From a virus: a stretch of 64,000 nt of DNA. The stretch is taken from the IMG/VR virus record IMGVR_UViG_3300047585_000208, positions 73,891 through 137,890 of that record. One strand, written 5' to 3'. A program made the position numbers and the translations under genes. The notes beneath the pieces were generated by a model, which ran no database searches, was not told the origin of the DNA, and was given only the letters and a program-made list of their open reading frames with translations. This document shows, one piece after another, positions 1 through 64,000 of the stretch (position 1 is its first letter; each line of letters begins with the position of its first letter).

Positions 1-1
1 A

Positions 2-1108
2 GACGAGCTTAAACGCCGCAGACAGCTTGTTGCTGCCTGGAAAAATGGTGGCTCTGGCAAATGCCACGCCTGCGGAACTTCAGCTACTGTTATCCGAGCT
101 AGGCTCCCAGAAGAGGAAGAAGAAATAATTGTACTTTCTGCGAGAGTTGCCCTTGACAATCAACTCTGGGATTCATATAAAGGCTATAACCAGCAACTTG
201 AGCTTTACAAGAGGCAAAAAGACGCAGCTACTCGATCGCTCGCCGATATCCGAAAACAGCTTAATGAGATAGCTCTTCCGCCAAAGCCAGCGCAAGGCGA
301 AGCTGAAATTAATTCGTTTCTGGAAGAACAGCAGACGTATGAGAGTGGGTTCGTGGCGCTTGAGCAGGTGTATAACCAGCTTTCAAGAACTTGTGCTGAG
401 CTTGAAGGGCAGATCAATCAGTTGAACGCACTAGAGCAAGCTTTGGCTGACAAGATCTTTGCTATTCCTTTGATTAAGCCAGAAGAAGCGGTTGAAGCAG
501 AGCTAAAGCTCGAAGAAGGCCGTAAGCGGGTAGAGGTAAAGCGAAACCTCCTCGCAAGGCAGCGCCTCTTGATTGAGCAGCTTAAACACGATAAGATTTC
601 CGCTGAAAAGTACCAAGAGTACAAAAAGAAAGTTCATCGGCTTGAGGCGTTAGAGCAACACAGGGTGAAAGTCCGGGAGATTTTTCATCGAGACAACTTG
701 CAGAAGAGAGTAGTTGAGAGTTATTTGGAGCTTCTTAAAGAAGAGATTAATCAGCATCAAGAAAGTTTTGATGCGACTTGTCGAGTCCTTGGATTCGAAG
801 ATTGGCGGTTTATTGTTAAGAAGCTTCCGGGAGGAGAGGTTCATTCAGCGTCGAGACTTTCAAAGGGTGAGCAAGCTTTATTTGCGCTAGCTTATCGAAT
901 TGTAATTAACTCGACTTTTGCAAAGGATCTTGGCCTCCTCTGTTTAGATGAACCGACAGTGGCTTTGGACGCGGATAATAGAAGGTGTCTGGAGACTGCG
1001 CTCATAAAACTTAGAGAACTAAGTGAGTCGCGAGGTCTTCAGGTGCTCTTGGTTACGCATGACACTGATATTGGTTCATTTGATACCGTAATCCGGCTGG
1101 AGGCCTGA
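2..1108 (+). CDS. SbcC/Rad50-like ATPase, C-terminal part (5' end outside window)
   Basis: Frame is open from base 2. Zinc-hook GKCHACG, coiled coil, signature LSKGE, Walker B LCLDEPT and H-loop LVTHD. Confidence 0.9.
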   Translation, partial: DELKRRRQLVAAWKNGGSGKCHACGTSATVIRARLPEEEEEIIVLSARVALDNQLWDSYKGYNQQLELYKRQKDAATRSLADIRKQLNEIALPPKPAQGEAEINSFLEEQQTYESGFVALEQVYNQLSRTCAELEGQINQLNALEQALADKIFAIPLIKPEEAVEAELKLEEGRKRVEVKRNLLARQRLLIEQLKHDKISAEKYQEYKKKVHRLEALEQHRVKVREIFHRDNLQKRVVESYLELLKEEINQHQESFDATCRVLGFEDWRFIVKKLPGGEVHSASRLSKGEQALFALAYRIVINSTFAKDLGLLCLDEPTVALDADNRRCLETALIKLRELSESRGLQVLLVTHDTDIGSFDTVIRLEA

Positions 1109-2046
1109 TGGAAAAGTTGATTCAGCCTGAGGCTGTAGACGCCGATCGGCTTAAGCTGGTTGTTGATCATCACGGAATAGTGTGGTTTGCCGAAGGAGCC
1201 GATTCGCCTCGAAATTCGGGTTTTAATGTTCAAGATTATATAGCGCAGGCCGATAACCTTCGGGCTGTTTCAGGTATTCGTGTCATAGGCACACACGAGA
1301 ACTCTGAACTTCTTCTTCGGCTTTACCGAATGCGGTCTGCCGGGCAATTTCCAATTCTTGAAGTTTGTAGTCCTCTTTGCTGCGAGCCCGCGGCACAGCG
1401 GAAAGACCCAGAAGTGGTGCTTTACAAGATGCGTAACTTCCCAGTTGCCAGGTCTGTGGGTGGCTGGCATGAGTTTGATGCCTCAGATGTTAAGTCTTAC
1501 TTGCTTGCTTTGCACTATCAAAAGGGTCTGACAATCACTGAAACCCAGCAAGCGGTTCTCCGTGAGCATCGTATGTGGCTTCCTTTGTCATTCATTCACG
1601 ATATTGACATTGAGGCTTGCTGTACGCTCGTAGGGTTACTCATTGACCCTCGCTGGTACGTCAGCCGAACAGAGCCAGATAGCGAGGGTAAGCTTGAGCA
1701 GTTTTTAGGGCTTAGCACTTCAATTCAATCTGGAGCTGAAAAGGGCCAAGGAAAACTGCACGACCGGTGCCGGCTTGTTCAAAAATGCTGGCGGCGACGT
1801 GGAGCTCCTCGGTGTAATCCAGAAGACCCAAGACAGTTTCTATGGCGTATGTGGAATGAAAAAGGCGGTGGAGCAAGGGCAGACTTGTTTATATCGAAGA
1901 AGTTTGTGAGCTTTTTGAAAGCAGTCTGGACAGACGCTCTTGCTCCAGAGTCTCGGCGTGGCCGGCTAATGGTGTCAAAACATTGGTTTTCTGAACCACG
2001 AGATGCTGAAGCTTTTGATCAATATACTCAGGCTGGTGCCTGTTAA
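1108..2046 (+). CDS. Hypothetical protein with weak IS110/Nop-like helical motif
   Basis: 312 aa, coupled to the upstream stop. LSFIHDIDIEACCTLVGLLIDPRWY...KLEQFLGL resembles the IS110 pattern L..IPGIG...A..L...I.D..RF....L..Y.GL. Confidence 0.55.
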   Translation: MEKLIQPEAVDADRLKLVVDHHGIVWFAEGADSPRNSGFNVQDYIAQADNLRAVSGIRVIGTHENSELLLRLYRMRSAGQFPILEVCSPLCCEPAAQRKDPEVVLYKMRNFPVARSVGGWHEFDASDVKSYLLALHYQKGLTITETQQAVLREHRMWLPLSFIHDIDIEACCTLVGLLIDPRWYVSRTEPDSEGKLEQFLGLSTSIQSGAEKGQGKLHDRCRLVQKCWRRRGAPRCNPEDPRQFLWRMWNEKGGGARADLFISKKFVSFLKAVWTDALAPESRRGRLMVSKHWFSEPRDAEAFDQYTQAGAC

Positions 2047-2054
2047 GAGGAGTC

Positions 2055-3554
2055 GTGGAAAAACTTACACTTCGTAAATCGGGCGCGGTTCTCGAAATCT
2101 CGCTCGACGGGAAACCTCACGCTTCTTCGGCGCTTCCAGAAGCCGCTAGAAGGATATTAGAGCCTGCCCTTCAATACCAGTACCGCAAATTTTTGTATGG
2201 AGCAGATCGCCGTTGCCCGGTTACTGGCGTTCAGCGCCGGGTTTTAGTAACTGATAAACAACTCTACAGGTACGACGAATACGGCCGCCTTATCACTAAC
2301 TTTGGATTTGCCAATCGCGTTCAAAATCTCCTCCGTTCGGTCGGTTACATCCTCGAATGTAAAATTGTACCCAGTGACCGTGAAGCGCACCGGGACTGCG
2401 CACGTCCGGACGCTTACTCTTTTTGTCCCGAAAACATCTTAGAGCACTTTCAGTTTAGGGAGCGCCAAGACGACGCTATTGCCGCAATTGCAGGGGCTCA
2501 AAATGGTCTTGTCAATGCGGTTACCGGCTTCGGGAAGCTGGTACTTATCGCAATGACATGCCTTGCTTACCCCAAGGCAGTCTTTCATATTGTTACTCGG
2601 CGAGCTACGCTTGTTCATAAGATTCACGACTACTTGACGAAGTACATTCCAGACGTAGGGTTAGTTGGAGCTGGGTCTCGTTATGTCGGTAGACGCGTGA
2701 CTGTCTCAACTGCCGCGAGTATGCACCACTTGTCCCCCTGGGACGCAGATTTTCTTTTGGCCGACGAAGCTCATGAACTTCTTGCTGAAGAGTCAGCTAA
2801 ATTTTTAGCTAAGTACGACTGCGCTAGGATGTTTGCCTTTACTGCTTCTCCAACCGGTCGCATGGACGGCACTGACATGCGGATGGAAGCTATTTTTGGA
2901 GAGCAGATCTTTTACCTTCCTTATTGGGAAGCTGTTGAACTTGGATTAGTGGTCCCTATTAGGGTCGAATGGACTGACGTGCTTATGGATCACAACCCAG
3001 TCGCTGACAAAGACGGGGTTCCAAAGAAGCGCTGGGGGCATTGGCGTAATCAGTATCGGAATCAGCTCATTGCTGATAAAGCTAATAGCTTCGATAGCGC
3101 CGACCAGGTTCTTCTTCTGGTTGACACGATTGAGCACGCGTGTTATTTGAAAGCTCATCTTCCTACCTATAAGTTGGTTTACGCACCAGGAGAAGTGGCT
3201 AAGACTGATTTCTATGTGGCTAAAGATCTAGTCAAGGAGGAAGACCTTAAGCTGACACCAAAGCTTGCTGAGCAGTTTCGAAAAGAGTTCGAGGCTGGCG
3301 AGCTTAAGAAGGTCATAGCGACCGGTGTTTGGTCAGTAGGTATTGACCCAGTTCATTTGACAGCGCTTATTCGTGGGTCAGCCGGTAGCTCCGAGATTAT
3401 GGATATCCAAGCCCCCGGTCGCGCCTCTAGGCGAGTTCCTGGTAAACACGTTGGGATAGTCTGCGATTTTAAGGATCAATTCGATTCTGCATTTTCAAGT
3501 GCCGCTAAAAAACGAGCTTCACATTACAAAGCTCTTCGTTGGGAGCAAGTATGA
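2055..3554 (+). CDS. Superfamily 2 DNA helicase (UvsW-like)
   Basis: Q-motif FRERQ, Walker A AVTGFGK, DEAH, TASP, ATGVWSVGID and QAPGRASR; RBS GAGGAG. Confidence 0.9.
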   Translation: MEKLTLRKSGAVLEISLDGKPHASSALPEAARRILEPALQYQYRKFLYGADRRCPVTGVQRRVLVTDKQLYRYDEYGRLITNFGFANRVQNLLRSVGYILECKIVPSDREAHRDCARPDAYSFCPENILEHFQFRERQDDAIAAIAGAQNGLVNAVTGFGKLVLIAMTCLAYPKAVFHIVTRRATLVHKIHDYLTKYIPDVGLVGAGSRYVGRRVTVSTAASMHHLSPWDADFLLADEAHELLAEESAKFLAKYDCARMFAFTASPTGRMDGTDMRMEAIFGEQIFYLPYWEAVELGLVVPIRVEWTDVLMDHNPVADKDGVPKKRWGHWRNQYRNQLIADKANSFDSADQVLLLVDTIEHACYLKAHLPTYKLVYAPGEVAKTDFYVAKDLVKEEDLKLTPKLAEQFRKEFEAGELKKVIATGVWSVGIDPVHLTALIRGSAGSSEIMDIQAPGRASRRVPGKHVGIVCDFKDQFDSAFSSAAKKRASHYKALRWEQV

Positions 3555-4210
3555 CGGATACCGACGATCAAATTGACCGACTTGCTGAGGCTATTAGAGA
3601 CATGTACTGGGAAGAAAGAATTCGGTACGAGGGTCAAGCTACCGGCAGGTTTGGAAAAGCCGGAGATCACCACGCGGTTCGTTGGGACGGCGGGGAAGAC
3701 GTTTATGGTCGACGTTATGAGCCTATTTGGCCAAAGATTGCAAAGAGGCTCATAAAAGACTTCATCTCTCCGGAGCGGGCTATTAGAGCTGTCTTCATGA
3801 CGGCGCATGGAACTTCAGCGCCGCTGCCTAATGTGCTGCTTGGTAAGAACTTAGCGAGAACTGTTGAAGTAACCGCAGAGAATCGGTTTGAGGAGATCAA
3901 GCGTCAGGCCAACGTTGAGGTTGAATATGCCAAGACACATATCATCCTGCTGATGAGCAGCTATACCGAGACCCAATCTCAGCGATTAGCAATAGTTAGT
4001 AGTGAGATACAGCTTACTCCTTTATTCCGATTTTGCTTGGCCGTTAAATTCGGTCATTTTGATTTAGCAGAGAAGTATAGAGAAAGGGCATTCAATCAAT
4101 TCATTAATGACGCCGAGTGCTACAGGCAAATCTTTCAAGACGGGTTCATACCGGCGGAGTTCGATACTCGACTGGCAGAGCTCAGGACAGCAGTCAGGAG
4201 CGCCAAATGA
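3551..4210 (+). CDS. Hypothetical protein in replication module
   Basis: ATG 3551 overlaps the helicase stop; lies between two helicases; no motif recognised. Confidence 0.7.
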   Translation: MTDTDDQIDRLAEAIRDMYWEERIRYEGQATGRFGKAGDHHAVRWDGGEDVYGRRYEPIWPKIAKRLIKDFISPERAIRAVFMTAHGTSAPLPNVLLGKNLARTVEVTAENRFEEIKRQANVEVEYAKTHIILLMSSYTETQSQRLAIVSSEIQLTPLFRFCLAVKFGHFDLAEKYRERAFNQFINDAECYRQIFQDGFIPAEFDTRLAELRTAVRSAK

Positions 4211-5862
4211 CAAATCAGTTGGACTGCACAGAAACGCGCGCTCGCATGGTGCTGGAAGAACGCTTATTTATGATGGCGTTTATTCTGCGGCTCCCAGAGT
4301 TATTTGCTCAAGCGGCGACGCACTTCAAAGCACAGTTATTTTCGGAATCGGATGAGCCGCATCTCCGACTTCTCTGGCGAGTTATTGCAGGAATTTTAAA
4401 GCAGCACGGGACAACCCGGTTCTTTGTTAATAAAGACCAGACCTGGAATATGCTTTCTGCTGAGTGCAGCGCTTATATAGCTGCGCATCCGACAGAGTTA
4501 CCAGAGGTTTATCGCGAGCAATTGCTAGGCGATGCCCCACAGGGTTTCTTGGCTTGGACATTTAATCTGCAAGAGAAGGAGTTAGTCAAGCTCTGGGGGC
4601 AGGAGCTTATTATTCGGTTTCTTGAAGAGCGCTGGGTGCAAGACCCAATGCGCCGAGCTATCGATGGGGCGGGTAATCAAACGCTCGCTAACCTTAATTC
4701 GATCTTGCGAGAAGTCCGTGAGCGTGAAGCGCTTGTTACCTCGTTGACCGGTTCGGAATCTGAAGAAGTAATTCCAGACGGCTGGATACCTCAAGCGATT
4801 ACGCTTGTGCCGACTAACGTACCGTTCATCGACAAGATTCTCAATGGCGGAGATGCAGCCAAAGAAACTTACGGCGTTCTTGGTGCGTTTAAAGCCGGTA
4901 AGACAACTCTTGCGATTCAGATAGTGAGTGGGACTGCTAGGTATGAGCTGGGGCAAAGAGGTAGAAATCCGGATCACGAGCTTCGATTTGGTTACATGTT
5001 CACTTATGAAGCTGGGGCAGACGAATCGCGAAGTCGTATTATTTCGCATATGGCCAGGATTTCTCGTGCCACGCTCATGAACTGGGGTAAAGAACCTCTA
5101 TCAACAGCTGGTAATTACAAACCATATGAATTGGCTGCGTTTAAGGCTGAGATCGAGGAGTGCCAGAGGGCTGGTGTCCCGTTTGGTGGAGAGAAAGAAC
5201 GATATGAAGCGGCTAAGCAGCACATGCAGCAACTTCGTATCTTTGACATGTCTGGTCCAATCGCTAATCCAAAGCAAGGTAGCGGAGGTCTAGATGAGAT
5301 CGCGATGAAGCTTGACCAAGAAGCTCAGCATGGGCGTAAGCCTCGTCGTGTAGTGATTGACTATGCCGGGCTATGTGTAAATCGTTTCTGTTCCGAGCAT
5401 GGGGTTAATAATCCTAGCGAGCGCTTTCAGGCACTTAACACCTTCGGCTATGACACTTTGCGGAAGATCGCAGTTCCGTATGACTGCTCTGTTTGGATTA
5501 TGCATCAGTTGTCTGGTCAGGCCAATAAGGCAACCTGGGCTAAGAAGCAATCTCATGCAGACGCAGCCGGTGGCGCGTCATTTGCTGAAAATTTAGTGAC
5601 TTGTTTTCAGCTCGGTATTCCTCATCCAACCCACAAGGGATCTTATTTCTCGTGTGGCGTTTCTAGGCGAACGGATGTTGGAGAGCCCATTCTTGTTCGC
5701 TTGGACGGGCTTCTTGGCACAATTCGTGACGCGTCGTCCGAACTGCTCGACCGAGATGGCGAATTAGTCTTGAAGTCAGAGTTTGGAAATATCCATCGCA
5801 GTGTTCAACCAAGACTGGCTGAACGCACAGGTGGCGGTTATGTAGCGAGGGCTTTTGAATGA
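4207..5862 (+). CDS. DnaB-like (SF4) replicative helicase
   Basis: Walker A GAFKAGKT, FTYE, VVIDY and HQL motifs; ATGA overlap at 4207; adjacent to primase. Confidence 0.8.
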   Translation: MTNQLDCTETRARMVLEERLFMMAFILRLPELFAQAATHFKAQLFSESDEPHLRLLWRVIAGILKQHGTTRFFVNKDQTWNMLSAECSAYIAAHPTELPEVYREQLLGDAPQGFLAWTFNLQEKELVKLWGQELIIRFLEERWVQDPMRRAIDGAGNQTLANLNSILREVREREALVTSLTGSESEEVIPDGWIPQAITLVPTNVPFIDKILNGGDAAKETYGVLGAFKAGKTTLAIQIVSGTARYELGQRGRNPDHELRFGYMFTYEAGADESRSRIISHMARISRATLMNWGKEPLSTAGNYKPYELAAFKAEIEECQRAGVPFGGEKERYEAAKQHMQQLRIFDMSGPIANPKQGSGGLDEIAMKLDQEAQHGRKPRRVVIDYAGLCVNRFCSEHGVNNPSERFQALNTFGYDTLRKIAVPYDCSVWIMHQLSGQANKATWAKKQSHADAAGGASFAENLVTCFQLGIPHPTHKGSYFSCGVSRRTDVGEPILVRLDGLLGTIRDASSELLDRDGELVLKSEFGNIHRSVQPRLAERTGGGYVARAFE

Positions 5863-6932
5863 GAGCCCTTAGACCAGCTCTGTACGATCGGCTAAAAGCC
5901 AGAGCTTCAATGCACAAATTTGGGGAGATTGTCATTGCTCACGAGAATGAGTCAATGGTCTCTCACGTAGAGTGGTCTGCGGATGAAGAGCGATTTAAGC
6001 TTCGCATTGATCAGCCAGGCGAGTACTACAGGGTCAATTGCCCCTTTTGCACAGATACTCGTCGTCGGCTTTGGATCAATCACATGTGGGGCTTTTATAA
6101 CGAGCGCTGCCGGAGCCGAAACCTCTGGTTAGCTGCTTGCTATAACGAGAGCTGTCTTCAAAGGCCTGGTTATGCCTACAAACTCTACGAAATGATATTT
6201 AGCGATGTAACTAATCGAAGGCAGGCTGTAGAAGCGGATGTAGTCGAGGTAGGAGAGAAACCGGCAGGCCTTTGTCAAGAAGCTCGTCCACCGGGTGTAG
6301 TTTATCCGCTGCACGAGCTTCCGTTTGATCATCCAGCTAACCTGTATTTGCGTAAGCGCGGCTATGACACAGATATGCTTGGGCGTACTTTACAGGTTGG
6401 CTGGTGTTCGGAGGCTTCTTGTCGTGAGTTATTTCTGGCTGCGAATCGCGTGATTATCCCGATATGGCTCTACGGGACCTATGTCGGCTGGCAGGCTCGT
6501 GAAATAGAAGAGCGTGAAAGTACTGCTCCAAAATATTTCACGATGCCGGGGATGAAAAAGCGCGGCTGCCTCTATAACTACGACATTGCGAGAAATTTTG
6601 ACTTTGTCGTGGTTACTGAGGGTGTTACGAAGGTCTGGAGTGTTGGTCCAGAGAGCGTAGCGATCCTTGGTAAGAAGCTTTCTTCCTGGCAAGCTCAAGC
6701 TATTTGTGGAACCTGGAAGAAAGCCGTTATTTATTTAGACGGTAGCGCGGCAGAAGAAGCGCTTGAAGCTAAAGACGCTTTGAGAAGTGTTCCGGAGGTG
6801 GCGCTGGTTCAATTGCCATCAGGCAAAGAACCAGGAGATTTTTCAATTGATTACAATCGTCAATTAATTTATTACGAAGCAAAAAGGCAAGGCATAGCGC
6901 TTGCTGGGCTTAAGGAGGAGTCAGATGGGTAG
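5859..6932 (+). CDS. DNA primase (zinc finger + TOPRIM)
   Basis: CPFC...C..C zinc ribbon, RVIIPI, GWQAR, PKY, TOPRIM VVTEG and YLD. Confidence 0.88.
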   Translation: MRALRPALYDRLKARASMHKFGEIVIAHENESMVSHVEWSADEERFKLRIDQPGEYYRVNCPFCTDTRRRLWINHMWGFYNERCRSRNLWLAACYNESCLQRPGYAYKLYEMIFSDVTNRRQAVEADVVEVGEKPAGLCQEARPPGVVYPLHELPFDHPANLYLRKRGYDTDMLGRTLQVGWCSEASCRELFLAANRVIIPIWLYGTYVGWQAREIEERESTAPKYFTMPGMKKRGCLYNYDIARNFDFVVVTEGVTKVWSVGPESVAILGKKLSSWQAQAICGTWKKAVIYLDGSAAEEALEAKDALRSVPEVALVQLPSGKEPGDFSIDYNRQLIYYEAKRQGIALAGLKEESDG

Positions 6933-7167
6933 TGTGATTTTTATGTTGACTGCGGTTTTCGGACAGCTGTTGGTATTTGGAGCCGGTTATATGTTGTGTC
7001 GGCAATGCTTGGTACACGAGTATCGGATGCGAGCGTTGAAGTATCCGACTAAGACTTTTGCTGAGCTTACGGCTAGGTTTAATCGATTACCTAGTCGAGC
7101 AAAGATGATATGGGCGTTGAACAAATTTGATTGGGACGAGTACTTGAATGGGTCGGACGCTAGTTGA
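6925..7167 (+). CDS. Small membrane-anchored hypothetical protein
   Basis: RBS AGGAGG, N-terminal hydrophobic helix; stop codon is the TGA of the palindrome at 7165. Confidence 0.65.
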   Translation: MGSVIFMLTAVFGQLLVFGAGYMLCRQCLVHEYRMRALKYPTKTFAELTARFNRLPSRAKMIWALNKFDWDEYLNGSDAS

Positions 7168-7194
7168 GTAACGTATTACTCAGAAAGGAGAAGG

Positions 7195-7491
7195 TTGTTG
7201 TTTCCAGCTTATCTAGAAATTGACGGTTCGCAAGGAACAGGGTTTACAGCTTATCTAGAAATTGACGATTCGCAAGGAAGAGGGTGGGGCGATGTCAGGG
7301 ATCACCTGATAACTTATTCAGATGGAACCGGCGAAGGAGACGGCGACGCTGGAAGTAGTCTGGGCAATGGCTCCGGTAACGGCGTAGCTTCTGGTGCTGG
7401 AAGGCTTATATCTGGTAGCGATGGTTTTGCTAAAGGAGCCGGGGTTGGTCGTGGTAATGCAGACGGTTCTGGTGAAGCTGAGTGGCGTTGA
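7195..7491 (+). CDS. Small Gly-rich (GxG repeat) protein
   Basis: Follows palindrome and AAGGAG RBS; GxGxG runs; internal duplication with 42-nt period (AYLEID.SQG twice). Confidence 0.7.
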   Translation: MLFPAYLEIDGSQGTGFTAYLEIDDSQGRGWGDVRDHLITYSDGTGEGDGDAGSSLGNGSGNGVASGAGRLISGSDGFAKGAGVGRGNADGSGEAEWR

Positions 7492-7527
7492 AAAGTTAAG
7501 TAACGCATTACTCAGAAAGGAGGATAA

Positions 7528-7770
7528 ATGGCAGAAATAATTCACCGACAGGGTTGTGACTCGTCTGGGGTCGGTGGTGACTACGACGATTTCCTGTCTA
7601 CGACTTTATATGGTGCTGGTGGTCCAGATTTAGGTGCTGGAGATGTTACCGGTACTGGAAGCGACGCTGGCACTGGCGCAGGTTGTGGATTTTCTAACTT
7701 TTCGTATAGGGGTTCCGGAGCTGGGTATGGACGTAGCCATGGTAATGCCTATTTCTCTGGTATGGGCTGA
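7528..7770 (+). CDS. Small Gly-rich (GxG repeat) protein
   Basis: Palindrome plus AGGAGG upstream; stop codon is the TGA of the next palindrome. Confidence 0.75.
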   Translation: MAEIIHRQGCDSSGVGGDYDDFLSTTLYGAGGPDLGAGDVTGTGSDAGTGAGCGFSNFSYRGSGAGYGRSHGNAYFSGMG

Positions 7771-7801
7771 GTAACGCATTACTCAGAAAAGAGAACTAAT
7801 A

Positions 7802-10800
7802 ATGGAAGATTTAGAGTTAGGTACTGACATTGGTTACTTAGTTGAAGCACTAGAGCCAGCTCTTGATTTTTATCCGCTTACTGCCCCAGGCATGCCGATG
7901 CCTGGTCCAGATTTTCTAGAACAGGCTGCAGTTCTAGACTCAAAGAAACCAACTTATATCGGTACGGGGCCAGATAAGCGACTTTTGGCTTGCAGCCCAG
8001 TTCTAACTGAACTTTATAAAGATGCACTCTACCAACCTGGTTTTCCTTTGCGAGTACAGGTAAAGGGCCGTACCCCAGAGACTCGTTTCTTGCCTGGTCA
8101 CCTTTGGACTGATCGCCCAACTGGCCCAAGGCCCGCTAGGGTAATGGTCATAGGTAAGTGGCCAGGCCTCGACGAGATGAACGACAGTAGCTACATAGCT
8201 GGCGATGCAATGCGTTTGTTTATGAAGGTCGCGAAGCAGTTTGGTGTTACGACTGCCGAAATGGCTGAATGGTACGTAACAGCGGTAATTAAGCATCCAA
8301 ACGCGGATGTTACTTCGAATAAGCCTCCGAAGCGCCATATTACTAATTGCCTCATTCTCCTAGAGCAAGAGCTTCGTCTTGTAAAGCCAGATTATGTGCT
8401 GGCACTCGGTTCTGAGACTTTCACAGCTCTAATGGGGCCTGGGCATGGCGGAGTAACGGAAGCTCAAGGTACAGCCTTTGAGCGCAAGGTCGATTTAAGG
8501 CGTTCTGCAGAAGAACCTGAATCGTGGCATTATTACAAGCTGGTCGCCTGTATCCATCCGGCCGCCGTACTTCACGACAGCGCTGCTTATGAGACCGCCT
8601 TTGAAGTGGGTATTAAGTACTTTGCTGACATGATCAGCGGGCATGTCGCAGCTGAGGTAAAGCCAGAGATAAATTACCAACTGATTTATAACACCCAACA
8701 CCTTGGCGCAATTGTTGATGAAATACTCGCTGAAGATTCAGCTCCTGCTGTCGCGATAGACTGCGAGTGGCAAGGTGAGTATCCAACAGAGCCAGGGGCT
8801 TGGCTTAGAACGATTCAGTTCAGCCATAAGCCGACGTTTGCTGCGTGTATCGTTTTGAGGCAGGCTGGTGGGAAGGTTGCCTTTAGGGGTGATCACGCTA
8901 CGCTTGTCCGGCAGCTTCGAAGGCTTTTACTGGGTGAGGGCCATAGGTTAGTCGGGCATAGTGTTCGATCTGACCTTCCGTGGATTCAGCTTGGGCTTGA
9001 TGAACAACTTGGTTTGGATTTGATTGAGTCATCTGGTGTAGCTGCTACTGCGGAGCTTACGAAGACTGAAGGTGGTTTTGACACGATGTACGCCGCCCAC
9101 GCTGTCAAGGAGACGCTAAAGAGCTATTCGCTGGATATGCTTGGTATCCAGTTTTGTGGGCTTAAGAACTACGCGCAAGACCTTGAGCGGTGGAAAGCTG
9201 CTTATTGTAAGGAACATAAGCTCGACAGTAAGAGTCTTGGCGGGTATGGGATGTGTCCTGACGAGATTTTACACCCGTACGCCCTCATGGACGTAATAGT
9301 CACTCAGGAGCTTTATAGGAAATTTAATGACGAGCTACTAGACTGCGATGAGTTTGGTAATTCGTCGAGAGTTCCGTTCTGGATGACTATGCGAGCGCAC
9401 AGAGCATTTCTTGAAATGGAGATGAACGGGATTCTGATTGACCGGCAAAGGGGTGAGCAACTTACAGCGACGTTTCTTCAAGCTCGTGATGAGCTGGTAG
9501 CTAAGCTTAAGAAGCTGTTTAACTGGCCGACGTTCAACCCAAGGTCGGCGCAGCAGTGTAAGGTAGCGCTGTTTGGGCCTCAGTACTCTGGGAAGTACGT
9601 TAACGGTAAGCCTGTCGACGTAAGACCGGAAGGGGCGCTGACTTTAGGCTTGCGACCTATTAAGTCTTCTGGCAAGCCTTCGATGAACTGGAACAGGGTC
9701 GAGCGAATGGGCTTGGCTAATGTTTACAGTCCTTGTACTGATAAGGAGACGCTTGGTGGGTTGGCTACTTTATTAAAAGGTAGCGAGGTAACAGGAGAAG
9801 CGGATCAATTTGGGTATGAGCATGTGTGCACACTGAGGAATGCTAAGTTCATTGCGCACGCGGTTACATCCGTGTTGCGAAAACCAAAGGTTGACGAACA
9901 AGATAATGTTGTCAAGGATGAAGAAGGTAATACCGAATACGAAGACGGGCTTTTGTCTTTTATTCAGGCTGACGGCAGGATCAGGACACACATTTATTCC
10001 ACTAAAGAAACTGGTCGCGTAAGTAACGCTAGACCTAATACCCAAGCAATTTCGAAAAGACGCGAGTCGTCCTATAAAAGTATTCTTGGTAAGAATTACC
10101 GATTCCCTATGCGGACTATGCTTAGGGCTACACCGGGATACGTTTTTGTTGAAGCAGACTTCATAGGCGCTGAAATCGCGATGTTGGCGATTCAAGCTGG
10201 TGATGAGAAGTTGATTGATCATGTCCGTCGGGCAAATCTTCCAGATAGCGACCCGCAGAAGTACGATGTCCATGCGAGTATTGCCGTTAAAGCTTTTCGA
10301 CTTGATTGCGCTCCTACTAAAGCTGGTTTGAAGAAGGTGAAGCGTGGAGATAAGACTGTCGATTTAAGCTACCTTCGCGACGTGACCAAAACACTTGTTT
10401 TTGGTTTGGCCTACGGTCGTGGTAATGAGGCGATTGTTAGAGCGGTTCAAGAAGAAGGTGTGTTGATTTCGGCATCGGAAGCTGAAGCAATTAGACAAGC
10501 AGTTCTTGGCGAGTATTCTCGACTTGATCCTTTCTTTGACGCTTGCAAAGCCCGGGTAACAAACCCCGGGTGGATCAGGAGTTGTTTCGGTCGTTATCGT
10601 AGAGCCGGCCGTATTCGGACTGACGATAACGGTGGAACAGAACGTGAATTCATGAATTTTCCGATTCAGGGCGGGATTGCTGATGCTACGAATGTGGCGC
10701 TGGAGAATTTGAGAGACTACCCTGCTCGTCGAGACGAGAATGGAGAGCTCAAGTATAAGTTGAGCCTTCAAGTTCATGACGCGGTTTTGACGGAAGTGAT

Positions 10801-11035
10801 GATTAAGCACCTCGGTTGGTTTGTTGGAACGCACGAGCAGCCGGGCGTACTCGGAAAGTGCATGAGTGAACAGGTTCCGATTTATCAGTGCGATTTGAAC
10901 GGGGTCCGTAGGCCTGGAACGCCTGTACATTACCTTGGGATTGAGTCGGCCGTGGCCCTGCACTGGGGCGAAAAAATAAAAAAAGAAATTGCGCTTGATT
11001 TAAGAATACCGCTTCAATATATTGCCTCTTCTTAA
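7802..11035 (+). CDS. polA: Family A DNA polymerase with N-terminal uracil-DNA-glycosylase-like domain and 3'-5' exonuclease
   Basis: UDG4-like VMVIGKWPG...VKPDYVLALG...HPAAVLH; exonuclease AIDCE and YALMD; Pol motifs A (EADFIGAE), B (RDVTKTLVFGLAYG) and C (QVHDA). Confidence 0.92.
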   Translation: MEDLELGTDIGYLVEALEPALDFYPLTAPGMPMPGPDFLEQAAVLDSKKPTYIGTGPDKRLLACSPVLTELYKDALYQPGFPLRVQVKGRTPETRFLPGHLWTDRPTGPRPARVMVIGKWPGLDEMNDSSYIAGDAMRLFMKVAKQFGVTTAEMAEWYVTAVIKHPNADVTSNKPPKRHITNCLILLEQELRLVKPDYVLALGSETFTALMGPGHGGVTEAQGTAFERKVDLRRSAEEPESWHYYKLVACIHPAAVLHDSAAYETAFEVGIKYFADMISGHVAAEVKPEINYQLIYNTQHLGAIVDEILAEDSAPAVAIDCEWQGEYPTEPGAWLRTIQFSHKPTFAACIVLRQAGGKVAFRGDHATLVRQLRRLLLGEGHRLVGHSVRSDLPWIQLGLDEQLGLDLIESSGVAATAELTKTEGGFDTMYAAHAVKETLKSYSLDMLGIQFCGLKNYAQDLERWKAAYCKEHKLDSKSLGGYGMCPDEILHPYALMDVIVTQELYRKFNDELLDCDEFGNSSRVPFWMTMRAHRAFLEMEMNGILIDRQRGEQLTATFLQARDELVAKLKKLFNWPTFNPRSAQQCKVALFGPQYSGKYVNGKPVDVRPEGALTLGLRPIKSSGKPSMNWNRVERMGLANVYSPCTDKETLGGLATLLKGSEVTGEADQFGYEHVCTLRNAKFIAHAVTSVLRKPKVDEQDNVVKDEEGNTEYEDGLLSFIQADGRIRTHIYSTKETGRVSNARPNTQAISKRRESSYKSILGKNYRFPMRTMLRATPGYVFVEADFIGAEIAMLAIQAGDEKLIDHVRRANLPDSDPQKYDVHASIAVKAFRLDCAPTKAGLKKVKRGDKTVDLSYLRDVTKTLVFGLAYGRGNEAIVRAVQEEGVLISASEAEAIRQAVLGEYSRLDPFFDACKARVTNPGWIRSCFGRYRRAGRIRTDDNGGTEREFMNFPIQGGIADATNVALENLRDYPARRDENGELKYKLSLQVHDAVLTEVMIKHLGWFVGTHEQPGVLGKCMSEQVPIYQCDLNGVRRPGTPVHYLGIESAVALHWGEKIKKEIALDLRIPLQYIASS

Positions 11036-11154
11036 GTTCCACTGTATTAATTTAAGTTTGTTTTATTTGAGTAATGCGTTACTCAACTTTTGGCGTAGAG
11101 GAATTATTCGCCAGTTAATTGACACTAGTAAACTGATTTCTTAAGGAGATTTTT

Positions 11155-12564
11155 GTGGCGCCACCTTTGACACCTCGGCCTCGCGGTAAGTACGATCAAA
11201 CGACTCAACTACAAGACAGGCAAAGTGGTTTAGAGACATATTTGCTGAATCCTGGGGTCAATGCGGTCTTGCGCAAACCGAGTTGGGGCGGAAGTGAGTC
11301 AATTTTTAGGTTCTGGCCGTCTCTTTCTTATGAGAATCCGGCGCAAGAAATGCAACCGTATCGTTTAGACGCGGCAGGTAAAAATCTGTTTTCCGATTGG
11401 ATAAGAAAATACGAGGTCATCGAGAGTGTTGGTAATCCGCCCATTACCATGTTTGCTCATACGCCAGATTTCGACTTTGTATATGATCCTTGGACTACTC
11501 CGATTGGAATGCTCTACAGCGCGGTTAACAAAGCCATTAAAGCACATACAGCCCCAGCTGAATGGTACAGTTTGACGGCACCAGCTGCTGGCAAATCTAA
11601 AGCGCTGTCTTTACCAAAGTCCAAGTTCGTAATGCAAGGTTACGTGGTCAAGCACAACGACAAGCTCACGTTTCGGCAAGGCGAAGCTCCGCTTGGCTGG
11701 GCTATTGGCGAGCCAACTGTAATTGTTATGGTGTCTGAGTCTGCGGGCGCTAAGATGCTCGAAAAGCTTTCTGTTGAAAACGAAAACTATAGAGGTGAAC
11801 CGTTTGATTTTAATGCTCGTTACAAAGAGGGTGATCCGGTTTCAATCGACTCAGGCTTGTTCGTTCACTTCTTCGAGGCTGGAAAAGATCCTCGTCAGAA
11901 GTACATGGCTAAGCCAGAGGTGCGGTCAGAAGCGACGGCACAATTTGTCACGACTACCTCTCGTGGTAATAACAGTGGAGCGCCGGAAAGCAAAGAGTTC
12001 AAGAGCTACGATCTCTTCTTCTCTAAAGACGCCGGGATGGGCTTGCGAGCCAATCTTAAAGGCCCTGGTGAAACGGACATTGTTCGTGATCACTGGCGGT
12101 TCTGGGAAGATGCACTTCGTTTCTTCAGTTATCAGGAACAAGCGCACCTCTTATATAATCGCTTTCCACCCGCCCTTTGTGCTTATGCTTTTAAGGATTA
12201 TTGCATCGATTGGTTGCCCGAAGATTACAAGGCCCGAGAGGCTAACGCGACCTCAGTGGGCTTCGCCGATGTTGTGCCACAACCACAACCCGGTAATCAA
12301 TTTACAGGCTTTCAACAGGCCCCGGCTACTACGTCGGCGCCTACGAGTCCTTGGAACGCACTGCCACAAGCTGTTCAAACTCCTCCTCGCCCCACGTCTC
12401 CTCAAGCTACACAAGACAGTGTAGTGCCTGTCGGTCAAGTTCCGACGGGTGGAGTAGAGGCTTTGGTTGGTGGAGAGTTTTCGACAGCACCAGCTACCCC
12501 TTCTGTGAGTGCGGCTGCAATTGCTGCTCTCAAGGCTGCCCGCCAGGTAGCCGGTAAGCGGTAA
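11155..12564 (+). CDS. Probable ssDNA-binding/replication accessory protein
   Basis: 469 aa between polymerase and recombinase with a P/Q/A-rich tail; function inferred from position only. Confidence 0.5.
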   Translation: MAPPLTPRPRGKYDQTTQLQDRQSGLETYLLNPGVNAVLRKPSWGGSESIFRFWPSLSYENPAQEMQPYRLDAAGKNLFSDWIRKYEVIESVGNPPITMFAHTPDFDFVYDPWTTPIGMLYSAVNKAIKAHTAPAEWYSLTAPAAGKSKALSLPKSKFVMQGYVVKHNDKLTFRQGEAPLGWAIGEPTVIVMVSESAGAKMLEKLSVENENYRGEPFDFNARYKEGDPVSIDSGLFVHFFEAGKDPRQKYMAKPEVRSEATAQFVTTTSRGNNSGAPESKEFKSYDLFFSKDAGMGLRANLKGPGETDIVRDHWRFWEDALRFFSYQEQAHLLYNRFPPALCAYAFKDYCIDWLPEDYKAREANATSVGFADVVPQPQPGNQFTGFQQAPATTSAPTSPWNALPQAVQTPPRPTSPQATQDSVVPVGQVPTGGVEALVGGEFSTAPATPSVSAAAIAALKAARQVAGKR

Positions 12565-12577
12565 GCTGTCTAAGTTT

Positions 12578-12610
12578 GGCCGAGGCTCTTCGGAGCCTCG
12601 GCTGCTTTTT
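12578..12610 (+). terminator. Intrinsic terminator-like hairpin
   Basis: GCCGAGGCTC-TTCG-GAGCCTCGGC followed by TGCTTTTT. Confidence 0.75.
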
Positions 12611-12623
12611 CCAAGAGGGTCAG

Positions 12624-13979
12624 ATGGGTAAGAAAGATAAGTGGCTGCTCGATTCAACTGACGGCCAATATGACAAACTCTTTGAGGCTGTCACGCGAGA
12701 AGCTAACGAGAAGTATCCGGGTAAGGTGTTTAGTGGTGGCGCTGAGTGTATGCGAGTCGTTTGCATTCCCGTTCCAGCGTTCTCTGTTCGCTATCTGTTT
12801 CAGCAGGACGGCTTTCCGCTGGGGCGGTTCACGATGCTAGTTGGCGAGCGAGAGAGTTGTAAGTCTGCGCTAGGATATGAGATCATGTCTTGGCACGGGA
12901 AAATTCCTGGTGGCGGTGGGGTTATGGTCCCTACAGAGAATAAAGACGCTCCGGAATTGTTCCGATCAATCGTGGGTTATAACCACCCACGAATGCGTAT
13001 TCAAGAATCTTGCAGTACATCTGCCGAGTGGATGGCTGTAACGAACATGTGGATCAAGCAGTTCCAGTCTTATATGGGTGGAACTAAGAAGGATCCAGGT
13101 CCCGGTAGGAAAGCGCCGATTGCTTTCCTTGTCGATTCACTTACTGCGAATTTGACCGCTGGGCAATACGAAGATCTGCATAAAGCCGGTACTCCGGCAA
13201 AGCACTTTGCTGAACTTGCGTTTGAGCTGACGGACTATATCAAGTATGTAACTCAGTCAATTAAGGGTTATCCGTTTAGTCTCATCGGCATTAACCACCT
13301 TAAGGTCTCGCAAGAGAAGGTTGGTATGTTCATGAAGAACATCCGAAAGGTTGGTGGCGGTGAGACTCTCAAGTTCTTTGAAACGACTGAAATTGAAATG
13401 CGCCGAATGGGCGGGACTGCTCCAGAGAAGCAGATTGACCGCATTAAGGATAATGAGCAAGGCATCCCTCTTGACATTATCATTCATAAGAACTCTTTAG
13501 CGCCGCACGAACGTATCTCAGTTGAGATGCTCTGGTGGACTGATTATGCGGATCGCGATCCAGCTGGGCACTTTAGACAAAAGACTATCTTCGATTGGCA
13601 CAGCGCGTCAATTGAGATTCTGGCGGAGCTTCTCAAGGGAGAAGGCGTAAAAGCTAAGCGGCTTAGAGAGGTCATTGACCTAACTGTCTCTACTGATTCG
13701 CGAACTGCGTCTTCAGTACTTTTGGGTATTGGGCCTAAGTCAAAAGTCAAGTACAGAGAAGCTGGGCAGATCCTTGAGGAGAAGCTTCAGAGTGACGAAG
13801 AGTTCCGCAATGCGCTTTATGCTGAGACCGGTATTCGGCGACGTTACTTATTTCAGCCAGATGTTGATTATCCGGAGCAGATCGCGCGAGCTGTGCGATT
13901 GGCCGCTGGAGAGCCTGTTGAGGCTAATGAAAATAAACTAGTGGAGGAGGTGCTAGGTGAGGTTGCGCAAGTTGAGTAA
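12624..13979 (+). CDS. RecA/UvsX-like recombinase
   Basis: FPLGR, divergent Walker A GERESCKS, Walker B FLVDSL, INHLK and GGGETLKF motifs. Confidence 0.82.
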   Translation: MGKKDKWLLDSTDGQYDKLFEAVTREANEKYPGKVFSGGAECMRVVCIPVPAFSVRYLFQQDGFPLGRFTMLVGERESCKSALGYEIMSWHGKIPGGGGVMVPTENKDAPELFRSIVGYNHPRMRIQESCSTSAEWMAVTNMWIKQFQSYMGGTKKDPGPGRKAPIAFLVDSLTANLTAGQYEDLHKAGTPAKHFAELAFELTDYIKYVTQSIKGYPFSLIGINHLKVSQEKVGMFMKNIRKVGGGETLKFFETTEIEMRRMGGTAPEKQIDRIKDNEQGIPLDIIIHKNSLAPHERISVEMLWWTDYADRDPAGHFRQKTIFDWHSASIEILAELLKGEGVKAKRLREVIDLTVSTDSRTASSVLLGIGPKSKVKYREAGQILEEKLQSDEEFRNALYAETGIRRRYLFQPDVDYPEQIARAVRLAAGEPVEANENKLVEEVLGEVAQVE

Positions 13980-14160
13980 GCCACGTGAGCCTAAACACAC
14001 GGTTCAACGGCATTGGACGTTCTTTTGGGATACCGAGTTATCCGAGAAGCGGATGATTGAGATATCCGAGTGGATCGGGTCCTTATCTTTGGAAGACAGA
14101 GGTAAGCTCACAGACCTAATGAAAGATCATACGGAAGATATTAACTTCCAGGAATTTTGA
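13957..14160 (+). CDS. Hypothetical protein
   Basis: 67 aa; ends at the TGA of the degenerate palindrome at 14158. Confidence 0.55.
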   Translation: MRLRKLSKPREPKHTVQRHWTFFWDTELSEKRMIEISEWIGSLSLEDRGKLTDLMKDHTEDINFQEF

Positions 14161-14193
14161 GTAACGCATCAATCAATCTTAAAGGAGCGGTTA

Positions 14194-14463
14194 ATGGTAG
14201 TGGACGAGGGTGGAGGTTGGTGTAATGGCAGCGGTTCAGAGGACTGCACTGGTCCCTTTAGTCATAACGATTTAATGTTATTTAATGGGCACTGGGTGGG
14301 TTGTGGCAATGCTTTTGGGGCTGGTAATGGCGCTGGAAGCAGTAAAGCCTCTGAATTTTCTTTTCCTTATGGTGGTGGTTTTACAAATGGCTATGGCGAC
14401 GGGGTTGGTTGTGGTGGCGGCAGCGCTAATGCAACTGGATTAGGTGGACCAAGGAGGGTTTAA
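14194..14463 (+). CDS. Small Gly-rich (GxG repeat) protein
   Basis: Palindrome plus AAGGAG RBS; GxG runs with Cys; ends GLGGPRRV. Confidence 0.72.
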   Translation: MVVDEGGGWCNGSGSEDCTGPFSHNDLMLFNGHWVGCGNAFGAGNGAGSSKASEFSFPYGGGFTNGYGDGVGCGGGSANATGLGGPRRV

Positions 14464-14516
14464 CTGAGCCCGTTTGAGGACATTTGAGTAGCACATTACT
14501 CAGAAAGGGGTAGTCG

Positions 14517-14777
14517 ATGATCTGTGAGGAAACTCAGGGCTGTAGCAGTGGTTTAGTAGACGGCGCGGGGCCAGTTAGTTTATTTCAGTTGCAAGCAGGC
14601 TCCTGCTGGTATGGGCCTGGCGCTGCTTTAGGAAGTGGTACTAGCGATGGGAGGGGTATAACAAATACTGTTGTTTATCCCTATAACGACAACACCTGTG
14701 GCTACGGGACAGGCACGGGGTGGGGCTCTGGAGACTATTGCGGGTTTGGTTTAGGTGCACCAAGGAGGCCAAGTTGA
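14517..14777 (+). CDS. Small Gly-rich (GxG repeat) protein
   Basis: Palindrome plus RBS; paralogous to the previous ORF (ends GLGAPRRPS). Confidence 0.72.
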   Translation: MICEETQGCSSGLVDGAGPVSLFQLQAGSCWYGPGAALGSGTSDGRGITNTVVYPYNDNTCGYGTGTGWGSGDYCGFGLGAPRRPS

Positions 14778-15298
14778 ATCCATTTGAAGACGCTGGTGTT
14801 GACGCTGAAGCTATGCGTCAGCTTTCAATCATGAACTGGGAACAGACGATTGTCAAGCGAATGCTCAAGTTTTACAAGATCGAGCATGAGGTGAAAGAGC
14901 TCAAACAGAAATGCTTTGACGCGACCGGTAAGTCTCGTCTTTTGTTCACTTGGTTCATGGAGCTTCATCCGGACTTTCCGGTTTGGTTTGGATTTGATAA
15001 AGTTAGATATCTGCACCAGTGGGATATGGAAAGCTTTCTTGGAAAGTTTTCTAAGTCTCCAGCGTTTAAAGCTTATGCAGATATTGAAGAGAAGATTCCG
15101 GATCGGTGGCTTGAATCGGGCAAGCCAACTGGTTTAGTATTCGAATACATCCACGGTATGGGCGCTGCAGTGATGTCTGACTGCGATCGTCCTCTTGGAG
15201 ACGATGACACTCGGATTGTGAAGTCATTTCGCAATCGAAGATTTTATTTCCAAGATCTTGGGTCGTTTTTGGCCGCACTGGGGTGGTCGCCATGTTAG
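14720..15298 (+). CDS. Hypothetical protein
   Basis: 192-aa ORF; true start probably ~14773 after AAGGAGG. Confidence 0.6.
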   Translation: MGLWRLLRVWFRCTKEAKLNPFEDAGVDAEAMRQLSIMNWEQTIVKRMLKFYKIEHEVKELKQKCFDATGKSRLLFTWFMELHPDFPVWFGFDKVRYLHQWDMESFLGKFSKSPAFKAYADIEEKIPDRWLESGKPTGLVFEYIHGMGAAVMSDCDRPLGDDDTRIVKSFRNRRFYFQDLGSFLAALGWSPC

Positions 15299-15543
15299 AT
15301 GTTCTTTCAGCCGGTCGTGGAGATGGTACTGGCCCGGCGGATAGAGAGGTTTACGCTATTTGCGCTTATGGAAGCCCATCGGAAAGCTCTGGCTACGGGT
15401 GTGGGCAAATCAATGCCGGCGGCTCGAAAGATGCAACAGGAGAAGCTACTGGTAAGATTTGTTCTGGAATAGGTTCAATAACTGGTTATGCGTACGGCGT
15501 AGGCGTAGGTTCTGGTTGTGTGAATATGACCGGTTTAGGCTGA
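15292..15543 (+). CDS. Small Gly-rich (GxG repeat) protein
   Basis: GxG runs; ends MTGLG at the TGA of the palindrome at 15541. Confidence 0.68.
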   Translation: MLDVLSAGRGDGTGPADREVYAICAYGSPSESSGYGCGQINAGGSKDATGEATGKICSGIGSITGYAYGVGVGSGCVNMTGLG

Positions 15544-15617
15544 GTAATGCATTACTCAATTTCTCGTCAGAGAATCATCTGACGCTTATCTAAATTTCAT
15601 CCAGTAAGGAGTCTGCT

Positions 15618-15923
15618 GTGGAGTACATTCCGTTTTGTCTACTTGGTACGGTGCTTTGGGTTTACGGCGCTAAGTTTATGGCGTCTATTATTCACGGGCA
15701 CGATAATTATAGGTTTGAAGATCTCCACGAGATGCCAACTGACGCAGAGATCATTATTTTGTCTATGGCTTTTTGGCCGTTCTTCTTATTGATTATTACC
15801 GGTGCCACTATTTGCGTTTCTTCGTATCGGGTATGCAAACGTTTTTTGTTTATAAGTAAACCTTTTGCGAGTAATAAAATAGGTATCTGGCTCGGCAAGC
15901 AATTGCGAGGATACGACCTTTAG
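15618..15923 (+). CDS. Small membrane protein
   Basis: AAGGAG RBS; two hydrophobic segments. Confidence 0.65.
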   Translation: MEYIPFCLLGTVLWVYGAKFMASIIHGHDNYRFEDLHEMPTDAEIIILSMAFWPFFLLIITGATICVSSYRVCKRFLFISKPFASNKIGIWLGKQLRGYDL

Positions 15924-15962
15924 CGCTAATTGAGTAACGCATTATTCAAAAGGAGCGGCGCA

Positions 15963-16292
15963 ATGCAAATTCAAGGTGTAACCCCTAAGATATGGATGGA
16001 TGCTGGTTCTGGATTTGAAAATGGAACGTTTGGTAGCTGGGAGTTTAGTCCGGGCTGCTTTAACAAAGGTTCAGAGGCTGGTCTGGGCACTGGTAGAGGC
16101 TACGAAGACGGTAGGGGCGAAGCTTTATATTATTATCCAGCTGCCGGCGCTGGCGGTGATCAAAGTGGTTGTGGGAATGGCGATGGCTCAGGAAGTTTAG
16201 GTGGGTTTGTGGACGGAATTAGCGAAAGTCCCAACGAATATGGCCGCGTGATTGGCAACATAAGAGCGCTTTATCGCATTCAATTTTCATAG
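15963..16292 (+). CDS. Small Gly-rich (GxG repeat) protein
   Basis: Palindrome 15931 plus AAGGAG, then ATG 15963; GxG runs. Confidence 0.7.
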   Translation: MQIQGVTPKIWMDAGSGFENGTFGSWEFSPGCFNKGSEAGLGTGRGYEDGRGEALYYYPAAGAGGDQSGCGNGDGSGSLGGFVDGISESPNEYGRVIGNIRALYRIQFS

Positions 16293-16301
16293 GAGGTTTA
16301 A

Positions 16302-16598
16302 ATGGATACTTGGGTTAAAGACGATGAGGCCGGATGTGCTGACGGAAGTGGGGGATTTAAGGTAAGCATGTTTGGGCAGTTCGGGCACGGCTTTGGGTGT
16401 GGGGCTGCAACTGGTAGCTGCAGCAGAAACGGAATTAATTGTGACGCAACGTTTTGTTCACCCGGCGATGAAGATGGAGATTCCGGCACTACTGGGGCGA
16501 CATACGGCAGTGGCGACCTAGGTGGACACGTAAGAGGTTGGGGTTACGGAACCGAATTTGATCTTTATAAATATTGTGCTACTGCAGTTATCGGGTGA
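16302..16598 (+). CDS. Small Gly-rich (GxG repeat) protein
   Basis: AGGAGG RBS; GxG runs with Cys. Confidence 0.7.
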   Translation: MDTWVKDDEAGCADGSGGFKVSMFGQFGHGFGCGAATGSCSRNGINCDATFCSPGDEDGDSGTTGATYGSGDLGGHVRGWGYGTEFDLYKYCATAVIG

Positions 16599-17745
16599 AA
16601 GCATGCTTGCGGCAGACCCAGTCTCAAAACACTTTAACCGGCACCAAGAAGCCGAGCTTCGAGAAGAGCTCGAAGCTATGGCCAAAGGGCTTATCGTTTA
16701 CGAGATTCACGATCCAGAAGAGCTAATGCTCGATAAGGAATGCCGAACTAGAATTGGCGGCTATCGCTTAAGCCAAATAGCTTTTCAAAGAATTTGTCAT
16801 TTGACTTGTACCCGCATCTTTGACATGCTTAACGATCTATCCGGCGTAGATAGAAGCGAGCGTAATGTTCGATCTGACTACTCAGTTGAAGAGGCTGTCT
16901 GGGTTTATAACCAGGTGGTCCGACGAAGGTTCGAGTCAAGGCTTGAGAAGCACTTTATTTCTCGCGATAGCCGAACTGGCACAATCGTTGGCATTATCGG
17001 TCCGAAGCACAGCGGTCTTCGTCTTTTGGATGTTTACCAACAAGTAATAGCGCAGATTATGGTCGACGGGTCAAAGACAGTTAAGTTTCTTGAAGCTGAC
17101 CTCAATGATCGCTGGCTTCTTCTGCGCTATTACTCGCCAAAGACAGTCGCGCTAACAACTGCTGACAAAGGGGAGAGAGACCGTTTTGTCGAGGGTTATC
17201 ATTTTTCATACCGTGAGGTAAATGGCAGCTCCGTTCGATCGGCTAAGATTTTGGTCAGAGAGCGAGGAATGACTTGCTCAATGTGGCCAATCTATGACAT
17301 TCGTCAAGGTAAACCAAACGGTAAGAGCTACAAGAAAGAGCTCCAAAGTAACATCGAGCGAGTAATTAGTTTTCCTTTCGAAGAAGAGCTTGACTTTAAT
17401 GCTCGAATTTCATATATGAAAGAGCAGCTACTTGGCGTTGGTAAAACAGACCCAGTAGCAGAGGATGACCGACGAACGGCGCTTGCAGGACAAATGTCAG
17501 GTTGCCTAAAGGGAACCTATAGGCACGTGTTTATTAGGGCGGTTAGGTCAATGCTAGCGAGGGGTAGTTATGACGCTGAGCCGCTTACATCTTTGACTTT
17601 ATTCAGAGAGGCAGTTTCGAAGAGGACGCTTTATGATCTTTTTAATGCGGTTACAAGGGAAGCAAAAAAGCTGCCAATAGACATGCGTGAAATGGTTGAG
17701 CATGTTGCTTGGAAGCTATTGTGTGGAAGAATCGTTATCAGGTAG
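16558..17745 (+). CDS. Hypothetical protein (possibly DUF932-like)
   Basis: 395 aa; LSQIAFQRIC, GIIGPKH and TLYDLFNAVT resemble DUF932-type proteins; start may be ~16603. Confidence 0.5.
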   Translation: MIFINIVLLQLSGESMLAADPVSKHFNRHQEAELREELEAMAKGLIVYEIHDPEELMLDKECRTRIGGYRLSQIAFQRICHLTCTRIFDMLNDLSGVDRSERNVRSDYSVEEAVWVYNQVVRRRFESRLEKHFISRDSRTGTIVGIIGPKHSGLRLLDVYQQVIAQIMVDGSKTVKFLEADLNDRWLLLRYYSPKTVALTTADKGERDRFVEGYHFSYREVNGSSVRSAKILVRERGMTCSMWPIYDIRQGKPNGKSYKKELQSNIERVISFPFEEELDFNARISYMKEQLLGVGKTDPVAEDDRRTALAGQMSGCLKGTYRHVFIRAVRSMLARGSYDAEPLTSLTLFREAVSKRTLYDLFNAVTREAKKLPIDMREMVEHVAWKLLCGRIVIR

Positions 17746-17754
17746 GAGACTTTT

Positions 17755-18591
17755 ATGGTTGGGGCTACGATGGTTAGGGAAAGAACACGCAAGGAAGAAT
17801 TTGAAGACATGGAGCTCGCTCGGGACGACATGAACGACGCGCTCCGTGAGCAGTACGACGGGATTTTTAGTCTGGTGTGCGATGACGCGAACACCCAGAT
17901 TCAGCATTATTGGCAGATTGGTAAAGTTGTTGACGACATTCTTGACAACGAGACAAAGTACGGGTCGGATGCGCTTAAGCGACTTGTGGCAGCTATGGGT
18001 AAGCAAACTCTTTCTTACTTTCATCGTGCCAGGAATCTTTATCAGCTGATTGACGAGATTGAGCTTAGGAAGATCCTTTCGTATAGGAGGAAGTATTCAA
18101 AACTGCCGGTTACGCTGTCGCACCTGTCAAGAATTACTGGTGTGACAGATCAAAGGAAACGACTAAAGCTGCTCACAGATCTTTGCGAGCAAGAACAGTC
18201 TTTTGATGAGTTTGTCGCGTCTGTCGATAAGACGCTTAATCGAACTATCGCCGAGCGTAACGCCGGTGGTCGGAAACACAAAGTGCCGGTTACTGCGATT
18301 GGCAAGGTCAGTAATTTCTGCGAGTCAGCTAGGTTCGTGTGTGCGAGGGCTGACCAGGTTTGGCTTAACGAGGATTACCTCTTCTCTAAAGCCATCTCTG
18401 AGACTGCCCCAGACAAGGTTACGCCAGAGCTAATCGAAACTATCGATCAAGCTATTGGCTGTGCTGTTGATCTGGAGTCTGCTGCCAAGAAGATTCGAAA
18501 TGAAGCTGGTAAGGCTAGAGAATTAGCAGCTAAGATTGCTGCAACTCACGCCGAGCAGCTTGGTTATGCCGATGTGGAGGGAATTGAATGA
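17755..18591 (+). CDS. Putative DNA-binding protein (YhcG/DUF1016 N-terminal-like)
   Basis: YWQIGKVV...KYGSDALKRL...LSYFHRARNLY pattern. Confidence 0.5.
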   Translation: MVGATMVRERTRKEEFEDMELARDDMNDALREQYDGIFSLVCDDANTQIQHYWQIGKVVDDILDNETKYGSDALKRLVAAMGKQTLSYFHRARNLYQLIDEIELRKILSYRRKYSKLPVTLSHLSRITGVTDQRKRLKLLTDLCEQEQSFDEFVASVDKTLNRTIAERNAGGRKHKVPVTAIGKVSNFCESARFVCARADQVWLNEDYLFSKAISETAPDKVTPELIETIDQAIGCAVDLESAAKKIRNEAGKARELAAKIAATHAEQLGYADVEGIE

Positions 18592-19409
18592 GTCTCCCAT
18601 CCGACTATAACCGAAACCGATCTTGGATTCAGACCTTCACAGGTAAGCAGTTCTGGCCGCTTGAGCCAGACGCTGAGAGTGTCGACATTCGCGATATAGC
18701 GCATTCACTTGCTCTGAAGTGTCGCTTCTCTGGTCATACGACTTGCTTTGCTTCTGTTGCGCAGCATAGCGTAATGGCAAGTCTTAACATCGTGCCAGAG
18801 TTTGCTTTGTGGGCGCTCCTTCACGACGCCTCAGAAGCCTATGTGCCAGATATCGCGAGTCCAATAAAGCCGTGGATTAGCGGCTTCAAAGAAATTGAAG
18901 ATAACATTCTCAAAGCTGTTGCAGCCAAATTCGGGCTCGTTTGGCCAATGCCGGACGCTGTCCACGAAATTGATTCTATTCTTCTGCTTACAGAGCGCCG
19001 AGATGTTATGCTGCCTACGAAACTACCGTGGGCGCAAATCTCGTTTAAAGCTAAAGGACTAAAGCCTCTTGAGGCTAAAATCAAACCCTGGAGCTGGCGC
19101 CGAGCGGAGAAAAAGTTTCTGAGCAGGTTTGAAGAGTTAGCAGGCGAGGCCAAACAAGAGGCCCCTGTTGACTACGCGAAGGTAAAAGCCCTTCGTGGTG
19201 GTGTAAAGCCAGTGGAAGAAGCCGATGACGACGATACATTCGTTTGTTTATCTCCAACAAAGGCTTCTCAAGTTTCATTGCACGATCCTGCCGAGTGTTT
19301 ACCTAGGGCTGGCTCTTGCAAGACGTATGAACCTAACAGGCTTAGATTGTATGGTGATAAAGCTGGGCGTTGGGATAACGTAGTTAGAGCTCTTGAGGAG
19401 GATCGCTAA
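18588..19409 (+). CDS. HD-domain nucleotide phosphohydrolase (YfbR/YfdR-like)
   Basis: IRDIAHSLA..CRFSGH...SVAQHS...ALLHDASEAY..DI.SP.K. Confidence 0.88.
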   Translation: MSLPSDYNRNRSWIQTFTGKQFWPLEPDAESVDIRDIAHSLALKCRFSGHTTCFASVAQHSVMASLNIVPEFALWALLHDASEAYVPDIASPIKPWISGFKEIEDNILKAVAAKFGLVWPMPDAVHEIDSILLLTERRDVMLPTKLPWAQISFKAKGLKPLEAKIKPWSWRRAEKKFLSRFEELAGEAKQEAPVDYAKVKALRGGVKPVEEADDDDTFVCLSPTKASQVSLHDPAECLPRAGSCKTYEPNRLRLYGDKAGRWDNVVRALEEDR

Positions 19410-19615
19410 TGGGTGCCTGGGGCGAGTTCATTTCTTGTGAGTTAGTATTTGCGCTTATTTTTGGGCTTGTTGGCTATGGACTTGGTGAAAGCGCCAGAGC
19501 CGTTTCTTTTGGGGTGGCTTTTGGCCTGACTTTCGGTTTGCTTGTTCTTGGTGGTGGTACGCCGGCTGTTGAAGAAGTAGAAGACGAGCCAGTTGAAACT
19601 CCTAAACCTGAGTAA
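19409..19615 (+). CDS. Small two-TM membrane protein
   Basis: Hydrophobic; the TAA stop lies inside the palindrome at 19609. Confidence 0.6.
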   Translation: MGAWGEFISCELVFALIFGLVGYGLGESARAVSFGVAFGLTFGLLVLGGGTPAVEEVEDEPVETPKPE

Positions 19616-19667
19616 TGCATTACTCAAACCCTTGGTAGAGGGTTTTTATCTACCAGAAGGGGCGGCT

Positions 19668-19868
19668 ATGAAAGTTGTTTGTGCTTGGTGTAGGGTTCAC
19701 ATGTCTGGGCCAAGCGAAGATTTGGTTATTAAGCCGGGTTTGTGTAGTGATTGTTACACAAGGCTTGAAAAGGAAATTGAAGAAACTAAGGCCAGCGCTA
19801 TAGAAGAAGTAAAGAGCCGCATCATGGAGGTTGACTCTGGTAAAGAAGATGTGGAGTATTGTGAGTAA
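19668..19868 (+). CDS. Small zinc-ribbon protein
   Basis: CAWC...CSDC; RBS AAGGGG. Confidence 0.65.
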   Translation: MKVVCAWCRVHMSGPSEDLVIKPGLCSDCYTRLEKEIEETKASAIEEVKSRIMEVDSGKEDVEYCE

Positions 19869-19972
19869 TGACACACGATGGCTTCACAACTGGACAAGCG
19901 TCAAAGTATATCAAAAGGCACCCTAAGACCTTGCAGACGCTTGATCGTGCCGGCAGATTGCCGGCCAAGTGA
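19868..19972 (+). pseudogene. Truncated IS607 TnpA (N-terminal HTH only)
   Basis: MTHDGFTTGQASKYIKRHPKTLQTLDRAGRLPAK* matches the IS607 resolvase N-terminal HTH pattern; no catalytic domain follows. Confidence 0.6.
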
Positions 19973-20091
19973 GCTTCGACTTGCTTGATCTTGAACAGCA
20001 ACGAAAATGTTTTCATTACACGAAGCTTCAACCGTTATGGGCGGCTGATAATCATCGCAAGGGAAAACGCGCTCAAAGAAGTATTAAAGAC

Positions 20092-21252
20092 GTGAACCTG
20101 ACACACAAGATATCCCTGGACGCCACGTTCAAGCAACGGCATTATTTTGCCCGCGCTGCTGGTACGTCCAGGTTTGTTTACAACCACGCTTTAGCCGAAT
20201 GGAATCGTCAATACTCGGCCGGAGGCAGGCCAACTGCTAACGCCTTGAAGCTGCAATTCAATGCGACGTACAAGGAACTATGGCCCTGGATTGAGGATGT
20301 TCACCGCGATTGCCATTCCCAACCTTTTGCAGATCTTGGCAAAGCGTTCGGCAATTTTTTCAAGGGCCTGGCCAAACGGCCAGTGTTCAAGAAACGCGGT
20401 AAAAGCAGGGCGTCATTTTACGTCGCCAATGACAAGTTTAGCGTGCGTGGCAACACGGTGAGGTTGCCAGTGATCGGCAAAGTGAAGATGCGAGAAGCGT
20501 TGCGGTTCACCGGCAAGATCAATTCGGCCCGCGTGGTTGAAGAGTGCGGCCAGTGGTTCATTTGTATTTCTGTGGACGTTGGTGAGTTCAGTAAGCCACG
20601 CACTGGAGACAGCGTTGTGGGCGTGGACGTTGGCGTTAAAGTGTTGGCCACGCTCGACACGGGCGAACAGATTGAGAATCCCCGTCCGCTCAAGAAGGCT
20701 CAGAAAAGATTACGCCGAGCAAACCGAAAGCTTGCCCGTCGCGTGAAGGGGTCGGCCAACAGGAATAAACAGCGGCAGGTTGTGGCCCGCATCCACCGCC
20801 GCATTCGTAATATCCGTCACGATGTTCTGCACAAATTCACGTCGCGGCTGGCCAAAAACCACGGCACAGTCGTGATCGAAGACCTCAACGTCAAAGGAAT
20901 GGTGAAAAACCATTGTTTGGCGCAAGCGATCAGCGATGCTGGGTTTGGCATGTTCCGTCAATTTCTCGGCTACAAGGTCGTGATACACGGAACGCGGATT
21001 GTCGTGGCGGATAGGTTTTATCCCAGTTCGAAGATGTGTTCGCGCTGCGGAAGAGTCAAGTCTGAGCTTTCACTCAGCGAGCGAGTGTTCATTTGCGAAT
21101 GCGGTAACGTTATTGACCGCGACTGGAACGCCGCTTTGAACCTGAAACAACTAGGGGCGGCTAGCCCCGAAGTAACGCCTGTGGAGTCGTCATGGGGCGA
21201 CAGTGAAGCAGGAACTACACCGCGAGCAGACTCACGTTTGCTCACAAGGTAG
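20092..21252 (+). CDS. tnpB: TnpB RNA-guided endonuclease
   Basis: AGTSRFVYN, RuvC-I GVDVG, RuvC-II IEDLNV, CSRCG..CECG and RuvC-III DRDWNAA; GTG 20092 is the probable start. Confidence 0.95.
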   Translation: MNLTHKISLDATFKQRHYFARAAGTSRFVYNHALAEWNRQYSAGGRPTANALKLQFNATYKELWPWIEDVHRDCHSQPFADLGKAFGNFFKGLAKRPVFKKRGKSRASFYVANDKFSVRGNTVRLPVIGKVKMREALRFTGKINSARVVEECGQWFICISVDVGEFSKPRTGDSVVGVDVGVKVLATLDTGEQIENPRPLKKAQKRLRRANRKLARRVKGSANRNKQRQVVARIHRRIRNIRHDVLHKFTSRLAKNHGTVVIEDLNVKGMVKNHCLAQAISDAGFGMFRQFLGYKVVIHGTRIVVADRFYPSSKMCSRCGRVKSELSLSERVFICECGNVIDRDWNAALNLKQLGAASPEVTPVESSWGDSEAGTTPRADSRLLTR

Positions 21253-21266
21253 AAAGCAGTTGAAAA

Positions 21267-21677
21267 ATGTTGGTAGTCACTGCAAGTCATCTTGATATCG
21301 AGAGTTACAGGTTTGCTAAACACAAGCCTGCTGGAATCATTAACCGGAACACCAAAGAGAATTGGTGTGTCCGTCAGACCGATACAGATTCCGCCCTTTC
21401 ACCAAGGCACCTTTGGACGACAGTCGAAGACCATGTTCATATCCCGGTGCATCAGTACACAGCTCCAGCTGGAACAGACGTACAGCCTATTGGGCTAGGG
21501 ATCAGTATTGGCTGTACCGCTGTGAACGACTTCTACGCAGACTATAAAAGACAGTTTCCGGATGCAAGGATTATCCGACTTCACCTAGTTCTTGGGCACG
21601 AGCCTAAGCTCCGTGGAGGAGTATTAGCGTTTTGGGTAGGATTTGCCTTCCTTGTGGAGGGCGTCCGATTTGATTAA
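21267..21677 (+). CDS. Hypothetical protein
   Basis: 136-aa ORF on the coding strand. Confidence 0.55.
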   Translation: MLVVTASHLDIESYRFAKHKPAGIINRNTKENWCVRQTDTDSALSPRHLWTTVEDHVHIPVHQYTAPAGTDVQPIGLGISIGCTAVNDFYADYKRQFPDARIIRLHLVLGHEPKLRGGVLAFWVGFAFLVEGVRFD

Positions 21678-21769
21678 AAGGAGGAATTACGAGCGTACCA
21701 ATAGTCTCTGGTCGTTACTGGTGCACTTATCGCAGTAGTTGAGTAACGCATTACTCAAAAGGAGAAAGT

Positions 21770-22168
21770 ATGGAAGCTGCAGAAGAAACTTTGAAGGAAT
21801 TAAATGAAATGCTTGCTGAAGATGATTTGACTGCACATGACCCGACGGCTGCCGCTTTTAGCGACTTGCGCGAAACGTCGGCACAGCTAAGGATCGCTAT
21901 TGGACAGTTTAGTAACGTCTCTGTAGCTTATTACAAGCTTCATGACGAAGCCGCTAATGAAGGCGAAGTACCGGATTCGAATGTTATCCTTGAAGTCGAT
22001 AATGAGCGGTTTCGAGTAGACAGCCTCTCGGCAAGGGAGGCCGCACTGTTTCTTACTGAGCGAGCTTTAGTAGAGGCTTTCCGACGAGTGGAGGAACTTA
22101 GCACTCGTGGTATGGAACTTTGTACTTTTCTAATCTCTGCGAGAGCGCCAGATGCCGAAGTTGCCTAG
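21770..22168 (+). CDS. Hypothetical acidic protein
   Basis: Palindrome plus AAGGAG RBS. Confidence 0.7.
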   Translation: MEAAEETLKELNEMLAEDDLTAHDPTAAAFSDLRETSAQLRIAIGQFSNVSVAYYKLHDEAANEGEVPDSNVILEVDNERFRVDSLSAREAALFLTERALVEAFRRVEELSTRGMELCTFLISARAPDAEVA

Positions 22169-23042
22169 TTATAACTTGCCAAGAGTGTTTAGGCATCGGC
22201 TTGCGCTTATGGAGCTCCTGAGTGTTAACTACTCAGGATGCTCCTTGACTGGTAAGGATTTTGAAGATTTTGTTGAAGACGTCAGAAGCACTATTTCTGA
22301 CAAGATCGTTTATTCGGCGCTATACGCCTCGCTCAGGGGGCTCGCTGGTGTTGAGCTTGATAAGCCCAGAATCAGCGAGCTCTCTTGGCGCATTGCTGGG
22401 AATCTTCCAGCTATACTTGCTGGAAAACCTGTAATAGTCTGGAACAACCAGCTTCAGGCAGAGTGGTGCCCTGTTCAGGTTACGGACGCTGTTCCGGGCA
22501 TAGTTCAAGTAGACCAAGTAAGTTACGCGGCTGTAAGACTAGTTTGCTTTGTTATGGCCGGCTCACCGGCGGGGCATCTTTTTGAAAAGGTCTGGCCGGT
22601 TAGGCACATAAAAGCGCTACGTAAGGTGTTTGGGTTTGCTAAGTATGACAAGCAGAAGTACACAGGTGAGGTTCCAAAGCGTCCAGAGTTTCCTTTTCGG
22701 GATATTAGACAACTCGTGAATTTGCGGTTCTTTGGCCAGTTTGAGCCAAGTGAACAAGCTATGTTGCTGCTTGCGGGTGTAGACACGTGCAGCAGTATGA
22801 AGGCCTGGAATAAAAGCACAATGCTTTTAAGAGCCCGCAAAGGCTTTGAGTGTCCGCTTGGTTACTCAGTTAAAGAAGTCCCGTGCTATAGGTGCGAGCT
22901 TGGGTATGACAAATGTCAAGCTGCTTGTCGCCCAACTACCCTTGAAAAAGGAAATTGCGAGAAATGTGGCTTGACGAATGTGTGGATAGATGCTAGAGTA
23001 ACTACCACGTGTGTGGATTGTTCTAGTCATCAGTTGTTATAA
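22152..23042 (+). CDS. Hypothetical protein with Cys-rich C-terminus
   Basis: 296 aa; several CxxC motifs near the C-terminus. Confidence 0.65.
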   Translation: MPKLPSYNLPRVFRHRLALMELLSVNYSGCSLTGKDFEDFVEDVRSTISDKIVYSALYASLRGLAGVELDKPRISELSWRIAGNLPAILAGKPVIVWNNQLQAEWCPVQVTDAVPGIVQVDQVSYAAVRLVCFVMAGSPAGHLFEKVWPVRHIKALRKVFGFAKYDKQKYTGEVPKRPEFPFRDIRQLVNLRFFGQFEPSEQAMLLLAGVDTCSSMKAWNKSTMLLRARKGFECPLGYSVKEVPCYRCELGYDKCQAACRPTTLEKGNCEKCGLTNVWIDARVTTTCVDCSSHQLL

Positions 23043-23052
23043 GGAGCATAGT

Positions 23053-23538
23053 TTGCCAAAGAATCCTTATCGAGAGAAGTCGAACCACCAGCAGGCTGTG
23101 GAGCTTTTTCTTAAGGGCGCTGGGCACGATATCCCAGACAGGCCAATGCTAGCGCCCCAGAAAAAGTTGATCGCTCAGGTGAAGATTTTGTTTGAAGAGG
23201 CGCTTGAGCTGGCTGACGCTGTTGGGATCGACGTCCTGGTTGACGAGATTCCGATTACGAAGAACTCGCTTGAGTTCGACGCAGATATTAATGAGTCGGA
23301 TTTTGTGGATGTTGTTGACGGGGCTTGCGATGTGATGGTCGTCGCTACCGGGTTTCTTTCGCTGTGTGGGGTTTCGGATGTTGGTGTTCAGGCAGAGGTG
23401 GATACCAATAATTTGCTGAAGCTCGATGGCGGAAAAATGAACGGGGCTGGGAAGTTTAAGAAGCCAAAGGGGCATCCGAGGCCGGAGCTGAAGGCTAGGC
23501 TGCTTGAGCAGGGCTGGCAGAAACCAATCGGCGAGTAA
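23053..23538 (+). CDS. MazG-like/PRA-PH NTP pyrophosphohydrolase
   Basis: EEALEL...DGACD..VV..G....G......EV...N..K...GK..KP pattern; AAGGAG then TTG 23053. Confidence 0.78.
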   Translation: MPKNPYREKSNHQQAVELFLKGAGHDIPDRPMLAPQKKLIAQVKILFEEALELADAVGIDVLVDEIPITKNSLEFDADINESDFVDVVDGACDVMVVATGFLSLCGVSDVGVQAEVDTNNLLKLDGGKMNGAGKFKKPKGHPRPELKARLLEQGWQKPIGE

Positions 23539-23559
23539 CGCATTACTCAAGGAGCGGTC

Positions 23560-23769
23560 ATGGACGAACGGGGATTAAATAGCGCTGGCGAGCGGGTTCA
23601 TACAGACGACTTTGGTAATGAGTACGTTTTGGATGAACTTGGTAATCGTCGCCCGCCTATGTACACGAGTAAATGTAGCAAGACGGACGGTTTTACAACA
23701 TACGACACTGATCAAGGGCACTGCTGTCTTTGTGGCAACTTGCTGTGTCGAGGTAGTTGCTTTAAGTAA
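23560..23769 (+). CDS. Small Cys-rich protein
   Basis: Palindrome plus AAGGAG; HCCLCG..LCRGSC. Confidence 0.65.
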   Translation: MDERGLNSAGERVHTDDFGNEYVLDELGNRRPPMYTSKCSKTDGFTTYDTDQGHCCLCGNLLCRGSCFK

Positions 23770-23780
23770 GGAATTTAGTT

Positions 23781-24293
23781 ATGTCATTAGAAGTTCTTAT
23801 ACCCGGTGTTAATGGTGGAGCCGGCATTAGGACCAATCCGAGTAGGGATTGTGCTTATTTATGGCCACAACTCGCTTACATGATTAAAGACGGGTTGGTG
23901 GAGTCCGCTTGGGAGCCATGGTATGAGCATTATTGTAAATCTCAAGGCATTACCGAGTGTGATCTTATGCACGCTCTAGAGTGCTTCTACAGGTTTATGG
24001 TTTTTAGCCATACTCCAGAGATTGGCTGGACAATGGCTGATGCGCTTCGAGAGTCTGGTTTCCTTAGTTGCCCACAGGCCGCGCAACTTGTTGTTGTAGC
24101 GAAAGCTGGCCAATTAACTTGCGGAGCGTGGTGGTATGGCGCTCGCGAGCTTGTTCGGGATAATGAAGCCCCGTCTACTATTCGCAAGATGGGTGAGTGG
24201 GCCGAGCAAACGCGACAGCTGTTATCTAGTTTGTGGAATGTTCAAATTAAGCAGCATGAAGCTGTAGCTGACAAGGCCCAGATGGTCGGTTAA
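23781..24293 (+). CDS. Hypothetical protein
   Basis: 170-aa ORF with AAGGA RBS. Confidence 0.65.
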   Translation: MSLEVLIPGVNGGAGIRTNPSRDCAYLWPQLAYMIKDGLVESAWEPWYEHYCKSQGITECDLMHALECFYRFMVFSHTPEIGWTMADALRESGFLSCPQAAQLVVVAKAGQLTCGAWWYGARELVRDNEAPSTIRKMGEWAEQTRQLLSSLWNVQIKQHEAVADKAQMVG

Positions 24294-24305
24294 GCAAGGA
24301 GCGCG

Positions 24306-25085
24306 ATGTTAACCGTAAATTCAGCATCAATAGAAGCAAACACGATAAAGTCGTTGTTTGCAATCATGAAGGATAAGTTTAGGAACTTTCCTAAGAACTA
24401 CTTGGTTTTCGATGTCGAGACGACTGGCACGGTCTGTGGTAAAGATCTAATCACAGATATTGGGCATACGCTTGTTACTGACGGCGAGGTCACAGATAAG
24501 AATAGCGTCCTGTTGGACTGGACAAGACATGAGCGCGTGGACCAGTCGTGGCTGCAAGAGCGGATGCTACAAACAAAACGTTTTGTGGAGATCACAAAGG
24601 ACGGGAGAAAAAGTGGTAAGACTTACCACGGTAGTTACGAGTTGTTGCGAAATGAGGGCGTTCCACCAGAAGACGCCTTGAAAGCTTATCGCGACATGTT
24701 TGAATCGACCCGTCGTGATGGGCTATTTTTTGTAGCGCATAACGGGATAAGTTTTGATTGTCCTTTGTTAGAAAATCATTTTGTGCAATATCTCGATCAG
24801 CCATGGGAGTTTGCTGATGGTGAGGTATTTGATTCCGGAATGGTGTGTAAAGCCACGCAGATTGCTATGACTGTCTGGCACGGTGAGTCGGTTAGAGAGT
24901 TTTCAAGAAGGGTAGCAGCTCACCGTATGAAAGGCGTGTTTTGGAATCTTGAAAATTTTGCAGTGCAAAAGTATAAATTGCAAGAGAAATACAATTTAGA
25001 CGCAAGTCAGGCACATACAGCGCTTCATGACAGCTATGTGACTCATTTGCTTTTTAAAGAGTTGACAGCACAAGTCGCCGCTTAA
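24306..25085 (+). CDS. DEDDh 3'-5' exonuclease (DnaQ-like)
   Basis: VFDVETTG, AHNGISFD and AHTALHD motifs. Confidence 0.88.
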   Translation: MLTVNSASIEANTIKSLFAIMKDKFRNFPKNYLVFDVETTGTVCGKDLITDIGHTLVTDGEVTDKNSVLLDWTRHERVDQSWLQERMLQTKRFVEITKDGRKSGKTYHGSYELLRNEGVPPEDALKAYRDMFESTRRDGLFFVAHNGISFDCPLLENHFVQYLDQPWEFADGEVFDSGMVCKATQIAMTVWHGESVREFSRRVAAHRMKGVFWNLENFAVQKYKLQEKYNLDASQAHTALHDSYVTHLLFKELTAQVAA

Positions 25086-25107
25086 TTTTCACTAAAGGAG
25101 TATTTAA

Positions 25108-25779
25108 ATGAGGGTAGGAGCAGCAGAAGTAATTATTCTTGGTGGCAATGAAATGGCCGATGGCTATGTCCACCTAGAACACGAGACGCAATATACTTTG
25201 CGAATCTTGAATCACTTTAACCGGCGCGTAGACGCTGAAGTCCGGATTGACAATAAGGATCAGGGCGCTTACCGCGTTGAAGCATTCCGCGCGATTCAGC
25301 TGGAGCGCCCGAGTCACGAAAACGGAAGGTTTACATTTTTCAGAGTTGGTACAGCCGAAGCCGCTCAAGCTGGCGCTGAAAAGATCGATAACCAAGACCG
25401 CGGCCTCGTTCAGGTCACATTCAAAGTTGAGAAGGCCCCCGTTGTCGTGCCAATAAGCAGACGTGGAGCTGGTGGCTCATGCGCCGGTGGTAGACCAGAC
25501 AGCTGGGCCTATACTGGTGGTGTGCGCGGTCAATCCATGAATTGCGCTTCATCGCTAACTTCTGGCGGTGTGCTCGGAGTTGCGGGGGCTCCAGCAGCCT
25601 CGGCCGGTATAACTGGTCTCACAGGCCATAGCAAGCAATCCTTTGTCGAAGTCAAGGAGCTCGACTATGACGAGGCAGCTACTGTAGTAGTTACGCTCCG
25701 TCTCGTCGAGACTACGAACACTGTTCGCGAGCTTGGTGAGGCTCACAAAGGTAATCCAGTGCCCCAGCCAGTTGGTTGA
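25108..25779 (+). CDS. Hypothetical beta-rich protein
   Basis: AAGGAG RBS; ends at the TGA of the palindrome at 25777. Confidence 0.7.
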   Translation: MRVGAAEVIILGGNEMADGYVHLEHETQYTLRILNHFNRRVDAEVRIDNKDQGAYRVEAFRAIQLERPSHENGRFTFFRVGTAEAAQAGAEKIDNQDRGLVQVTFKVEKAPVVVPISRRGAGGSCAGGRPDSWAYTGGVRGQSMNCASSLTSGGVLGVAGAPAASAGITGLTGHSKQSFVEVKELDYDEAATVVVTLRLVETTNTVRELGEAHKGNPVPQPVG

Positions 25780-25857
25780 GTAACGCATTACTCAAATTTC
25801 GGCGTAGATTATAAATCCGCCGCATACGAATCATCGATTTTCAGTTGTGATTATTAA

Positions 25858-26481
25858 ATGAGCAAATCGCTGTTAGAGGTCGATCCAGCTGTTGTAGCTG
25901 AGAAACGTCCAGTTACAACTAAGAAGCTCATTCTTGGGTTAGATCTTGGAACGACTTGTGGATACTCGTACGGTTTTTATGTACCTGGACAACCTGCCAG
26001 CCCAACCTGCATTGATAAGAATTTCGTAGGTAATTGGGATTTGTCAGCTGGGCCGTACGATTCAGGGGCGATTCGGTTCTTGCGATTGCGTTATTTTTTG
26101 TCTGCTGTCAGACCAAATGCGGTTTTTTATGAGGACGTCAAATTTACTCCTCCAGGCATTAATAAATTTAATGCCCACGCAATCCTTGCCCGTACAGCCA
26201 CTTCTAGCGAGTTCATCGGCGCTCTTCGTGCTACGGTTTGTACTTGGGCTCATGAGAACGATGTCCCTTGTACAGGCTTTGGCATTGGGACAATAAAGCG
26301 CAGAGCTACTGCTAGAGGCCGAGCAGATAAAGAAGATATCATCAGAGCTTGCAATGAGATGTTTGGTACGACGCTAGATCCAGACGGGTATCAAACTACT
26401 GGTGTTGACAATATAGCCGACTCAGCATTCGTTTGTCTTTTAGGATTAGAACAATATGCAGCAGGATTTTCCACAACCTGA
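25858..26481 (+). CDS. RuvC-like Holliday junction resolvase
   Basis: LGLDLGT, FYEDV, IKRRATARGRADK and DNIADS. Confidence 0.82.
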   Translation: MSKSLLEVDPAVVAEKRPVTTKKLILGLDLGTTCGYSYGFYVPGQPASPTCIDKNFVGNWDLSAGPYDSGAIRFLRLRYFLSAVRPNAVFYEDVKFTPPGINKFNAHAILARTATSSEFIGALRATVCTWAHENDVPCTGFGIGTIKRRATARGRADKEDIIRACNEMFGTTLDPDGYQTTGVDNIADSAFVCLLGLEQYAAGFSTT

Positions 26482-27136
26482 ACAAGTAACTAGGCAAGAA
26501 CTCCAGCCTAGCGACGGTCAACCTTATCATGTAATGCGTCTCTCAAAAGCAACCGGTCTAACAGACCTAGCGGAGGAGTACGCCTTCTTCACTACCGGTA
26601 TACTGCACGTGCATGGCCGACTTGACTATGATCCAGTCGCGACTTACGTGCAAGAGTATCCAAATTGTTGCCCAATGCGAATTAATCTCCCGACTCCAGC
26701 CTTCAAAGGTCTTAACGTCGGCGATAACGACGTCTGGAATTACGTTATATTTGCCGTGCGTAAAGAAGAGTGGGGTGAGACCAACAAAAAGCTAATGCAG
26801 TACCTGTCTTACCTTGGCATAGTTGACCGAAAGCGCAACCGCTATTCAAGGATGCTCGTACAAGAGCTCCCAATGCTCGATAGGCTCGCACTAGCGAGGA
26901 AGTCTGTTCTTCCATCTCCTTTGCCGTCCGTGAACATCTTTACCTTCGGCCTAGACGGTAATAAAGAGCGCGTCTTCTTTGAACCAGCTTTCGATATGCA
27001 CCCAAAGAAAAAGATCCGAGTCGTAAAACTCGGACCAGACGAAGCTGGAAGACAATTCGCTGAACACATGCGGCAAAGGGCGTTCACTGAAGATAAACTC
27101 TACCCAGAGAAGCAGGAAATCGCCCTGGCTGCCTAA
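26456..27136 (+). CDS. Hypothetical protein
   Basis: 226-aa ORF overlapping the end of the resolvase gene. Confidence 0.65.
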   Translation: MQQDFPQPEQVTRQELQPSDGQPYHVMRLSKATGLTDLAEEYAFFTTGILHVHGRLDYDPVATYVQEYPNCCPMRINLPTPAFKGLNVGDNDVWNYVIFAVRKEEWGETNKKLMQYLSYLGIVDRKRNRYSRMLVQELPMLDRLALARKSVLPSPLPSVNIFTFGLDGNKERVFFEPAFDMHPKKKIRVVKLGPDEAGRQFAEHMRQRAFTEDKLYPEKQEIALAA

Positions 27137-27147
27137 AGGAGAAATTC

Positions 27148-28038
27148 GTGTCGGATAAAACAGCTCTTGGCGATCGAATGAAATGGTATGAGGGTCGCTA
27201 CACTGAGCAGACCTTCATGCCGTTTTGCCCAGTTATTGCGAGACTTGACGGTCGGGCTTTTCACACCTTTACGCACGATCTTGAGCGGCCATTCGATAAG
27301 CGGTTTTCTGACTTGATGATTGAGACAACGAAGTTCCTTGTCAAAGAGGCTGTTGCGGCTTGTGGTTATACGCAGTCAGACGAGATTAGTCTCACTTGGC
27401 TTACTGAGGACTGGACCAGTGAGATTTTCTTTGGCGGTAAGTTGCAGAAGATGAACTCAGTCTTAGCATCACTCGCTACAGCCTTTTTTAATACGAAGCT
27501 TAAGGCTTATCTGCCCAACAAGGCAGAGGCTATAGCAGAAGATGCAACCAAGTGCCCTGTATTTGATTGCCGGGCCTTCCAAGTTCCAACAGTCTCAGAA
27601 GCCGTTAACTGTTTCATTTGGCGAGAGATGGACGCGACTCGCAACTCGGTTCAAATGGCGGTTAGGTCTTTGTATAGCCACAAAGACTGCGATATGAAGA
27701 AGACCCACGACCTTATGGACATGCTTTTCCATAAAGGTGTTAACTGGGATGATTATCCGGCTTTCTTTAAGCGCGGAACTTATGTTCGTCATCGAGTTGT
27801 TGATCGAGCCTTCGCCAAGGAAGAGCTCGAAGCCTTACCACCTAAGCACGCTGTTCGGCAAAACCCTGATTTGCGGATTCGCCGAACGGTTGTGATGCAG
27901 GAGAACTTTCCGCCGCTTGCACGAATTTCAAATCGAATTAATGTTATTCTGCATGGCGCTGATCCTATTACGATTGCAGAGAAGATTTTTAAGGACGTGG
28001 ACGATGAAGATCAAGTTACATCTGCCTCGGCAGTTTGA
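27148..28038 (+). CDS. Thg1-like tRNA(His) guanylyltransferase / 3'-5' polymerase
   Basis: GDRMKWYE, RLDGRAFH.FT, YTQSDEIS, FDCR, WR..DA.RNS and FKRGT. Confidence 0.93.
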   Translation: MSDKTALGDRMKWYEGRYTEQTFMPFCPVIARLDGRAFHTFTHDLERPFDKRFSDLMIETTKFLVKEAVAACGYTQSDEISLTWLTEDWTSEIFFGGKLQKMNSVLASLATAFFNTKLKAYLPNKAEAIAEDATKCPVFDCRAFQVPTVSEAVNCFIWREMDATRNSVQMAVRSLYSHKDCDMKKTHDLMDMLFHKGVNWDDYPAFFKRGTYVRHRVVDRAFAKEELEALPPKHAVRQNPDLRIRRTVVMQENFPPLARISNRINVILHGADPITIAEKIFKDVDDEDQVTSASAV

Positions 28039-28279
28039 AGGTAAAGTCGAAGCCAAGGATAACACTTTGGTAATCGAGCCACACTTTGCTTTCGCGACCC
28101 AAGCTAAGACAATCGCGTTTGTTGAGGTTGTGGATGATAGTGGCCAAAAGATCGTTCATTCTCAGCTTGTAGTCAGCGGGCGGGACGGGAAGCTCGTTGT
28201 TAAACCAGATAAAAAAGTTTCGTCTGCGTTTGACGGTGGGCTACCGGAAGTGAAAATGGAGGCGCCTAATGCTGTTTGA
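28004..28279 (+). CDS. Hypothetical protein
   Basis: ATG 28004 after AAGGA. Confidence 0.55.
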   Translation: MKIKLHLPRQFEGKVEAKDNTLVIEPHFAFATQAKTIAFVEVVDDSGQKIVHSQLVVSGRDGKLVVKPDKKVSSAFDGGLPEVKMEAPNAV

Positions 28280-28409
28280 GATATTTTCACCACAGCCTTT
28301 CCCTGCAGACTATTTAACCATTGCCGATTATCTTGGTATTTTAGGTTTGCTGGGTATGTGGTTTGGCCTAATATTGTTCGTAACGAAGTGGTTAAGCAAA
28401 GATGAGTGA
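28269..28409 (+). CDS. Small single-TM protein (46 aa)
   Basis: Translated by hand: MLFEIFSPQPFPADYLTIADYLGILGLLGMWFGLILFVTKWLSKDE; GGAGG RBS; fills the gap between genes. Confidence 0.5.
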   Translation: MLFEIFSPQPFPADYLTIADYLGILGLLGMWFGLILFVTKWLSKDE

Positions 28410-28812
28410 AGAAGCTGTAAAGCTACCGTATTACTTGATCACAGCCTCAGAAGGCCAAGAGTCAACCTGCATATCCTTTAACGATCGCTGCGAGCTTGTC
28501 GCAGCGATTAAGGTGCTTAGGCAAAAGGTTAAGTCTGGTAGGCAGACGCGAATCTTTGTTATTCGTGGCGAGCGGCTTCAGACGACTGTTCCGCCTTACC
28601 CTTATTTGATTGAGGTTGGTCAACAGCCAGTCGCGCTGTTTGACCATCCACAGATGGGGGTTGTTAGTGATAGCGGGGATCTTCTTGGCGATGTTCAAGT
28701 TAAGCAACCGCTTAGCGAGTATGTACTCGCGACTCAGGCCGCGATTGCCGAGCATAAGACGTTGATTGCTCAGGAGGAAGAAGAGGAAGAATTACTAGAG
28801 GATGAGAGCTGA
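28402..28812 (+). CDS. Hypothetical protein with acidic tail
   Basis: 136-aa ORF. Confidence 0.6.
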   Translation: MSEEAVKLPYYLITASEGQESTCISFNDRCELVAAIKVLRQKVKSGRQTRIFVIRGERLQTTVPPYPYLIEVGQQPVALFDHPQMGVVSDSGDLLGDVQVKQPLSEYVLATQAAIAEHKTLIAQEEEEEELLEDES

Positions 28813-28857
28813 AATTAAGCTGTATTCGTTTCGTTATTAAGTAAGGCATTACTCATT

Positions 28858-28889
28858 AGCCAAAGGTCAACAAACCTTTGGCTTTTTTT
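28858..28889 (+). terminator. Intrinsic terminator
   Basis: AGCCAAAGG...CCTTTGGC followed by a T run, directly after the palindrome at 28838. Confidence 0.75.
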
Positions 28890-29045
28890 AAAGGAGGGTC
28901 GTAATGGAAAAGGCTTATTGTGCTAATCAGTTCAAGCTCTAAAATTTAGCCGTATTTGCGGCACTATTGTATGTAGAGCTCTATATGCTCTTTTAGCCAG
29001 ACGATCCGGTAATCGTTTGGCTTTCTCTTTTAAGGGAGGACTCTC

Positions 29046-29591
29046 ATGTTTACGGCAATCAAGTCGTTCTTTACTCGTACGGCTGCGGCCTGTATTACGA
29101 GTGTCAAAGACTCAATGCAGAGAATCGACAGCCGGTGGAAGCCGGTTCAAGCTGCTTTGGCCGCAGCAGCGGAAGCAACGGTTGGGGATACGGCAAAGGC
29201 CATTCCGACCAACATGCAGAACACGCGAGACGCGGCGAGATCTTACACAACCTCAGTTGTGCAGTTCGGCCTCACAGCCGGAGCAGCCGCCGTATTACTG
29301 CCGGCTGGGCTTGTGGCAACGTGCTTCTCCGCGACTGTGTTCGGTGTGGTCGAGACAGTCGCTATGGTGTATGCCATTCTCGAAGCCCTCTACCACGCGG
29401 TTGTCAATGGGCTTCGCGGCCGGACCTTGATCGAAGGACTGGTAGCACTAGCCGTAGCGGGCATCGCGGCTTATCTAGTTATGCAGTACAAGGTGGTTCA
29501 GCTGCCAATGCGCCTTGGCTGGTTTGTCTGGCGGAAGGCGTCTAGCTTTGGACTGCCCTGGTCACGGCGTACGGCTATCGTGGTCGCGTAA
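29046..29591 (+). CDS. Membrane protein
   Basis: GGAGG RBS; several hydrophobic Ala/Val-rich helices. Confidence 0.65.
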   Translation: MFTAIKSFFTRTAAACITSVKDSMQRIDSRWKPVQAALAAAAEATVGDTAKAIPTNMQNTRDAARSYTTSVVQFGLTAGAAAVLLPAGLVATCFSATVFGVVETVAMVYAILEALYHAVVNGLRGRTLIEGLVALAVAGIAAYLVMQYKVVQLPMRLGWFVWRKASSFGLPWSRRTAIVVA

Positions 29592-29637
29592 CAAAACAAC
29601 TCAAAGGTACAATTTTATCGTCCCAAGGAGAATACGC

Positions 29638-30363
29638 ATGTTTAAGTCAATGCTTAGTCATGTTCGGCAGGCCTTTGTTGAGGCCAAAGCTGCAATCCTC
29701 GCAACAGTGCGGGAATTCGACGCAAGGCTTGCTCCAGAAGCCGCGGTGGGGGACCCGATTCTTGGACTCATCGCGACTGGTCAAAGCGGCTTGGCCGATT
29801 TCGGTAGCCCGCTGGGGGTTGATCAGCGGGCAGCTACTGAGCTTCGTCGAGTTTCTCATGCAGTCGGGATCTTGGCGCCTAACGCCCGGGTCAAACTCGA
29901 AGTGGCTGTCATGCCCGTGATGAAGCTGGCTGTGAAAAGCAGCTGGTTCTTGCCCAGATGGCTCAGTGCTACGATTGTTAAGGTGACCGGTGGCATTCTT
30001 GGTACGGGGTTTGTTTTGGCCGACGGTGTTTTGCTTGCGCGTGCCTCGGTGAGCGCCGGCGCTGCAGCGTTTCTCAAGTGGTTTTACACAACAAAACCTT
30101 TTACGGTCAGTCACTACTTCGGATTAGTCGTTTCTCTTGGCGTCTATTACACGCTATTTAATTGCGTCTGTGGAATTGTGGGGTTTGTGTTGGGCGCTGG
30201 GTTTGAGCTGTTTTTACCTTTCGCCGTTACAGTGGCGATGGCAATTGGCACAGCCAGTCTGTTGTATTTGATAATGTTGGTAACACACTGGATAGTGATT
30301 GCTTCGAAAAGTTCAGTCAGGGCACGAGGCCCGGCTGAGGTTGTCGAGCCTTGGCCCGCATGA
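29638..30363 (+). CDS. Multi-TM membrane protein
   Basis: AAGGAG then ATG 29638; several TM segments; N-terminus resembles the previous gene. Confidence 0.65.
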   Translation: MFKSMLSHVRQAFVEAKAAILATVREFDARLAPEAAVGDPILGLIATGQSGLADFGSPLGVDQRAATELRRVSHAVGILAPNARVKLEVAVMPVMKLAVKSSWFLPRWLSATIVKVTGGILGTGFVLADGVLLARASVSAGAAAFLKWFYTTKPFTVSHYFGLVVSLGVYYTLFNCVCGIVGFVLGAGFELFLPFAVTVAMAIGTASLLYLIMLVTHWIVIASKSSVRARGPAEVVEPWPA

Positions 30364-30700
30364 AATCAACTTATAGCCGGTAGCCCCAGCTACCGGTCTT
30401 TTCTTTTGGAGCTAACATGAACGACTTCTTTTCCGAGCTGCGGAAACTCGGGCATCGCGCTATGCTTTTGTGGTCGTTTATTAGGAGGTGGCGATGGCAT
30501 CGTCGGCGCTTTAGTGTTTAACAGAGGAGGCAATGTGAAATATGTAACAACTATGATTGACATGTGGGTTATTACTTTTGTCGTTGGGGCGGCATCTGGC
30601 CTTTGGTGGCCTTGGATTTTGTGTAACGTCTATCTGGTTGGGATGCCAGCTTCGAAGCTTTACAACATGTCATCTGAATAAGCCCAGTAATCGCTAGACT

Positions 30701-30802
30701 GTATCGTTGTTGCCTAAGTTTCTCATGAGCAGCCCTACCTAGGGCTGCTCTCTTTTTCATCGTCAGTCTGAATTTCTCTTAGTTCTGAGTAACGCATTAC
30801 TC
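30701..30802 (+). repeat. 102-bp repeat (terminator hairpin + palindrome), copy 1
   Basis: One mismatch versus 61466-61567; partial third copy at 59550-59606. Confidence 0.92.
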
Positions 30803-30825
30803 GGTTTTAAAAGGAGTACTGTTTT

Positions 30826-31287
30826 ATGCTGAAAACCAAAGAGAGCCCATTTTGGCTTCAGTTCAGTTGTACTTGGCGACGACTGATTTTCCGGAGTGTG
30901 TTGCTGATTTTTAACGTCGTCAACTATCTCGCGAACTTGCTTATCCAGTTAGAGCCAGTTTACATACCGCTGTGCACGGTATTTGGTTTGTTATTTGGGT
31001 GGTCAACTACCGAAACGTTTCTTGGAACTGTTATTGGTGGCGTGTCTGGGCTGGCGTTGGCTATCTTGGCTTATCAACCCGTAAGGATTTTGTCGTGTGT
31101 CGCTTGTTGGCTTAGTGAAAGAGCTTTTGCTAGCTACATGGTCGCGGCGGGTAAGTGGATTGCCTATACAAAGGAACAAGCATTGATAGCTTGTGAACGG
31201 TCACGTGCTTTACAGGAAAAGAAGTACCAGTTTGCAGTGTTTGGAGATGCAGACCCAACCAGTCCAAATTACGACCAGAGCGCATAA
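30826..31287 (+). CDS. Membrane protein
   Basis: Palindrome plus AAGGAG; hydrophobic segments. Confidence 0.65.
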   Translation: MLKTKESPFWLQFSCTWRRLIFRSVLLIFNVVNYLANLLIQLEPVYIPLCTVFGLLFGWSTTETFLGTVIGGVSGLALAILAYQPVRILSCVACWLSERAFASYMVAAGKWIAYTKEQALIACERSRALQEKKYQFAVFGDADPTSPNYDQSA

Positions 31288-31291
31288 CTTG

Positions 31292-31414
31292 ACAGCCCTT
31301 AATTAGGCAGCACCACGCTAGTTTCGACCTCTTGGCAGCGGTCGAAATGGCTAGGTAGTGGTATGTCTAGCCACCTTTGGCGAGCTGGAGTGGTGCTGCC
31401 TAATTAAGGGCTGT
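31292..31414. ncRNA. Candidate structured RNA/DNA element (25-bp closing stem, multibranch interior)
   Basis: ACAGCCCTTAATTAGGCAGCACCAC (31292-31316) pairs perfectly with 31390-31414; inner hairpins TTTCGACC/GGTCGAAA and TGGCTAG/CTAGCCA. Confidence 0.5.
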
Positions 31415-31450
31415 TTGAGTAATGCATTACTCAATTTTGAAAGGAGACCT

Positions 31451-31732
31451 GTGTTAGTTGCGAGCATGTTAGAAAACGGAGACGGCCTTTCTAACGGAAG
31501 TGGGCCGTATAAAGAACACTGGCGTTCGCGGCTCAGTTATGCCGATTATGGCCGGCCTAACGGTACTGGCTATGGCGACGGAATGATTGGAGGTTACGGT
31601 GATCGTGCCATGACGGGGTATGGTGCTGGAAACTCGGCGGAGTGTTTTGGAAATGGAATAGGACAAGGTCAGAGTGGCGGTCAAGTTATTTTTACTTCCG
31701 ATCTCGGAGTTCACTGTATAAGTTTTACCTAA
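31451..31732 (+). CDS. Small Gly-rich (GxG repeat) protein
   Basis: Between palindromes 31416 and 31730 (the latter supplies TAA); AAGGAG then GTG. Confidence 0.7.
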   Translation: MLVASMLENGDGLSNGSGPYKEHWRSRLSYADYGRPNGTGYGDGMIGGYGDRAMTGYGAGNSAECFGNGIGQGQSGGQVIFTSDLGVHCISFT

Positions 31733-31766
31733 GTAACGCATTACTCAACTTCAAAGGAGCAGCATT

Positions 31767-31997
31767 ATGACCCAGTGGGAGTACGACACCCATCAAGCGA
31801 TTGAAGCAACGGAAAACGCATTTTATTTGATTGCGTTTGGAATGACCATCCTCGGGGTGGTAGTTGGAGTTCTTTTGGACGAATCAGTTGCGGCAGCGTT
31901 TGTGTTTGCTTGTTTGGGGTTTTGTTTGTCGTTTGTAGTGTACACAGTGTGTGTGGCTATTTGGGTAGAGCGTCGCGATCAGAAGAGGCCTAAATGA
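31767..31997 (+). CDS. Small two-TM protein
   Basis: Palindrome plus AAGGAG; two hydrophobic helices. Confidence 0.65.
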   Translation: MTQWEYDTHQAIEATENAFYLIAFGMTILGVVVGVLLDESVAAAFVFACLGFCLSFVVYTVCVAIWVERRDQKRPK

Positions 31998-32114
31998 TTA
32001 GCGCTTCGAGGCGTTAGTTGTTTTCTTTTGTTTCTGTTTTGCTTTTTAGCTTTCGTCTGTCTACTACTGGTTGTGGTAGGCAGTTTGTGTCAGTTTCTCT
32101 AACAAGGAGTTCCC

Positions 32115-32807
32115 GTGAAGAAGTTCATTGCGATTTTGTGTTTCTTTTGTTTGGCCAACCCTGGGTTTACTCAGGTGACCACAACCGGGGTTGGGACTGT
32201 GTACGCCAAGCCTGATTGCGCACAACTCGTTTTCACTGTCACAACAGAGAACGTTGAGGCCAGTAAAGCCCTTAAGCTCAACAATCAGTACTCTGACTCG
32301 CTTTTTCAAATAATGAAAGTGCGAGCTGTCGACGAGAAAGACATTGCTACGGTCAATTTTCAGATTTATCCATTTTCTATTAAAAAGCCTTTTAGCTACG
32401 AGGTAACGCACACGGTCGGCGTTAAGGTTCGTGACCTGAAAAATATCGGCGCTTTAATCGATAAAACGGTAACGATCATTGCTCTTGTTGATCAAAAGGA
32501 AGCTCGGATCACGGTTAGTTCGCTAGATTTCGAGATTAGTGACTCGTCGAAACTACAAGAAAAAGCGCGGGCAATCGCGGTGGCTGACGCCAAGTATAAA
32601 GCTCAAGAATTGACGAACAACGCTGAAGTCAAACTTGGGCAGCTTATGCTGATTACGGAAAGCCATCACGAATCTAATTTTGTGAGTCGTTCGATGCTAG
32701 CTAATGTATCTGGAGGTAATGATACATCCGTTATGGCCGGTACACGGGCGATTCAGGTTCATGTGAATATGACTTGGGCCATTCAACCAACTAACACCAA
32801 AAAATAA
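32115..32807 (+). CDS. SIMPL (DUF541) domain protein with signal peptide
   Basis: Signal peptide, G.G.V...PD.A.L...V, DIAT.NF.I.P and AR..AV.DA..KA..L.....V.LG. Confidence 0.88.
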   Translation: MKKFIAILCFFCLANPGFTQVTTTGVGTVYAKPDCAQLVFTVTTENVEASKALKLNNQYSDSLFQIMKVRAVDEKDIATVNFQIYPFSIKKPFSYEVTHTVGVKVRDLKNIGALIDKTVTIIALVDQKEARITVSSLDFEISDSSKLQEKARAIAVADAKYKAQELTNNAEVKLGQLMLITESHHESNFVSRSMLANVSGGNDTSVMAGTRAIQVHVNMTWAIQPTNTKK

Positions 32808-32937
32808 AAGGAGGAGCTTCTTCAACTCTAAGTTTTTTCTGAAGCATGTCTAGCTGCTAGTTGTCATGCCAGCAATTAGCAGCTTTGTTCGTTAGACGCA
32901 ACTTGCGTAAGTTGCCGATCCAGTAACGGATGCCACG

Positions 32938-34650
32938 ATGCATCCTTGGCAGGAGGTTACCTCGATGTCAGGACTAGTCTCGGTCGAAAGCCACCGGCAG
33001 CATGAATTCCACGTCGCTATGCAGACTCAAGATGGTCTCTTAGGCGGGTCAGCTATGGCCGCGGACGTGGCATTTGGCAGCTCTATAGTAGAGCCTTTGT
33101 CGGAGTCCATCGAAGAGGCATTGACGGAGTCCCTTGATGCGCAGCCATCACCGGCTCCATTTAAGTCTTTGATTGATGAGAAGCTGTTGATTGAGTGTCT
33201 TGAAGCTGGGTGTCCGTGGCCAGCGGAGCTCGACGAGGTTTGGAATAAGGCGGAGCCTTATCAGGTTAGCCAGACTTTGCGCCATTTGCGAGTTCGTGAG
33301 CGGCTTTATTCTGGCATTCCCGACGAGTGGCGCAACGTGAACGGTGAAGTTCCGCTTTTGTCAGATGTTGTTTATCGGCGAAACTTGATCTCTATTCCGA
33401 AAGCCGCGGAGCTTGTTGAGGCACTGCAAAAGCAATTCGCGATTGCCATTTCTGCTTTCCAGCCGCGTACGCAGCGGCTTCTTTTGCATGCTTATGAAGT
33501 TGTTATCCAGCCGTTCTCGATCGGAGAGAACACGATGAGCCTTTGGGGATTGACCTTTATTCACCGGACCGAACCTCACTTTTCCTCAAAGTTCGTTCCG
33601 ATGAAAGACGTTCTCGCGGTATCTCTGACCTATCGGGTTACTCGTGAGTACACCAACAAAACTTCCCCAGCTTGGGACATTAAACTGCACGAGTTTACTG
33701 TCGATCCTGCAACTGGCTGTGTGTATTGTGGGGGGTTCTACGGAAAACGGACAAATCAGCCGCCAAAAGGACCGGTGGCGCAGTTTTCGAGGTGTGCTTT
33801 GGGTAAGTATTGGATGCTTACTCCAAAACCGGGTAATACGCGCCGGCACTTGGACGAGTCGTACACTAACGTGTTCGATGCCGGCCTCTCGCTATCTAGG
33901 ATGATCGAGCGAGCGGCCTGTCATAAAGCGCGTGTAAAGGCTGCGCCAGATTTTCCAGCGGTTTACATAGCGTTCGCTTCGGCCGAGGATGCTATTCCGG
34001 AAATGAACGAGGATAGATCGACTGGCTGGGAATGGTCGGAAGAGCTCAAGGAGGCAACTCTTCAGCGGGTGCGCGCATGGTGCTATGCCGGCAAGGAAAA
34101 GCCGATTATCGCTGGTAAGGAAAAGTCCGAGAAGCTTGAAGCAGTTTGTGCACAGATCAAGGCTGATCTGATGGAAGTTCCTCGGTCTTGGGATGATCTC
34201 GAACGGCAGCTTCTTCGAAGGTCGGATACTGGAGAAGTGAATGTCAAGTTCCTGTTGGGGGAGGCCTGGATAGCTGCTGAAGAGCAGGTAGACGGGCTTG
34301 TCTTGGTTCCGTGGGCATTTATCTGTCCCGAAGCTTTGCCAAGTGTTTTCAGCAAATCCAAGGGGGTTTATCTGCGGATGGACGACAGTCTCATGGGTAG
34401 GGAAACTTGGCATACCAACGCTATGTACGTAGATGGTCGCATTACTGACGACTTGGGCAACACGATTGACAAGTCGTATTACGACTATAGCGCTGAGCTT
34501 AGGGTTGACCATCAGCACGCGGCACCGCAGCCGCATCGGCAGTTTCGTGCGAATGAGTGGAATGTGGAGAACGAAAGTCAGGGGATTATCTACAACTTCG
34601 ATGATGCCCCTGCGGGCCAGGAGAAGCATTTTCAGCGTCCCGGGTATTAA
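32938..34650 (+). CDS. Hypothetical protein (570 aa)
   Basis: Long ORF; start may be ATG ~32965 after AGGAGG; followed by a terminator. Confidence 0.7.
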   Translation: MHPWQEVTSMSGLVSVESHRQHEFHVAMQTQDGLLGGSAMAADVAFGSSIVEPLSESIEEALTESLDAQPSPAPFKSLIDEKLLIECLEAGCPWPAELDEVWNKAEPYQVSQTLRHLRVRERLYSGIPDEWRNVNGEVPLLSDVVYRRNLISIPKAAELVEALQKQFAIAISAFQPRTQRLLLHAYEVVIQPFSIGENTMSLWGLTFIHRTEPHFSSKFVPMKDVLAVSLTYRVTREYTNKTSPAWDIKLHEFTVDPATGCVYCGGFYGKRTNQPPKGPVAQFSRCALGKYWMLTPKPGNTRRHLDESYTNVFDAGLSLSRMIERAACHKARVKAAPDFPAVYIAFASAEDAIPEMNEDRSTGWEWSEELKEATLQRVRAWCYAGKEKPIIAGKEKSEKLEAVCAQIKADLMEVPRSWDDLERQLLRRSDTGEVNVKFLLGEAWIAAEEQVDGLVLVPWAFICPEALPSVFSKSKGVYLRMDDSLMGRETWHTNAMYVDGRITDDLGNTIDKSYYDYSAELRVDHQHAAPQPHRQFRANEWNVENESQGIIYNFDDAPAGQEKHFQRPGY

Positions 34651-34662
34651 TTGAAGGTTTAT

Positions 34663-34688
34663 GCCGCCTGCCCAGGGCGGCTTTTCTT
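34663..34688 (+). terminator. Intrinsic terminator
   Basis: GCCGCC...GGCGGC followed by TTTTCTT. Confidence 0.7.
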
Positions 34689-34754
34689 GTTTTGAGTAAT
34701 GCATTACTCAAAAGATTGATTTTCTGAAGCAGCTCTCTAAAAGGAGTTTGAATC

Positions 34755-35465
34755 ATGCTGACAGCCGGATTTGGGCCATCGATTGGCATTTGGGTTTTGA
34801 TCGGTTTGGCGCTGTGGTTTTTGGGGGATTTGATAAAGCTGCTTGTTCGAGTAAAAAACGATGTAGCTGCCCCAGTTGATGATGACTTCCTGAATAACCG
34901 AACGATCGATATTGAAGTGAACTTCTGCTATCAGTACACGATTACACAGGCGTTTCCACTTCATACGACAGTTAGAACGGCGCTAAAGAAAACAATTAAC
35001 GAAGAGGATGTTAGCCCGTTAGATTGCCCGGATTTATTTCGGATATCGGTGCGCTCTCATTCTGGTGGGTTGATTTTGCCGTGGAAGAGCCCACGTGAGG
35101 CGATACTTGATTTAAAACTGAAGAACAAAGACTATATTAAAGTCGAGAATGTTAAGCCAGCACCGAGTAGTAAACATCCAGAAGAAATTAAAGTCTGGTT
35201 GATCAGCGCCCAAGCCGGTAGCAAAACTCATTCAGTCAATATGCCGGCTAGATCTACTGTTTATGATTTGATTATTCGGCAGGTCTACCTAGATCCTGTG
35301 CTTACGCAGTGCAATCCTATTAATGAGCCGGAGGAGTTTAGAATTCAGTTGTACAGGGTCGACTCAATGGGGATTCGCATGGGGCCTTCCGATATTTGTC
35401 TCGCTACTATTCTTCAAGCCGACGACCAGGTCTATCTTCTCTCGTCAAAGCTTCTAGGCGGCTAG
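34755..35465 (+). CDS. Membrane-anchored ubiquitin-like (beta-grasp) protein ending in Gly-Gly
   Basis: N-terminal TM; two ~80-aa units with Ubl-like patterns (P..TTV..; P..STV.DL...LQADDQV.L); C-terminus KLLGG. Confidence 0.6.
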   Translation: MLTAGFGPSIGIWVLIGLALWFLGDLIKLLVRVKNDVAAPVDDDFLNNRTIDIEVNFCYQYTITQAFPLHTTVRTALKKTINEEDVSPLDCPDLFRISVRSHSGGLILPWKSPREAILDLKLKNKDYIKVENVKPAPSSKHPEEIKVWLISAQAGSKTHSVNMPARSTVYDLIIRQVYLDPVLTQCNPINEPEEFRIQLYRVDSMGIRMGPSDICLATILQADDQVYLLSSKLLGG

Positions 35466-35467
35466 GC

Positions 35468-35519
35468 TTGCCTAGCCGATTAGTTTCTGCTATACTGCCT
35501 TAGCAGAAACTAATCGGCT
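35468..35519 (+). promoter_or_regulatory. Sigma70-like promoter embedded in a 19-bp inverted repeat
   Basis: TTGCCT-N17-TATACT with TG extension; inverted repeat 35474-35492 / 35501-35519. Confidence 0.55.
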
Positions 35520-35534
35520 TTCTAGGAGCTCTAA

Positions 35535-36608
35535 ATGCAAACAAGTCTGTCGTCTATTCTTGGGACGTATAAGCAAGGCATTCCTCAAGGTAAAGAGGAA
35601 TTTGACCTTCGTACTCCGAATCCGTCGAAATACCACGATCCTCGTTCAATGCGACTTGGTACAACTGGTGACGCCATTGTAGAATCCCTTTTCAATAGAA
35701 CCTCGGCAAAAGGAAGCCACGCTGGATGCGTTATGATTCCGCATTCGACCCAAGGTGGAGCCCCAATGGGCTTCTCTCCAGAAACTGCAGTTCAGCAGGT
35801 CTTTATTGACCCAGAGCTGAACAACAAATCAATCCAAGTTTCCATAAAGGATATGCGCGAGCAGCCAGAGTTTCTAGCTCGTACAGTTAAAGAAGCTCGC
35901 AGTACTATTGCGAATCCAGCAGATGCCGCGATTATGGCTTATGGGCAGTTTTCTAAGATCACGACTCCGGGATATGATCCTGTTGAGATAACGATCCAAA
36001 GGGGTAATCAAGAAATGGCGGGGTTAGGCTCTGATTTACCGCCTTTGCCAGATAACGTTTACGTGGTCTCAAATAAGTCTGTTCAAGTAGCTCCTCAAAC
36101 AAGCGGGTTTTCCAAGCAAGCTTTGTCGGTTCCGGAACCTTCAAGGCAGTCGGCACAGCCGGCGGCGGTGGTTCCCTCGTTGGGTCCTCCTTTTCCACCG
36201 CCGCCGGTTATTCAAATTCCAGAGCCAGTTTCAACGCAACTGAGGTCGGTGAAAGAGATGTTTGAAGAAGAGAGGCCTAACCCTATTCAACTGCAGCCAT
36301 TGGTCAACTTGACTTCGATTGTGTTTGATCTTGGAGAACTAGGGGATTTCACCTGTTCGTATCACTCGATACTTAAGACGGCTGTAGAAGGATCGCCAGC
36401 AACGCTTGTTCTGGTTTATGACCATAATAAACCTATGCAAATGCGGTGGTTTCCTCCTTGCCGCGAGGTAAATGGTGAGCCACAGCAGATTTTGGCGCTC
36501 TACGAGCGTGTAGCTTACAAGCTGTTCGCGACTGGAATTCGGTTCAAGGATGGCTCGAAAGAGTACTGTGTTTTGACGATTGATCAGGAAAGGTCGGTAT
36601 CGAAATGA
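35535..36608 (+). CDS. Hypothetical protein with Pro-rich linker
   Basis: 357 aa; AGGAG RBS. Confidence 0.7.
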   Translation: MQTSLSSILGTYKQGIPQGKEEFDLRTPNPSKYHDPRSMRLGTTGDAIVESLFNRTSAKGSHAGCVMIPHSTQGGAPMGFSPETAVQQVFIDPELNNKSIQVSIKDMREQPEFLARTVKEARSTIANPADAAIMAYGQFSKITTPGYDPVEITIQRGNQEMAGLGSDLPPLPDNVYVVSNKSVQVAPQTSGFSKQALSVPEPSRQSAQPAAVVPSLGPPFPPPPVIQIPEPVSTQLRSVKEMFEEERPNPIQLQPLVNLTSIVFDLGELGDFTCSYHSILKTAVEGSPATLVLVYDHNKPMQMRWFPPCREVNGEPQQILALYERVAYKLFATGIRFKDGSKEYCVLTIDQERSVSK

Positions 36609-36769
36609 ATAAGGTTGGAAAGATCGAAGTTGGCGTGACTCCTGTCGAAGAGCACGATGGTGAGAAGGTTGCTGGAGAGCAGTTGGAAGATCATCTCATG
36701 ACTAGGTTGGCTGAAAAGGTGGAGAAGAAAAGCGCTGAAGTTGGGCAGCGGAGCATTAAAGACAAGTAG
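36605..36769 (+). CDS. Small charged protein (54 aa)
   Basis: ATGA overlap; translated by hand MNKVGKIEVGVTPVEE...SIKDK. Confidence 0.5.
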   Translation: MNKVGKIEVGVTPVEEHDGEKVAGEQLEDHLMTRLAEKVEKKSAEVGQRSIKDK

Positions 36770-36815
36770 AATGAGTTGAGTAACGCATTACTCAACTTTC
36801 TATTTGGAGCTAGTT

Positions 36816-37742
36816 ATGGCGCTTAAAGAAATTCACATTCCGCACCTTGGACACACTGTGAAGATGGGGCGTAAGCGCCCTGTCGCTAAGGGGCTTCGGC
36901 TTAAGTTTAGCCGCTATCTGAAGAATAGTTTGCCTACTCCACCGGCTTCGGTTGATTATTCTGCTAATGCATCTTCTGCGATTAGTCAGATGTATCTCAA
37001 CGACCAGCTGGGTGACTGCGTTATTGCATGTATGGGGCACACTATTGGCGTTTTGACCGGTAATGCGACCGGTTCGGCGCAAACTCTTACTCAAGCGCAA
37101 GTTCTAGCTCTTTATGAAGCTATTGGTGGTTACGTTCCTGGCGAGCCCTCTACAGACCAAGGCTGCGATGAACAGACAGCTTTGAATTATTGGATGCAAA
37201 ATGGAGCGCCAAACGGTGGAACTAAGATTCTTGGGTATTTGTCTGTTGATATTCAAAACCCGACCGAGTATCGAACCGCCCTATGGCTTTTTGAGAATTT
37301 GATTTTTGGCCTTGAATTGCCCGATGCTTGGGTTCAGAACCCAACGCCCGGGTTTGTTTGGGGGCCTGGAACGCCTGATGAAGCAAATGGACACTGTATC
37401 GGAGGAGTTGGTTATTCGTCTGCCGGTATTAAAGTCATGACGTGGGGCATGACTGGAACTATTACTGATGCAGCTATTGCTGAAGTAATGGCTCCGCAAT
37501 ATGGTGGGGAAATGTGGGTTGTGCTAGATCCTGACCAAATTGCAAAAGGTCAAGCGATTGCCCCCAACGGCATTAATTGGGATTTGTTGATTTCTGATTT
37601 CGACGCCATGGGTGGAAACGTTCCAGTTCCTGTAACGCCCCCGCCACCACCCCCGCCGCCCGTAAATCCCCCGGCACCTTCTGCGACAACCATCACATTG
37701 TCCGCCGATATGCCGGCCGGAACTTACACTGTTTCGCAATAA
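36816..37742 (+). CDS. Papain-like cysteine peptidase
   Basis: NDQLGDCV (catalytic Cys), GHCIGGVGY (His) and TWG; Pro-rich tail. Confidence 0.75.
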   Translation: MALKEIHIPHLGHTVKMGRKRPVAKGLRLKFSRYLKNSLPTPPASVDYSANASSAISQMYLNDQLGDCVIACMGHTIGVLTGNATGSAQTLTQAQVLALYEAIGGYVPGEPSTDQGCDEQTALNYWMQNGAPNGGTKILGYLSVDIQNPTEYRTALWLFENLIFGLELPDAWVQNPTPGFVWGPGTPDEANGHCIGGVGYSSAGIKVMTWGMTGTITDAAIAEVMAPQYGGEMWVVLDPDQIAKGQAIAPNGINWDLLISDFDAMGGNVPVPVTPPPPPPPPVNPPAPSATTITLSADMPAGTYTVSQ

Positions 37743-37791
37743 TGGTCTCGCCAGCTAAAGCTGGGAGCTAACATCTGCCAAAGGTGCCGCA

Positions 37792-38700
37792 ATGTTATTG
37801 GAGCCAATTCACGCTGTAACAACCAGTGACGGATACAGCGATTTCCTCAAGATAGCATTGCGGCACAACAGGCATCTAGTAGACAGCCTTGTCGTTGTAA
37901 CTTCCCCCGAAGATACAGAATCCCAACTCGTAGCAGGTCAGTTTGACTGCCGCCTAGTCATTACGCGAGAAGCTCGTGAAAATGGCCGGCTTCAAAAAGG
38001 TCGCATGGTTGAGCGCGGACTTCAGCAGCTCCCAGGCGACGGCTGGCGACTTCACTTCGACGCTGATGTAATAATGCCAGCAAGCCTCCGAACATCACTT
38101 CAGCGCGGCCTATACGACAAAGAAGCTATCTACGGCTGCGATCGCTTCAATATCGAGGGCTGGGAAGCTTATCAGAAGTTACTCACTACCGATTGGCCTT
38201 ACACAGGTTGGAGGTATCATCACTTCCTTGCTATGACGCCCACTGGTGCGCCTATTGGCTCTCGTTTGGTTCATAGTGACCAAGGTTTCTGCCCAATTGG
38301 CTTTTGGCAGTGTTGGCACTCTTCAGTTGAGATGAGTGGTATTTATCGTACTCGCCCATACCCCGTTGGCTCACGAACCGCTGCTCATGATGATGTTCAA
38401 TTTTCTCTTTTGTGGGATCGGTGTAAGAGGATTTTGATTCCAGAGTTGATTGTGGGTCATCTTATTTCGCCCGGTGCTCAATACGGAGAGAACTGGAATG
38501 GACGAGTTACAGCTCCTTTCGGACCAGATTCAAAGGTTAGACCAGCTTCGCGACGAGGATCAGGCGGCATGTTTGGCGCTAAAGCTGCCGAACCTGCCCA
38601 AGGAAATACTCAAGCCTCTTCTGCGTTATCGAAAAAGCCTGCAAAAGGAGTGCCAACAGCTCCAGGCTCGTCTTCCGGAATGGTATCGCCGCCTTGTTAG
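37792..38700 (+). CDS. GT-A fold glycosyltransferase
   Basis: VVVTSPED, KG......L, DxD motif HFDADV, IGFWQ.W and D..F...W. Confidence 0.75.
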   Translation: MLLEPIHAVTTSDGYSDFLKIALRHNRHLVDSLVVVTSPEDTESQLVAGQFDCRLVITREARENGRLQKGRMVERGLQQLPGDGWRLHFDADVIMPASLRTSLQRGLYDKEAIYGCDRFNIEGWEAYQKLLTTDWPYTGWRYHHFLAMTPTGAPIGSRLVHSDQGFCPIGFWQCWHSSVEMSGIYRTRPYPVGSRTAAHDDVQFSLLWDRCKRILIPELIVGHLISPGAQYGENWNGRVTAPFGPDSKVRPASRRGSGGMFGAKAAEPAQGNTQASSALSKKPAKGVPTAPGSSSGMVSPPC

Positions 38701-38726
38701 CGGTTGATTTAAGTTTCGTTTTTCTT

Positions 38727-38754
38727 AAGCCACCCAACTGTTGGGTGGTTTTTT
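38727..38754 (+). terminator. Intrinsic terminator
   Basis: CCACCCAA-CTG-TTGGGTGG followed by a T run. Confidence 0.75.
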
Positions 38755-38788
38755 GTTGAGTAACGCATTACTCAGGAGGGGAATTTTA

Positions 38789-39496
38789 ATGTTGATGCAA
38801 GAGCTGCTCGACATTGCGAAAGAAGAATCTCCGGAGCTTAGTGAGAAATCAGTTCGTCATACGTTGGTTACGCGGTTTGGTGGCGTGGTAAAAGCAGGCT
38901 GCCATAGCGTTAAGGAAAAATGCGGCTGTATACGCGAGCTTCGTTCAGCAGAAATTCCAGCTTCTCGTTGGACTGACTGTCCAGATCATCAATCTGACAC
39001 TCGCGGAGGTAGTCCTACTGATCGCGTGTGTCAGTTGCTCAACGATCTTAATTGGACGAGTGATGAGCTTCGGACAGAAAGATGCTTTCCACTTGTGTTT
39101 CTGACTGAAAAACGTGCGGTCGTCGGTTGGCGTAAGAAGTTGCGTAAGGTGCTGTATGCGGAGTTTGGTGACGTCTTAGTTCACGAGTTTGGGCTCTTGG
39201 TTCCAACAATCAAGGTCGAGACGCTTGTGGAGTTGACCAAGGAGTGTTTGAGATCTCCTGACTGGGCTTTAACGACTATCCAGTCTGCAATTCATGCTAC
39301 GTATCCTGGTATACGCCCTCCTTTGGCTTTATTGACGTTTGTCAAGTCCGCTGAGAAGAACGATGTTTACAAGGCAGTCAAAGCTTTCACATCCGACGCT
39401 TCCGGTCAAATCTTAATTGGTTCAACCGAAAACGATATCCGCTTTACGAGGATTTTGGAATTATTCATCAAGTGTCATGCAGGGAAAATCGCCTAA
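38789..39496 (+). CDS. Hypothetical protein
   Basis: Palindrome plus AGGAGG, ATG 38789; immediately upstream of the Cas12m-like gene. Confidence 0.65.
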   Translation: MLMQELLDIAKEESPELSEKSVRHTLVTRFGGVVKAGCHSVKEKCGCIRELRSAEIPASRWTDCPDHQSDTRGGSPTDRVCQLLNDLNWTSDELRTERCFPLVFLTEKRAVVGWRKKLRKVLYAEFGDVLVHEFGLLVPTIKVETLVELTKECLRSPDWALTTIQSAIHATYPGIRPPLALLTFVKSAEKNDVYKAVKAFTSDASGQILIGSTENDIRFTRILELFIKCHAGKIA

Positions 39497-39541
39497 CTGT
39501 TCTTGCCTCGGCAGAGGCCTTCCGCCGTAAAAGGAGTCATC

Positions 39542-41263
39542 GTGACTACAGCGTGTATCGCGCCGTCTACTGCAGCTTTCAAAAAGCCTCGCAGTAATCG
39601 CCAGTCGAACTCATCAGTCATCTGGTCATATTCTGCGAGTAAGCCTCTTACGAATTTGGACGTTATCGAGGATCAGTTCCATCGTGGGTATCAGCTTCGG
39701 CGTAATCTTGTCAGGCTTGAAAATGACCGCAGGAAAAAGCAGCAAGAACTCAGGCAGAAGACTTATCCAAGGCTCATTGAGCTTGAAGAAGCTTTGATCC
39801 CGATTGAGAAAGAAATTCTCGCGATTGAAGGCGGCATTAAGGTTGCACAGAACTCTGAAACGCTTATTAAGTTGAAGGCCGCGCGAAAGCCGTTTCTGGA
39901 TGAGAAGAGTAAGCTTGAGGTTGACCTTAGCCTTAATCTGGTATTTCAAGGGGCAGCCGGGATTATCGACAATGCATCAGACGTTTTGAAGAATAACGCT
40001 TGTTCTGAAAGCGGGCTCTACCCAGCAAACATTCAGCAAGTTATCCAGACGGTTAAAAGGACAGGGCTAGCTCCGATCATTGAGCCCGAGTACACCGGTG
40101 AAGGAAAAATTGCAGTTTATCTACCAGAGGGGCTGTCTCCGGCAGCTTTGTTTGCCGGGCAAAATCGGCTTATCCGGGTAGACCCTGTACCAGCTACCGC
40201 CTATGGGCCAAGACAACCCCACGAGATTGTTGGGCCGACTATTCCGAATCCACGCCGAACGAAAGCTTTCCTGCGAGTCGGGAGAACTGACGCGGAGGCT
40301 GTTTGGGCTGAAATTCCAGTTTTGCTGCATAGACCGTTCCCAGAGGATTGTGCTATTCGGCAGGTTTGGCTGAGTCGGAAAAAGAGCGGGTATAAGTCTG
40401 AGTGGAAATTGCAGTTCACTTGTTGGCACAATCTTACCCGGAAGCGGGCAGATAAAGGTGTTGTTGGGATTGATTTAGGGTGGCGTAAACTCCCGACTGG
40501 GCTTCGAGTTGCTTATTGGGCTGGAGACGACGGTCAGGCTGGCGAGATTGTTATTCCGAATGCACGAATTCATCAGCTTGATCTTGCAGACAACATCGAT
40601 AGCGAGCGGATTGAGATTTGCGCTGAAGAGACTTTGAATCTCAAAAACTGGATTAGCAACCATGCCGTTCCTAATTGGTTGACTGTAGATAGTGTTCCTG
40701 AGACGCTCAAAGGGCTTTTTGATATGGTGTCTGCTTGGATGAGTAATCGATTTGCAGGTGACGAAGCAATTTTCGATCAGCTTATGGCTTGGCGTAAGGA
40801 AGAGATGAAACTCGCTAATTGGGCAGCTAATCAAAGGAAGAACTTCCAAAATTGGCGCAAGCAGTTTTTCCTGGATCACGTTAGCGATTCAAGAGCGGTT
40901 GGTGCCTTTGCAAAGCTTGCGCAGCGATACCGAACTGCGGTTGTTGAAGATAATCGGCATACACCCCCAAGGCTGAAGGTTCAAGATCGGGGCTTCTCAG
41001 AGAAAGAGCGTGTACAATATCGAAATATTGCTGGTGTGGGGTTGTTTAGCGATATTCTTCGGGACCGCTTGATTGTTAAAGCTGTCCAGGTTCAAAATGC
41101 TGCGGTTATGTGCCATGAGTGCCACCGCATCTGCAAGTGGGAGCAGGTTGAGCTGAAGCATAAGTGTGAGCATCCGGGCTGTCGGGCTGAGTGGGATCAA
41201 GATTACAACACGAGTAGGAATTTGCTTGCAATCGGTCTTGAAGAGGAAGATAGGGCTGAGTAA
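39542..41263 (+). CDS. cas12m: Cas12m-like (type V-U1 / TnpB-derived) RNA-guided effector
   Basis: Q......LR..LV.LE N-terminus with coiled coil, GLY, G.G.IAV.L, W.EIPV.LHRP.P.D..I, GIDLGWR....G.RVA.W, VVED, CHEC...C..C..WDQD.N..RNLL. Motif order matches Cas12m as I recall it; AAGGAG then GTG. Confidence 0.75.
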   Translation: MTTACIAPSTAAFKKPRSNRQSNSSVIWSYSASKPLTNLDVIEDQFHRGYQLRRNLVRLENDRRKKQQELRQKTYPRLIELEEALIPIEKEILAIEGGIKVAQNSETLIKLKAARKPFLDEKSKLEVDLSLNLVFQGAAGIIDNASDVLKNNACSESGLYPANIQQVIQTVKRTGLAPIIEPEYTGEGKIAVYLPEGLSPAALFAGQNRLIRVDPVPATAYGPRQPHEIVGPTIPNPRRTKAFLRVGRTDAEAVWAEIPVLLHRPFPEDCAIRQVWLSRKKSGYKSEWKLQFTCWHNLTRKRADKGVVGIDLGWRKLPTGLRVAYWAGDDGQAGEIVIPNARIHQLDLADNIDSERIEICAEETLNLKNWISNHAVPNWLTVDSVPETLKGLFDMVSAWMSNRFAGDEAIFDQLMAWRKEEMKLANWAANQRKNFQNWRKQFFLDHVSDSRAVGAFAKLAQRYRTAVVEDNRHTPPRLKVQDRGFSEKERVQYRNIAGVGLFSDILRDRLIVKAVQVQNAAVMCHECHRICKWEQVELKHKCEHPGCRAEWDQDYNTSRNLLAIGLEEEDRAE

Positions 41264-41339
41264 TGCATTACTCAAATGCCACAGCAGAGGCTAAAGTATC
41301 TGCTGGACTTTCAACTCCTTCTAATTGCATGAGCTGATT

Positions 41340-43280
41340 ATGAGCCAGGGTTCTTTCGGTGGAATTTCGTCGTACTCCGGTCTTAACTCTGGGCAATTTC
41401 CATCTCCGTGGTGGGACTATGCTTCGACTGAATTCCCCGAAACGATGCAGTTGGCTCTAAGGTATTGTGAATACATTTTTATAAAGAACGGGATTTACCG
41501 GTCAGCCGTTGATAGACTTCTCTCTTATTTCATTACAGACCTCGACATTTCCGGACCAAAGCTTGGGGAAGACGAGGAAGAGCAGTGGAAGGCCTTTTTC
41601 TATAACGATCTTAGTTACCAGAGCGTTTTACACACAGCTGGCCTAGACGGAGAATGCTACGGCAATTACTTCTGCTCAGTCCTTCCGACTTTTAAGCGTT
41701 TCCTTTCTTGTCCGAAGTGTTTTTACGAAGCGCCACTTCGACGAATCTACAACGACCCGACATTCGCTTTTAAGTGGTCTGACTTTACCCCAAATGCTTT
41801 TTGCCCTCGATGCAAGACGACGGGCAAATGGAGTATGATTGATCGCCGTACTAGCGAGAATGGCGGGTTTTACATTAAGCGATGGAATCCGCATGAGATG
41901 GAGCTTCTTTGGGACCCGCTCACGGATCAGTGTTCGTACATCTGGAAAGTTCCAGAAGATTACCGCAGAATGATCCGTGAAGGCCACCTCTACCACCTTG
42001 AGCGGGCAACCAAAGAAGTTATTCAAGCAGTAAAGCACAACAACTATATCCTTTTCGATAAAGATATGGTTTATCACATGCGGGTAGACGCTCTGGCTGG
42101 AGTTCGAAACAGAGGTTGGGGAATTTCAAAGGTATTGTCGAACTTCAGTCAGGCGTTTTATGTTCAGGTACTCCACCGCTACAATGAGGCTATTGCGCTT
42201 GACTATGTGATCCCGTTTAGGGTCATTACGCCGGCTCCAGGTGACAAAGGAAGCGGCATTGACCCAATTCTTAGCCAAAACCTTGGCAGTATGGGTGCAC
42301 AAGTTAACGCAATGCTTCGTCGTAGACGGCGCGACCCTGCGAGCTGGCATTTCCTTCCTTTTCCGGTTAATTACACAGCGCTTGGCGGCGACGCTAATAA
42401 GCTTGCGCCGTCAGATCTCCTTAAGCTCGGTCGTGAGGATCTTCTCGACAACATCGGTGTTCCGGTTGAACTCTTTAAGGGAACAATGCAGCTACAAGCT
42501 GCTCCAGTTGCTTTGCGGCTTATGGAAGCTGTTCATGCTTCTATTCCGAGGAACCTTAACGGGCTACTTAAGTTCATTACCAAGAAGGTCAGCGCTATCA
42601 AGGGCTGGGTTAAAGCAGACGTTAGGCTAGCTCGTGTTACTCACGCAGACGATCTTAATAGGCAGCAAGCTAAGCTGCAGCTAATGATGGGTGGCCAGAT
42701 TAGTGCCACTACCGGTCTCAAGAGTATTGGCCTAGAGTACCGTGATGAAGTTAAGCGCCAGATGGACGATCAGCACTTTCAAGCTGAAGAGCAAAGCAAG
42801 CTTAAAGAAGAGATGGGGCAAGCTGCAACAATGGAGCAGCTTATCCAATCTCCTCCAGGTGGTGGTGCTCCTGGACAACCTGGTCAGCCTGGACAACAGC
42901 AAGGAGGTGCTCCACAGCAAGGTGGGCAAGGTCAGCCGCAAGGTCAAGGTGGCCCAGCTGCTGGGGCTTATCAATCTGTAACAGCTAATCTTCCGACTGG
43001 TCCTAATGAAAAGGTTAGTCCGGAAGAAATGCAAGAAAAGGCGCAGTATATTTCACAGCAGCTTATGGGCATGGACGCTGGCCAGCGCCAAAGTGAGCTC
43101 AGGAAGCTCAAGCAGGTTGACCCGACTATGCATTCGATTGTTACAGCGTTTATGCGAGATTTGCGGCAGCAAGCTCAGCGGCAAGGCGGAGCTCAGGTAT
43201 TGGCGCAGCAATTTGGAAAATCTGGTGTATGGAAAAATGGATTACTTGGGGTGCCTCACCCAGTTAAGCCTGAAGTTTGA
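41340..43280 (+). CDS. Probable phage portal protein with zinc-ribbon insertion
   Basis: YRSAVDRLLSYF, YGNYF, CPKC/CPRC insert, IKRWNP, VYH.R, GWGIS, IGVP.E and Q/G-rich tail, typical of large-phage portals. Confidence 0.65.
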   Translation: MSQGSFGGISSYSGLNSGQFPSPWWDYASTEFPETMQLALRYCEYIFIKNGIYRSAVDRLLSYFITDLDISGPKLGEDEEEQWKAFFYNDLSYQSVLHTAGLDGECYGNYFCSVLPTFKRFLSCPKCFYEAPLRRIYNDPTFAFKWSDFTPNAFCPRCKTTGKWSMIDRRTSENGGFYIKRWNPHEMELLWDPLTDQCSYIWKVPEDYRRMIREGHLYHLERATKEVIQAVKHNNYILFDKDMVYHMRVDALAGVRNRGWGISKVLSNFSQAFYVQVLHRYNEAIALDYVIPFRVITPAPGDKGSGIDPILSQNLGSMGAQVNAMLRRRRRDPASWHFLPFPVNYTALGGDANKLAPSDLLKLGREDLLDNIGVPVELFKGTMQLQAAPVALRLMEAVHASIPRNLNGLLKFITKKVSAIKGWVKADVRLARVTHADDLNRQQAKLQLMMGGQISATTGLKSIGLEYRDEVKRQMDDQHFQAEEQSKLKEEMGQAATMEQLIQSPPGGGAPGQPGQPGQQQGGAPQQGGQGQPQGQGGPAAGAYQSVTANLPTGPNEKVSPEEMQEKAQYISQQLMGMDAGQRQSELRKLKQVDPTMHSIVTAFMRDLRQQAQRQGGAQVLAQQFGKSGVWKNGLLGVPHPVKPEV

Positions 43281-43325
43281 TACAGTAAGTCGAGGTTGTT
43301 TTACTTTCTTTAAACGGAGTTAAGG

Positions 43326-44309
43326 ATGAAGCGTGTTCTGGTTTGCATCGGCCTTGTTTTGTTTTGTGTCGCCTCTACTGGTTTGGCCGCTCAGCAGCCG
43401 ACCACGAAAGTCCCGGATTTGGCTTTTGATAAACTTGTCCAAAGCCTGATTGGGGTGTCTGTTACTGTCGTTACTCCTCGTGGTGAGGGTAGCGGCGTTG
43501 TTAAGACTCGTAAGGTTGACGGAGTTTCGACGAATTTCATTTGGACCGCCGCTCACGTTGTGGCGGGGCTCAGGCACGAACGTTCTATTGTTGACGGCAA
43601 GAGCGGTTCGTCTAAGACGGTCGTAGAGTTCGACGACGCCAAGATCGTCAAAGAGCTCGTTAAAGCCGGTCGAATTACCGGCGAGTCAGCGATGTTTGCT
43701 GAAGTTATCCGCTATAGCGCAGACGAAGATCTCGCGCTTTTGCGTTTGCGTGAAGATGACTTCTTCAAAACTGACGCTGAATTTTATTTGGAAGAGAAAA
43801 ATGGTAAGCCTGTTCTGCCATCGATCGGAACTAGGCTTATCCACATCGGGTCGCTGCTCGGGCAATTTGGCTCAAATAGCTACACCTCCGGCGATCTGTC
43901 GTACCAAGGCCGGCTGTTGAATAAGGTCGTGTTTGATCAAACGACTGTTCCAGCTTATCCAGGTAGTTCTGGTGGTGGCGTATATACAGCTTCGGATGGT
44001 CGCTGTATTGGCTTGATCTTGCGAGGTGCTGGTGAAACCTTCAACCTGATTGCGCCGACTCGCAGGATTCACGACTGGGCTAAGAAAGCTGGTGTTGAGT
44101 GGGCTATGACCGCTAAAGCAGCTATGCCGACAGCGGCTGATCTTGCTCGTATGCCCATTGAGGACAACGGAATTAGCTTTGTCTATTCCGTTCAGCCCGG
44201 TAAGGCTGATAAAGAAAGCTTCATCGGCGAAGGTCAGCAGTACTATCTCGGTAATCGCGCGGCTGAATTGGCTCTGCCTACTTACTTTAATCTGTCACCC
44301 AAGAACTAA
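43326..44309 (+). CDS. Secreted trypsin-like serine protease
   Basis: Signal peptide; GSG, TAAHVV, DLALL and PGSSGGG. Confidence 0.9.
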   Translation: MKRVLVCIGLVLFCVASTGLAAQQPTTKVPDLAFDKLVQSLIGVSVTVVTPRGEGSGVVKTRKVDGVSTNFIWTAAHVVAGLRHERSIVDGKSGSSKTVVEFDDAKIVKELVKAGRITGESAMFAEVIRYSADEDLALLRLREDDFFKTDAEFYLEEKNGKPVLPSIGTRLIHIGSLLGQFGSNSYTSGDLSYQGRLLNKVVFDQTTVPAYPGSSGGGVYTASDGRCIGLILRGAGETFNLIAPTRRIHDWAKKAGVEWAMTAKAAMPTAADLARMPIEDNGISFVYSVQPGKADKESFIGEGQQYYLGNRAAELALPTYFNLSPKN

Positions 44310-45377
44310 ATGCGGGTTGGCTTTTATTCTTACTGGGGTCTAGGGGATTCATCCGATTTGGCGATCCGCCTTGCAGAGCGTCTCTTAGACCTCGGGATTG
44401 ATATATCGATTTTTCCAACGAATCGACGCCCTAAGCCGCTTCATTTTGCTCTGGACAAGTTTGTAGTTAGAAACAGCGAATCGTTCTCTAGTTGGGCCAG
44501 GACTGGGCAGTTTAGCCATCTTATCTTTGGCGATATGCCCAGTCCTGAGATTTTAAAGTCAATTTCTCAGCCGCAAGACAAGTTCTCTTCAGCGCCCGCC
44601 GAAACATACCTGCTCTGCAATTGGTCTGATTTAAACGAAACAGACGTTCGGCATCTCCATAAGTTGACCGGGGTTATAGCCCCAGCTAAAGCTGTGGCAG
44701 CGCTCTTGTCTAAAAGGGTTAAGCTTCAAAACATCCGGTTACTCCCTTGGGACGCTGGAGTTCCTGTTGCGAGTCGCTCTGACTCTATAAGTCCTTCTGT
44801 CATTCGGCTGTTTTGGCCAGTTACGGTTAATCAGAAGCTTTCTGCGGATAAAGATTTCACAGCGCTACTTGGGCGAGTTTTGAAGGCTCATCCAGTTGTA
44901 AAGTTGACGGTTAGCTGCTCTGGGCATGCCCCTAGTAAGCTTGCTGAAGGTTTTCAGCACTTGCATGTGGTAGCTGGCGATCGGGTTAAGCTACTTAAAG
45001 ATCTGACTTCGGAGAAAGAAGCGGTGGTTTGTGGGCAGAGCGATCTAACGCTTTGGCCGAGCCTCATTGAGAATACGGGACTTGTAGGACTGACATCATT
45101 GGCGATGGATACCCCGGTTTTGGCGTTTGCTCATCCGGTTATTGAAGAAGTGGTTAGAGATGGGCTTAATGGAAGTTTGATTCCTTGTGTACTGAATTAC
45201 AACTGGCTTGGTGTTCCTAGGGTTGAGCCAGATTGGACGGCTTTCGAGTCATGGCTTACTAGGTTAATTGCTAGGCCAGAGCTTTTAACAGCGCTTAGGC
45301 TGACTGCCCATTTAAGGATGGTTGAGCGACGGATGAAGTGGTTGGCCGGGGTGGATGAGTTATTTCTAACTGAATAA
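44310..45377 (+). CDS. GT-B fold glycosyltransferase (GT4-like)
   Basis: SDLTLWPSLIENTGLVGLTSLAMDTPVLA...EVVRDGLNGSLI. Confidence 0.8.
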   Translation: MRVGFYSYWGLGDSSDLAIRLAERLLDLGIDISIFPTNRRPKPLHFALDKFVVRNSESFSSWARTGQFSHLIFGDMPSPEILKSISQPQDKFSSAPAETYLLCNWSDLNETDVRHLHKLTGVIAPAKAVAALLSKRVKLQNIRLLPWDAGVPVASRSDSISPSVIRLFWPVTVNQKLSADKDFTALLGRVLKAHPVVKLTVSCSGHAPSKLAEGFQHLHVVAGDRVKLLKDLTSEKEAVVCGQSDLTLWPSLIENTGLVGLTSLAMDTPVLAFAHPVIEEVVRDGLNGSLIPCVLNYNWLGVPRVEPDWTAFESWLTRLIARPELLTALRLTAHLRMVERRMKWLAGVDELFLTE

Positions 45378-45389
45378 GGAGGGCAATTT

Positions 45390-45629
45390 ATGCCGTTTGA
45401 TTACGGTGTAGAGCCTATCAAGAAGCTAGGGGATATGTCTGGTTGTGGGAGCGGAGCTGGTAATGGTATAGAGGAGCATGTTTTTGGTTCTGCTTTTACA
45501 CATGGCTATCTTGGATTTTTTAGCCAGCGGTTTTATGGCTACTATCCAACTGGTTACGGGTTTACGTATGGGCCAGATTTGCGGGTTGATGAATTCGGGA
45601 CAGGCACAGACTGTGGATTCGTTAAGTAA
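45390..45629 (+). CDS. Small Gly-rich (GxG repeat) protein
   Basis: AAGGAGG RBS; GCGSGAGNG, GYG and GTGTDCG. Confidence 0.62.
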   Translation: MPFDYGVEPIKKLGDMSGCGSGAGNGIEEHVFGSAFTHGYLGFFSQRFYGYYPTGYGFTYGPDLRVDEFGTGTDCGFVK

Positions 45630-45636
45630 ATTGCTA

Positions 45637-45665
45637 TTGACAGCCGGCTGGAATTATGGTAGGCT
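45637..45665 (+). promoter_or_regulatory. Sigma70-like promoter just upstream of a palindrome
   Basis: TTGACA-N17-TAGGCT; palindrome starts at 45677. Confidence 0.5.
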
Positions 45666-45709
45666 TCTTCCTGAGTTGAGTAATGCATTACTCAGAAGGA
45701 GCACTGGCA

Positions 45710-46339
45710 ATGCAGCTTACATGCGACGAGATTGAATTTTCTCAGCTTCACGATGTCTTAAACTGGGAAGAAGCTCAAAGCTTAGCCCGGTCTGCCCACG
45801 CTACCCAAACACATCTAGACGGAGAAAGCAAGCTTACTCATGTTTATGCAGTTAGCGAGCTCGCAAAGGGCTATGCTTTGTACGTCTACGGCTTAAGAGC
45901 CGGATTTGAGAAAAAGTATTTAGTAGAAGTTTGCCGAATCGGTGGGCTTCTCCACGAGGTTGTAGCAAGCGGAATTGACTTTGAAAGGCTGACTCAGGCC
46001 GCGGATAAAGCTGTAACTGAGCTGGTTGTAGCGATTACGCCAGACATTCGCCTTCCAAGGCCAAAGCGCTTTTACATGTACAACAACCAGGTAGGTCTGG
46101 CTGATGACACAGCGCAAATAGTGGCTTTGGCAGATTTGCGGCACACAGTTACTAGTGTGGCTAAGATAGCTAAGTTGAAATCGTTCTCGTGGCAGACACT
46201 TAATGAGTACACTAGGGAAATGCGGGAGATGCTCAGCGTCTTCTACAGGATAGAAAAAGAGCCCAAGATCGCAGCTATCCTTCGGGAGATTAAGGCGTCG
46301 ATTAAAGCGATTGAAGTAGTTGGCCAAACCAAACGGTGA
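45710..46339 (+). CDS. Degenerate HD-domain protein (SpoT/Mesh1 hydrolase-like)
   Basis: A..LA..AH..Q, H...V, GLLHEVV (HD changed to HE), V.ELV.AIT and VALAD..H. Confidence 0.65.
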   Translation: MQLTCDEIEFSQLHDVLNWEEAQSLARSAHATQTHLDGESKLTHVYAVSELAKGYALYVYGLRAGFEKKYLVEVCRIGGLLHEVVASGIDFERLTQAADKAVTELVVAITPDIRLPRPKRFYMYNNQVGLADDTAQIVALADLRHTVTSVAKIAKLKSFSWQTLNEYTREMREMLSVFYRIEKEPKIAAILREIKASIKAIEVVGQTKR

Positions 46340-46668
46340 TTATGTATCAGAATCTTTTTGACTTTCTTTTTGAGCTTTATCAAAAGAAGCAGTTTTTTAT
46401 GGACAGCGCGACCAAAGCTAGTTATTTAGCAGTTGCGCGAGGGTTTGTTGGCTTTTGTAAGCAGCAGCTTCAAGAAAATCCTCCAGTCAATACGACTGTA
46501 GCAGAGTCCGGTTTTGCGTTTAGGCTACAAGACGGGCAGGTGCTGCAGCTAAATTCTGCTACACCGAACGAGAATAAGTTTTACGAGGCAAGTATCAGCA
46601 CAACCAAAAGTAGCCAAATGCCTCACGAGATGCCCGATAGCAGAGTCGTCAATATTACAGGGATGTAA
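46336..46668 (+). CDS. Hypothetical protein
   Basis: Overlaps the upstream stop. Confidence 0.55.
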   Translation: MIMYQNLFDFLFELYQKKQFFMDSATKASYLAVARGFVGFCKQQLQENPPVNTTVAESGFAFRLQDGQVLQLNSATPNENKFYEASISTTKSSQMPHEMPDSRVVNITGM

Positions 46669-46670
46669 AC

Positions 46671-47438
46671 ATGAACATTCGAGTTTACGTGGACAAGGTT
46701 GCAGCGCTTAAGGCCGGGACTGATCAGCATGGATATATGATCATTCCCATCCCAGCGCAGCTTATTTCGGTAGACCGCCGGAATATTCTTGCGAGATTTC
46801 CTTGCGCGACCAATGAGAACGTGGTTACAGCGGATTTCTATTTGGATGACGAATCTCATCTTGCCAAGCATCATGATCTTGGTGGACTACTCGAATTTGA
46901 CCATTCGCCTAGTTGTAACGATGTCTTTGACGCCCTGGATCAAGTCGGAGCTCGCCTTGCAGATATTGAGCGAGGTAGAGGTAAAATGCGCACTTGGGCT
47001 GAAGAGAATGGCTCAGACGCGCTTAAATCTTTGATAGCAAACAATCTTGAGTGGGAAGAGCTTGCAGCAGAAGAACTGGTGCAAGCTAACATTGAGGCAT
47101 TAGAGCTTGGGCTCCAGCCAGCTGGCTGTAGTGAAGAGCGTGGGCACTGCCTTATGTATACGGATAAAGAGCGGCTGTCTCCGGAAGAGACTCAGTTTTT
47201 GCAAACTGTGATTGACAGAGTGCAAGAAGTTTCAGAGATTTCTCCTGGTAGTCTCCCGGTTAAAGTTGAACCGGTTGAGGCGCTTTATGTGCAGCCGCAT
47301 GATTGTCAGCCTGATGGGTGTTGTCCAGTTTGTATGAATGCAGACTCAATTGAAGAGAATTGGCGATCTGAGATTCGGATGACTTTTAGGTTGCCAGACC
47401 GCAGTTTGTTTGATGAGTTCTTTATTTTGGAAGCCTAA
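46671..47438 (+). CDS. Hypothetical acidic protein
   Basis: 255 aa; followed by a terminator. Confidence 0.65.
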   Translation: MNIRVYVDKVAALKAGTDQHGYMIIPIPAQLISVDRRNILARFPCATNENVVTADFYLDDESHLAKHHDLGGLLEFDHSPSCNDVFDALDQVGARLADIERGRGKMRTWAEENGSDALKSLIANNLEWEELAAEELVQANIEALELGLQPAGCSEERGHCLMYTDKERLSPEETQFLQTVIDRVQEVSEISPGSLPVKVEPVEALYVQPHDCQPDGCCPVCMNADSIEENWRSEIRMTFRLPDRSLFDEFFILEA

Positions 47439-47461
47439 CTGCCCAATTAGTGTTTAGCATC

Positions 47462-47490
47462 AAGTCCGGGGTCAGCGCCCCGGGCTTTTT
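47462..47490 (+). terminator. Intrinsic terminator
   Basis: CCGGGG...CCCCGG followed by GCTTTTT. Confidence 0.7.
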
Positions 47491-47557
47491 GTTTTGGCGT
47501 GGTTCGCTCGTGTAGTCGCTGGTGCTTATTGGCACTGGCCAACAGAGGAGCAGTATT

Positions 47558-47884
47558 ATGTTAGCGCAGCAGAGCCGTAGTGGTGGCCTGGTTACCACTG
47601 AGCGTAAGGTGAAGTTATGGGGACCTGAAGAAAGATTCCCAGTAGGACCACGAGGTGAAATCGAAGACTTCGTGTCGGCAAAGAGTTTGCCAGAATGGGT
47701 ACAGGATAAGTTGTTTGAGGAGAATTTCCCAAAGAAGGTCGTTGGTGGCAATTTGGTTTACTACCAGGTCTCGCTAGTGCAGAAATGGTACGACATCGAG
47801 TTCGTTAAATTGCCAGACCCAGAAGAACTTCGAAAATCGTATCAACGGTTGCTGGAAATTCTCTATCGCTCTCGTTCGGATTAG
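47558..47884 (+). CDS. Hypothetical protein
   Basis: GAGGAG RBS then ATG 47558. Confidence 0.6.
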   Translation: MLAQQSRSGGLVTTERKVKLWGPEERFPVGPRGEIEDFVSAKSLPEWVQDKLFEENFPKKVVGGNLVYYQVSLVQKWYDIEFVKLPDPEELRKSYQRLLEILYRSRSD

Positions 47885-47924
47885 TTGGACGTCAGTCTGT
47901 AGGCTAAGGACGGCTAACCTGCGC

Positions 47925-47959
47925 GGGGCGGTGAACTTGTGGTTCACCGCCCCATTTTT
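47925..47959 (+). terminator. Intrinsic terminator-like hairpin
   Basis: GGGGCGGTGAAC-TTGTG-GTTCACCGCCCC followed by ATTTTT. Confidence 0.7.
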
Positions 47960-47978
47960 ATTTTCATGGAGATTTCGA

Positions 47979-48434
47979 ATGCTTTTACCAGCCAAAAAGC
48001 CAAGTAAGTTGGCTAGGTTTTTCGCGACGATAGCTGGAGCAGTAGCTATCTGTCATCTAGAGATCAAAAATGCGATTACGAAGTACTTCGGGCTTAACGC
48101 GCTTTGCAAATGCCAGCTTGCTGCGCAAAACCAGATTTTACTTCTTCAATCGCGAGTTAGCGAGTTAGAAGCCACAGCGGCAGTCCAGCAAAACAAACTC
48201 GATGAGCTTGAGCGCCGCTTTGAAAATGCTTTTGACGCCTGGATGCTGGACGAACAAATCAAAGACGAACTCGAAGTTGGAAGAAGTGATACTCTGGACG
48301 GCCTACTGGACACGCTGGAGATTGGTGAAATTAAAATCGGCTCAGACGAGCCGACTAGGGCTCCGTCTCCAGTTGAGCTAGCTTCAAGACAAGAAGACCT
48401 CATTGTTGCGAGCTTGGATGGTGCAGTATCTTAA
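47979..48434 (+). CDS. Hypothetical coiled-coil protein
   Basis: GGAG RBS then ATG 47979. Confidence 0.6.
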   Translation: MLLPAKKPSKLARFFATIAGAVAICHLEIKNAITKYFGLNALCKCQLAAQNQILLLQSRVSELEATAAVQQNKLDELERRFENAFDAWMLDEQIKDELEVGRSDTLDGLLDTLEIGEIKIGSDEPTRAPSPVELASRQEDLIVASLDGAVS

Positions 48435-48528
48435 TCTGAATTTGCAGAGTTGAGTAATGCATTACTCAACTCTGCTACCTTACAATAATGAATAGGGGTC
48501 GATTTGTTATTTGTAGCCGGTGAGAACT

Positions 48529-50265
48529 ATGCCTTTTAAGAGCAAAGCCCAGCAAAGGTGGATGTTTGCCGCAGAATCTCGCGGTGAAGTGGCTAAGGGT
48601 ACGGCCAAAGAGTGGGCTCACGCTACGAAGAGCATAAAAGCACTACCTGACCACGCAAAGAAAAAAAAGCATAAGAAGAAAGCTTCTGAGATAAAGCTCT
48701 TTCAGCAAGCAGGTTTAGTAAAGCTATCTTGGCCTGCTCCGCAACAAAGTCAGCCTCAGGCTCTTGGAGCACCTTTGCTACAAGCTCAGCCTAACCCAGC
48801 TCAGCAAACTCAAGCAGCCCCAACTCCTCAGCCCATTGGGGCTTCGCAGCAAAGTCCGCCTGGGCAGCCTAAGCCGTCTGTAATTGGTGCTACTCCACCA
48901 ACGCAGGCTAGCCCGCATTTGCAGCGTCATCAAGCAATCAACGGAATGTTGGGCGTTCCGACCGCCAAAATGGCTGCGGTAAGAAATGAAATCTACAATA
49001 AAGTCAACACGGGGCGTATTCCAGTTGCTGAAGCTCTTGCAAAGGTAGCTTCGCAGGTTAAGCAGTCTGATTGGCCTTATCAAGGCGGCGTGTACGGAAC
49101 ATTTCCTGGAAGCGGTGGTATGCCTGGGGGCATGGGAATGCTTCCGCCAGGGATGATGGGTGGATACCCTGGATTTCCTCAAGACCCCTATACAACTGCA
49201 TTAGGCCAACTCGATCAGCGAAGAAGGGTTTTGTCTGAGCGTTTTTATAACGGTCCCATGACACCAGAGCAATATCAAACCTCTATCCGCGACCTTGAGA
49301 CTCGCCAGAATGTGTTGCGGCAAGAGACTTACGGTAATCAGGGTAACGCGGGACGTGGTCAGCCTGGCTATGCGCAACAAGGCGCTAGACAGCTGCCAGC
49401 AGAGTATCAGCAGCAATTTCAAAGAAATCAAGCAGCGCACGATAGGGCCGTTGAGTTAGCTCGTCGGCAAATTACGACCCCTGGTCGTTTGTCGCAGCTT
49501 GAGCAGTTTAATCCGCAGCTTTTTGAACAACTTCGACAAGAGTTTACTCCACCCGGGGTTGACCCAATGTCCGTTGATCAGCAGTTTAACGACTACATTT
49601 CTGGCCGAGGACAGCTGCCAGCTAATAACCGTATTTCGAACGAAGTTCGGCAACAGTTGCGGCAGTTCACGGCTACGAGTCCTTATGTAGCTCAAATGCG
49701 ACAACAGCCGTGGTACAACCAGATACCGCAAGCAGAGAGAGCCGAGGCTGAACAAAACTGGATTAATAACCAAGTTCAAAATCCTTCTCTGCAGCAAGTT
49801 CAAGGTGATCCTGAGCACCAAAGGCACTTAAACGCCGGATCGCAGCAGCAGCAACAGCTCGCTAGAGATGTTGAAGCCCATCTGCGCGACCCTGCTTCTC
49901 AGAACTGGTCTCAGACTGCACAGAGTTGGCAGCAGTATTGGCAGCCGACAGGAACTGGGGCCTACAGTGCACCTAGTCAGCCAGCTGGTGGGTCTTCTTT
50001 TGCGATAGCCAGGTCAGCTCCAGCAACTAACGCAACTTCTAATAATGGCTGGAGTGCGGGTGGTGGAAGTTGGAATGGTGCGGCTTCTGCACCAGTTGCA
50101 GCGCAACCACAATCGCCACCTGCAGCACAAATTCAACCACAGCAAGCTGCACAGGCTCCGTCGCAACAACCGGCACAACCTGTACAGCAAGCTCCTGCTT
50201 CTGTAATGCCTACTGCGCCGAGTGCTCCTACTGCAGCTAGACCTGTACCTCACTGGACAAGTTGA
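48529..50265 (+). CDS. Q/P/G-rich probable virion internal protein
   Basis: MPFKSKAQQRWMFA start, low-complexity segments separated by KxA/KxS motifs; stop in palindrome 50263. Confidence 0.6.
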   Translation: MPFKSKAQQRWMFAAESRGEVAKGTAKEWAHATKSIKALPDHAKKKKHKKKASEIKLFQQAGLVKLSWPAPQQSQPQALGAPLLQAQPNPAQQTQAAPTPQPIGASQQSPPGQPKPSVIGATPPTQASPHLQRHQAINGMLGVPTAKMAAVRNEIYNKVNTGRIPVAEALAKVASQVKQSDWPYQGGVYGTFPGSGGMPGGMGMLPPGMMGGYPGFPQDPYTTALGQLDQRRRVLSERFYNGPMTPEQYQTSIRDLETRQNVLRQETYGNQGNAGRGQPGYAQQGARQLPAEYQQQFQRNQAAHDRAVELARRQITTPGRLSQLEQFNPQLFEQLRQEFTPPGVDPMSVDQQFNDYISGRGQLPANNRISNEVRQQLRQFTATSPYVAQMRQQPWYNQIPQAERAEAEQNWINNQVQNPSLQQVQGDPEHQRHLNAGSQQQQQLARDVEAHLRDPASQNWSQTAQSWQQYWQPTGTGAYSAPSQPAGGSSFAIARSAPATNATSNNGWSAGGGSWNGAASAPVAAQPQSPPAAQIQPQQAAQAPSQQPAQPVQQAPASVMPTAPSAPTAARPVPHWTS

Positions 50266-50301
50266 GTAATGCGTTACTCAACTTTACGACTGGACTTTGA
50301 T

Positions 50302-51918
50302 ATGCTTCAGCAAGATAAATTGCCTGAGACCTTGGCCAAAGCCGCTTCTCACTTGAAGAAGGCGGATCCTCCGTATAGCCCTTATGGCTATCCCCCCATG
50401 GGCTATCAGCCAATGGGCTACGGAATGCCTCAGCAATCCTTTACGCCGTATAACCCTTATGGCGGCTGGACTACTCCCGGTGGTTACGGTGGTCCAACTA
50501 CAAGCGGCCAGGGCCAAAATCCCGCTTCAACGGGTGGTGGTGTTGTTCAGCAGCTTGCTAATACTGCCGCATCCAACGCGTATCGTCCGTCCTACGACGC
50601 GCAGCGCGAGCTCAACGATTTGAACGAGGCTCGAACAAACTACACTATTCGCCCCGATCAACATCCAACATCTACTGTTGGTAGAACTGACATCGATAAA
50701 GCTCTACAGCAACTTCGCGATATGGCACAGAATGTAAGTTTGTCCAGTAATGCGGAGGCTAGCTCGGTAACTGATCCGGTCACGGGAAAACCAGTTAGTT
50801 TGATGCATTCGCAATCTTCTATTCCGTGGCTCAATATCAGTAGTGAGTGGTGGAAAGGTGATAACTGGAGAGCATATCAAAAAGCCAAATCAGAGTATCA
50901 GACTCTCGCTGACCGGTACAAGGAGCAGCGAACCAAGGCTTTGCCGCAGATTCAGTCGAATCTCGATCAGCGCCGGCGAATGGTGCAGAATCAAATGCAA
51001 CAAGGGCGGCAGCTTGAAAATCGTTCGCTTGATACTGCAATGGGTCGTGAACAAAACATGTACGATCAAGCCCAAGGCTGGAATACCGCCCACATGCAGC
51101 GATTTATGAATCCGCCAGGGATGCCACCGATGGGCGGGATAGGTGGTGGAGTTGGGGGTGGGATGGGTGCAACTGGCGGTATGCCTCATTTGCCGCACCT
51201 GGGTGGCGGTGGGATGACAAGAAGCGCTAGCTTTACTGAGAGTCTGGCGAAGTGCGCAGCTGAAGTTCAAGATACTGACAGCGCTTCTCCAATTGTTGCC
51301 GGTGCTTTAGCAGGAGCTCCTGCTCTCGCTGGCGCTGCCCATCAAATGAATTGGTCCGTTCCGCAGGCGCTTAAAGGTATGTCTGCTGCAGGTGGGCTCA
51401 TGGGAACGGCTTCCGGAGCCATGGGTAACAGAGTTGGAGCAGACATCGGGTCTGCTATGGCTGTTCCAAAGCTCGTACAAGAAGCTCTAGCTCTTTCTAA
51501 GGCTCAACCTGTTGTTAAACCAGGAATGACCTTCTCTCACGATCTTGGCACAGCCGCCCGTAATGCCTCAATGATGACTGGCCGAGCTGGAGCTGTTGGC
51601 CAGGAGCTTGGTAAGTATAAAGGCCTTGGAGCGGCTCTAGCTGGAGTACTAGCTCCTCAAGGCGCTTATGCTGCTCGAAAGGGTATTGATAAGCTCCGCG
51701 GTAAAGACGAGAAGAAAGCTTCAATTGGCGAGTGCGAAACTCCTCCTTGCCATAAGAACATCCCAATGGCTGGGCGAATGGCAACGAAACAGCCAATGGC
51801 TAAGAAAAAGCCCAGTGATCCGTTTACCTCAGTAATGCGAGACATGAAAGAGAACAAGATGGCAGCTCTTGACCGTATTACAGAAGAGGCAATTCGAGTA
51901 ATGCATTACTCAAAATAA
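50302..51918 (+). CDS. G/M/Q-rich probable virion internal protein
   Basis: Low-complexity with E.LAK.A motifs shared with the preceding gene; palindrome 51895 lies in its last codons. Confidence 0.6.
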   Translation: MLQQDKLPETLAKAASHLKKADPPYSPYGYPPMGYQPMGYGMPQQSFTPYNPYGGWTTPGGYGGPTTSGQGQNPASTGGGVVQQLANTAASNAYRPSYDAQRELNDLNEARTNYTIRPDQHPTSTVGRTDIDKALQQLRDMAQNVSLSSNAEASSVTDPVTGKPVSLMHSQSSIPWLNISSEWWKGDNWRAYQKAKSEYQTLADRYKEQRTKALPQIQSNLDQRRRMVQNQMQQGRQLENRSLDTAMGREQNMYDQAQGWNTAHMQRFMNPPGMPPMGGIGGGVGGGMGATGGMPHLPHLGGGGMTRSASFTESLAKCAAEVQDTDSASPIVAGALAGAPALAGAAHQMNWSVPQALKGMSAAGGLMGTASGAMGNRVGADIGSAMAVPKLVQEALALSKAQPVVKPGMTFSHDLGTAARNASMMTGRAGAVGQELGKYKGLGAALAGVLAPQGAYAARKGIDKLRGKDEKKASIGECETPPCHKNIPMAGRMATKQPMAKKKPSDPFTSVMRDMKENKMAALDRITEEAIRVMHYSK

Positions 51919-52008
51919 ATTTGACGTTTGAATTTCGTTTTAATAAGTTAAGAGCTGAGTAATGCATTACTCAGCTCTTTTCGTTTTCGTTCAGAGGAAT
52001 TACTCTTT

Positions 52009-52314
52009 ATGACCGATTTGGAAATTGAGCAGGCTGTTGGAACAGCGCTTCGCGATTTAGCTGGAATTCCGCATCCGTGTTCTTTAGAGGACACTGACTG
52101 GTTTGTAAGACGCTGCATTGAAGCTGCCAAAATTCTGTCTTTTCCAGTTACTCATACCATGATTCGCGATTGGGCAGCTGGATTTCTGTCTGAGCCAACG
52201 TCAAGGCCGTATCAGGTTGCAAAACCTGAAGTTGGCCTTATAGTTACTCAAGTTCCTGATTTGCCAGAAGAACCGCACGCAACGGCTTCTCCGGCTGAGG
52301 AATTTGATTTCTAA
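52009..52314 (+). CDS. Hypothetical protein
   Basis: GAGGA RBS; 101 aa. Confidence 0.6.
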   Translation: MTDLEIEQAVGTALRDLAGIPHPCSLEDTDWFVRRCIEAAKILSFPVTHTMIRDWAAGFLSEPTSRPYQVAKPEVGLIVTQVPDLPEEPHATASPAEEFDF

Positions 52315-52534
52315 GGTTTCTGGGAAGGAGCAACTAGTGTTAGATGCTACGCACGGTCCTTACGGTAAACTGGTTTGGCGCTTTGATATAACCAGGAGAT
52401 ATAGTAGCGATATTCAGTTGAATGAGGCTCTTAGAGAAAGCGGTGGATGGGTTCACGTTATTAATAGCCGAGTTGGTTACTGGTCTGAAGTAACTTCACC
52501 TGACACACAGTCTCCTATAGTCTACAATGCTTTT

Positions 52535-53113
52535 ATGAAACTGGCAACATGGGCTAAAGAGCATGGTATCGCTTACATCACGGCCTGGCGATGGTTCAAA
52601 TACGGTAAGCTCCCGGTGCCGGCCATCAAGACGGCAACGGGAATGATCTTGGTAATGCCGTCCGCAGTGCCAACAACGTTGCCAACATTTGTTTATGCTC
52701 GCGTGTCATCACCGAACAAGAAAGGCGACCTTGACAGGCAGGCGCAACGCGCTGTTGACTTCTGCTCTGCAAAGGGATGGACGGTTGAAGTTGTGGTCAA
52801 AGAAATAGCCTCTGGCATGAATGACAAACGTCGCCGTCTTGATAAGTTGTTGGACCGGGGGCCAGCCCGGTTGGTTATTGAGCACAAAGATCGATTAACT
52901 CGTTTCGGTTTCGGATATTTTGACAAACTGCTTCCAAAGCTTGGATGGGAGCTTGTCGTCATGAATCGAGATAGCGAAGCCAAGGACGACATGATGAAGG
53001 ATCTTATAGCCGTCATTACCAGTTTTTGTTGTCGGTTATATGGATTGCGGCGAGGGCAGAAAAAAGCCAAGGAACTTAAGGACGCATTGCCATGCGAAGA
53101 GCCTGTAAAATAA
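52535..53113 (+). CDS. tnpA: IS607 serine recombinase TnpA
   Basis: MKLATWAKEHGI.Y.TAWRWF, YARVSS, DLDRQ, EIASGMN, EHKDRLTRFGF and SFCCRLYG. Confidence 0.95.
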   Translation: MKLATWAKEHGIAYITAWRWFKYGKLPVPAIKTATGMILVMPSAVPTTLPTFVYARVSSPNKKGDLDRQAQRAVDFCSAKGWTVEVVVKEIASGMNDKRRRLDKLLDRGPARLVIEHKDRLTRFGFGYFDKLLPKLGWELVVMNRDSEAKDDMMKDLIAVITSFCCRLYGLRRGQKKAKELKDALPCEEPVK

Positions 53114-54171
53114 GCCTGGAGTTCGTGACTGCCAGCAAGCGTCGGCGCATCGACGCTTTGCTTCGTCGTTATCGGTCGGCGGTCAATTTCTACGTCAATG
53201 AATGCTGGTTTCGCGACGGCAGCTTGAACGCCGTTACTTTGACAACTCTCCATGATAGTCTCCTTTCGCAGCGGTACAAATCTCAGGCGCTCAAGCAAGC
53301 TACCGAGATGGTGGCCGCGACTCGAAAATCAGCGAAGGCCCTCGGCAAGACAGCTTCGTGCCCACATTTCACGGGTGCCGCAATCCTTGACGCCAAGTTT
53401 GTTGACGTGGTTATTGAGGATCGTGGGCCTTTGTTTGACGTGTTCGTGAAGCTGTCTGGGCTTGTCAAGGGTAAGCGTATAACTCTTCCCCTTAAAGCCA
53501 CAGCGGTATTGCGAAAGTGGCTCAATGTTAATGACGCGCGCCTCATTCAAGGATGCGCATTGTCCGAGACAGGAATAGTTCTTTGGGTTGAGGCAAGCGC
53601 TCCGGCGCATCGCAAGGAAGGTGATGTTATTGCTGTCGATCTTGGCCTGTGCAAGCTTGTGGCCACATCCGAAGGCAAGTTTCTTGGCACTGAGTTCCGT
53701 GCGATCCGCGACAAAATCAATCGTAGAAAGATGGGCAGCAAGGGGCGTAGCCAAGCGCATCGCGAGCGTGACAACCTTATCGGGTATGTACTGAATCGCC
53801 TTCCTTGGCATCGCCTGAAAGCAATAGGCCGCGAGGATCTTCGCGGCATCAAGCATGGAAAGAAGCCCGGTCGCGGGAAATCTTTCCGTAGAGCCATCGC
53901 ACCTTGGGTACATCGCCAGGTTGCCGAACGTCTCGATAACAAGGCCCTGGAGAACGGTGTTCTTCCAGTCGTCTACGAGGCCAGAGGCACTTCCCGATCG
54001 TGCCCCGAGTGTGGCAGTTGCGACAGTGGTAATCGTAAGGGAGAATCCTTTCTGTGCTTGTCCTGCGGCCACGCAGAGGACGCCGATATTGTCGGAGCGC
54101 GGAATGGGCTCGCTCGTACCTTGAGATTTCTGGGGAGCATAGAGTCCCCCAGGCTTCAAATACCAATGTAA
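53092..54171 (+). CDS. tnpB: IS607 TnpB RNA-guided endonuclease
   Basis: AVDLG, EDL, TSRSCPECG..CLSCG and DADIVGARN. Confidence 0.92.
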   Translation: MRRACKISLEFVTASKRRRIDALLRRYRSAVNFYVNECWFRDGSLNAVTLTTLHDSLLSQRYKSQALKQATEMVAATRKSAKALGKTASCPHFTGAAILDAKFVDVVIEDRGPLFDVFVKLSGLVKGKRITLPLKATAVLRKWLNVNDARLIQGCALSETGIVLWVEASAPAHRKEGDVIAVDLGLCKLVATSEGKFLGTEFRAIRDKINRRKMGSKGRSQAHRERDNLIGYVLNRLPWHRLKAIGREDLRGIKHGKKPGRGKSFRRAIAPWVHRQVAERLDNKALENGVLPVVYEARGTSRSCPECGSCDSGNRKGESFLCLSCGHAEDADIVGARNGLARTLRFLGSIESPRLQIPM

Positions 54172-54290
54172 TAGGCGACTATTCATTGGTGAACTCTGAT
54201 TCGGTTATTCAAACCGCGATCAAGGTCATTGACAAGGCTTTACCGGTAAAGGATATACTTGAACTTTCCAAACTTGGCTAAGGAGTAAAA

Positions 54291-56318
54291 ATGTCAGAAG
54301 TAGTTCAAAACCCAGCGGTTATTGAGGCTGATCCGTTTACGCATGGTGAGAAGGTGTGGGAATTAGTTAATTGGCGTGAGAATGGCGGGGGTTATTGGGA
54401 CAAGTGTACAGATAAGCTTACGGAATTGGCTGGATACCCTCTAGGTATGAATGAATCAGAGCCTAAAACCGCGACACATAAAAACGGAGTTCAGTGGTAT
54501 CGTTATCCGACTGGGCACGTTTTGTCTTACAGGGTAAATCGTATTCAAATCTTCGCGCCAGCGGCAGAATTGCCTAAACCAGTTATTGCTGAACCGGCAG
54601 AGGTTAAAGAAATACCATTTCCTTGTGGCGAACTCGTGTTCGATGTTCCGGTTGACAATTTGACTTATTGGAATATTTGCACGAGCCAGCTACAGCAACT
54701 GACTGGTAAACCAATAACGATGGCTGATTACGCAAACTTGGGGAGGGGCTACCCTAATATTGATAGTTGGTACAGGTATGCGGACGGGTTTGTGGTTCAG
54801 TTAGTCAATGCGCCAGGGATGTTTGGTAACACTATCCGTCTGAAGATTTACAAAAGCCCTGAAACAACCATTCCAGCTGACGCCCCGTATCCTTGTGAAA
54901 AGGTGCTGTGGTGCGGTAATCGGAGTGAGTGGACAGAAAAGCTAGAGCAGTTTCTTGGTTACCGTACAGCCGCCTCGTCATACATTGAGGTAAAAACCAA
55001 TAAGGATCGGTATTGGTATCGTTATCCAAACAAAGTGATTGTGTTGTTGGAGAACACTCAGCTAACTATGTTTAAAGAAAAGGAGAAACCTATGGAGCAG
55101 CAACCCGCAGTGAAAGAGTTGACCCCAATTCCGGAAAAGATCGAACCGGCTAAATCTGAGCCTTACAAGATCCTCTGCGCGAAATACCCTGCTTTACGCA
55201 AATTAACCCAGGTGCTTTATCCCGGGTTTCTGTTCAACGAAGATATGTTGGACCTCTTAGATTCTTTTCTCGCGGCGGCTCTTCAAAAGATCGAAAGTGT
55301 GACTGCCAAGCTCGACAAGGCGGAAAAAGAGGGACCTGCTACACGTGAGCTTTACAAGACCCTCTGCGCGAAATATCCTAGTCTATCCAAATTAACCCAG
55401 GCACTTAATCCCGGGTTTCTGTTCAACAAAGATTCGCTTGACTCCTTGGATGGCTATCTTTCTATGGCTCTTCGAAAGATCGAAAGCATAACTGCCAAGC
55501 TCGACGAGGCGGAAAAAGAGAACGCTGAATTGAAAGCCAAGTTAGCTGCGCCGGCGCCAGCGGTTTCTTCGGATCCGCTCGAACGGTTTGGCGATTTGTG
55601 TGCTCGCTACCCTGCTTTGGAAGCTGTGTCGAACTCGTGCTACGGATGGTCTCACGACATTGACTTCAATTACAGTTTAGATGCTTTGCTTATTACTGTG
55701 CAAGACCGACTCAGCCCCAAAGCCGAAAACGGTTTTCAGTGGCCAACAACGGGTCATCCAAAGTACAGCGAATTGTCCAAGGTGTTCCCGCACTTGGCCC
55801 AGTTCTGGAAAATTGTTTTCAATAGCGCACCCGTTGAAACGTACGAAACTTGTCTGGATTCGGCTTTTCTGACGGCCAGCTGTATGATTGAAAAACTTAA
55901 GGCTGATGAGAAAGCTGCGGTCGCTCGCCTTGCAAATAAGATTAGTGAGTTTAATACTGACAGGAAGTACGCGCTCAAGCTTGGAGAAGACTTTAGGCGT
56001 CTTAAAGAGGAGGCGGGTCGAGAGAAGCCAATTACTACCAAACAGCTCGAATCGATGTTTGAACAAGTCATTCCGCTACTGGCGGCTGTGAACTTGGACA
56101 AGACTTCAACCGTTAAGGAATTCTTTGACCGGCTTGAGAACGTTGTTTGCAAATCGAAAGCTAGCTGTGAAAGGTTCGTGGGTTACTTGGCACGTAATTA
56201 CGATGTGATTGTCTCCTCAACCGATGTGCAAGGCATTTTTGCGATCACGACTTACATACTCGAAAAGGCCCTCCCGGTTAAAGATCTTTTGAATCTGAGT
56301 AATCCTTGTAAGCCCTAG
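54291..56318 (+). CDS. Modular repeat protein (675 aa)
   Basis: Three W..L....G.....WYRY units, four LCAKYP-type helical units, and C-terminal KALPVKDLL. Confidence 0.75.
   Translation: MSEVVQNPAVIEADPFTHGEKVWELVNWRENGGGYWDKCTDKLTELAGYPLGMNESEPKTATHKNGVQWYRYPTGHVLSYRVNRIQIFAPAAELPKPVIAEPAEVKEIPFPCGELVFDVPVDNLTYWNICTSQLQQLTGKPITMADYANLGRGYPNIDSWYRYADGFVVQLVNAPGMFGNTIRLKIYKSPETTIPADAPYPCEKVLWCGNRSEWTEKLEQFLGYRTAASSYIEVKTNKDRYWYRYPNKVIVLLENTQLTMFKEKEKPMEQQPAVKELTPIPEKIEPAKSEPYKILCAKYPALRKLTQVLYPGFLFNEDMLDLLDSFLAAALQKIESVTAKLDKAEKEGPATRELYKTLCAKYPSLSKLTQALNPGFLFNKDSLDSLDGYLSMALRKIESITAKLDEAEKENAELKAKLAAPAPAVSSDPLERFGDLCARYPALEAVSNSCYGWSHDIDFNYSLDALLITVQDRLSPKAENGFQWPTTGHPKYSELSKVFPHLAQFWKIVFNSAPVETYETCLDSAFLTASCMIEKLKADEKAAVARLANKISEFNTDRKYALKLGEDFRRLKEEAGREKPITTKQLESMFEQVIPLLAAVNLDKTSTVKEFFDRLENVVCKSKASCERFVGYLARNYDVIVSSTDVQGIFAITTYILEKALPVKDLLNLSNPCKP
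55158..55520 (+). repeat. Intragenic tandem duplication, 189-nt period
   Basis: 55158-55331 vs 55347-55520, encoding YK.LCAKYP.L.KLTQ.L.PGFLFN...KIES.TAKLD.AEKE twice. Confidence 0.85.
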
Positions 56319-56331
56319 TGTTGTGTTTCTT

Positions 56332-56365
56332 AGGCGAGCCTAGTACTTCACTAGGCTCGCCTTTT
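56332..56365 (+). terminator. Intrinsic terminator
   Basis: AGGCGAGCCTAGT-ACTTC-ACTAGGCTCGCCT followed by TTT. Confidence 0.8.
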
Positions 56366-56388
56366 GTTCCTTACTAAAGGAGAATAAA

Positions 56389-57456
56389 GTGGCTAATGGA
56401 CGTCCTTCGACAATCAGTGGGTGGGAGGAGATGCTTGCTGAGAAAGACAGGCAGCTCGCAGAGAAGCAGCAGATTATTCAGGATCTCAATGCAGAAGCTA
56501 ACGCTATCACAACTGCGATAGCGCAACCTTCAGTTGCCGATTTGCTGGACAAGACAGATCTCTTCGCTGAGCTTGTGAATGCCAGTGTTGATTTCAAGGA
56601 TGTCGTAGAGATGGTCTACGGCGAAACCGCCGACACGACTGGTTTTACGGTTGCCGGGGTTTTCGAAGATCTTAAAATTCTGCCAGGTAACACAGAATTC
56701 TTGCAGGACTGCTGCTTGAATGAAGAGGTTGCAAACGGGCTGATTGCGCTTAACGACGGTGACCCGGTCGAGGGTCTGAGTCTTCAAGATCTTTGCGAGT
56801 ATGCCTCTGAGAAGGCTGATAACGAATCGCATTGTGCACTTGAAAATATTGCGACGTGCGAGGACTGCGGCGACAAGATTATGAATGAATCTACCGACGC
56901 TACGAACCTGTGGGATCGGGTCGTGGCTGGCGACTGTAAGGATTATTCCTTGAATAGTTTGTTTGCGATGGCAAACTCTCGGTTGGACGACCTTGAAAGC
57001 AGGCTTGCGGCTTACGGTGACGAAGAGTTTACCGAGGAGGCTGGGGATGAAGAAGTGGTTTTGGCTGTTCCGATGCAGCTAGCCGCGCTTCAGCTCCTTG
57101 AAGCCGCGCTTCGGGAAAATCTCCCGGTGGTTATGAAAGATGTCCCGACGAATAGTTGGGCAGAGATCATCAGCATTGCTCATGACTGCGTTGTTCTTTA
57201 CTCGGAGAAGGCTTCCCAGCCGGTTGTTAAGATAACTGGTGGGTTTATGGCCGACCGTCCTCCTGTTAGGGGTGATGGCGCTTGCCTTGGTAACGCGACA
57301 GTTGATCTCCAAGACGCTCTGCGCCTTTATTACCCGAATACCTATAAAGAGGTTACCCGGGTCGGTAGTAAGACCAATATGGAACGACTGATTGCGGGTA
57401 TCTTGAAGGAAGCCGCAGCAGTGAAAGATCTCATGGGCCTGGATAACCAGGTCTAA
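56389..57456 (+). CDS. Acidic hypothetical protein sharing a C-terminal motif with the upstream genes
   Basis: AAGGAG RBS; ends ILKEAAAVKDLMGL. Confidence 0.7.
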   Translation: MANGRPSTISGWEEMLAEKDRQLAEKQQIIQDLNAEANAITTAIAQPSVADLLDKTDLFAELVNASVDFKDVVEMVYGETADTTGFTVAGVFEDLKILPGNTEFLQDCCLNEEVANGLIALNDGDPVEGLSLQDLCEYASEKADNESHCALENIATCEDCGDKIMNESTDATNLWDRVVAGDCKDYSLNSLFAMANSRLDDLESRLAAYGDEEFTEEAGDEEVVLAVPMQLAALQLLEAALRENLPVVMKDVPTNSWAEIISIAHDCVVLYSEKASQPVVKITGGFMADRPPVRGDGACLGNATVDLQDALRLYYPNTYKEVTRVGSKTNMERLIAGILKEAAAVKDLMGLDNQV

Positions 57457-57521
57457 TTTGAGTAACGCATTACTCAACTGCTTCGGCGGAAGCTGCTTAT
57501 CCGCCGTAATGGAAATTTCCT

Positions 57522-59138
57522 ATGCTTATTGCTGAACTTGAAAAGAAAGCGTCATCCAGCGAACTCGTTAGCGCCTTTTTAGCGAGTTGCCGTAAGTCTA
57601 GGCTTTCTGATAAAAACATTACGGATTTGATTAAAACAGCTGTTTTGATTGCCCCGGAGATTGCTGAAGAGTTTGCGAGCCTTGGGTGGAAGAAAGAAGC
57701 TGTTGGCCCGACCACGCCGCTGCCACCACCTGTTCAGCCCCAAATGGCTCCTCCGGCAATGCCCCAGCAGCCAGCTCCGAGTCAGGCAGCTCCTCAAACA
57801 CCTATGCCTGGAAGTACTCAGCCGTCGTCTAATCAGCTAGGCCATCCAGAACAGCCTCATCAAGTTAAAAGTACTTCTGGAATGCCGACTGGTTTGACTA
57901 CAGCAGGTTTCGGGCAAGCGCTTCAGCCGCCCGGACAGCCAATGCAGCCACCCTTGCCGCCGCCTGGTATGCAGAGAATGGCGGCTTATAAACCTCATGA
58001 GGACGTTTATATTACAGCGATTAGGAAAGAAGCACATCCTTTGTTGATGGGGCTCGCTACTGGTGCTCGTATTGCTGCTCCAGTTGCCGCAGCAGGAGTA
58101 AGAAGTCTATTGCCAAGAGTTGGAGGTTGGTTAGGTAGCGCGGCAAGTCGGTTCGGGGCTTCTTGGTTTGGTCAGCACGTTATGCCGCACGTTGCCGTGA
58201 TGGGGGCATTTGAAGCAATACCAGCTATTCGTAACACAATCGCCGGACCAGACCCTAAACAGCAAGCAATAAGCGCAGCTCAAGGATCTGGAATGCAGCT
58301 AGCTCAGGCCGCTTCTCTCAACAATCAAGAAGCTTTTAATAAAGTCGTTGGTTCAGCTGGCCAATATCCTGCTGTAGCAGGGGCTTTGCAGCAGCTTTGG
58401 AATAACCCAGCTACTCGTCAACATCTCGCAAACCAAGATACCGCTTCTAATGCCGTTTATCAGATGCATCAGCATCTTAAGACAAACCCGAACCTTACCG
58501 GTGAGCAGCTTGGGCAGGTAATGCTTAATCAGCTCCCAAAAACAGCTGCTAGCAAGAAAGCTTTCACTCTTCAAGACATAGCGAGCAATCTTGGCGAAGT
58601 TCCTGGGCGTTTAGCTGAAACTTGGAATGGTCTTGACCCAACGAATAAAGCCGTTACTGGGGTTAGTGGTGGATTACTGGCTGCTGGGCTGCTTCAGACG
58701 CTCAGAGATCGTGAAAGTAACACTGGCCCACTTATGGCCCTTGCTGGTGCTGGGGGCGGCTTATATGGGCTTTCGAACGGTCATCCTAGCAACATGCTCC
58801 AAACAGCTAAAAATATTGCTGTGGGGCAGCCTAGGGCTGCTACTGGGCAACCTACTACAAGCGGCGGGTTATCGCTGGAGCAGGCTGCTGGGCATCCTCA
58901 ACTGTCTAAGTTTTTTGGAGCTGGCGGTTCGCCGAGGTTTAGTGACATAGTTAAAGCTCCGGATGCGGAGCTTCAAGCCGGAATTAAGCTACTTGCACCA
59001 GAGGCTCGAATGAAGCTTCATCAACAAGTTGGTAGTTTTCAGCCAGGAATGGCTCAAAGCATGGGTGCTAAAATGCTTGGGATTGATGTCGAAGGACAGC
59101 GAAAAAGGCTGCTTGGGCTCCTAGGGGGCGCAGCTTAA
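57522..59138 (+). CDS. P/Q/G/A-rich probable virion internal protein
   Basis: Repeated KxA motifs (KKA, KTA, KEA) delimiting low-complexity and GxxxG-rich segments. Confidence 0.6.
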   Translation: MLIAELEKKASSSELVSAFLASCRKSRLSDKNITDLIKTAVLIAPEIAEEFASLGWKKEAVGPTTPLPPPVQPQMAPPAMPQQPAPSQAAPQTPMPGSTQPSSNQLGHPEQPHQVKSTSGMPTGLTTAGFGQALQPPGQPMQPPLPPPGMQRMAAYKPHEDVYITAIRKEAHPLLMGLATGARIAAPVAAAGVRSLLPRVGGWLGSAASRFGASWFGQHVMPHVAVMGAFEAIPAIRNTIAGPDPKQQAISAAQGSGMQLAQAASLNNQEAFNKVVGSAGQYPAVAGALQQLWNNPATRQHLANQDTASNAVYQMHQHLKTNPNLTGEQLGQVMLNQLPKTAASKKAFTLQDIASNLGEVPGRLAETWNGLDPTNKAVTGVSGGLLAAGLLQTLRDRESNTGPLMALAGAGGGLYGLSNGHPSNMLQTAKNIAVGQPRAATGQPTTSGGLSLEQAAGHPQLSKFFGAGGSPRFSDIVKAPDAELQAGIKLLAPEARMKLHQQVGSFQPGMAQSMGAKMLGIDVEGQRKRLLGLLGGAA

Positions 59139-59183
59139 ATTCAGGCAAAAATGGGGCATAATTTAAAGAGTCAGGCTTAGGTT

Positions 59184-59254
59184 TAAGCTCGGGTTGTCGC
59201 TTCAGCGTTATCAATTACACAGGTTCGCGTTGAAGCACTGTTTATCCGAGTTTA
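59184..59254 (+). ncRNA. Y-RNA-like stem-loop, copy 1
   Basis: Outer stem TAAGCTCGG/CCGAGTTTA, GTTGT internal loop, inner stem GCTTCAGCG/CGTTGAAGC, GCGTTATC and TTATCCG motifs; upstream of Ro60. Confidence 0.62.
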
Positions 59255-59263
59255 TTGAACTAT

Positions 59264-59331
59264 GGCCGCGGGTTGTATGACGAGCGTTATCCTACGGAGA
59301 TAAAATGCTCGTTAACTTTTTATCCGCGGCT
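59264..59331 (+). ncRNA. Y-RNA-like stem-loop, copy 2
   Basis: GCCGCGG/CCGCGGC outer stem, ACGAGCG/TGCTCGT inner stem, same motifs, followed by a T run. Confidence 0.65.
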
Positions 59332-59339
59332 TTTTGAAA

Positions 59340-59428
59340 CTGCCTTCAGGTGAACGAGTTGTGTGCTGTAGCGTTAACATTTTAAGTTACGCCGCTATGG
59401 TTGATTTTATTCGTTCACTTGAAGGTAG
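59340..59428 (+). ncRNA. Y-RNA-like stem-loop, copy 3
   Basis: Long outer stem CTGCCTTCAGGTGAACG/CGTTCACTTGAAGGTAG, GTTGT, TAGCG/CGCTA, GCGTTAAC and TTATTCG. Confidence 0.6.
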
Positions 59429-59465
59429 CTCTACTGCGTTACCGCCCTGTTGTTCTACCACCCTC

Positions 59466-59528
59466 CCGCGGGTTGTATGACGAGCGTTATCCTACGGAGA
59501 TAAAATGCTCGTTAACTTTTTATCCGCG
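59466..59528 (+). ncRNA. Y-RNA-like stem-loop, copy 4
   Basis: 63-nt exact duplicate of 59266-59328. Confidence 0.65.
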
Positions 59529-59549
59529 TTTCTACTGTTCTGCTACTAC

Positions 59550-59606
59550 GAGCAGCCCTAGGTAGGGCTGCTCTCTTTTTCATCGTCAGTCTAAATTTCT
59601 CTTAGC
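59550..59606 (+). repeat. Partial copy of the 102-bp repeat (terminator hairpin)
   Basis: GAGCAGCCCTA-GG-TAGGGCTGCTC then TCTTTTTCATCGTCAGTCT...; loop is GG where the other copies have CC. Confidence 0.85.
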
Positions 59607-59631
59607 CCGGAGCACCTTTTTTGAGTCCTAT

Positions 59632-59697
59632 GTGCGGGTCGTAGTTTCAGCGTTATCTACCTACAATAAGTTGCGCTGATGCACAAATTATCCGCAT
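59632..59697 (+). ncRNA. Y-RNA-like stem-loop, copy 5
   Basis: TGCGG/CCGCA outer stem, GTCGT, TCAGCG/CGCTGA inner stem, GCGTTATC and TTATCCG, followed by a T run. Confidence 0.62.
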
Positions 59698-59754
59698 TTT
59701 TCTTTTGCCTGGGTGCGTTATCCGGGCGATTTGAGGTAACTGGAGGAGCGCCAA

Positions 59755-61464
59755 ATGTCGACGAATTATGCAGAGCACTTGCGGGAAGTTCCGCAGTCTG
59801 AGGCCATTCCTGGCCAGCCAATGGTACAGAACAACGCAGGTGGCTTTGTGTTCGCGGTAACGCCGTGGACACAGCTTGACAGGTTCTTGGTACTAGGTGC
59901 TGAAGGTAATACCTATTACGCTACCGAACGTAAGATGACAATCGCCAATGCCGAGAACGTTTTGAAGTGCCTTGAACAGGACGGCAAGCGCGTTGTCGAT
60001 CGCATCGCTAAAATCAGCCAGGCCGGCCGAGCCCCGAAGAATGACCCGGCCATCTTTGCTTTGGCACTGTGCGTCGCCAAGGGTAATCCGGAAACAAAGG
60101 CAGCAGCTTGTCAGGCTCTTTCACGAGTCTGCCGAATTCCGACGCACTTATTTCAGTTCATGAAGATGTACAAAGCGCTTGGCGGCAAACGGGGTCGGCA
60201 GCTTCGCCGAACACTCTGCGAGTGGTACGGCGATTACCCGAGTGCGGATTTTCTCGGGTACCACGTAACAAAGTATCAAGAAAGGGAAGGTTGGAAGCAT
60301 CGCGATGTGCTTCGGTACGCTTACAGCGCGATGAAGGCTCGCGAAACTCCAGTAGAAGGGCTGCATCAGAGGTTCGACAACAACATCAGCGATGTGCTTT
60401 ACTGGTGTGTCAACGGCTGGTCCGATGTCGGAGAAGATCCGCATCCTCAGCAGCATCTCCTTCCGATATGGGCGTTTGAAAAAGCCAAACGCGCTAAGTC
60501 CAAGGAAGAAGTTGTTAGGTTGATCCAGAGTTACAATCTTCCTCGCGAGTGCGTTCCAACGCAGTTTCTGACCGAAGCCTCAATTTGGGAAGCCTTGCTC
60601 GAACGAATGCCGATGACGGCCATGATTCGTAGTCTTTCGACTATGACGCGAGTTGGGCTACTCGCGCCGATGTCCAATGCCGTTAAGAAAGTTCTGGACG
60701 AGCTCAGTAACTCTGAACGGCTCGCAAAATCCAGAATCCACCCAATGGCTGTTTTGACTGCTCTCAAGACCTATTCGGATGGGCGCGGTGTTCGTGGTTC
60801 TACAACTTGGACGCCAGTTCCGCAGATCGTAGATGCCTTGGACGGGGCATTTTACATGGCTTTTTCGAATGTCGAGTCAACCGGCAAACGTTGGTTACTC
60901 GCGCTCGATGTTTCCGGCAGCATGGATACCGGGGTTGTCGCAGGCTGTGCTGGGATAACCCCCAGAGTGGCCAGCGCGGCAATGTCCTTAGTCACCGCGA
61001 ATGTTGAAAGTCAGCACGCGTTTGTTGCTTTTACGTCTGGTGGTTGGACTGCCCCACGAGCTGGCCTAAGTCAGTGGGCTAGCGATGGGCTTGGCAACGC
61101 TATTACCCCGCTGTCGATTTCTCCAAGGCAGCGAGTTGACGACGTTTGCGAGCAGATTCGAGAGTTGCCAATGGGCGGTACTGACTGCGCTTTGCCGATG
61201 CTATATGCGGCCGAGCAGAAGATTCCGGTTGATTGTTTCGTTATTTACACAGATAACGAGACTTGGGCTGGTCGAGTTCATCCGACTGTGGCTTTAAGGG
61301 AGTATCGTCAGAAGCTGGGTATTCCTGCGAAGTTGATTGTGGTTGGGCTTACGTCAACCGGCTTTACGATTGCCGATCCGGCTGATGCTGGTCAGCTAGA
61401 TATGGTTGGTTTCGACGCAGCTGCTCCTGAGCTGATGTCAGATTTTGTTCGGGACGAGTTGTAG
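59755..61464 (+). CDS. rsr: Ro60/TROVE RNA-binding protein with vWA domain
   Basis: VQNNAGGFVF, RFLVLG.EG.TYY, GRAPKNDPAIFALA, KYQ.REGW.HRD, MIDAS LDVSGSM, GGTDCALPM, TDNETW and VGFD. Confidence 0.97.
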   Translation: MSTNYAEHLREVPQSEAIPGQPMVQNNAGGFVFAVTPWTQLDRFLVLGAEGNTYYATERKMTIANAENVLKCLEQDGKRVVDRIAKISQAGRAPKNDPAIFALALCVAKGNPETKAAACQALSRVCRIPTHLFQFMKMYKALGGKRGRQLRRTLCEWYGDYPSADFLGYHVTKYQEREGWKHRDVLRYAYSAMKARETPVEGLHQRFDNNISDVLYWCVNGWSDVGEDPHPQQHLLPIWAFEKAKRAKSKEEVVRLIQSYNLPRECVPTQFLTEASIWEALLERMPMTAMIRSLSTMTRVGLLAPMSNAVKKVLDELSNSERLAKSRIHPMAVLTALKTYSDGRGVRGSTTWTPVPQIVDALDGAFYMAFSNVESTGKRWLLALDVSGSMDTGVVAGCAGITPRVASAAMSLVTANVESQHAFVAFTSGGWTAPRAGLSQWASDGLGNAITPLSISPRQRVDDVCEQIRELPMGGTDCALPMLYAAEQKIPVDCFVIYTDNETWAGRVHPTVALREYRQKLGIPAKLIVVGLTSTGFTIADPADAGQLDMVGFDAAAPELMSDFVRDEL

Positions 61465-61465
61465 C

Positions 61466-61567
61466 GTATCGTTGTTGCCTAAGTTTCTCATGAGCAGCCC
61501 TACCTAGGGCTGCTCTCTTTTTCATCGTCAGTCTGAATTTCTCTTAGCTCTGAGTAACGCATTACTC
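61466..61567 (+). repeat. 102-bp repeat (terminator hairpin + palindrome), copy 2
   Basis: Near-identical to 30701-30802; begins 2 nt after the Ro60 stop. Confidence 0.92.
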
Positions 61568-61633
61568 AACTCTTGGGCAGAAGCCACAACTGCCACAAAA
61601 TAAACGCCGCAGCCAAATGGAGTAGGAGCAGCT

Positions 61634-62218
61634 ATGCCAGTTGAATGTCGGCTCGACGGCAAGGTCGAGTTAAAGAAGTGTGAAGACGTCGTTCGAATCA
61701 TCAGCGATATTGAACGCATCGTTTCTCGGGCTGATGCAAGGAACAGGCATGAGGACTTTGACATTGACACTCTGACCATTTCGATGTACAGGCAAACCGT
61801 CGGACAAACTCCAACTGACTACATCCAACATATTTACCGAGAGCCGGATGGTCTAGAATTCACGCTGGAAGTCAGAGGCAATCAGATTTTCAAGATCAGC
61901 GAAGCTACCGCAGTTGAAGAGCTTTTGCTTGATCTCAGTGATTACGCTATTGAGCCAGCTTTGATCGAGCAAAAGGTTGACGATCAGAGTGATTTCGTGT
62001 ATATTGGACACCCTGAGCGTGAAGCTGAGACTTACAGTAAGCAGTCACTTCAAATTTGCTTGCAAGAAGCCAATCAGCTTCTGATAGACGATCTCCTTGC
62101 GTTGGCGGATTCTGTCGAGGAAAAGCTGGATAAGCTCGAAAAGGATAATGCTGCCGAAGACGATCTTGAAGAGGCGCGGAGAGATATGCGTATTGAAATG
62201 GAAATGGCTGCGGACTAA
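61634..62218 (+). CDS. Acidic hypothetical protein
   Basis: AGGAG RBS; 194 aa. Confidence 0.65.
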   Translation: MPVECRLDGKVELKKCEDVVRIISDIERIVSRADARNRHEDFDIDTLTISMYRQTVGQTPTDYIQHIYREPDGLEFTLEVRGNQIFKISEATAVEELLLDLSDYAIEPALIEQKVDDQSDFVYIGHPEREAETYSKQSLQICLQEANQLLIDDLLALADSVEEKLDKLEKDNAAEDDLEEARRDMRIEMEMAAD

Positions 62219-62294
62219 GTAAAGTACTGTCCCTCGGCAGAGGGCTTATATCCGCTGTAGGTAGTGGCTCTAGCAATAGGGGGAAAAGGATGCG

Positions 62295-62783
62295 ATGAAG
62301 ATCTTTTCGTTTCGAGGATTGCTGATTACCGGATTGCTCGGGTTTTGTGGATATCGCGCGACGTATCTGGGGTACTCCCATTATGTTGCGCCAGTCGTTG
62401 CTGGTTTTTCTGGTCCAAGACCCGATAACTTTTCCGGCTTTGGCCATGAACTTCTAGGAAGCCTTTCAAAGGTCGATCGCTGGCAGCTCGTTGACAACGA
62501 TCGCGAATGGGGTCTCATTCTCAAGCCAGCTAATAGGTTGCGTATTAATTTGCGAACCGACTGGCAAGGAAAGAGTAAAGGGTTTCTTGGAAGTGTTCGT
62601 ACCTCTGTCCTTCTTGACGGCGAACCGGTCACGGTCCTTAGCGACTATGATTTGGAGCAAATCGAAGTCAGAGGCGGAGAGGTTGCCAAGCAGCTGAGAG
62701 AGCAGCTACTTGCCAACCAACAAAAAGCACTGCGTGAGGTGCTTGTTCCTGGTACCGAGTTCCCGCTCAGCACCAAGAAGTAG
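62295..62783 (+). CDS. N-terminally anchored hypothetical protein (paralog set)
   Basis: TM/signal N-terminus; VLLDGEPVT.LS..DL..I. Confidence 0.6.
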   Translation: MKIFSFRGLLITGLLGFCGYRATYLGYSHYVAPVVAGFSGPRPDNFSGFGHELLGSLSKVDRWQLVDNDREWGLILKPANRLRINLRTDWQGKSKGFLGSVRTSVLLDGEPVTVLSDYDLEQIEVRGGEVAKQLREQLLANQQKALREVLVPGTEFPLSTKK

Positions 62784-62840
62784 ATCGTAAGACGAGAAGC
62801 ATGGATTTGGGTACTTCTATTTCACACACGGAGAAAGCAA

Positions 62841-63266
62841 ATGTTCGATCAGCTTGAGGCTCTTTTGGACAACACGGATTGGCAAACCACGGTTACTTTG
62901 GCTTTGGTGGTTTTGATCTTCGGCAAGTCGGCCATTGGCGTGGTCGCCGGTCGGCGGTTCGGCCGCAACACCAATACCGCGACCAGCGGTAATGGTTTGT
63001 TTCTGCAACAGCTTCTGCAAGATCCTGAGTCTCCTCACCTTGACGTTCTTCCTGGTAACGTCGTTCGCGCCGGCGAAGTTCACTTCAAACGCGGTTGGAC
63101 TGGTCTGAAGATCACGGATAGCCGTGGTTACAGCCTGACCAAGGGCACCACTTCAGCTGACCGTCGGGCAATTCGTCGGCAGCTGCGCGCCATGAAGACG
63201 CGCGTTCGTTCGAACTACGCGACCAATGTCATCAAGAATTCGGTCGCGACTGTCTGCGGTCGCTGA
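62841..63266 (+). CDS. Single-TM hypothetical protein (paralog set)
   Basis: GGAG RBS; TM helix; architecture similar to 63511-63960. Confidence 0.6.
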   Translation: MFDQLEALLDNTDWQTTVTLALVVLIFGKSAIGVVAGRRFGRNTNTATSGNGLFLQQLLQDPESPHLDVLPGNVVRAGEVHFKRGWTGLKITDSRGYSLTKGTTSADRRAIRRQLRAMKTRVRSNYATNVIKNSVATVCGR

Positions 63267-63350
63267 GCTTAGATCGATCCCTAGTTTGGGATAATCTACT
63301 AACCAAGTCCCCTGGCGGAGGGTTATATCCGCCAGTTTTGGTTGCAAGCA

Positions 63351-63505
63351 GCCGGCAGATTGCCGGCCAAGTGAACTTCTTTGAACCTGAAACAACTAGG
63401 GGCAGTTAGCCCCGAAGTAACGCCTGTGGAGTCGTCATGGGACGACAGTGAAGCAGGAACTACACCGCGAGCAGGCTTACGTCTGCTCACAAGGTAGAAA
63501 GCAGT
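63351..63505 (+). mobile_element. Non-autonomous deletion derivative of the 19.9-21.3 kb TnpB element carrying the omega-RNA region
   Basis: 63351-63379 matches 19949-19977 and 63380-63505 matches 21135-21260. Confidence 0.88.
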
Positions 63506-63510
63506 AAACC

Positions 63511-63960
63511 GTGGAACGCATCGAGCAATATCTGAAGACGGCGAGCGATTTCGCCGGGGTGGATCAGTGGGTGATCGTGGCCGTGCTCGCGCTGACGTTG
63601 GTCGGCCGGACGGCGTTTGATGGTGTTCGTTATCTTTTGAGGCGTGGGTCTTCTGGTTCGACTACGCTTTTCGGCGAACAGGTTGTGTCTGCGCTTGCGG
63701 GCCGGCTGACAACGTCTTCGTACTCTCAGTATCGGCAAGCACTAACGAATGGCCGTGTGGTTGTTGGTCTGACTAAGCGAGAATTTCCTAGTTTCCGGTC
63801 CAAGATGATTGTCTTTGTTGGTGGAGAAGATGTTACGTCGCATCTTAGCAAGGCCGACCTTAAAGCTATTTGGCAAAAGTACAAGTCGGTCAGGGTAGAG
63901 GCAATTCGTCTTACGCGAGAAGTTGCACTGCGTAAGGCGTTGGCAAGTCTTACGGCTTAA
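63511..63960 (+). CDS. Single-TM hypothetical protein (paralog set)
   Basis: TM helix; VFVGGEDVT..LSKADL..I. Confidence 0.6.
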   Translation: MERIEQYLKTASDFAGVDQWVIVAVLALTLVGRTAFDGVRYLLRRGSSGSTTLFGEQVVSALAGRLTTSSYSQYRQALTNGRVVVGLTKREFPSFRSKMIVFVGGEDVTSHLSKADLKAIWQKYKSVRVEAIRLTREVALRKALASLTA

Positions 63961-64000
63961 TTCATTTCAAATTTGACGGCGCGAATCTGATAAGAGACAG

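Follow-up and report, generated by a model that had tools for sequence, protein, structure and literature searches.

A divergent phage Cas12m and a dispersed family of hairpins resembling Cas12m repeats

We describe a large, uncultured phage that encodes a protein of 573 amino acids, which sequence profiles and a predicted fold strongly support as a true but divergent Cas12m, the type V-M effector. The available sequence holds no CRISPR array, and it carries a covarying family of handle-like hairpins that resemble the repeats of real Cas12m loci. This hints at a Cas12m that has come to act on messages of the phage itself, and the reading in which it binds, and perhaps trims, handle hairpins in phage mRNAs has in our judgment about an even chance of being right.

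The source is an IMG/VR "linear" virus record of 137,890 bp (137.9 kb) with a CheckV completeness of 67%. Coordinates are positions of the window, meaning the whole 64,000-nt stretch that was analyzed, unless marked "record".

Results

The cas12m gene and its neighborhood

The features of the cas12m region are as follows.

38789..39496, + strand: ORFan of 235 aa, the ORF directly upstream of cas12m; no family
39531..39536, + strand: Shine-Dalgarno AAGGAG, 5 nt before GTG 39542, read from the sequence
39542..41263, + strand: cas12m CDS, 573 aa from GTG 39542; match to solved Cas12m, RuvC D-E-D, zinc ribbon, H276/R277
41257..41274, no strand: palindrome TGAGTAATGCATTACTCA, 18 bp, containing the cas12m stop codon
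41274..41308, + strand: U6 hairpin; GCC at 41278-41280, loop 41289-41298 starting with GGC, tail GAC
41309..41342, + strand: would-be guide segment of U6, covering the leader of the portal gene as far as its in-frame ATG 41340
41325/41340-43280, + strand: portal gene next to cas12m; its leader bears U6

The open frame of cas12m extends to a TTG at 39503 (39503..41263, +), corresponding to 586 aa. The GTG is the likelier start because of the Shine-Dalgarno in front of it and because alignments with relatives begin near residue 38 of the 586-aa frame. The upstream ORFan, for which we found no family match and no informative structural neighbor, probably shares a transcript with cas12m; a terminator-like hairpin with a T run, a palindrome (38758-38773) and a ribosome-binding site lie 5' of it. 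At the other end, the stop codon TAA (41261-41263) sits within the palindrome GAGTAATGCATTACTC (41258-41273) and a hairpin follows (stem 41282-41288/41299-41305), just as a preliminary description of this DNA had read it. That description had also named the next gene as a portal gene, and indeed its product aligns with the portal annotated in Salmonella phage Arash (25% identity, E 3e-48), and 14 phage loci from IMG/VR match it at 41-54% identity.

Judging from sequence comparison, the cas12m segment is an accessory insertion of about 4.7 kb between genes that are adjacent in related phages. In the portal-related phages (41-54% identity), the 6 kb that precede the portal gene contained no cas12m, and the loci compared showed no repeated palindrome. 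Contig joints skipping 36795-41256 were considered as an empty-site variant and rejected: the joint sides measure only 20-22 letters, both ends lie at palindromes, and we read them as cross-matches between palindrome copies. Contig pieces with zero differing letters cover parts of cas12m in the runs of two other studies; such short identical pieces show only that the same sequence occurs in those runs.

The protein belongs with Cas12m and not with TnpB

A single-sequence phmmer search matched the protein to PDB 23vw_A, "Cas12m", over residues 41-578 (E 6.2e-38). When a family profile was compared with solved chains, 23vw scored 2.4e-156, Cas12m2 (8hhl) 2e-69 and 8pm4 1.3e-64, while the best TnpB-like chain in the same search reached 7e-14. 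The AF2 model of the 573-aa protein (pLDDT 79) places helices at residues 52-183, and the first four Foldseek ranks are all Cas12m2 or Cas12m (E 2.5e-23 to 1e-19, TM 0.55-0.62). The predicted fold has the domain layout of Cas12m, with a WED domain, a long helical REC insertion and a RuvC domain with an inserted zinc ribbon (TNB).

Aligned with relatives, the RuvC motifs are GIDLGW (D324, in 586-aa numbering), VVED (E482) and DQD (D565, D567), and the zinc ribbon CxxC...CxxxxC corresponds to C537, C540, C555 and C560. H276 and R277, invariant in 11 of 11 family sequences, align to H269/R270 of Cas12m2, which make base-specific contacts to the crRNA scaffold (PMC10442227). All 16 family-invariant residues are kept, at an identity to the nearest relative of only about 30%.

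The phage has an ordinary TnpB gene of its own, separate from cas12m:

19969-21252: ordinary TnpB gene of the phage

This TnpB scores 9.9e-33 with Pfam OrfB_IS605, a family that the Cas12m does not match, and the two proteins share 22% identity over 116 aa. TnpBs of the IS200/IS605 type measure about 400 aa, with OrfB_IS605 and HTH_OrfB domains and an omega RNA that overlaps the 3' end; a Pfam search of the Cas12m gave no match. The IS200/IS605 TnpB model NF038281 gives the Cas12m 11.7 bits against a cutoff of 425. The preliminary description had proposed a Cas12m-type ORF of 573 aa with acidic RuvC residues, and motifs, profile and fold matches all agree with it; the possibility it had left of an ordinary transposon TnpB fails, as the profile comparison sides with Cas12m. 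As a separate observation, the RNA machinery of this phage further includes the omega RNA of its TnpB, and Ro60.

The record lacks an array, and a hairpin occupies its usual place

A type V-M system normally has an array with repeats of about 36 nt beside its effector gene. No CRISPR array was detected in the whole 137,890-bp record by k-mer scan, nor in the window by Tandem Repeats Finder. Searching Rfam returned one tRNA and no CRISPR repeat, and two covariance models (R1 and R2) did not find a canonical Cas12m repeat (best E 0.12). The array absence already remarked upon in the preliminary description thus extends to the 137.9-kb record and, as this is 67% complete, to about two thirds of the genome.

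In related loci, at least two repeats lie directly 3' of cas12m in 30 of 39 cases (k-mer scan and reading by eye), and in one locus (L011) a solitary repeat directly follows the gene (R2 23.5 bits). The same slot in the phage, right after the cas12m stop, is taken by U6, a pseudoknot hairpin of 35 nt, after which comes the portal gene. In the U6 stem, CAGCAGA (41282-41288) pairs with TCTGCTG (41299-41305), with an MFE of -11.8 kcal/mol (z -2.6). U6 obtains 5.9 bits with R2 (E 0.027, a partial match in a 101-nt search), and several positions conserved in the repeat consensus are changed in it.

A covarying hairpin family on the coding strand

The handle layout consists of a 3-nt pseudoknot strand, a 2-nt linker and a stem of 6-7 bp, the first 3 nt of the loop pairing with the pseudoknot strand. 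Across the phage family, 99% of positions are paired, the pseudoknot is present in 100% and compensatory changes occur at 9 of 10 pairs. All eight palindrome-linked hairpins, which had been picked regardless of a pseudoknot, have one, formed by 7 different triplets. We built a covariance model, R3, from 10 phage units only; these include U6, the unit most like a repeat, whose 30.9 bits are therefore the score of a training sequence, and three units (N1-N3) from a scan that required stem and pseudoknot.

Units within the window include the following.

15557..15587, + strand: U4, R3 26.6 bits, training sequence
19625..19658, + strand: U5, R3 32.9 bits, training sequence; best genome-wide match of R1
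25792..25825, + strand: U10, R3 23.7 bits, E 0.0054, outside the training set
39501..39530, + strand: marginal handle-like unit in the cas12m leader, R3 17.7 bits, E 0.16 genome-wide, weak
57476..57509, + strand: U7, R3 34.4 bits, training sequence; 13 nt before gene 57522-59138
62227..62260, + strand: handle-like unit, R3 20.8 bits, E 0.028, outside the training set
63305..63337, + strand: N2, lacks a palindrome; lies immediately 5' of a mini element that consists of an omega RNA only

At E<0.01, R3 gave 14 matches in the phage, namely its 10 training units and 4 new ones. Among the matches at E<=1, 23 of 24 lie on the coding strand and 21 of 23 outside long ORFs; the omega-RNA scaffolds of the phage gave zero R3 matches. 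A loose pseudoknot-hairpin descriptor scan taken alone (35 on the plus strand versus 19 on the minus strand, stems >=6) was discarded as too unspecific. Stem sequences vary greatly among the units, and given this divergence it may be doubtful that a single protein binds them all.

The marginal unit in the cas12m leader has GCC/GGC pseudoknot partners, one A.C mismatch in the stem and a 5-nt loop, and its MFE fold differs; its guide position would hold the Shine-Dalgarno and start codon of cas12m. Another unit, at record 11931-11963 (L040), ends precisely where the 18-bp junction palindrome starts.

The 16-bp core of this palindrome has 63 copies (<=3 mismatches) in the 137.9-kb record, and roughly 58-63 palindromes mark nearly every gene junction of the phage. 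A pyrimidine precedes and a purine follows in 41 of 41 cases; we rejected these flanks as a PAM, on which they are uninformative because the flanking bases just extend the palindrome. The palindrome was also rejected as the Cas12m handle itself: it shares just its final bases with the 5' portion of the handle, and most of the 63 copies are not accompanied by a hairpin. Dispersed palindrome-hairpin RNAs had been put forward as a guide in the preliminary description: the hairpin half of that idea gains support from the Cas12m repeat layout and the repeats found by R3 (below), and the palindrome half does not.

The phage hairpins share the register of real Cas12m repeats

We aligned 21 Cas12m repeats, which have a 6-bp stem and a 3-bp pseudoknot, with 91.5% of cells paired and compensatory changes at 9 of 9 pairs. 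The pseudoknot register of the phage family is the same. It also speaks for the likeness that the genome-wide top match of R1, a model derived from CRISPR repeats, is one of the phage units (U5). Applied to 207 kb of Cas12m loci, R3 gave 47 matches at E<=10 (best 27.5 bits, E 9e-4), about 43 of which fall on CRISPR or solitary repeats of six loci (L033, L005, L025, L028, L017 and L011). In the control set, R3 matched nothing in the 11 portal loci from related phages; its sole real matches were the Cas12m repeats of locus L038.

Solitary repeats far from the array, from 7 to about 18 of them, were also seen in 3 of 5 other Cas12m-bearing virus records. Together with the phage family, this suggests a wider phage habit. 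In the literature that we searched, we found no published account of scattered Cas12m repeats in phages.

Discussion

A proposed action of Cas12m on phage messages

We propose that Cas12m would recognize the handles in phage transcripts in the way it reads the scaffold of its crRNA. It may also cleave the transcript immediately 5' of each handle, like Cas12m on pre-crRNA, and after cutting would hold the ~20 nt beyond the handle, including leader, ribosome-binding site and start codon, as a "guide". In this way a group of phage genes, perhaps with cas12m among them, would be controlled post-transcriptionally or have their transcripts processed, and fixed-guide complexes would arise. Handle binding, cutting and any regulatory effect are what we infer here, and it is in this conditional sense that we retain the term "RNA-guided regulator" of the preliminary description.

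A bolder version, which we consider improbable, would have Cas12m fully turned from immunity to phage gene expression, array-less and with a palindrome-directed roadblock in addition. Handles in at least 14 mRNA leaders (weakly, that of cas12m itself) would let it process or gate messages. The unit at record 11931-11963, with the palindrome as its "guide", would send Cas12m to the ~58-63 palindromes and might thereby set up a programmable roadblock or insulator across the genome.

Should Cas12m indeed bind the handle-bearing leaders, it would be a natural array-less CRISPR effector acting on its carrier's own transcripts, for gene control and not immunity. The handle family also represents a ready mutational series, with one layout, seven pseudoknot triplets and many stems, which would show the handle features a Cas12m needs and could be useful for engineering compact Cas12m tools. 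The system bears as well on the interconversion of array-less RNA-guided proteins (TnpB, TldR) and CRISPR effectors.

Other explanations

An ordinary V-M system is unlikely, though it deserves real weight. Its array would lie in the host or in that third of the genome which the record does not cover, and the leader hairpins would be unrelated regulatory RNAs of the phage: mRNA stabilizers, RNase sites or operators of another protein. The completeness of 67% leaves room for such an array, and the phage is already rich in RNA machinery (TnpB/omega RNA, Ro60). Hairpin-bearing leaders often have no strong Shine-Dalgarno while plain palindrome leaders carry AAAGGAG, a contrast that fits some translation element. 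Models made from CRISPR repeats also stay below significance on the phage units. The best genome-wide match of R1 is a member of the handle family, U5, with 14.5 bits and E 0.12-0.25; with R2, made from CRISPR repeats only, U6 is absent from the window matches at E<=10; and an nhmmer CRISPR-repeat profile gave U6 2.7 bits (E 23), such a sequence-only search being uninformative. As R2 misses true arrays in 3 of 10 held-out loci, its failure on the phage units is weak evidence, but still a failure. Against an ordinary system stands the slot after cas12m, which holds arrays in most related loci and a member of the handle family here. In addition, R3 picks up genuine Cas12m repeats and stays silent in control DNA, and the pseudoknot register is identical.

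There is a slim chance that the handles are RNA anti-CRISPR decoys of the Racr kind, directed against a host V-M system, and that cas12m was captured separately. Viruses are known to carry solitary units that act as repeat mimics and block Cas proteins, including for type V-A, and such units often stand just after a promoter, as the phage handles do after the palindrome (PMC10651486). However, the published units are described as "not associated with cas genes" (PMC10651486), whereas this phage encodes a presumably matching effector and one unit abuts cas12m. The divergence of the units from each other, with compensatory changes, would not be expected of mimics of one host repeat either.

We find it similarly hard to credit a system with fixed guides like those of TnpB/omega RNA or TldR, in which handle and flank would form hard-wired DNA-binding guides against related phages without the insertion or against a host locus. 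It would account for U6 directly after cas12m, as omega RNA follows tnpB, for the cas12m segment being an insertion relative to related phages, and for the single repeat of the Cas12m in locus L011. However, the record yielded no target: with the unit reading into the palindrome left out, second matches of the 18-nt would-be guides showed no excess over chance (39 off-site matches with <=4 mismatches for 20 units, versus ~32 per 21 random 18-mers). The palindrome pattern has zero exact matches in IMG/VR, so near relatives offer no co-occurrence comparison and no near relative there could be the target. The placement of the units in leaders on the coding strand would also go unexplained. Homing by cleavage is unlikely, since Cas12m orthologues with D-E-D, H-D-D and N-D-D bind without cutting (PMC11013384).

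Finally, that cas12m is a decaying remnant which lost its array, with U6 as the last degraded repeat, would agree with the missing array and the deviations of U6 from the consensus but is very improbable, given the frame intact at 573 codons, the 16 invariant residues, the strong Shine-Dalgarno, the letter-identical contig pieces in two other studies' runs and the at least 14 structurally maintained handle copies with compensatory changes, which argue for selection.

Comparison with known systems

The closest known systems are the type V-M effectors (MmCas12m2, GoCas12m and MsCas12m; PDB 8hhl, 8hio, 8pm4, 23vw and 23vu), which have the family, size, predicted fold and helical REC insertion in common with the phage protein. 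Its RuvC triad is D-E-D, as in 4 of 8 orthologues of Bigelyte et al. (PMC11013384), the His-Arg residues contacting the scaffold are kept, and the handles have the same pseudoknot-plus-stem register. Cas12m orthologues perform PAM-dependent, RNA-guided binding of dsDNA without cleavage and process their own pre-crRNA (PMC11013384, PMC10442227). Unlike them, the phage has no array beside cas12m or within 137.9 kb, and its handles occur singly, are scattered over mRNA leaders and differ strongly from one another.

Phage Cas12m proteins without adaptation genes have been described. MvCas12m of myxophage MV-1 has an adjacent array of eight spacers (10.64898/2026.09.14.751636), and Virus Rctr197k (KX853510.1) has an annotated CRISPR of 1.5 kb adjacent to the gene, both unlike the locus presented here. 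The MV-1 preprint claims the first phage Cas12m (10.64898/2026.09.14.751636); this is contradicted by Rctr197k and by a 2024 review stating that V-M is "also encoded by some prophages" (PMC11656645).

Racr and viral solitary repeat units (PMC10651486) are likewise single, repeat-like viral units after a recurrent upstream motif; they closely copy a CRISPR repeat of the host. Here, in contrast, the virus encodes the presumed cognate effector, and the units are many and diversified; "Cas12m" and "V-M" have 0 occurrences in the main text of that study. Shmakov et al. (10.1101/2023.03.03.530964) reported crRNA-like regulatory RNAs, and standalone repeat-like units by a type V effector gene, and proposed that standalone repeats regulate or titrate the effector. 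Those units lie inside array-bearing CRISPR-cas loci, mostly type I and V-A, and are near-identical to the array repeat.

The phage arrangement also recalls TnpB and its omega RNA, whose scaffold begins where the gene ends and whose guide comes from the adjoining sequence, a would-be guide in the phage. In TldR repressors, as in Cas12m orthologues, the effector binds rather than cuts. The protein of this phage, however, is a Cas12m, and its handle measures 35 nt compared with at least 130 nt for an omega RNA.

Identity of the Cas12m-like protein

The gene is a single open frame of 586 codons (window 39503-41263, + strand; ORF listing). Its start codon is likely the GTG at 39542, because AAGGAG precedes it by 5 nt and the alignment with relatives begins near residue 38 of the 586-aa frame; this start reproduces the 573-aa length of the preliminary description. 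Pfam gave zero matches for the protein, and NCBIfam and PHROGs gave faint TnpB/transposase matches alone, confined to the C-terminal 60 residues. A search of 5.8 billion proteins returned the window's own product and 10 relatives (340-640 aa, 24-38% identity), of which 8 carry a Cas12f1-like TNB domain. In the family alignment, the phage protein has GIDLGW (RuvC-I), VVED (RuvC-II), a CxxC...CxxxxC zinc ribbon and DQD (RuvC-III), so that the Cas12m-type motif order with GIDLG, VVED and DQD, previously read from the sequence alone, is also present in alignment with relatives. In two of these relatives (P0009 and P0011) the first Asp of RuvC-I, the zinc ribbon and DQD have been lost, and these two may be nuclease-dead, ribbon-less derivatives.

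Searched as a single sequence against all PDB sequences, the protein matched 23vw_A ("CRISPR-associated DNA-binding protein Cas12m") with E 6.2e-38 over residues 41-578. The family profile gave E-values of 2.4e-156 for 23vw, 2e-69 for Cas12m2 (8hhl, 8hio), 1.3e-64 for 8pm4 and 5.8e-63 for UnCas12m4a, and 7e-14 for the best TnpB-like chain. The AlphaFold2 model (pLDDT 79) has a long helical REC insertion at residues 52-183, and the first four Foldseek ranks against PDB are all Cas12m2 or Cas12m complexes. H276/R277, invariant across the family, align with Cas12m2 H269/R270, which are described as making base-specific contacts to the crRNA scaffold (PMC10442227).

The phage's own ordinary TnpB is a separate gene (19969-21252; Pfam OrfB_IS605, 9.9e-33), and the two proteins share 22% identity over 116 residues only. 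The homology check against Cas12m and TnpB, set beforehand with clustering among ordinary transposon TnpBs as the refuting outcome, was run and showed no such clustering. Given the profile, PDB and fold matches and the separate TnpB at 22% identity, that refutation fails. We reject an ordinary transposon TnpB, as the Cas12m matches stand far above the TnpB-like ones and a true TnpB is encoded elsewhere in the phage, and conclude that the product is a Cas12m.

[quoted passage not shown]

With Cas12m and TnpB, this phage has two RNA-guided protein families. The TnpB is of IS605 type, with OrfB_IS605, TNB and HTH domains in Pfam and an omega-RNA-like 3' region (21140-21260). In a gene-less mini copy at 63351-63505, about 126 nt of this region are fused to 29 nt from the beginning of tnpB, and the 3' flank is different. 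The window also encodes a Ro60/TROVE protein (59755-61464; Pfam vWA_Ro60 4e-60, TROVE 1e-42).

Genomic context of cas12m

The window is the final 64 kb of the 137,890-bp IMG/VR record, which is classed as linear and rated 67% complete by CheckV, and the + strand holds nearly all long ORFs. As the preliminary description had it, cas12m stands beside the portal gene, which comes directly next after it. Phages related by portal (41-54% identity) have no cas12m within 6 kb of it, and their homologue of the 35535-36608 gene sits just upstream of the portal. Because that homologue adjoins the portal without cas12m in these phages, about 4.7 kb (36.6-41.3 kb), cas12m included, looks like an accessory insertion.

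Features next to cas12m
38758-38773: palindrome copy
38789-39496: 235-aa ORFan directly before cas12m; its own upstream region has a terminator-like hairpin, palindrome and RBS
41257-41274: palindrome copy

Family searches and structural neighbours gave no informative relatives of the ORFan. From the terminator-like hairpin, palindrome and RBS that precede it, the ORFan and cas12m probably form one transcription unit. Glycosyltransferase-like genes flank the cas12m segment and portal (37792-38700, weak GT2, region 36804-38700; 44310-45377, GT1/GT4, region 43326-45377), and a trypsin-like protease gene (43326-44309) follows the portal.

Arrays in the phage and in relatives

No CRISPR-like array was found by k-mer scan of the whole record, TRF on the window or Rfam; the earlier claim of no array thus extends to 137,890 bp, with about a third of the genome outside the record. 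We compared 39 loci encoding relatives (5 viral, 2 genomes, 32 metagenomes; several are the same element resampled). The k-mer scan placed an array start 150-300 nt downstream of the gene in 27 of the 39 and an array upstream in L038. By eye, degenerate arrays lie downstream in L007, L036 and L018, a single repeat is seen at the contig end of L020 and a lone one after cas12m in L011, and no array was seen in L014, L022 and L023; the sequences of L021, L026 and L029 are too short past the gene to judge. The L011 repeat (4725-4761 of metagenome contig MTLD01003076.1) is canonical (23.5 bits with R2, a covariance model of CRISPR repeats) and belongs to no array; the product of a gene downstream of it, read by eye, has an apparent SLH domain.

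A 2026 preprint (10.64898/2026.09.14.751636) describes a Cas12m from a myxophage, with an array beside it. In GenBank Virus Rctr197k (KX853510.1, 112351-114219), a Cas12m homologue that carries only the label "similar to transposase" stands next to an annotated CRISPR of 1.5 kb, and this phage Cas12m is older than the claim of a first phage Cas12m in that preprint.

A hairpin family with the pairing register of Cas12m repeats

Repeats from 21 arrays are 36 nt long and have in common a 6-bp stem and a 3-bp pseudoknot, in which columns 9-11 pair with the loop's first three bases; pairing holds in 91.5% of cells, with compensatory change at 9 of 9 pairs. The hairpin noted earlier after the cas12m stop is present as U6 (41274-41308), directly after the stop codon: AAATGCC-A-CAGCAGA-GGCTAAAGTA-TCTGCTG-GAC. 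It is similar to the commonest Cas12m repeat class (consensus CAATGCCTGCGCAGAGGCTTnGTATTTGCGAC), from which it differs by a shorter linker and one extra stem pair, loop base and tail base.

The 16-bp palindrome core, GAGTAAYGCRTTACTC, has 63 copies in the record (<=3 mismatches), almost always at gene junctions, and no exact match in IMG/VR. It often provides the stop codon; AAAGGAG and a start codon come immediately after most copies, and a hairpin takes their place after a subset. In 41 perfect-arm 18-bp palindromes the preceding base is always a pyrimidine and the following base always a purine, which makes the actual site 20 bp long.

Eight hairpins were chosen on the sole ground that they follow a palindrome. 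In every one of them, the 3 nt lying 2 nt before the 6-bp stem complement the first 3 loop bases (6 by Watson-Crick pairs only, 2 with one G.U; 7 different triplets); by our arithmetic, chance at a fixed register is about 0.05 per unit, the register having been picked after inspection. This register (pseudoknot 3, linker 2, stem 6, loop opening with the partner) is that of Cas12m repeats. In a 10-unit alignment 99% of cells pair (pseudoknot 100%), with compensatory change at 9 of 10 pairs; three units (N1-N3) were taken from a scan with stem and pseudoknot as requirements and so pair by construction.

Elsewhere in the record, L040:3189-3222 and L040:3690-3723 are near-identical handle-like units, that is, resembling the Cas12m RNA scaffold. 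Each lies right after a stop codon, and the two have in common a downstream element (atacagtc..ggggtctttgcacccctgaaactgttttg, about 60-70 nt) that may be a larger structured RNA.

Covariance searches in both directions

R1, built from 21 repeats, gave no significant match in the phage (best E 0.25 with default filters, 0.12 with filters off); this best match is a family member, U5. With R2 (12 repeats, GCC/GGCTT class), U6 was not among the window matches at E<=10, and a 101-nt search around it returned the U6 hairpin as best match (model positions 15-33, 5.9 bits, E 0.027); nhmmer on U6 gave 2.7 bits, E 23. In calibration, held-out true repeats scored 8 to 42 bits with R2 and the arrays of 3 of 10 held-out loci were missed (L003, L019, L039), so a diverged true handle can escape CRISPR-derived models.

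R3 was built from 10 phage units only, U6 among them. In 207 kb of Cas12m loci it gave 47 matches at E<=10, about 43 of which fall by coordinates on CRISPR repeats or R1-found solitary repeats (L033, L005, L025, L028, L017, L011), full-length and on the gene's strand (best 27.5 bits, E 9e-4). Those in L033 at 4641-4865 lie just beyond the array span marked by k-mer scan, and the remaining four score <=17.7 bits. In a 139-kb control set the only matches >12 bits were two Cas12m repeats of L038, and the 11 portal loci of related phages within it gave none at E<=10.

Of the 14 units that R3 found in the phage at E<0.01, 10 belong to the training set and four are new.

New units found with R3
L042:13005-13035: handle-like unit
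L042:12195-12225: handle-like unit
window 25792-25825: handle-like unit
L040:16261-16295: handle-like unit

At E<=1 there are 24 matches, 23 of them on the + strand; 21 of 23 lie outside long + strand ORFs, and most units have a start codon about 10-40 nt downstream. The phage's TnpB omega-RNA scaffolds gave no match. We give little weight as a handle to a weak unit in the cas12m leader (17.7 bits, E 0.16), whose minimum-energy fold differs and which has AAGGAG and GTG in its guide position, just 3' of the handle.

Possible role of scattered handles

Cas12m is described as guided by a single 50-60-nt crRNA without tracrRNA, the repeat part adopting a triplex and pseudoknot fold, and orthologues as cutting pre-crRNA inside the repeat independently of RuvC (PMC11013384; PMC10442227). 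As the likeliest mechanism, at about even odds, we propose that the phage Cas12m recognises and binds handles within phage transcripts, perhaps cutting just upstream of them, and that a set of phage messages would thereby be controlled or processed. Fixed-guide complexes would be a by-product or second function; in the record, second matches to the would-be guides do not exceed chance. Beyond "handle-like", we infer the binding, cutting and regulatory steps.

A weak unit at L040:11931-11963 (record 11931-11963; 18.2 bits, E 0.13, fold z -0.7) runs right up to the start of an 18-bp palindrome. Its putative guide has 17 exact sites, 39 with <=1 mismatch and 58 with <=2. More speculatively, a crRNA-like transcript from this unit would carry the palindrome as its guide, which is the basis of a bold reading.

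Our literature search found no report of a Cas12m with scattered or array-less handles; RNA anti-CRISPR activity is described as possible for viral solitary repeat units (PMC10651486). We scanned five Cas12m-bearing virus records (G001-G005) with R1. G001 and G003 showed no repeats beyond their array, and the other three have solitary Cas12m repeats far from the array, on both strands (about 11 in G002, 18 in G004 and 7 in G005, the records of L002, L004 and L005). We therefore regard single repeats in scattered positions as a trait that recurs among Cas12m viruses. Compared with these three, our phage shows no array in its record, and its copies keep the structure despite their divergence.
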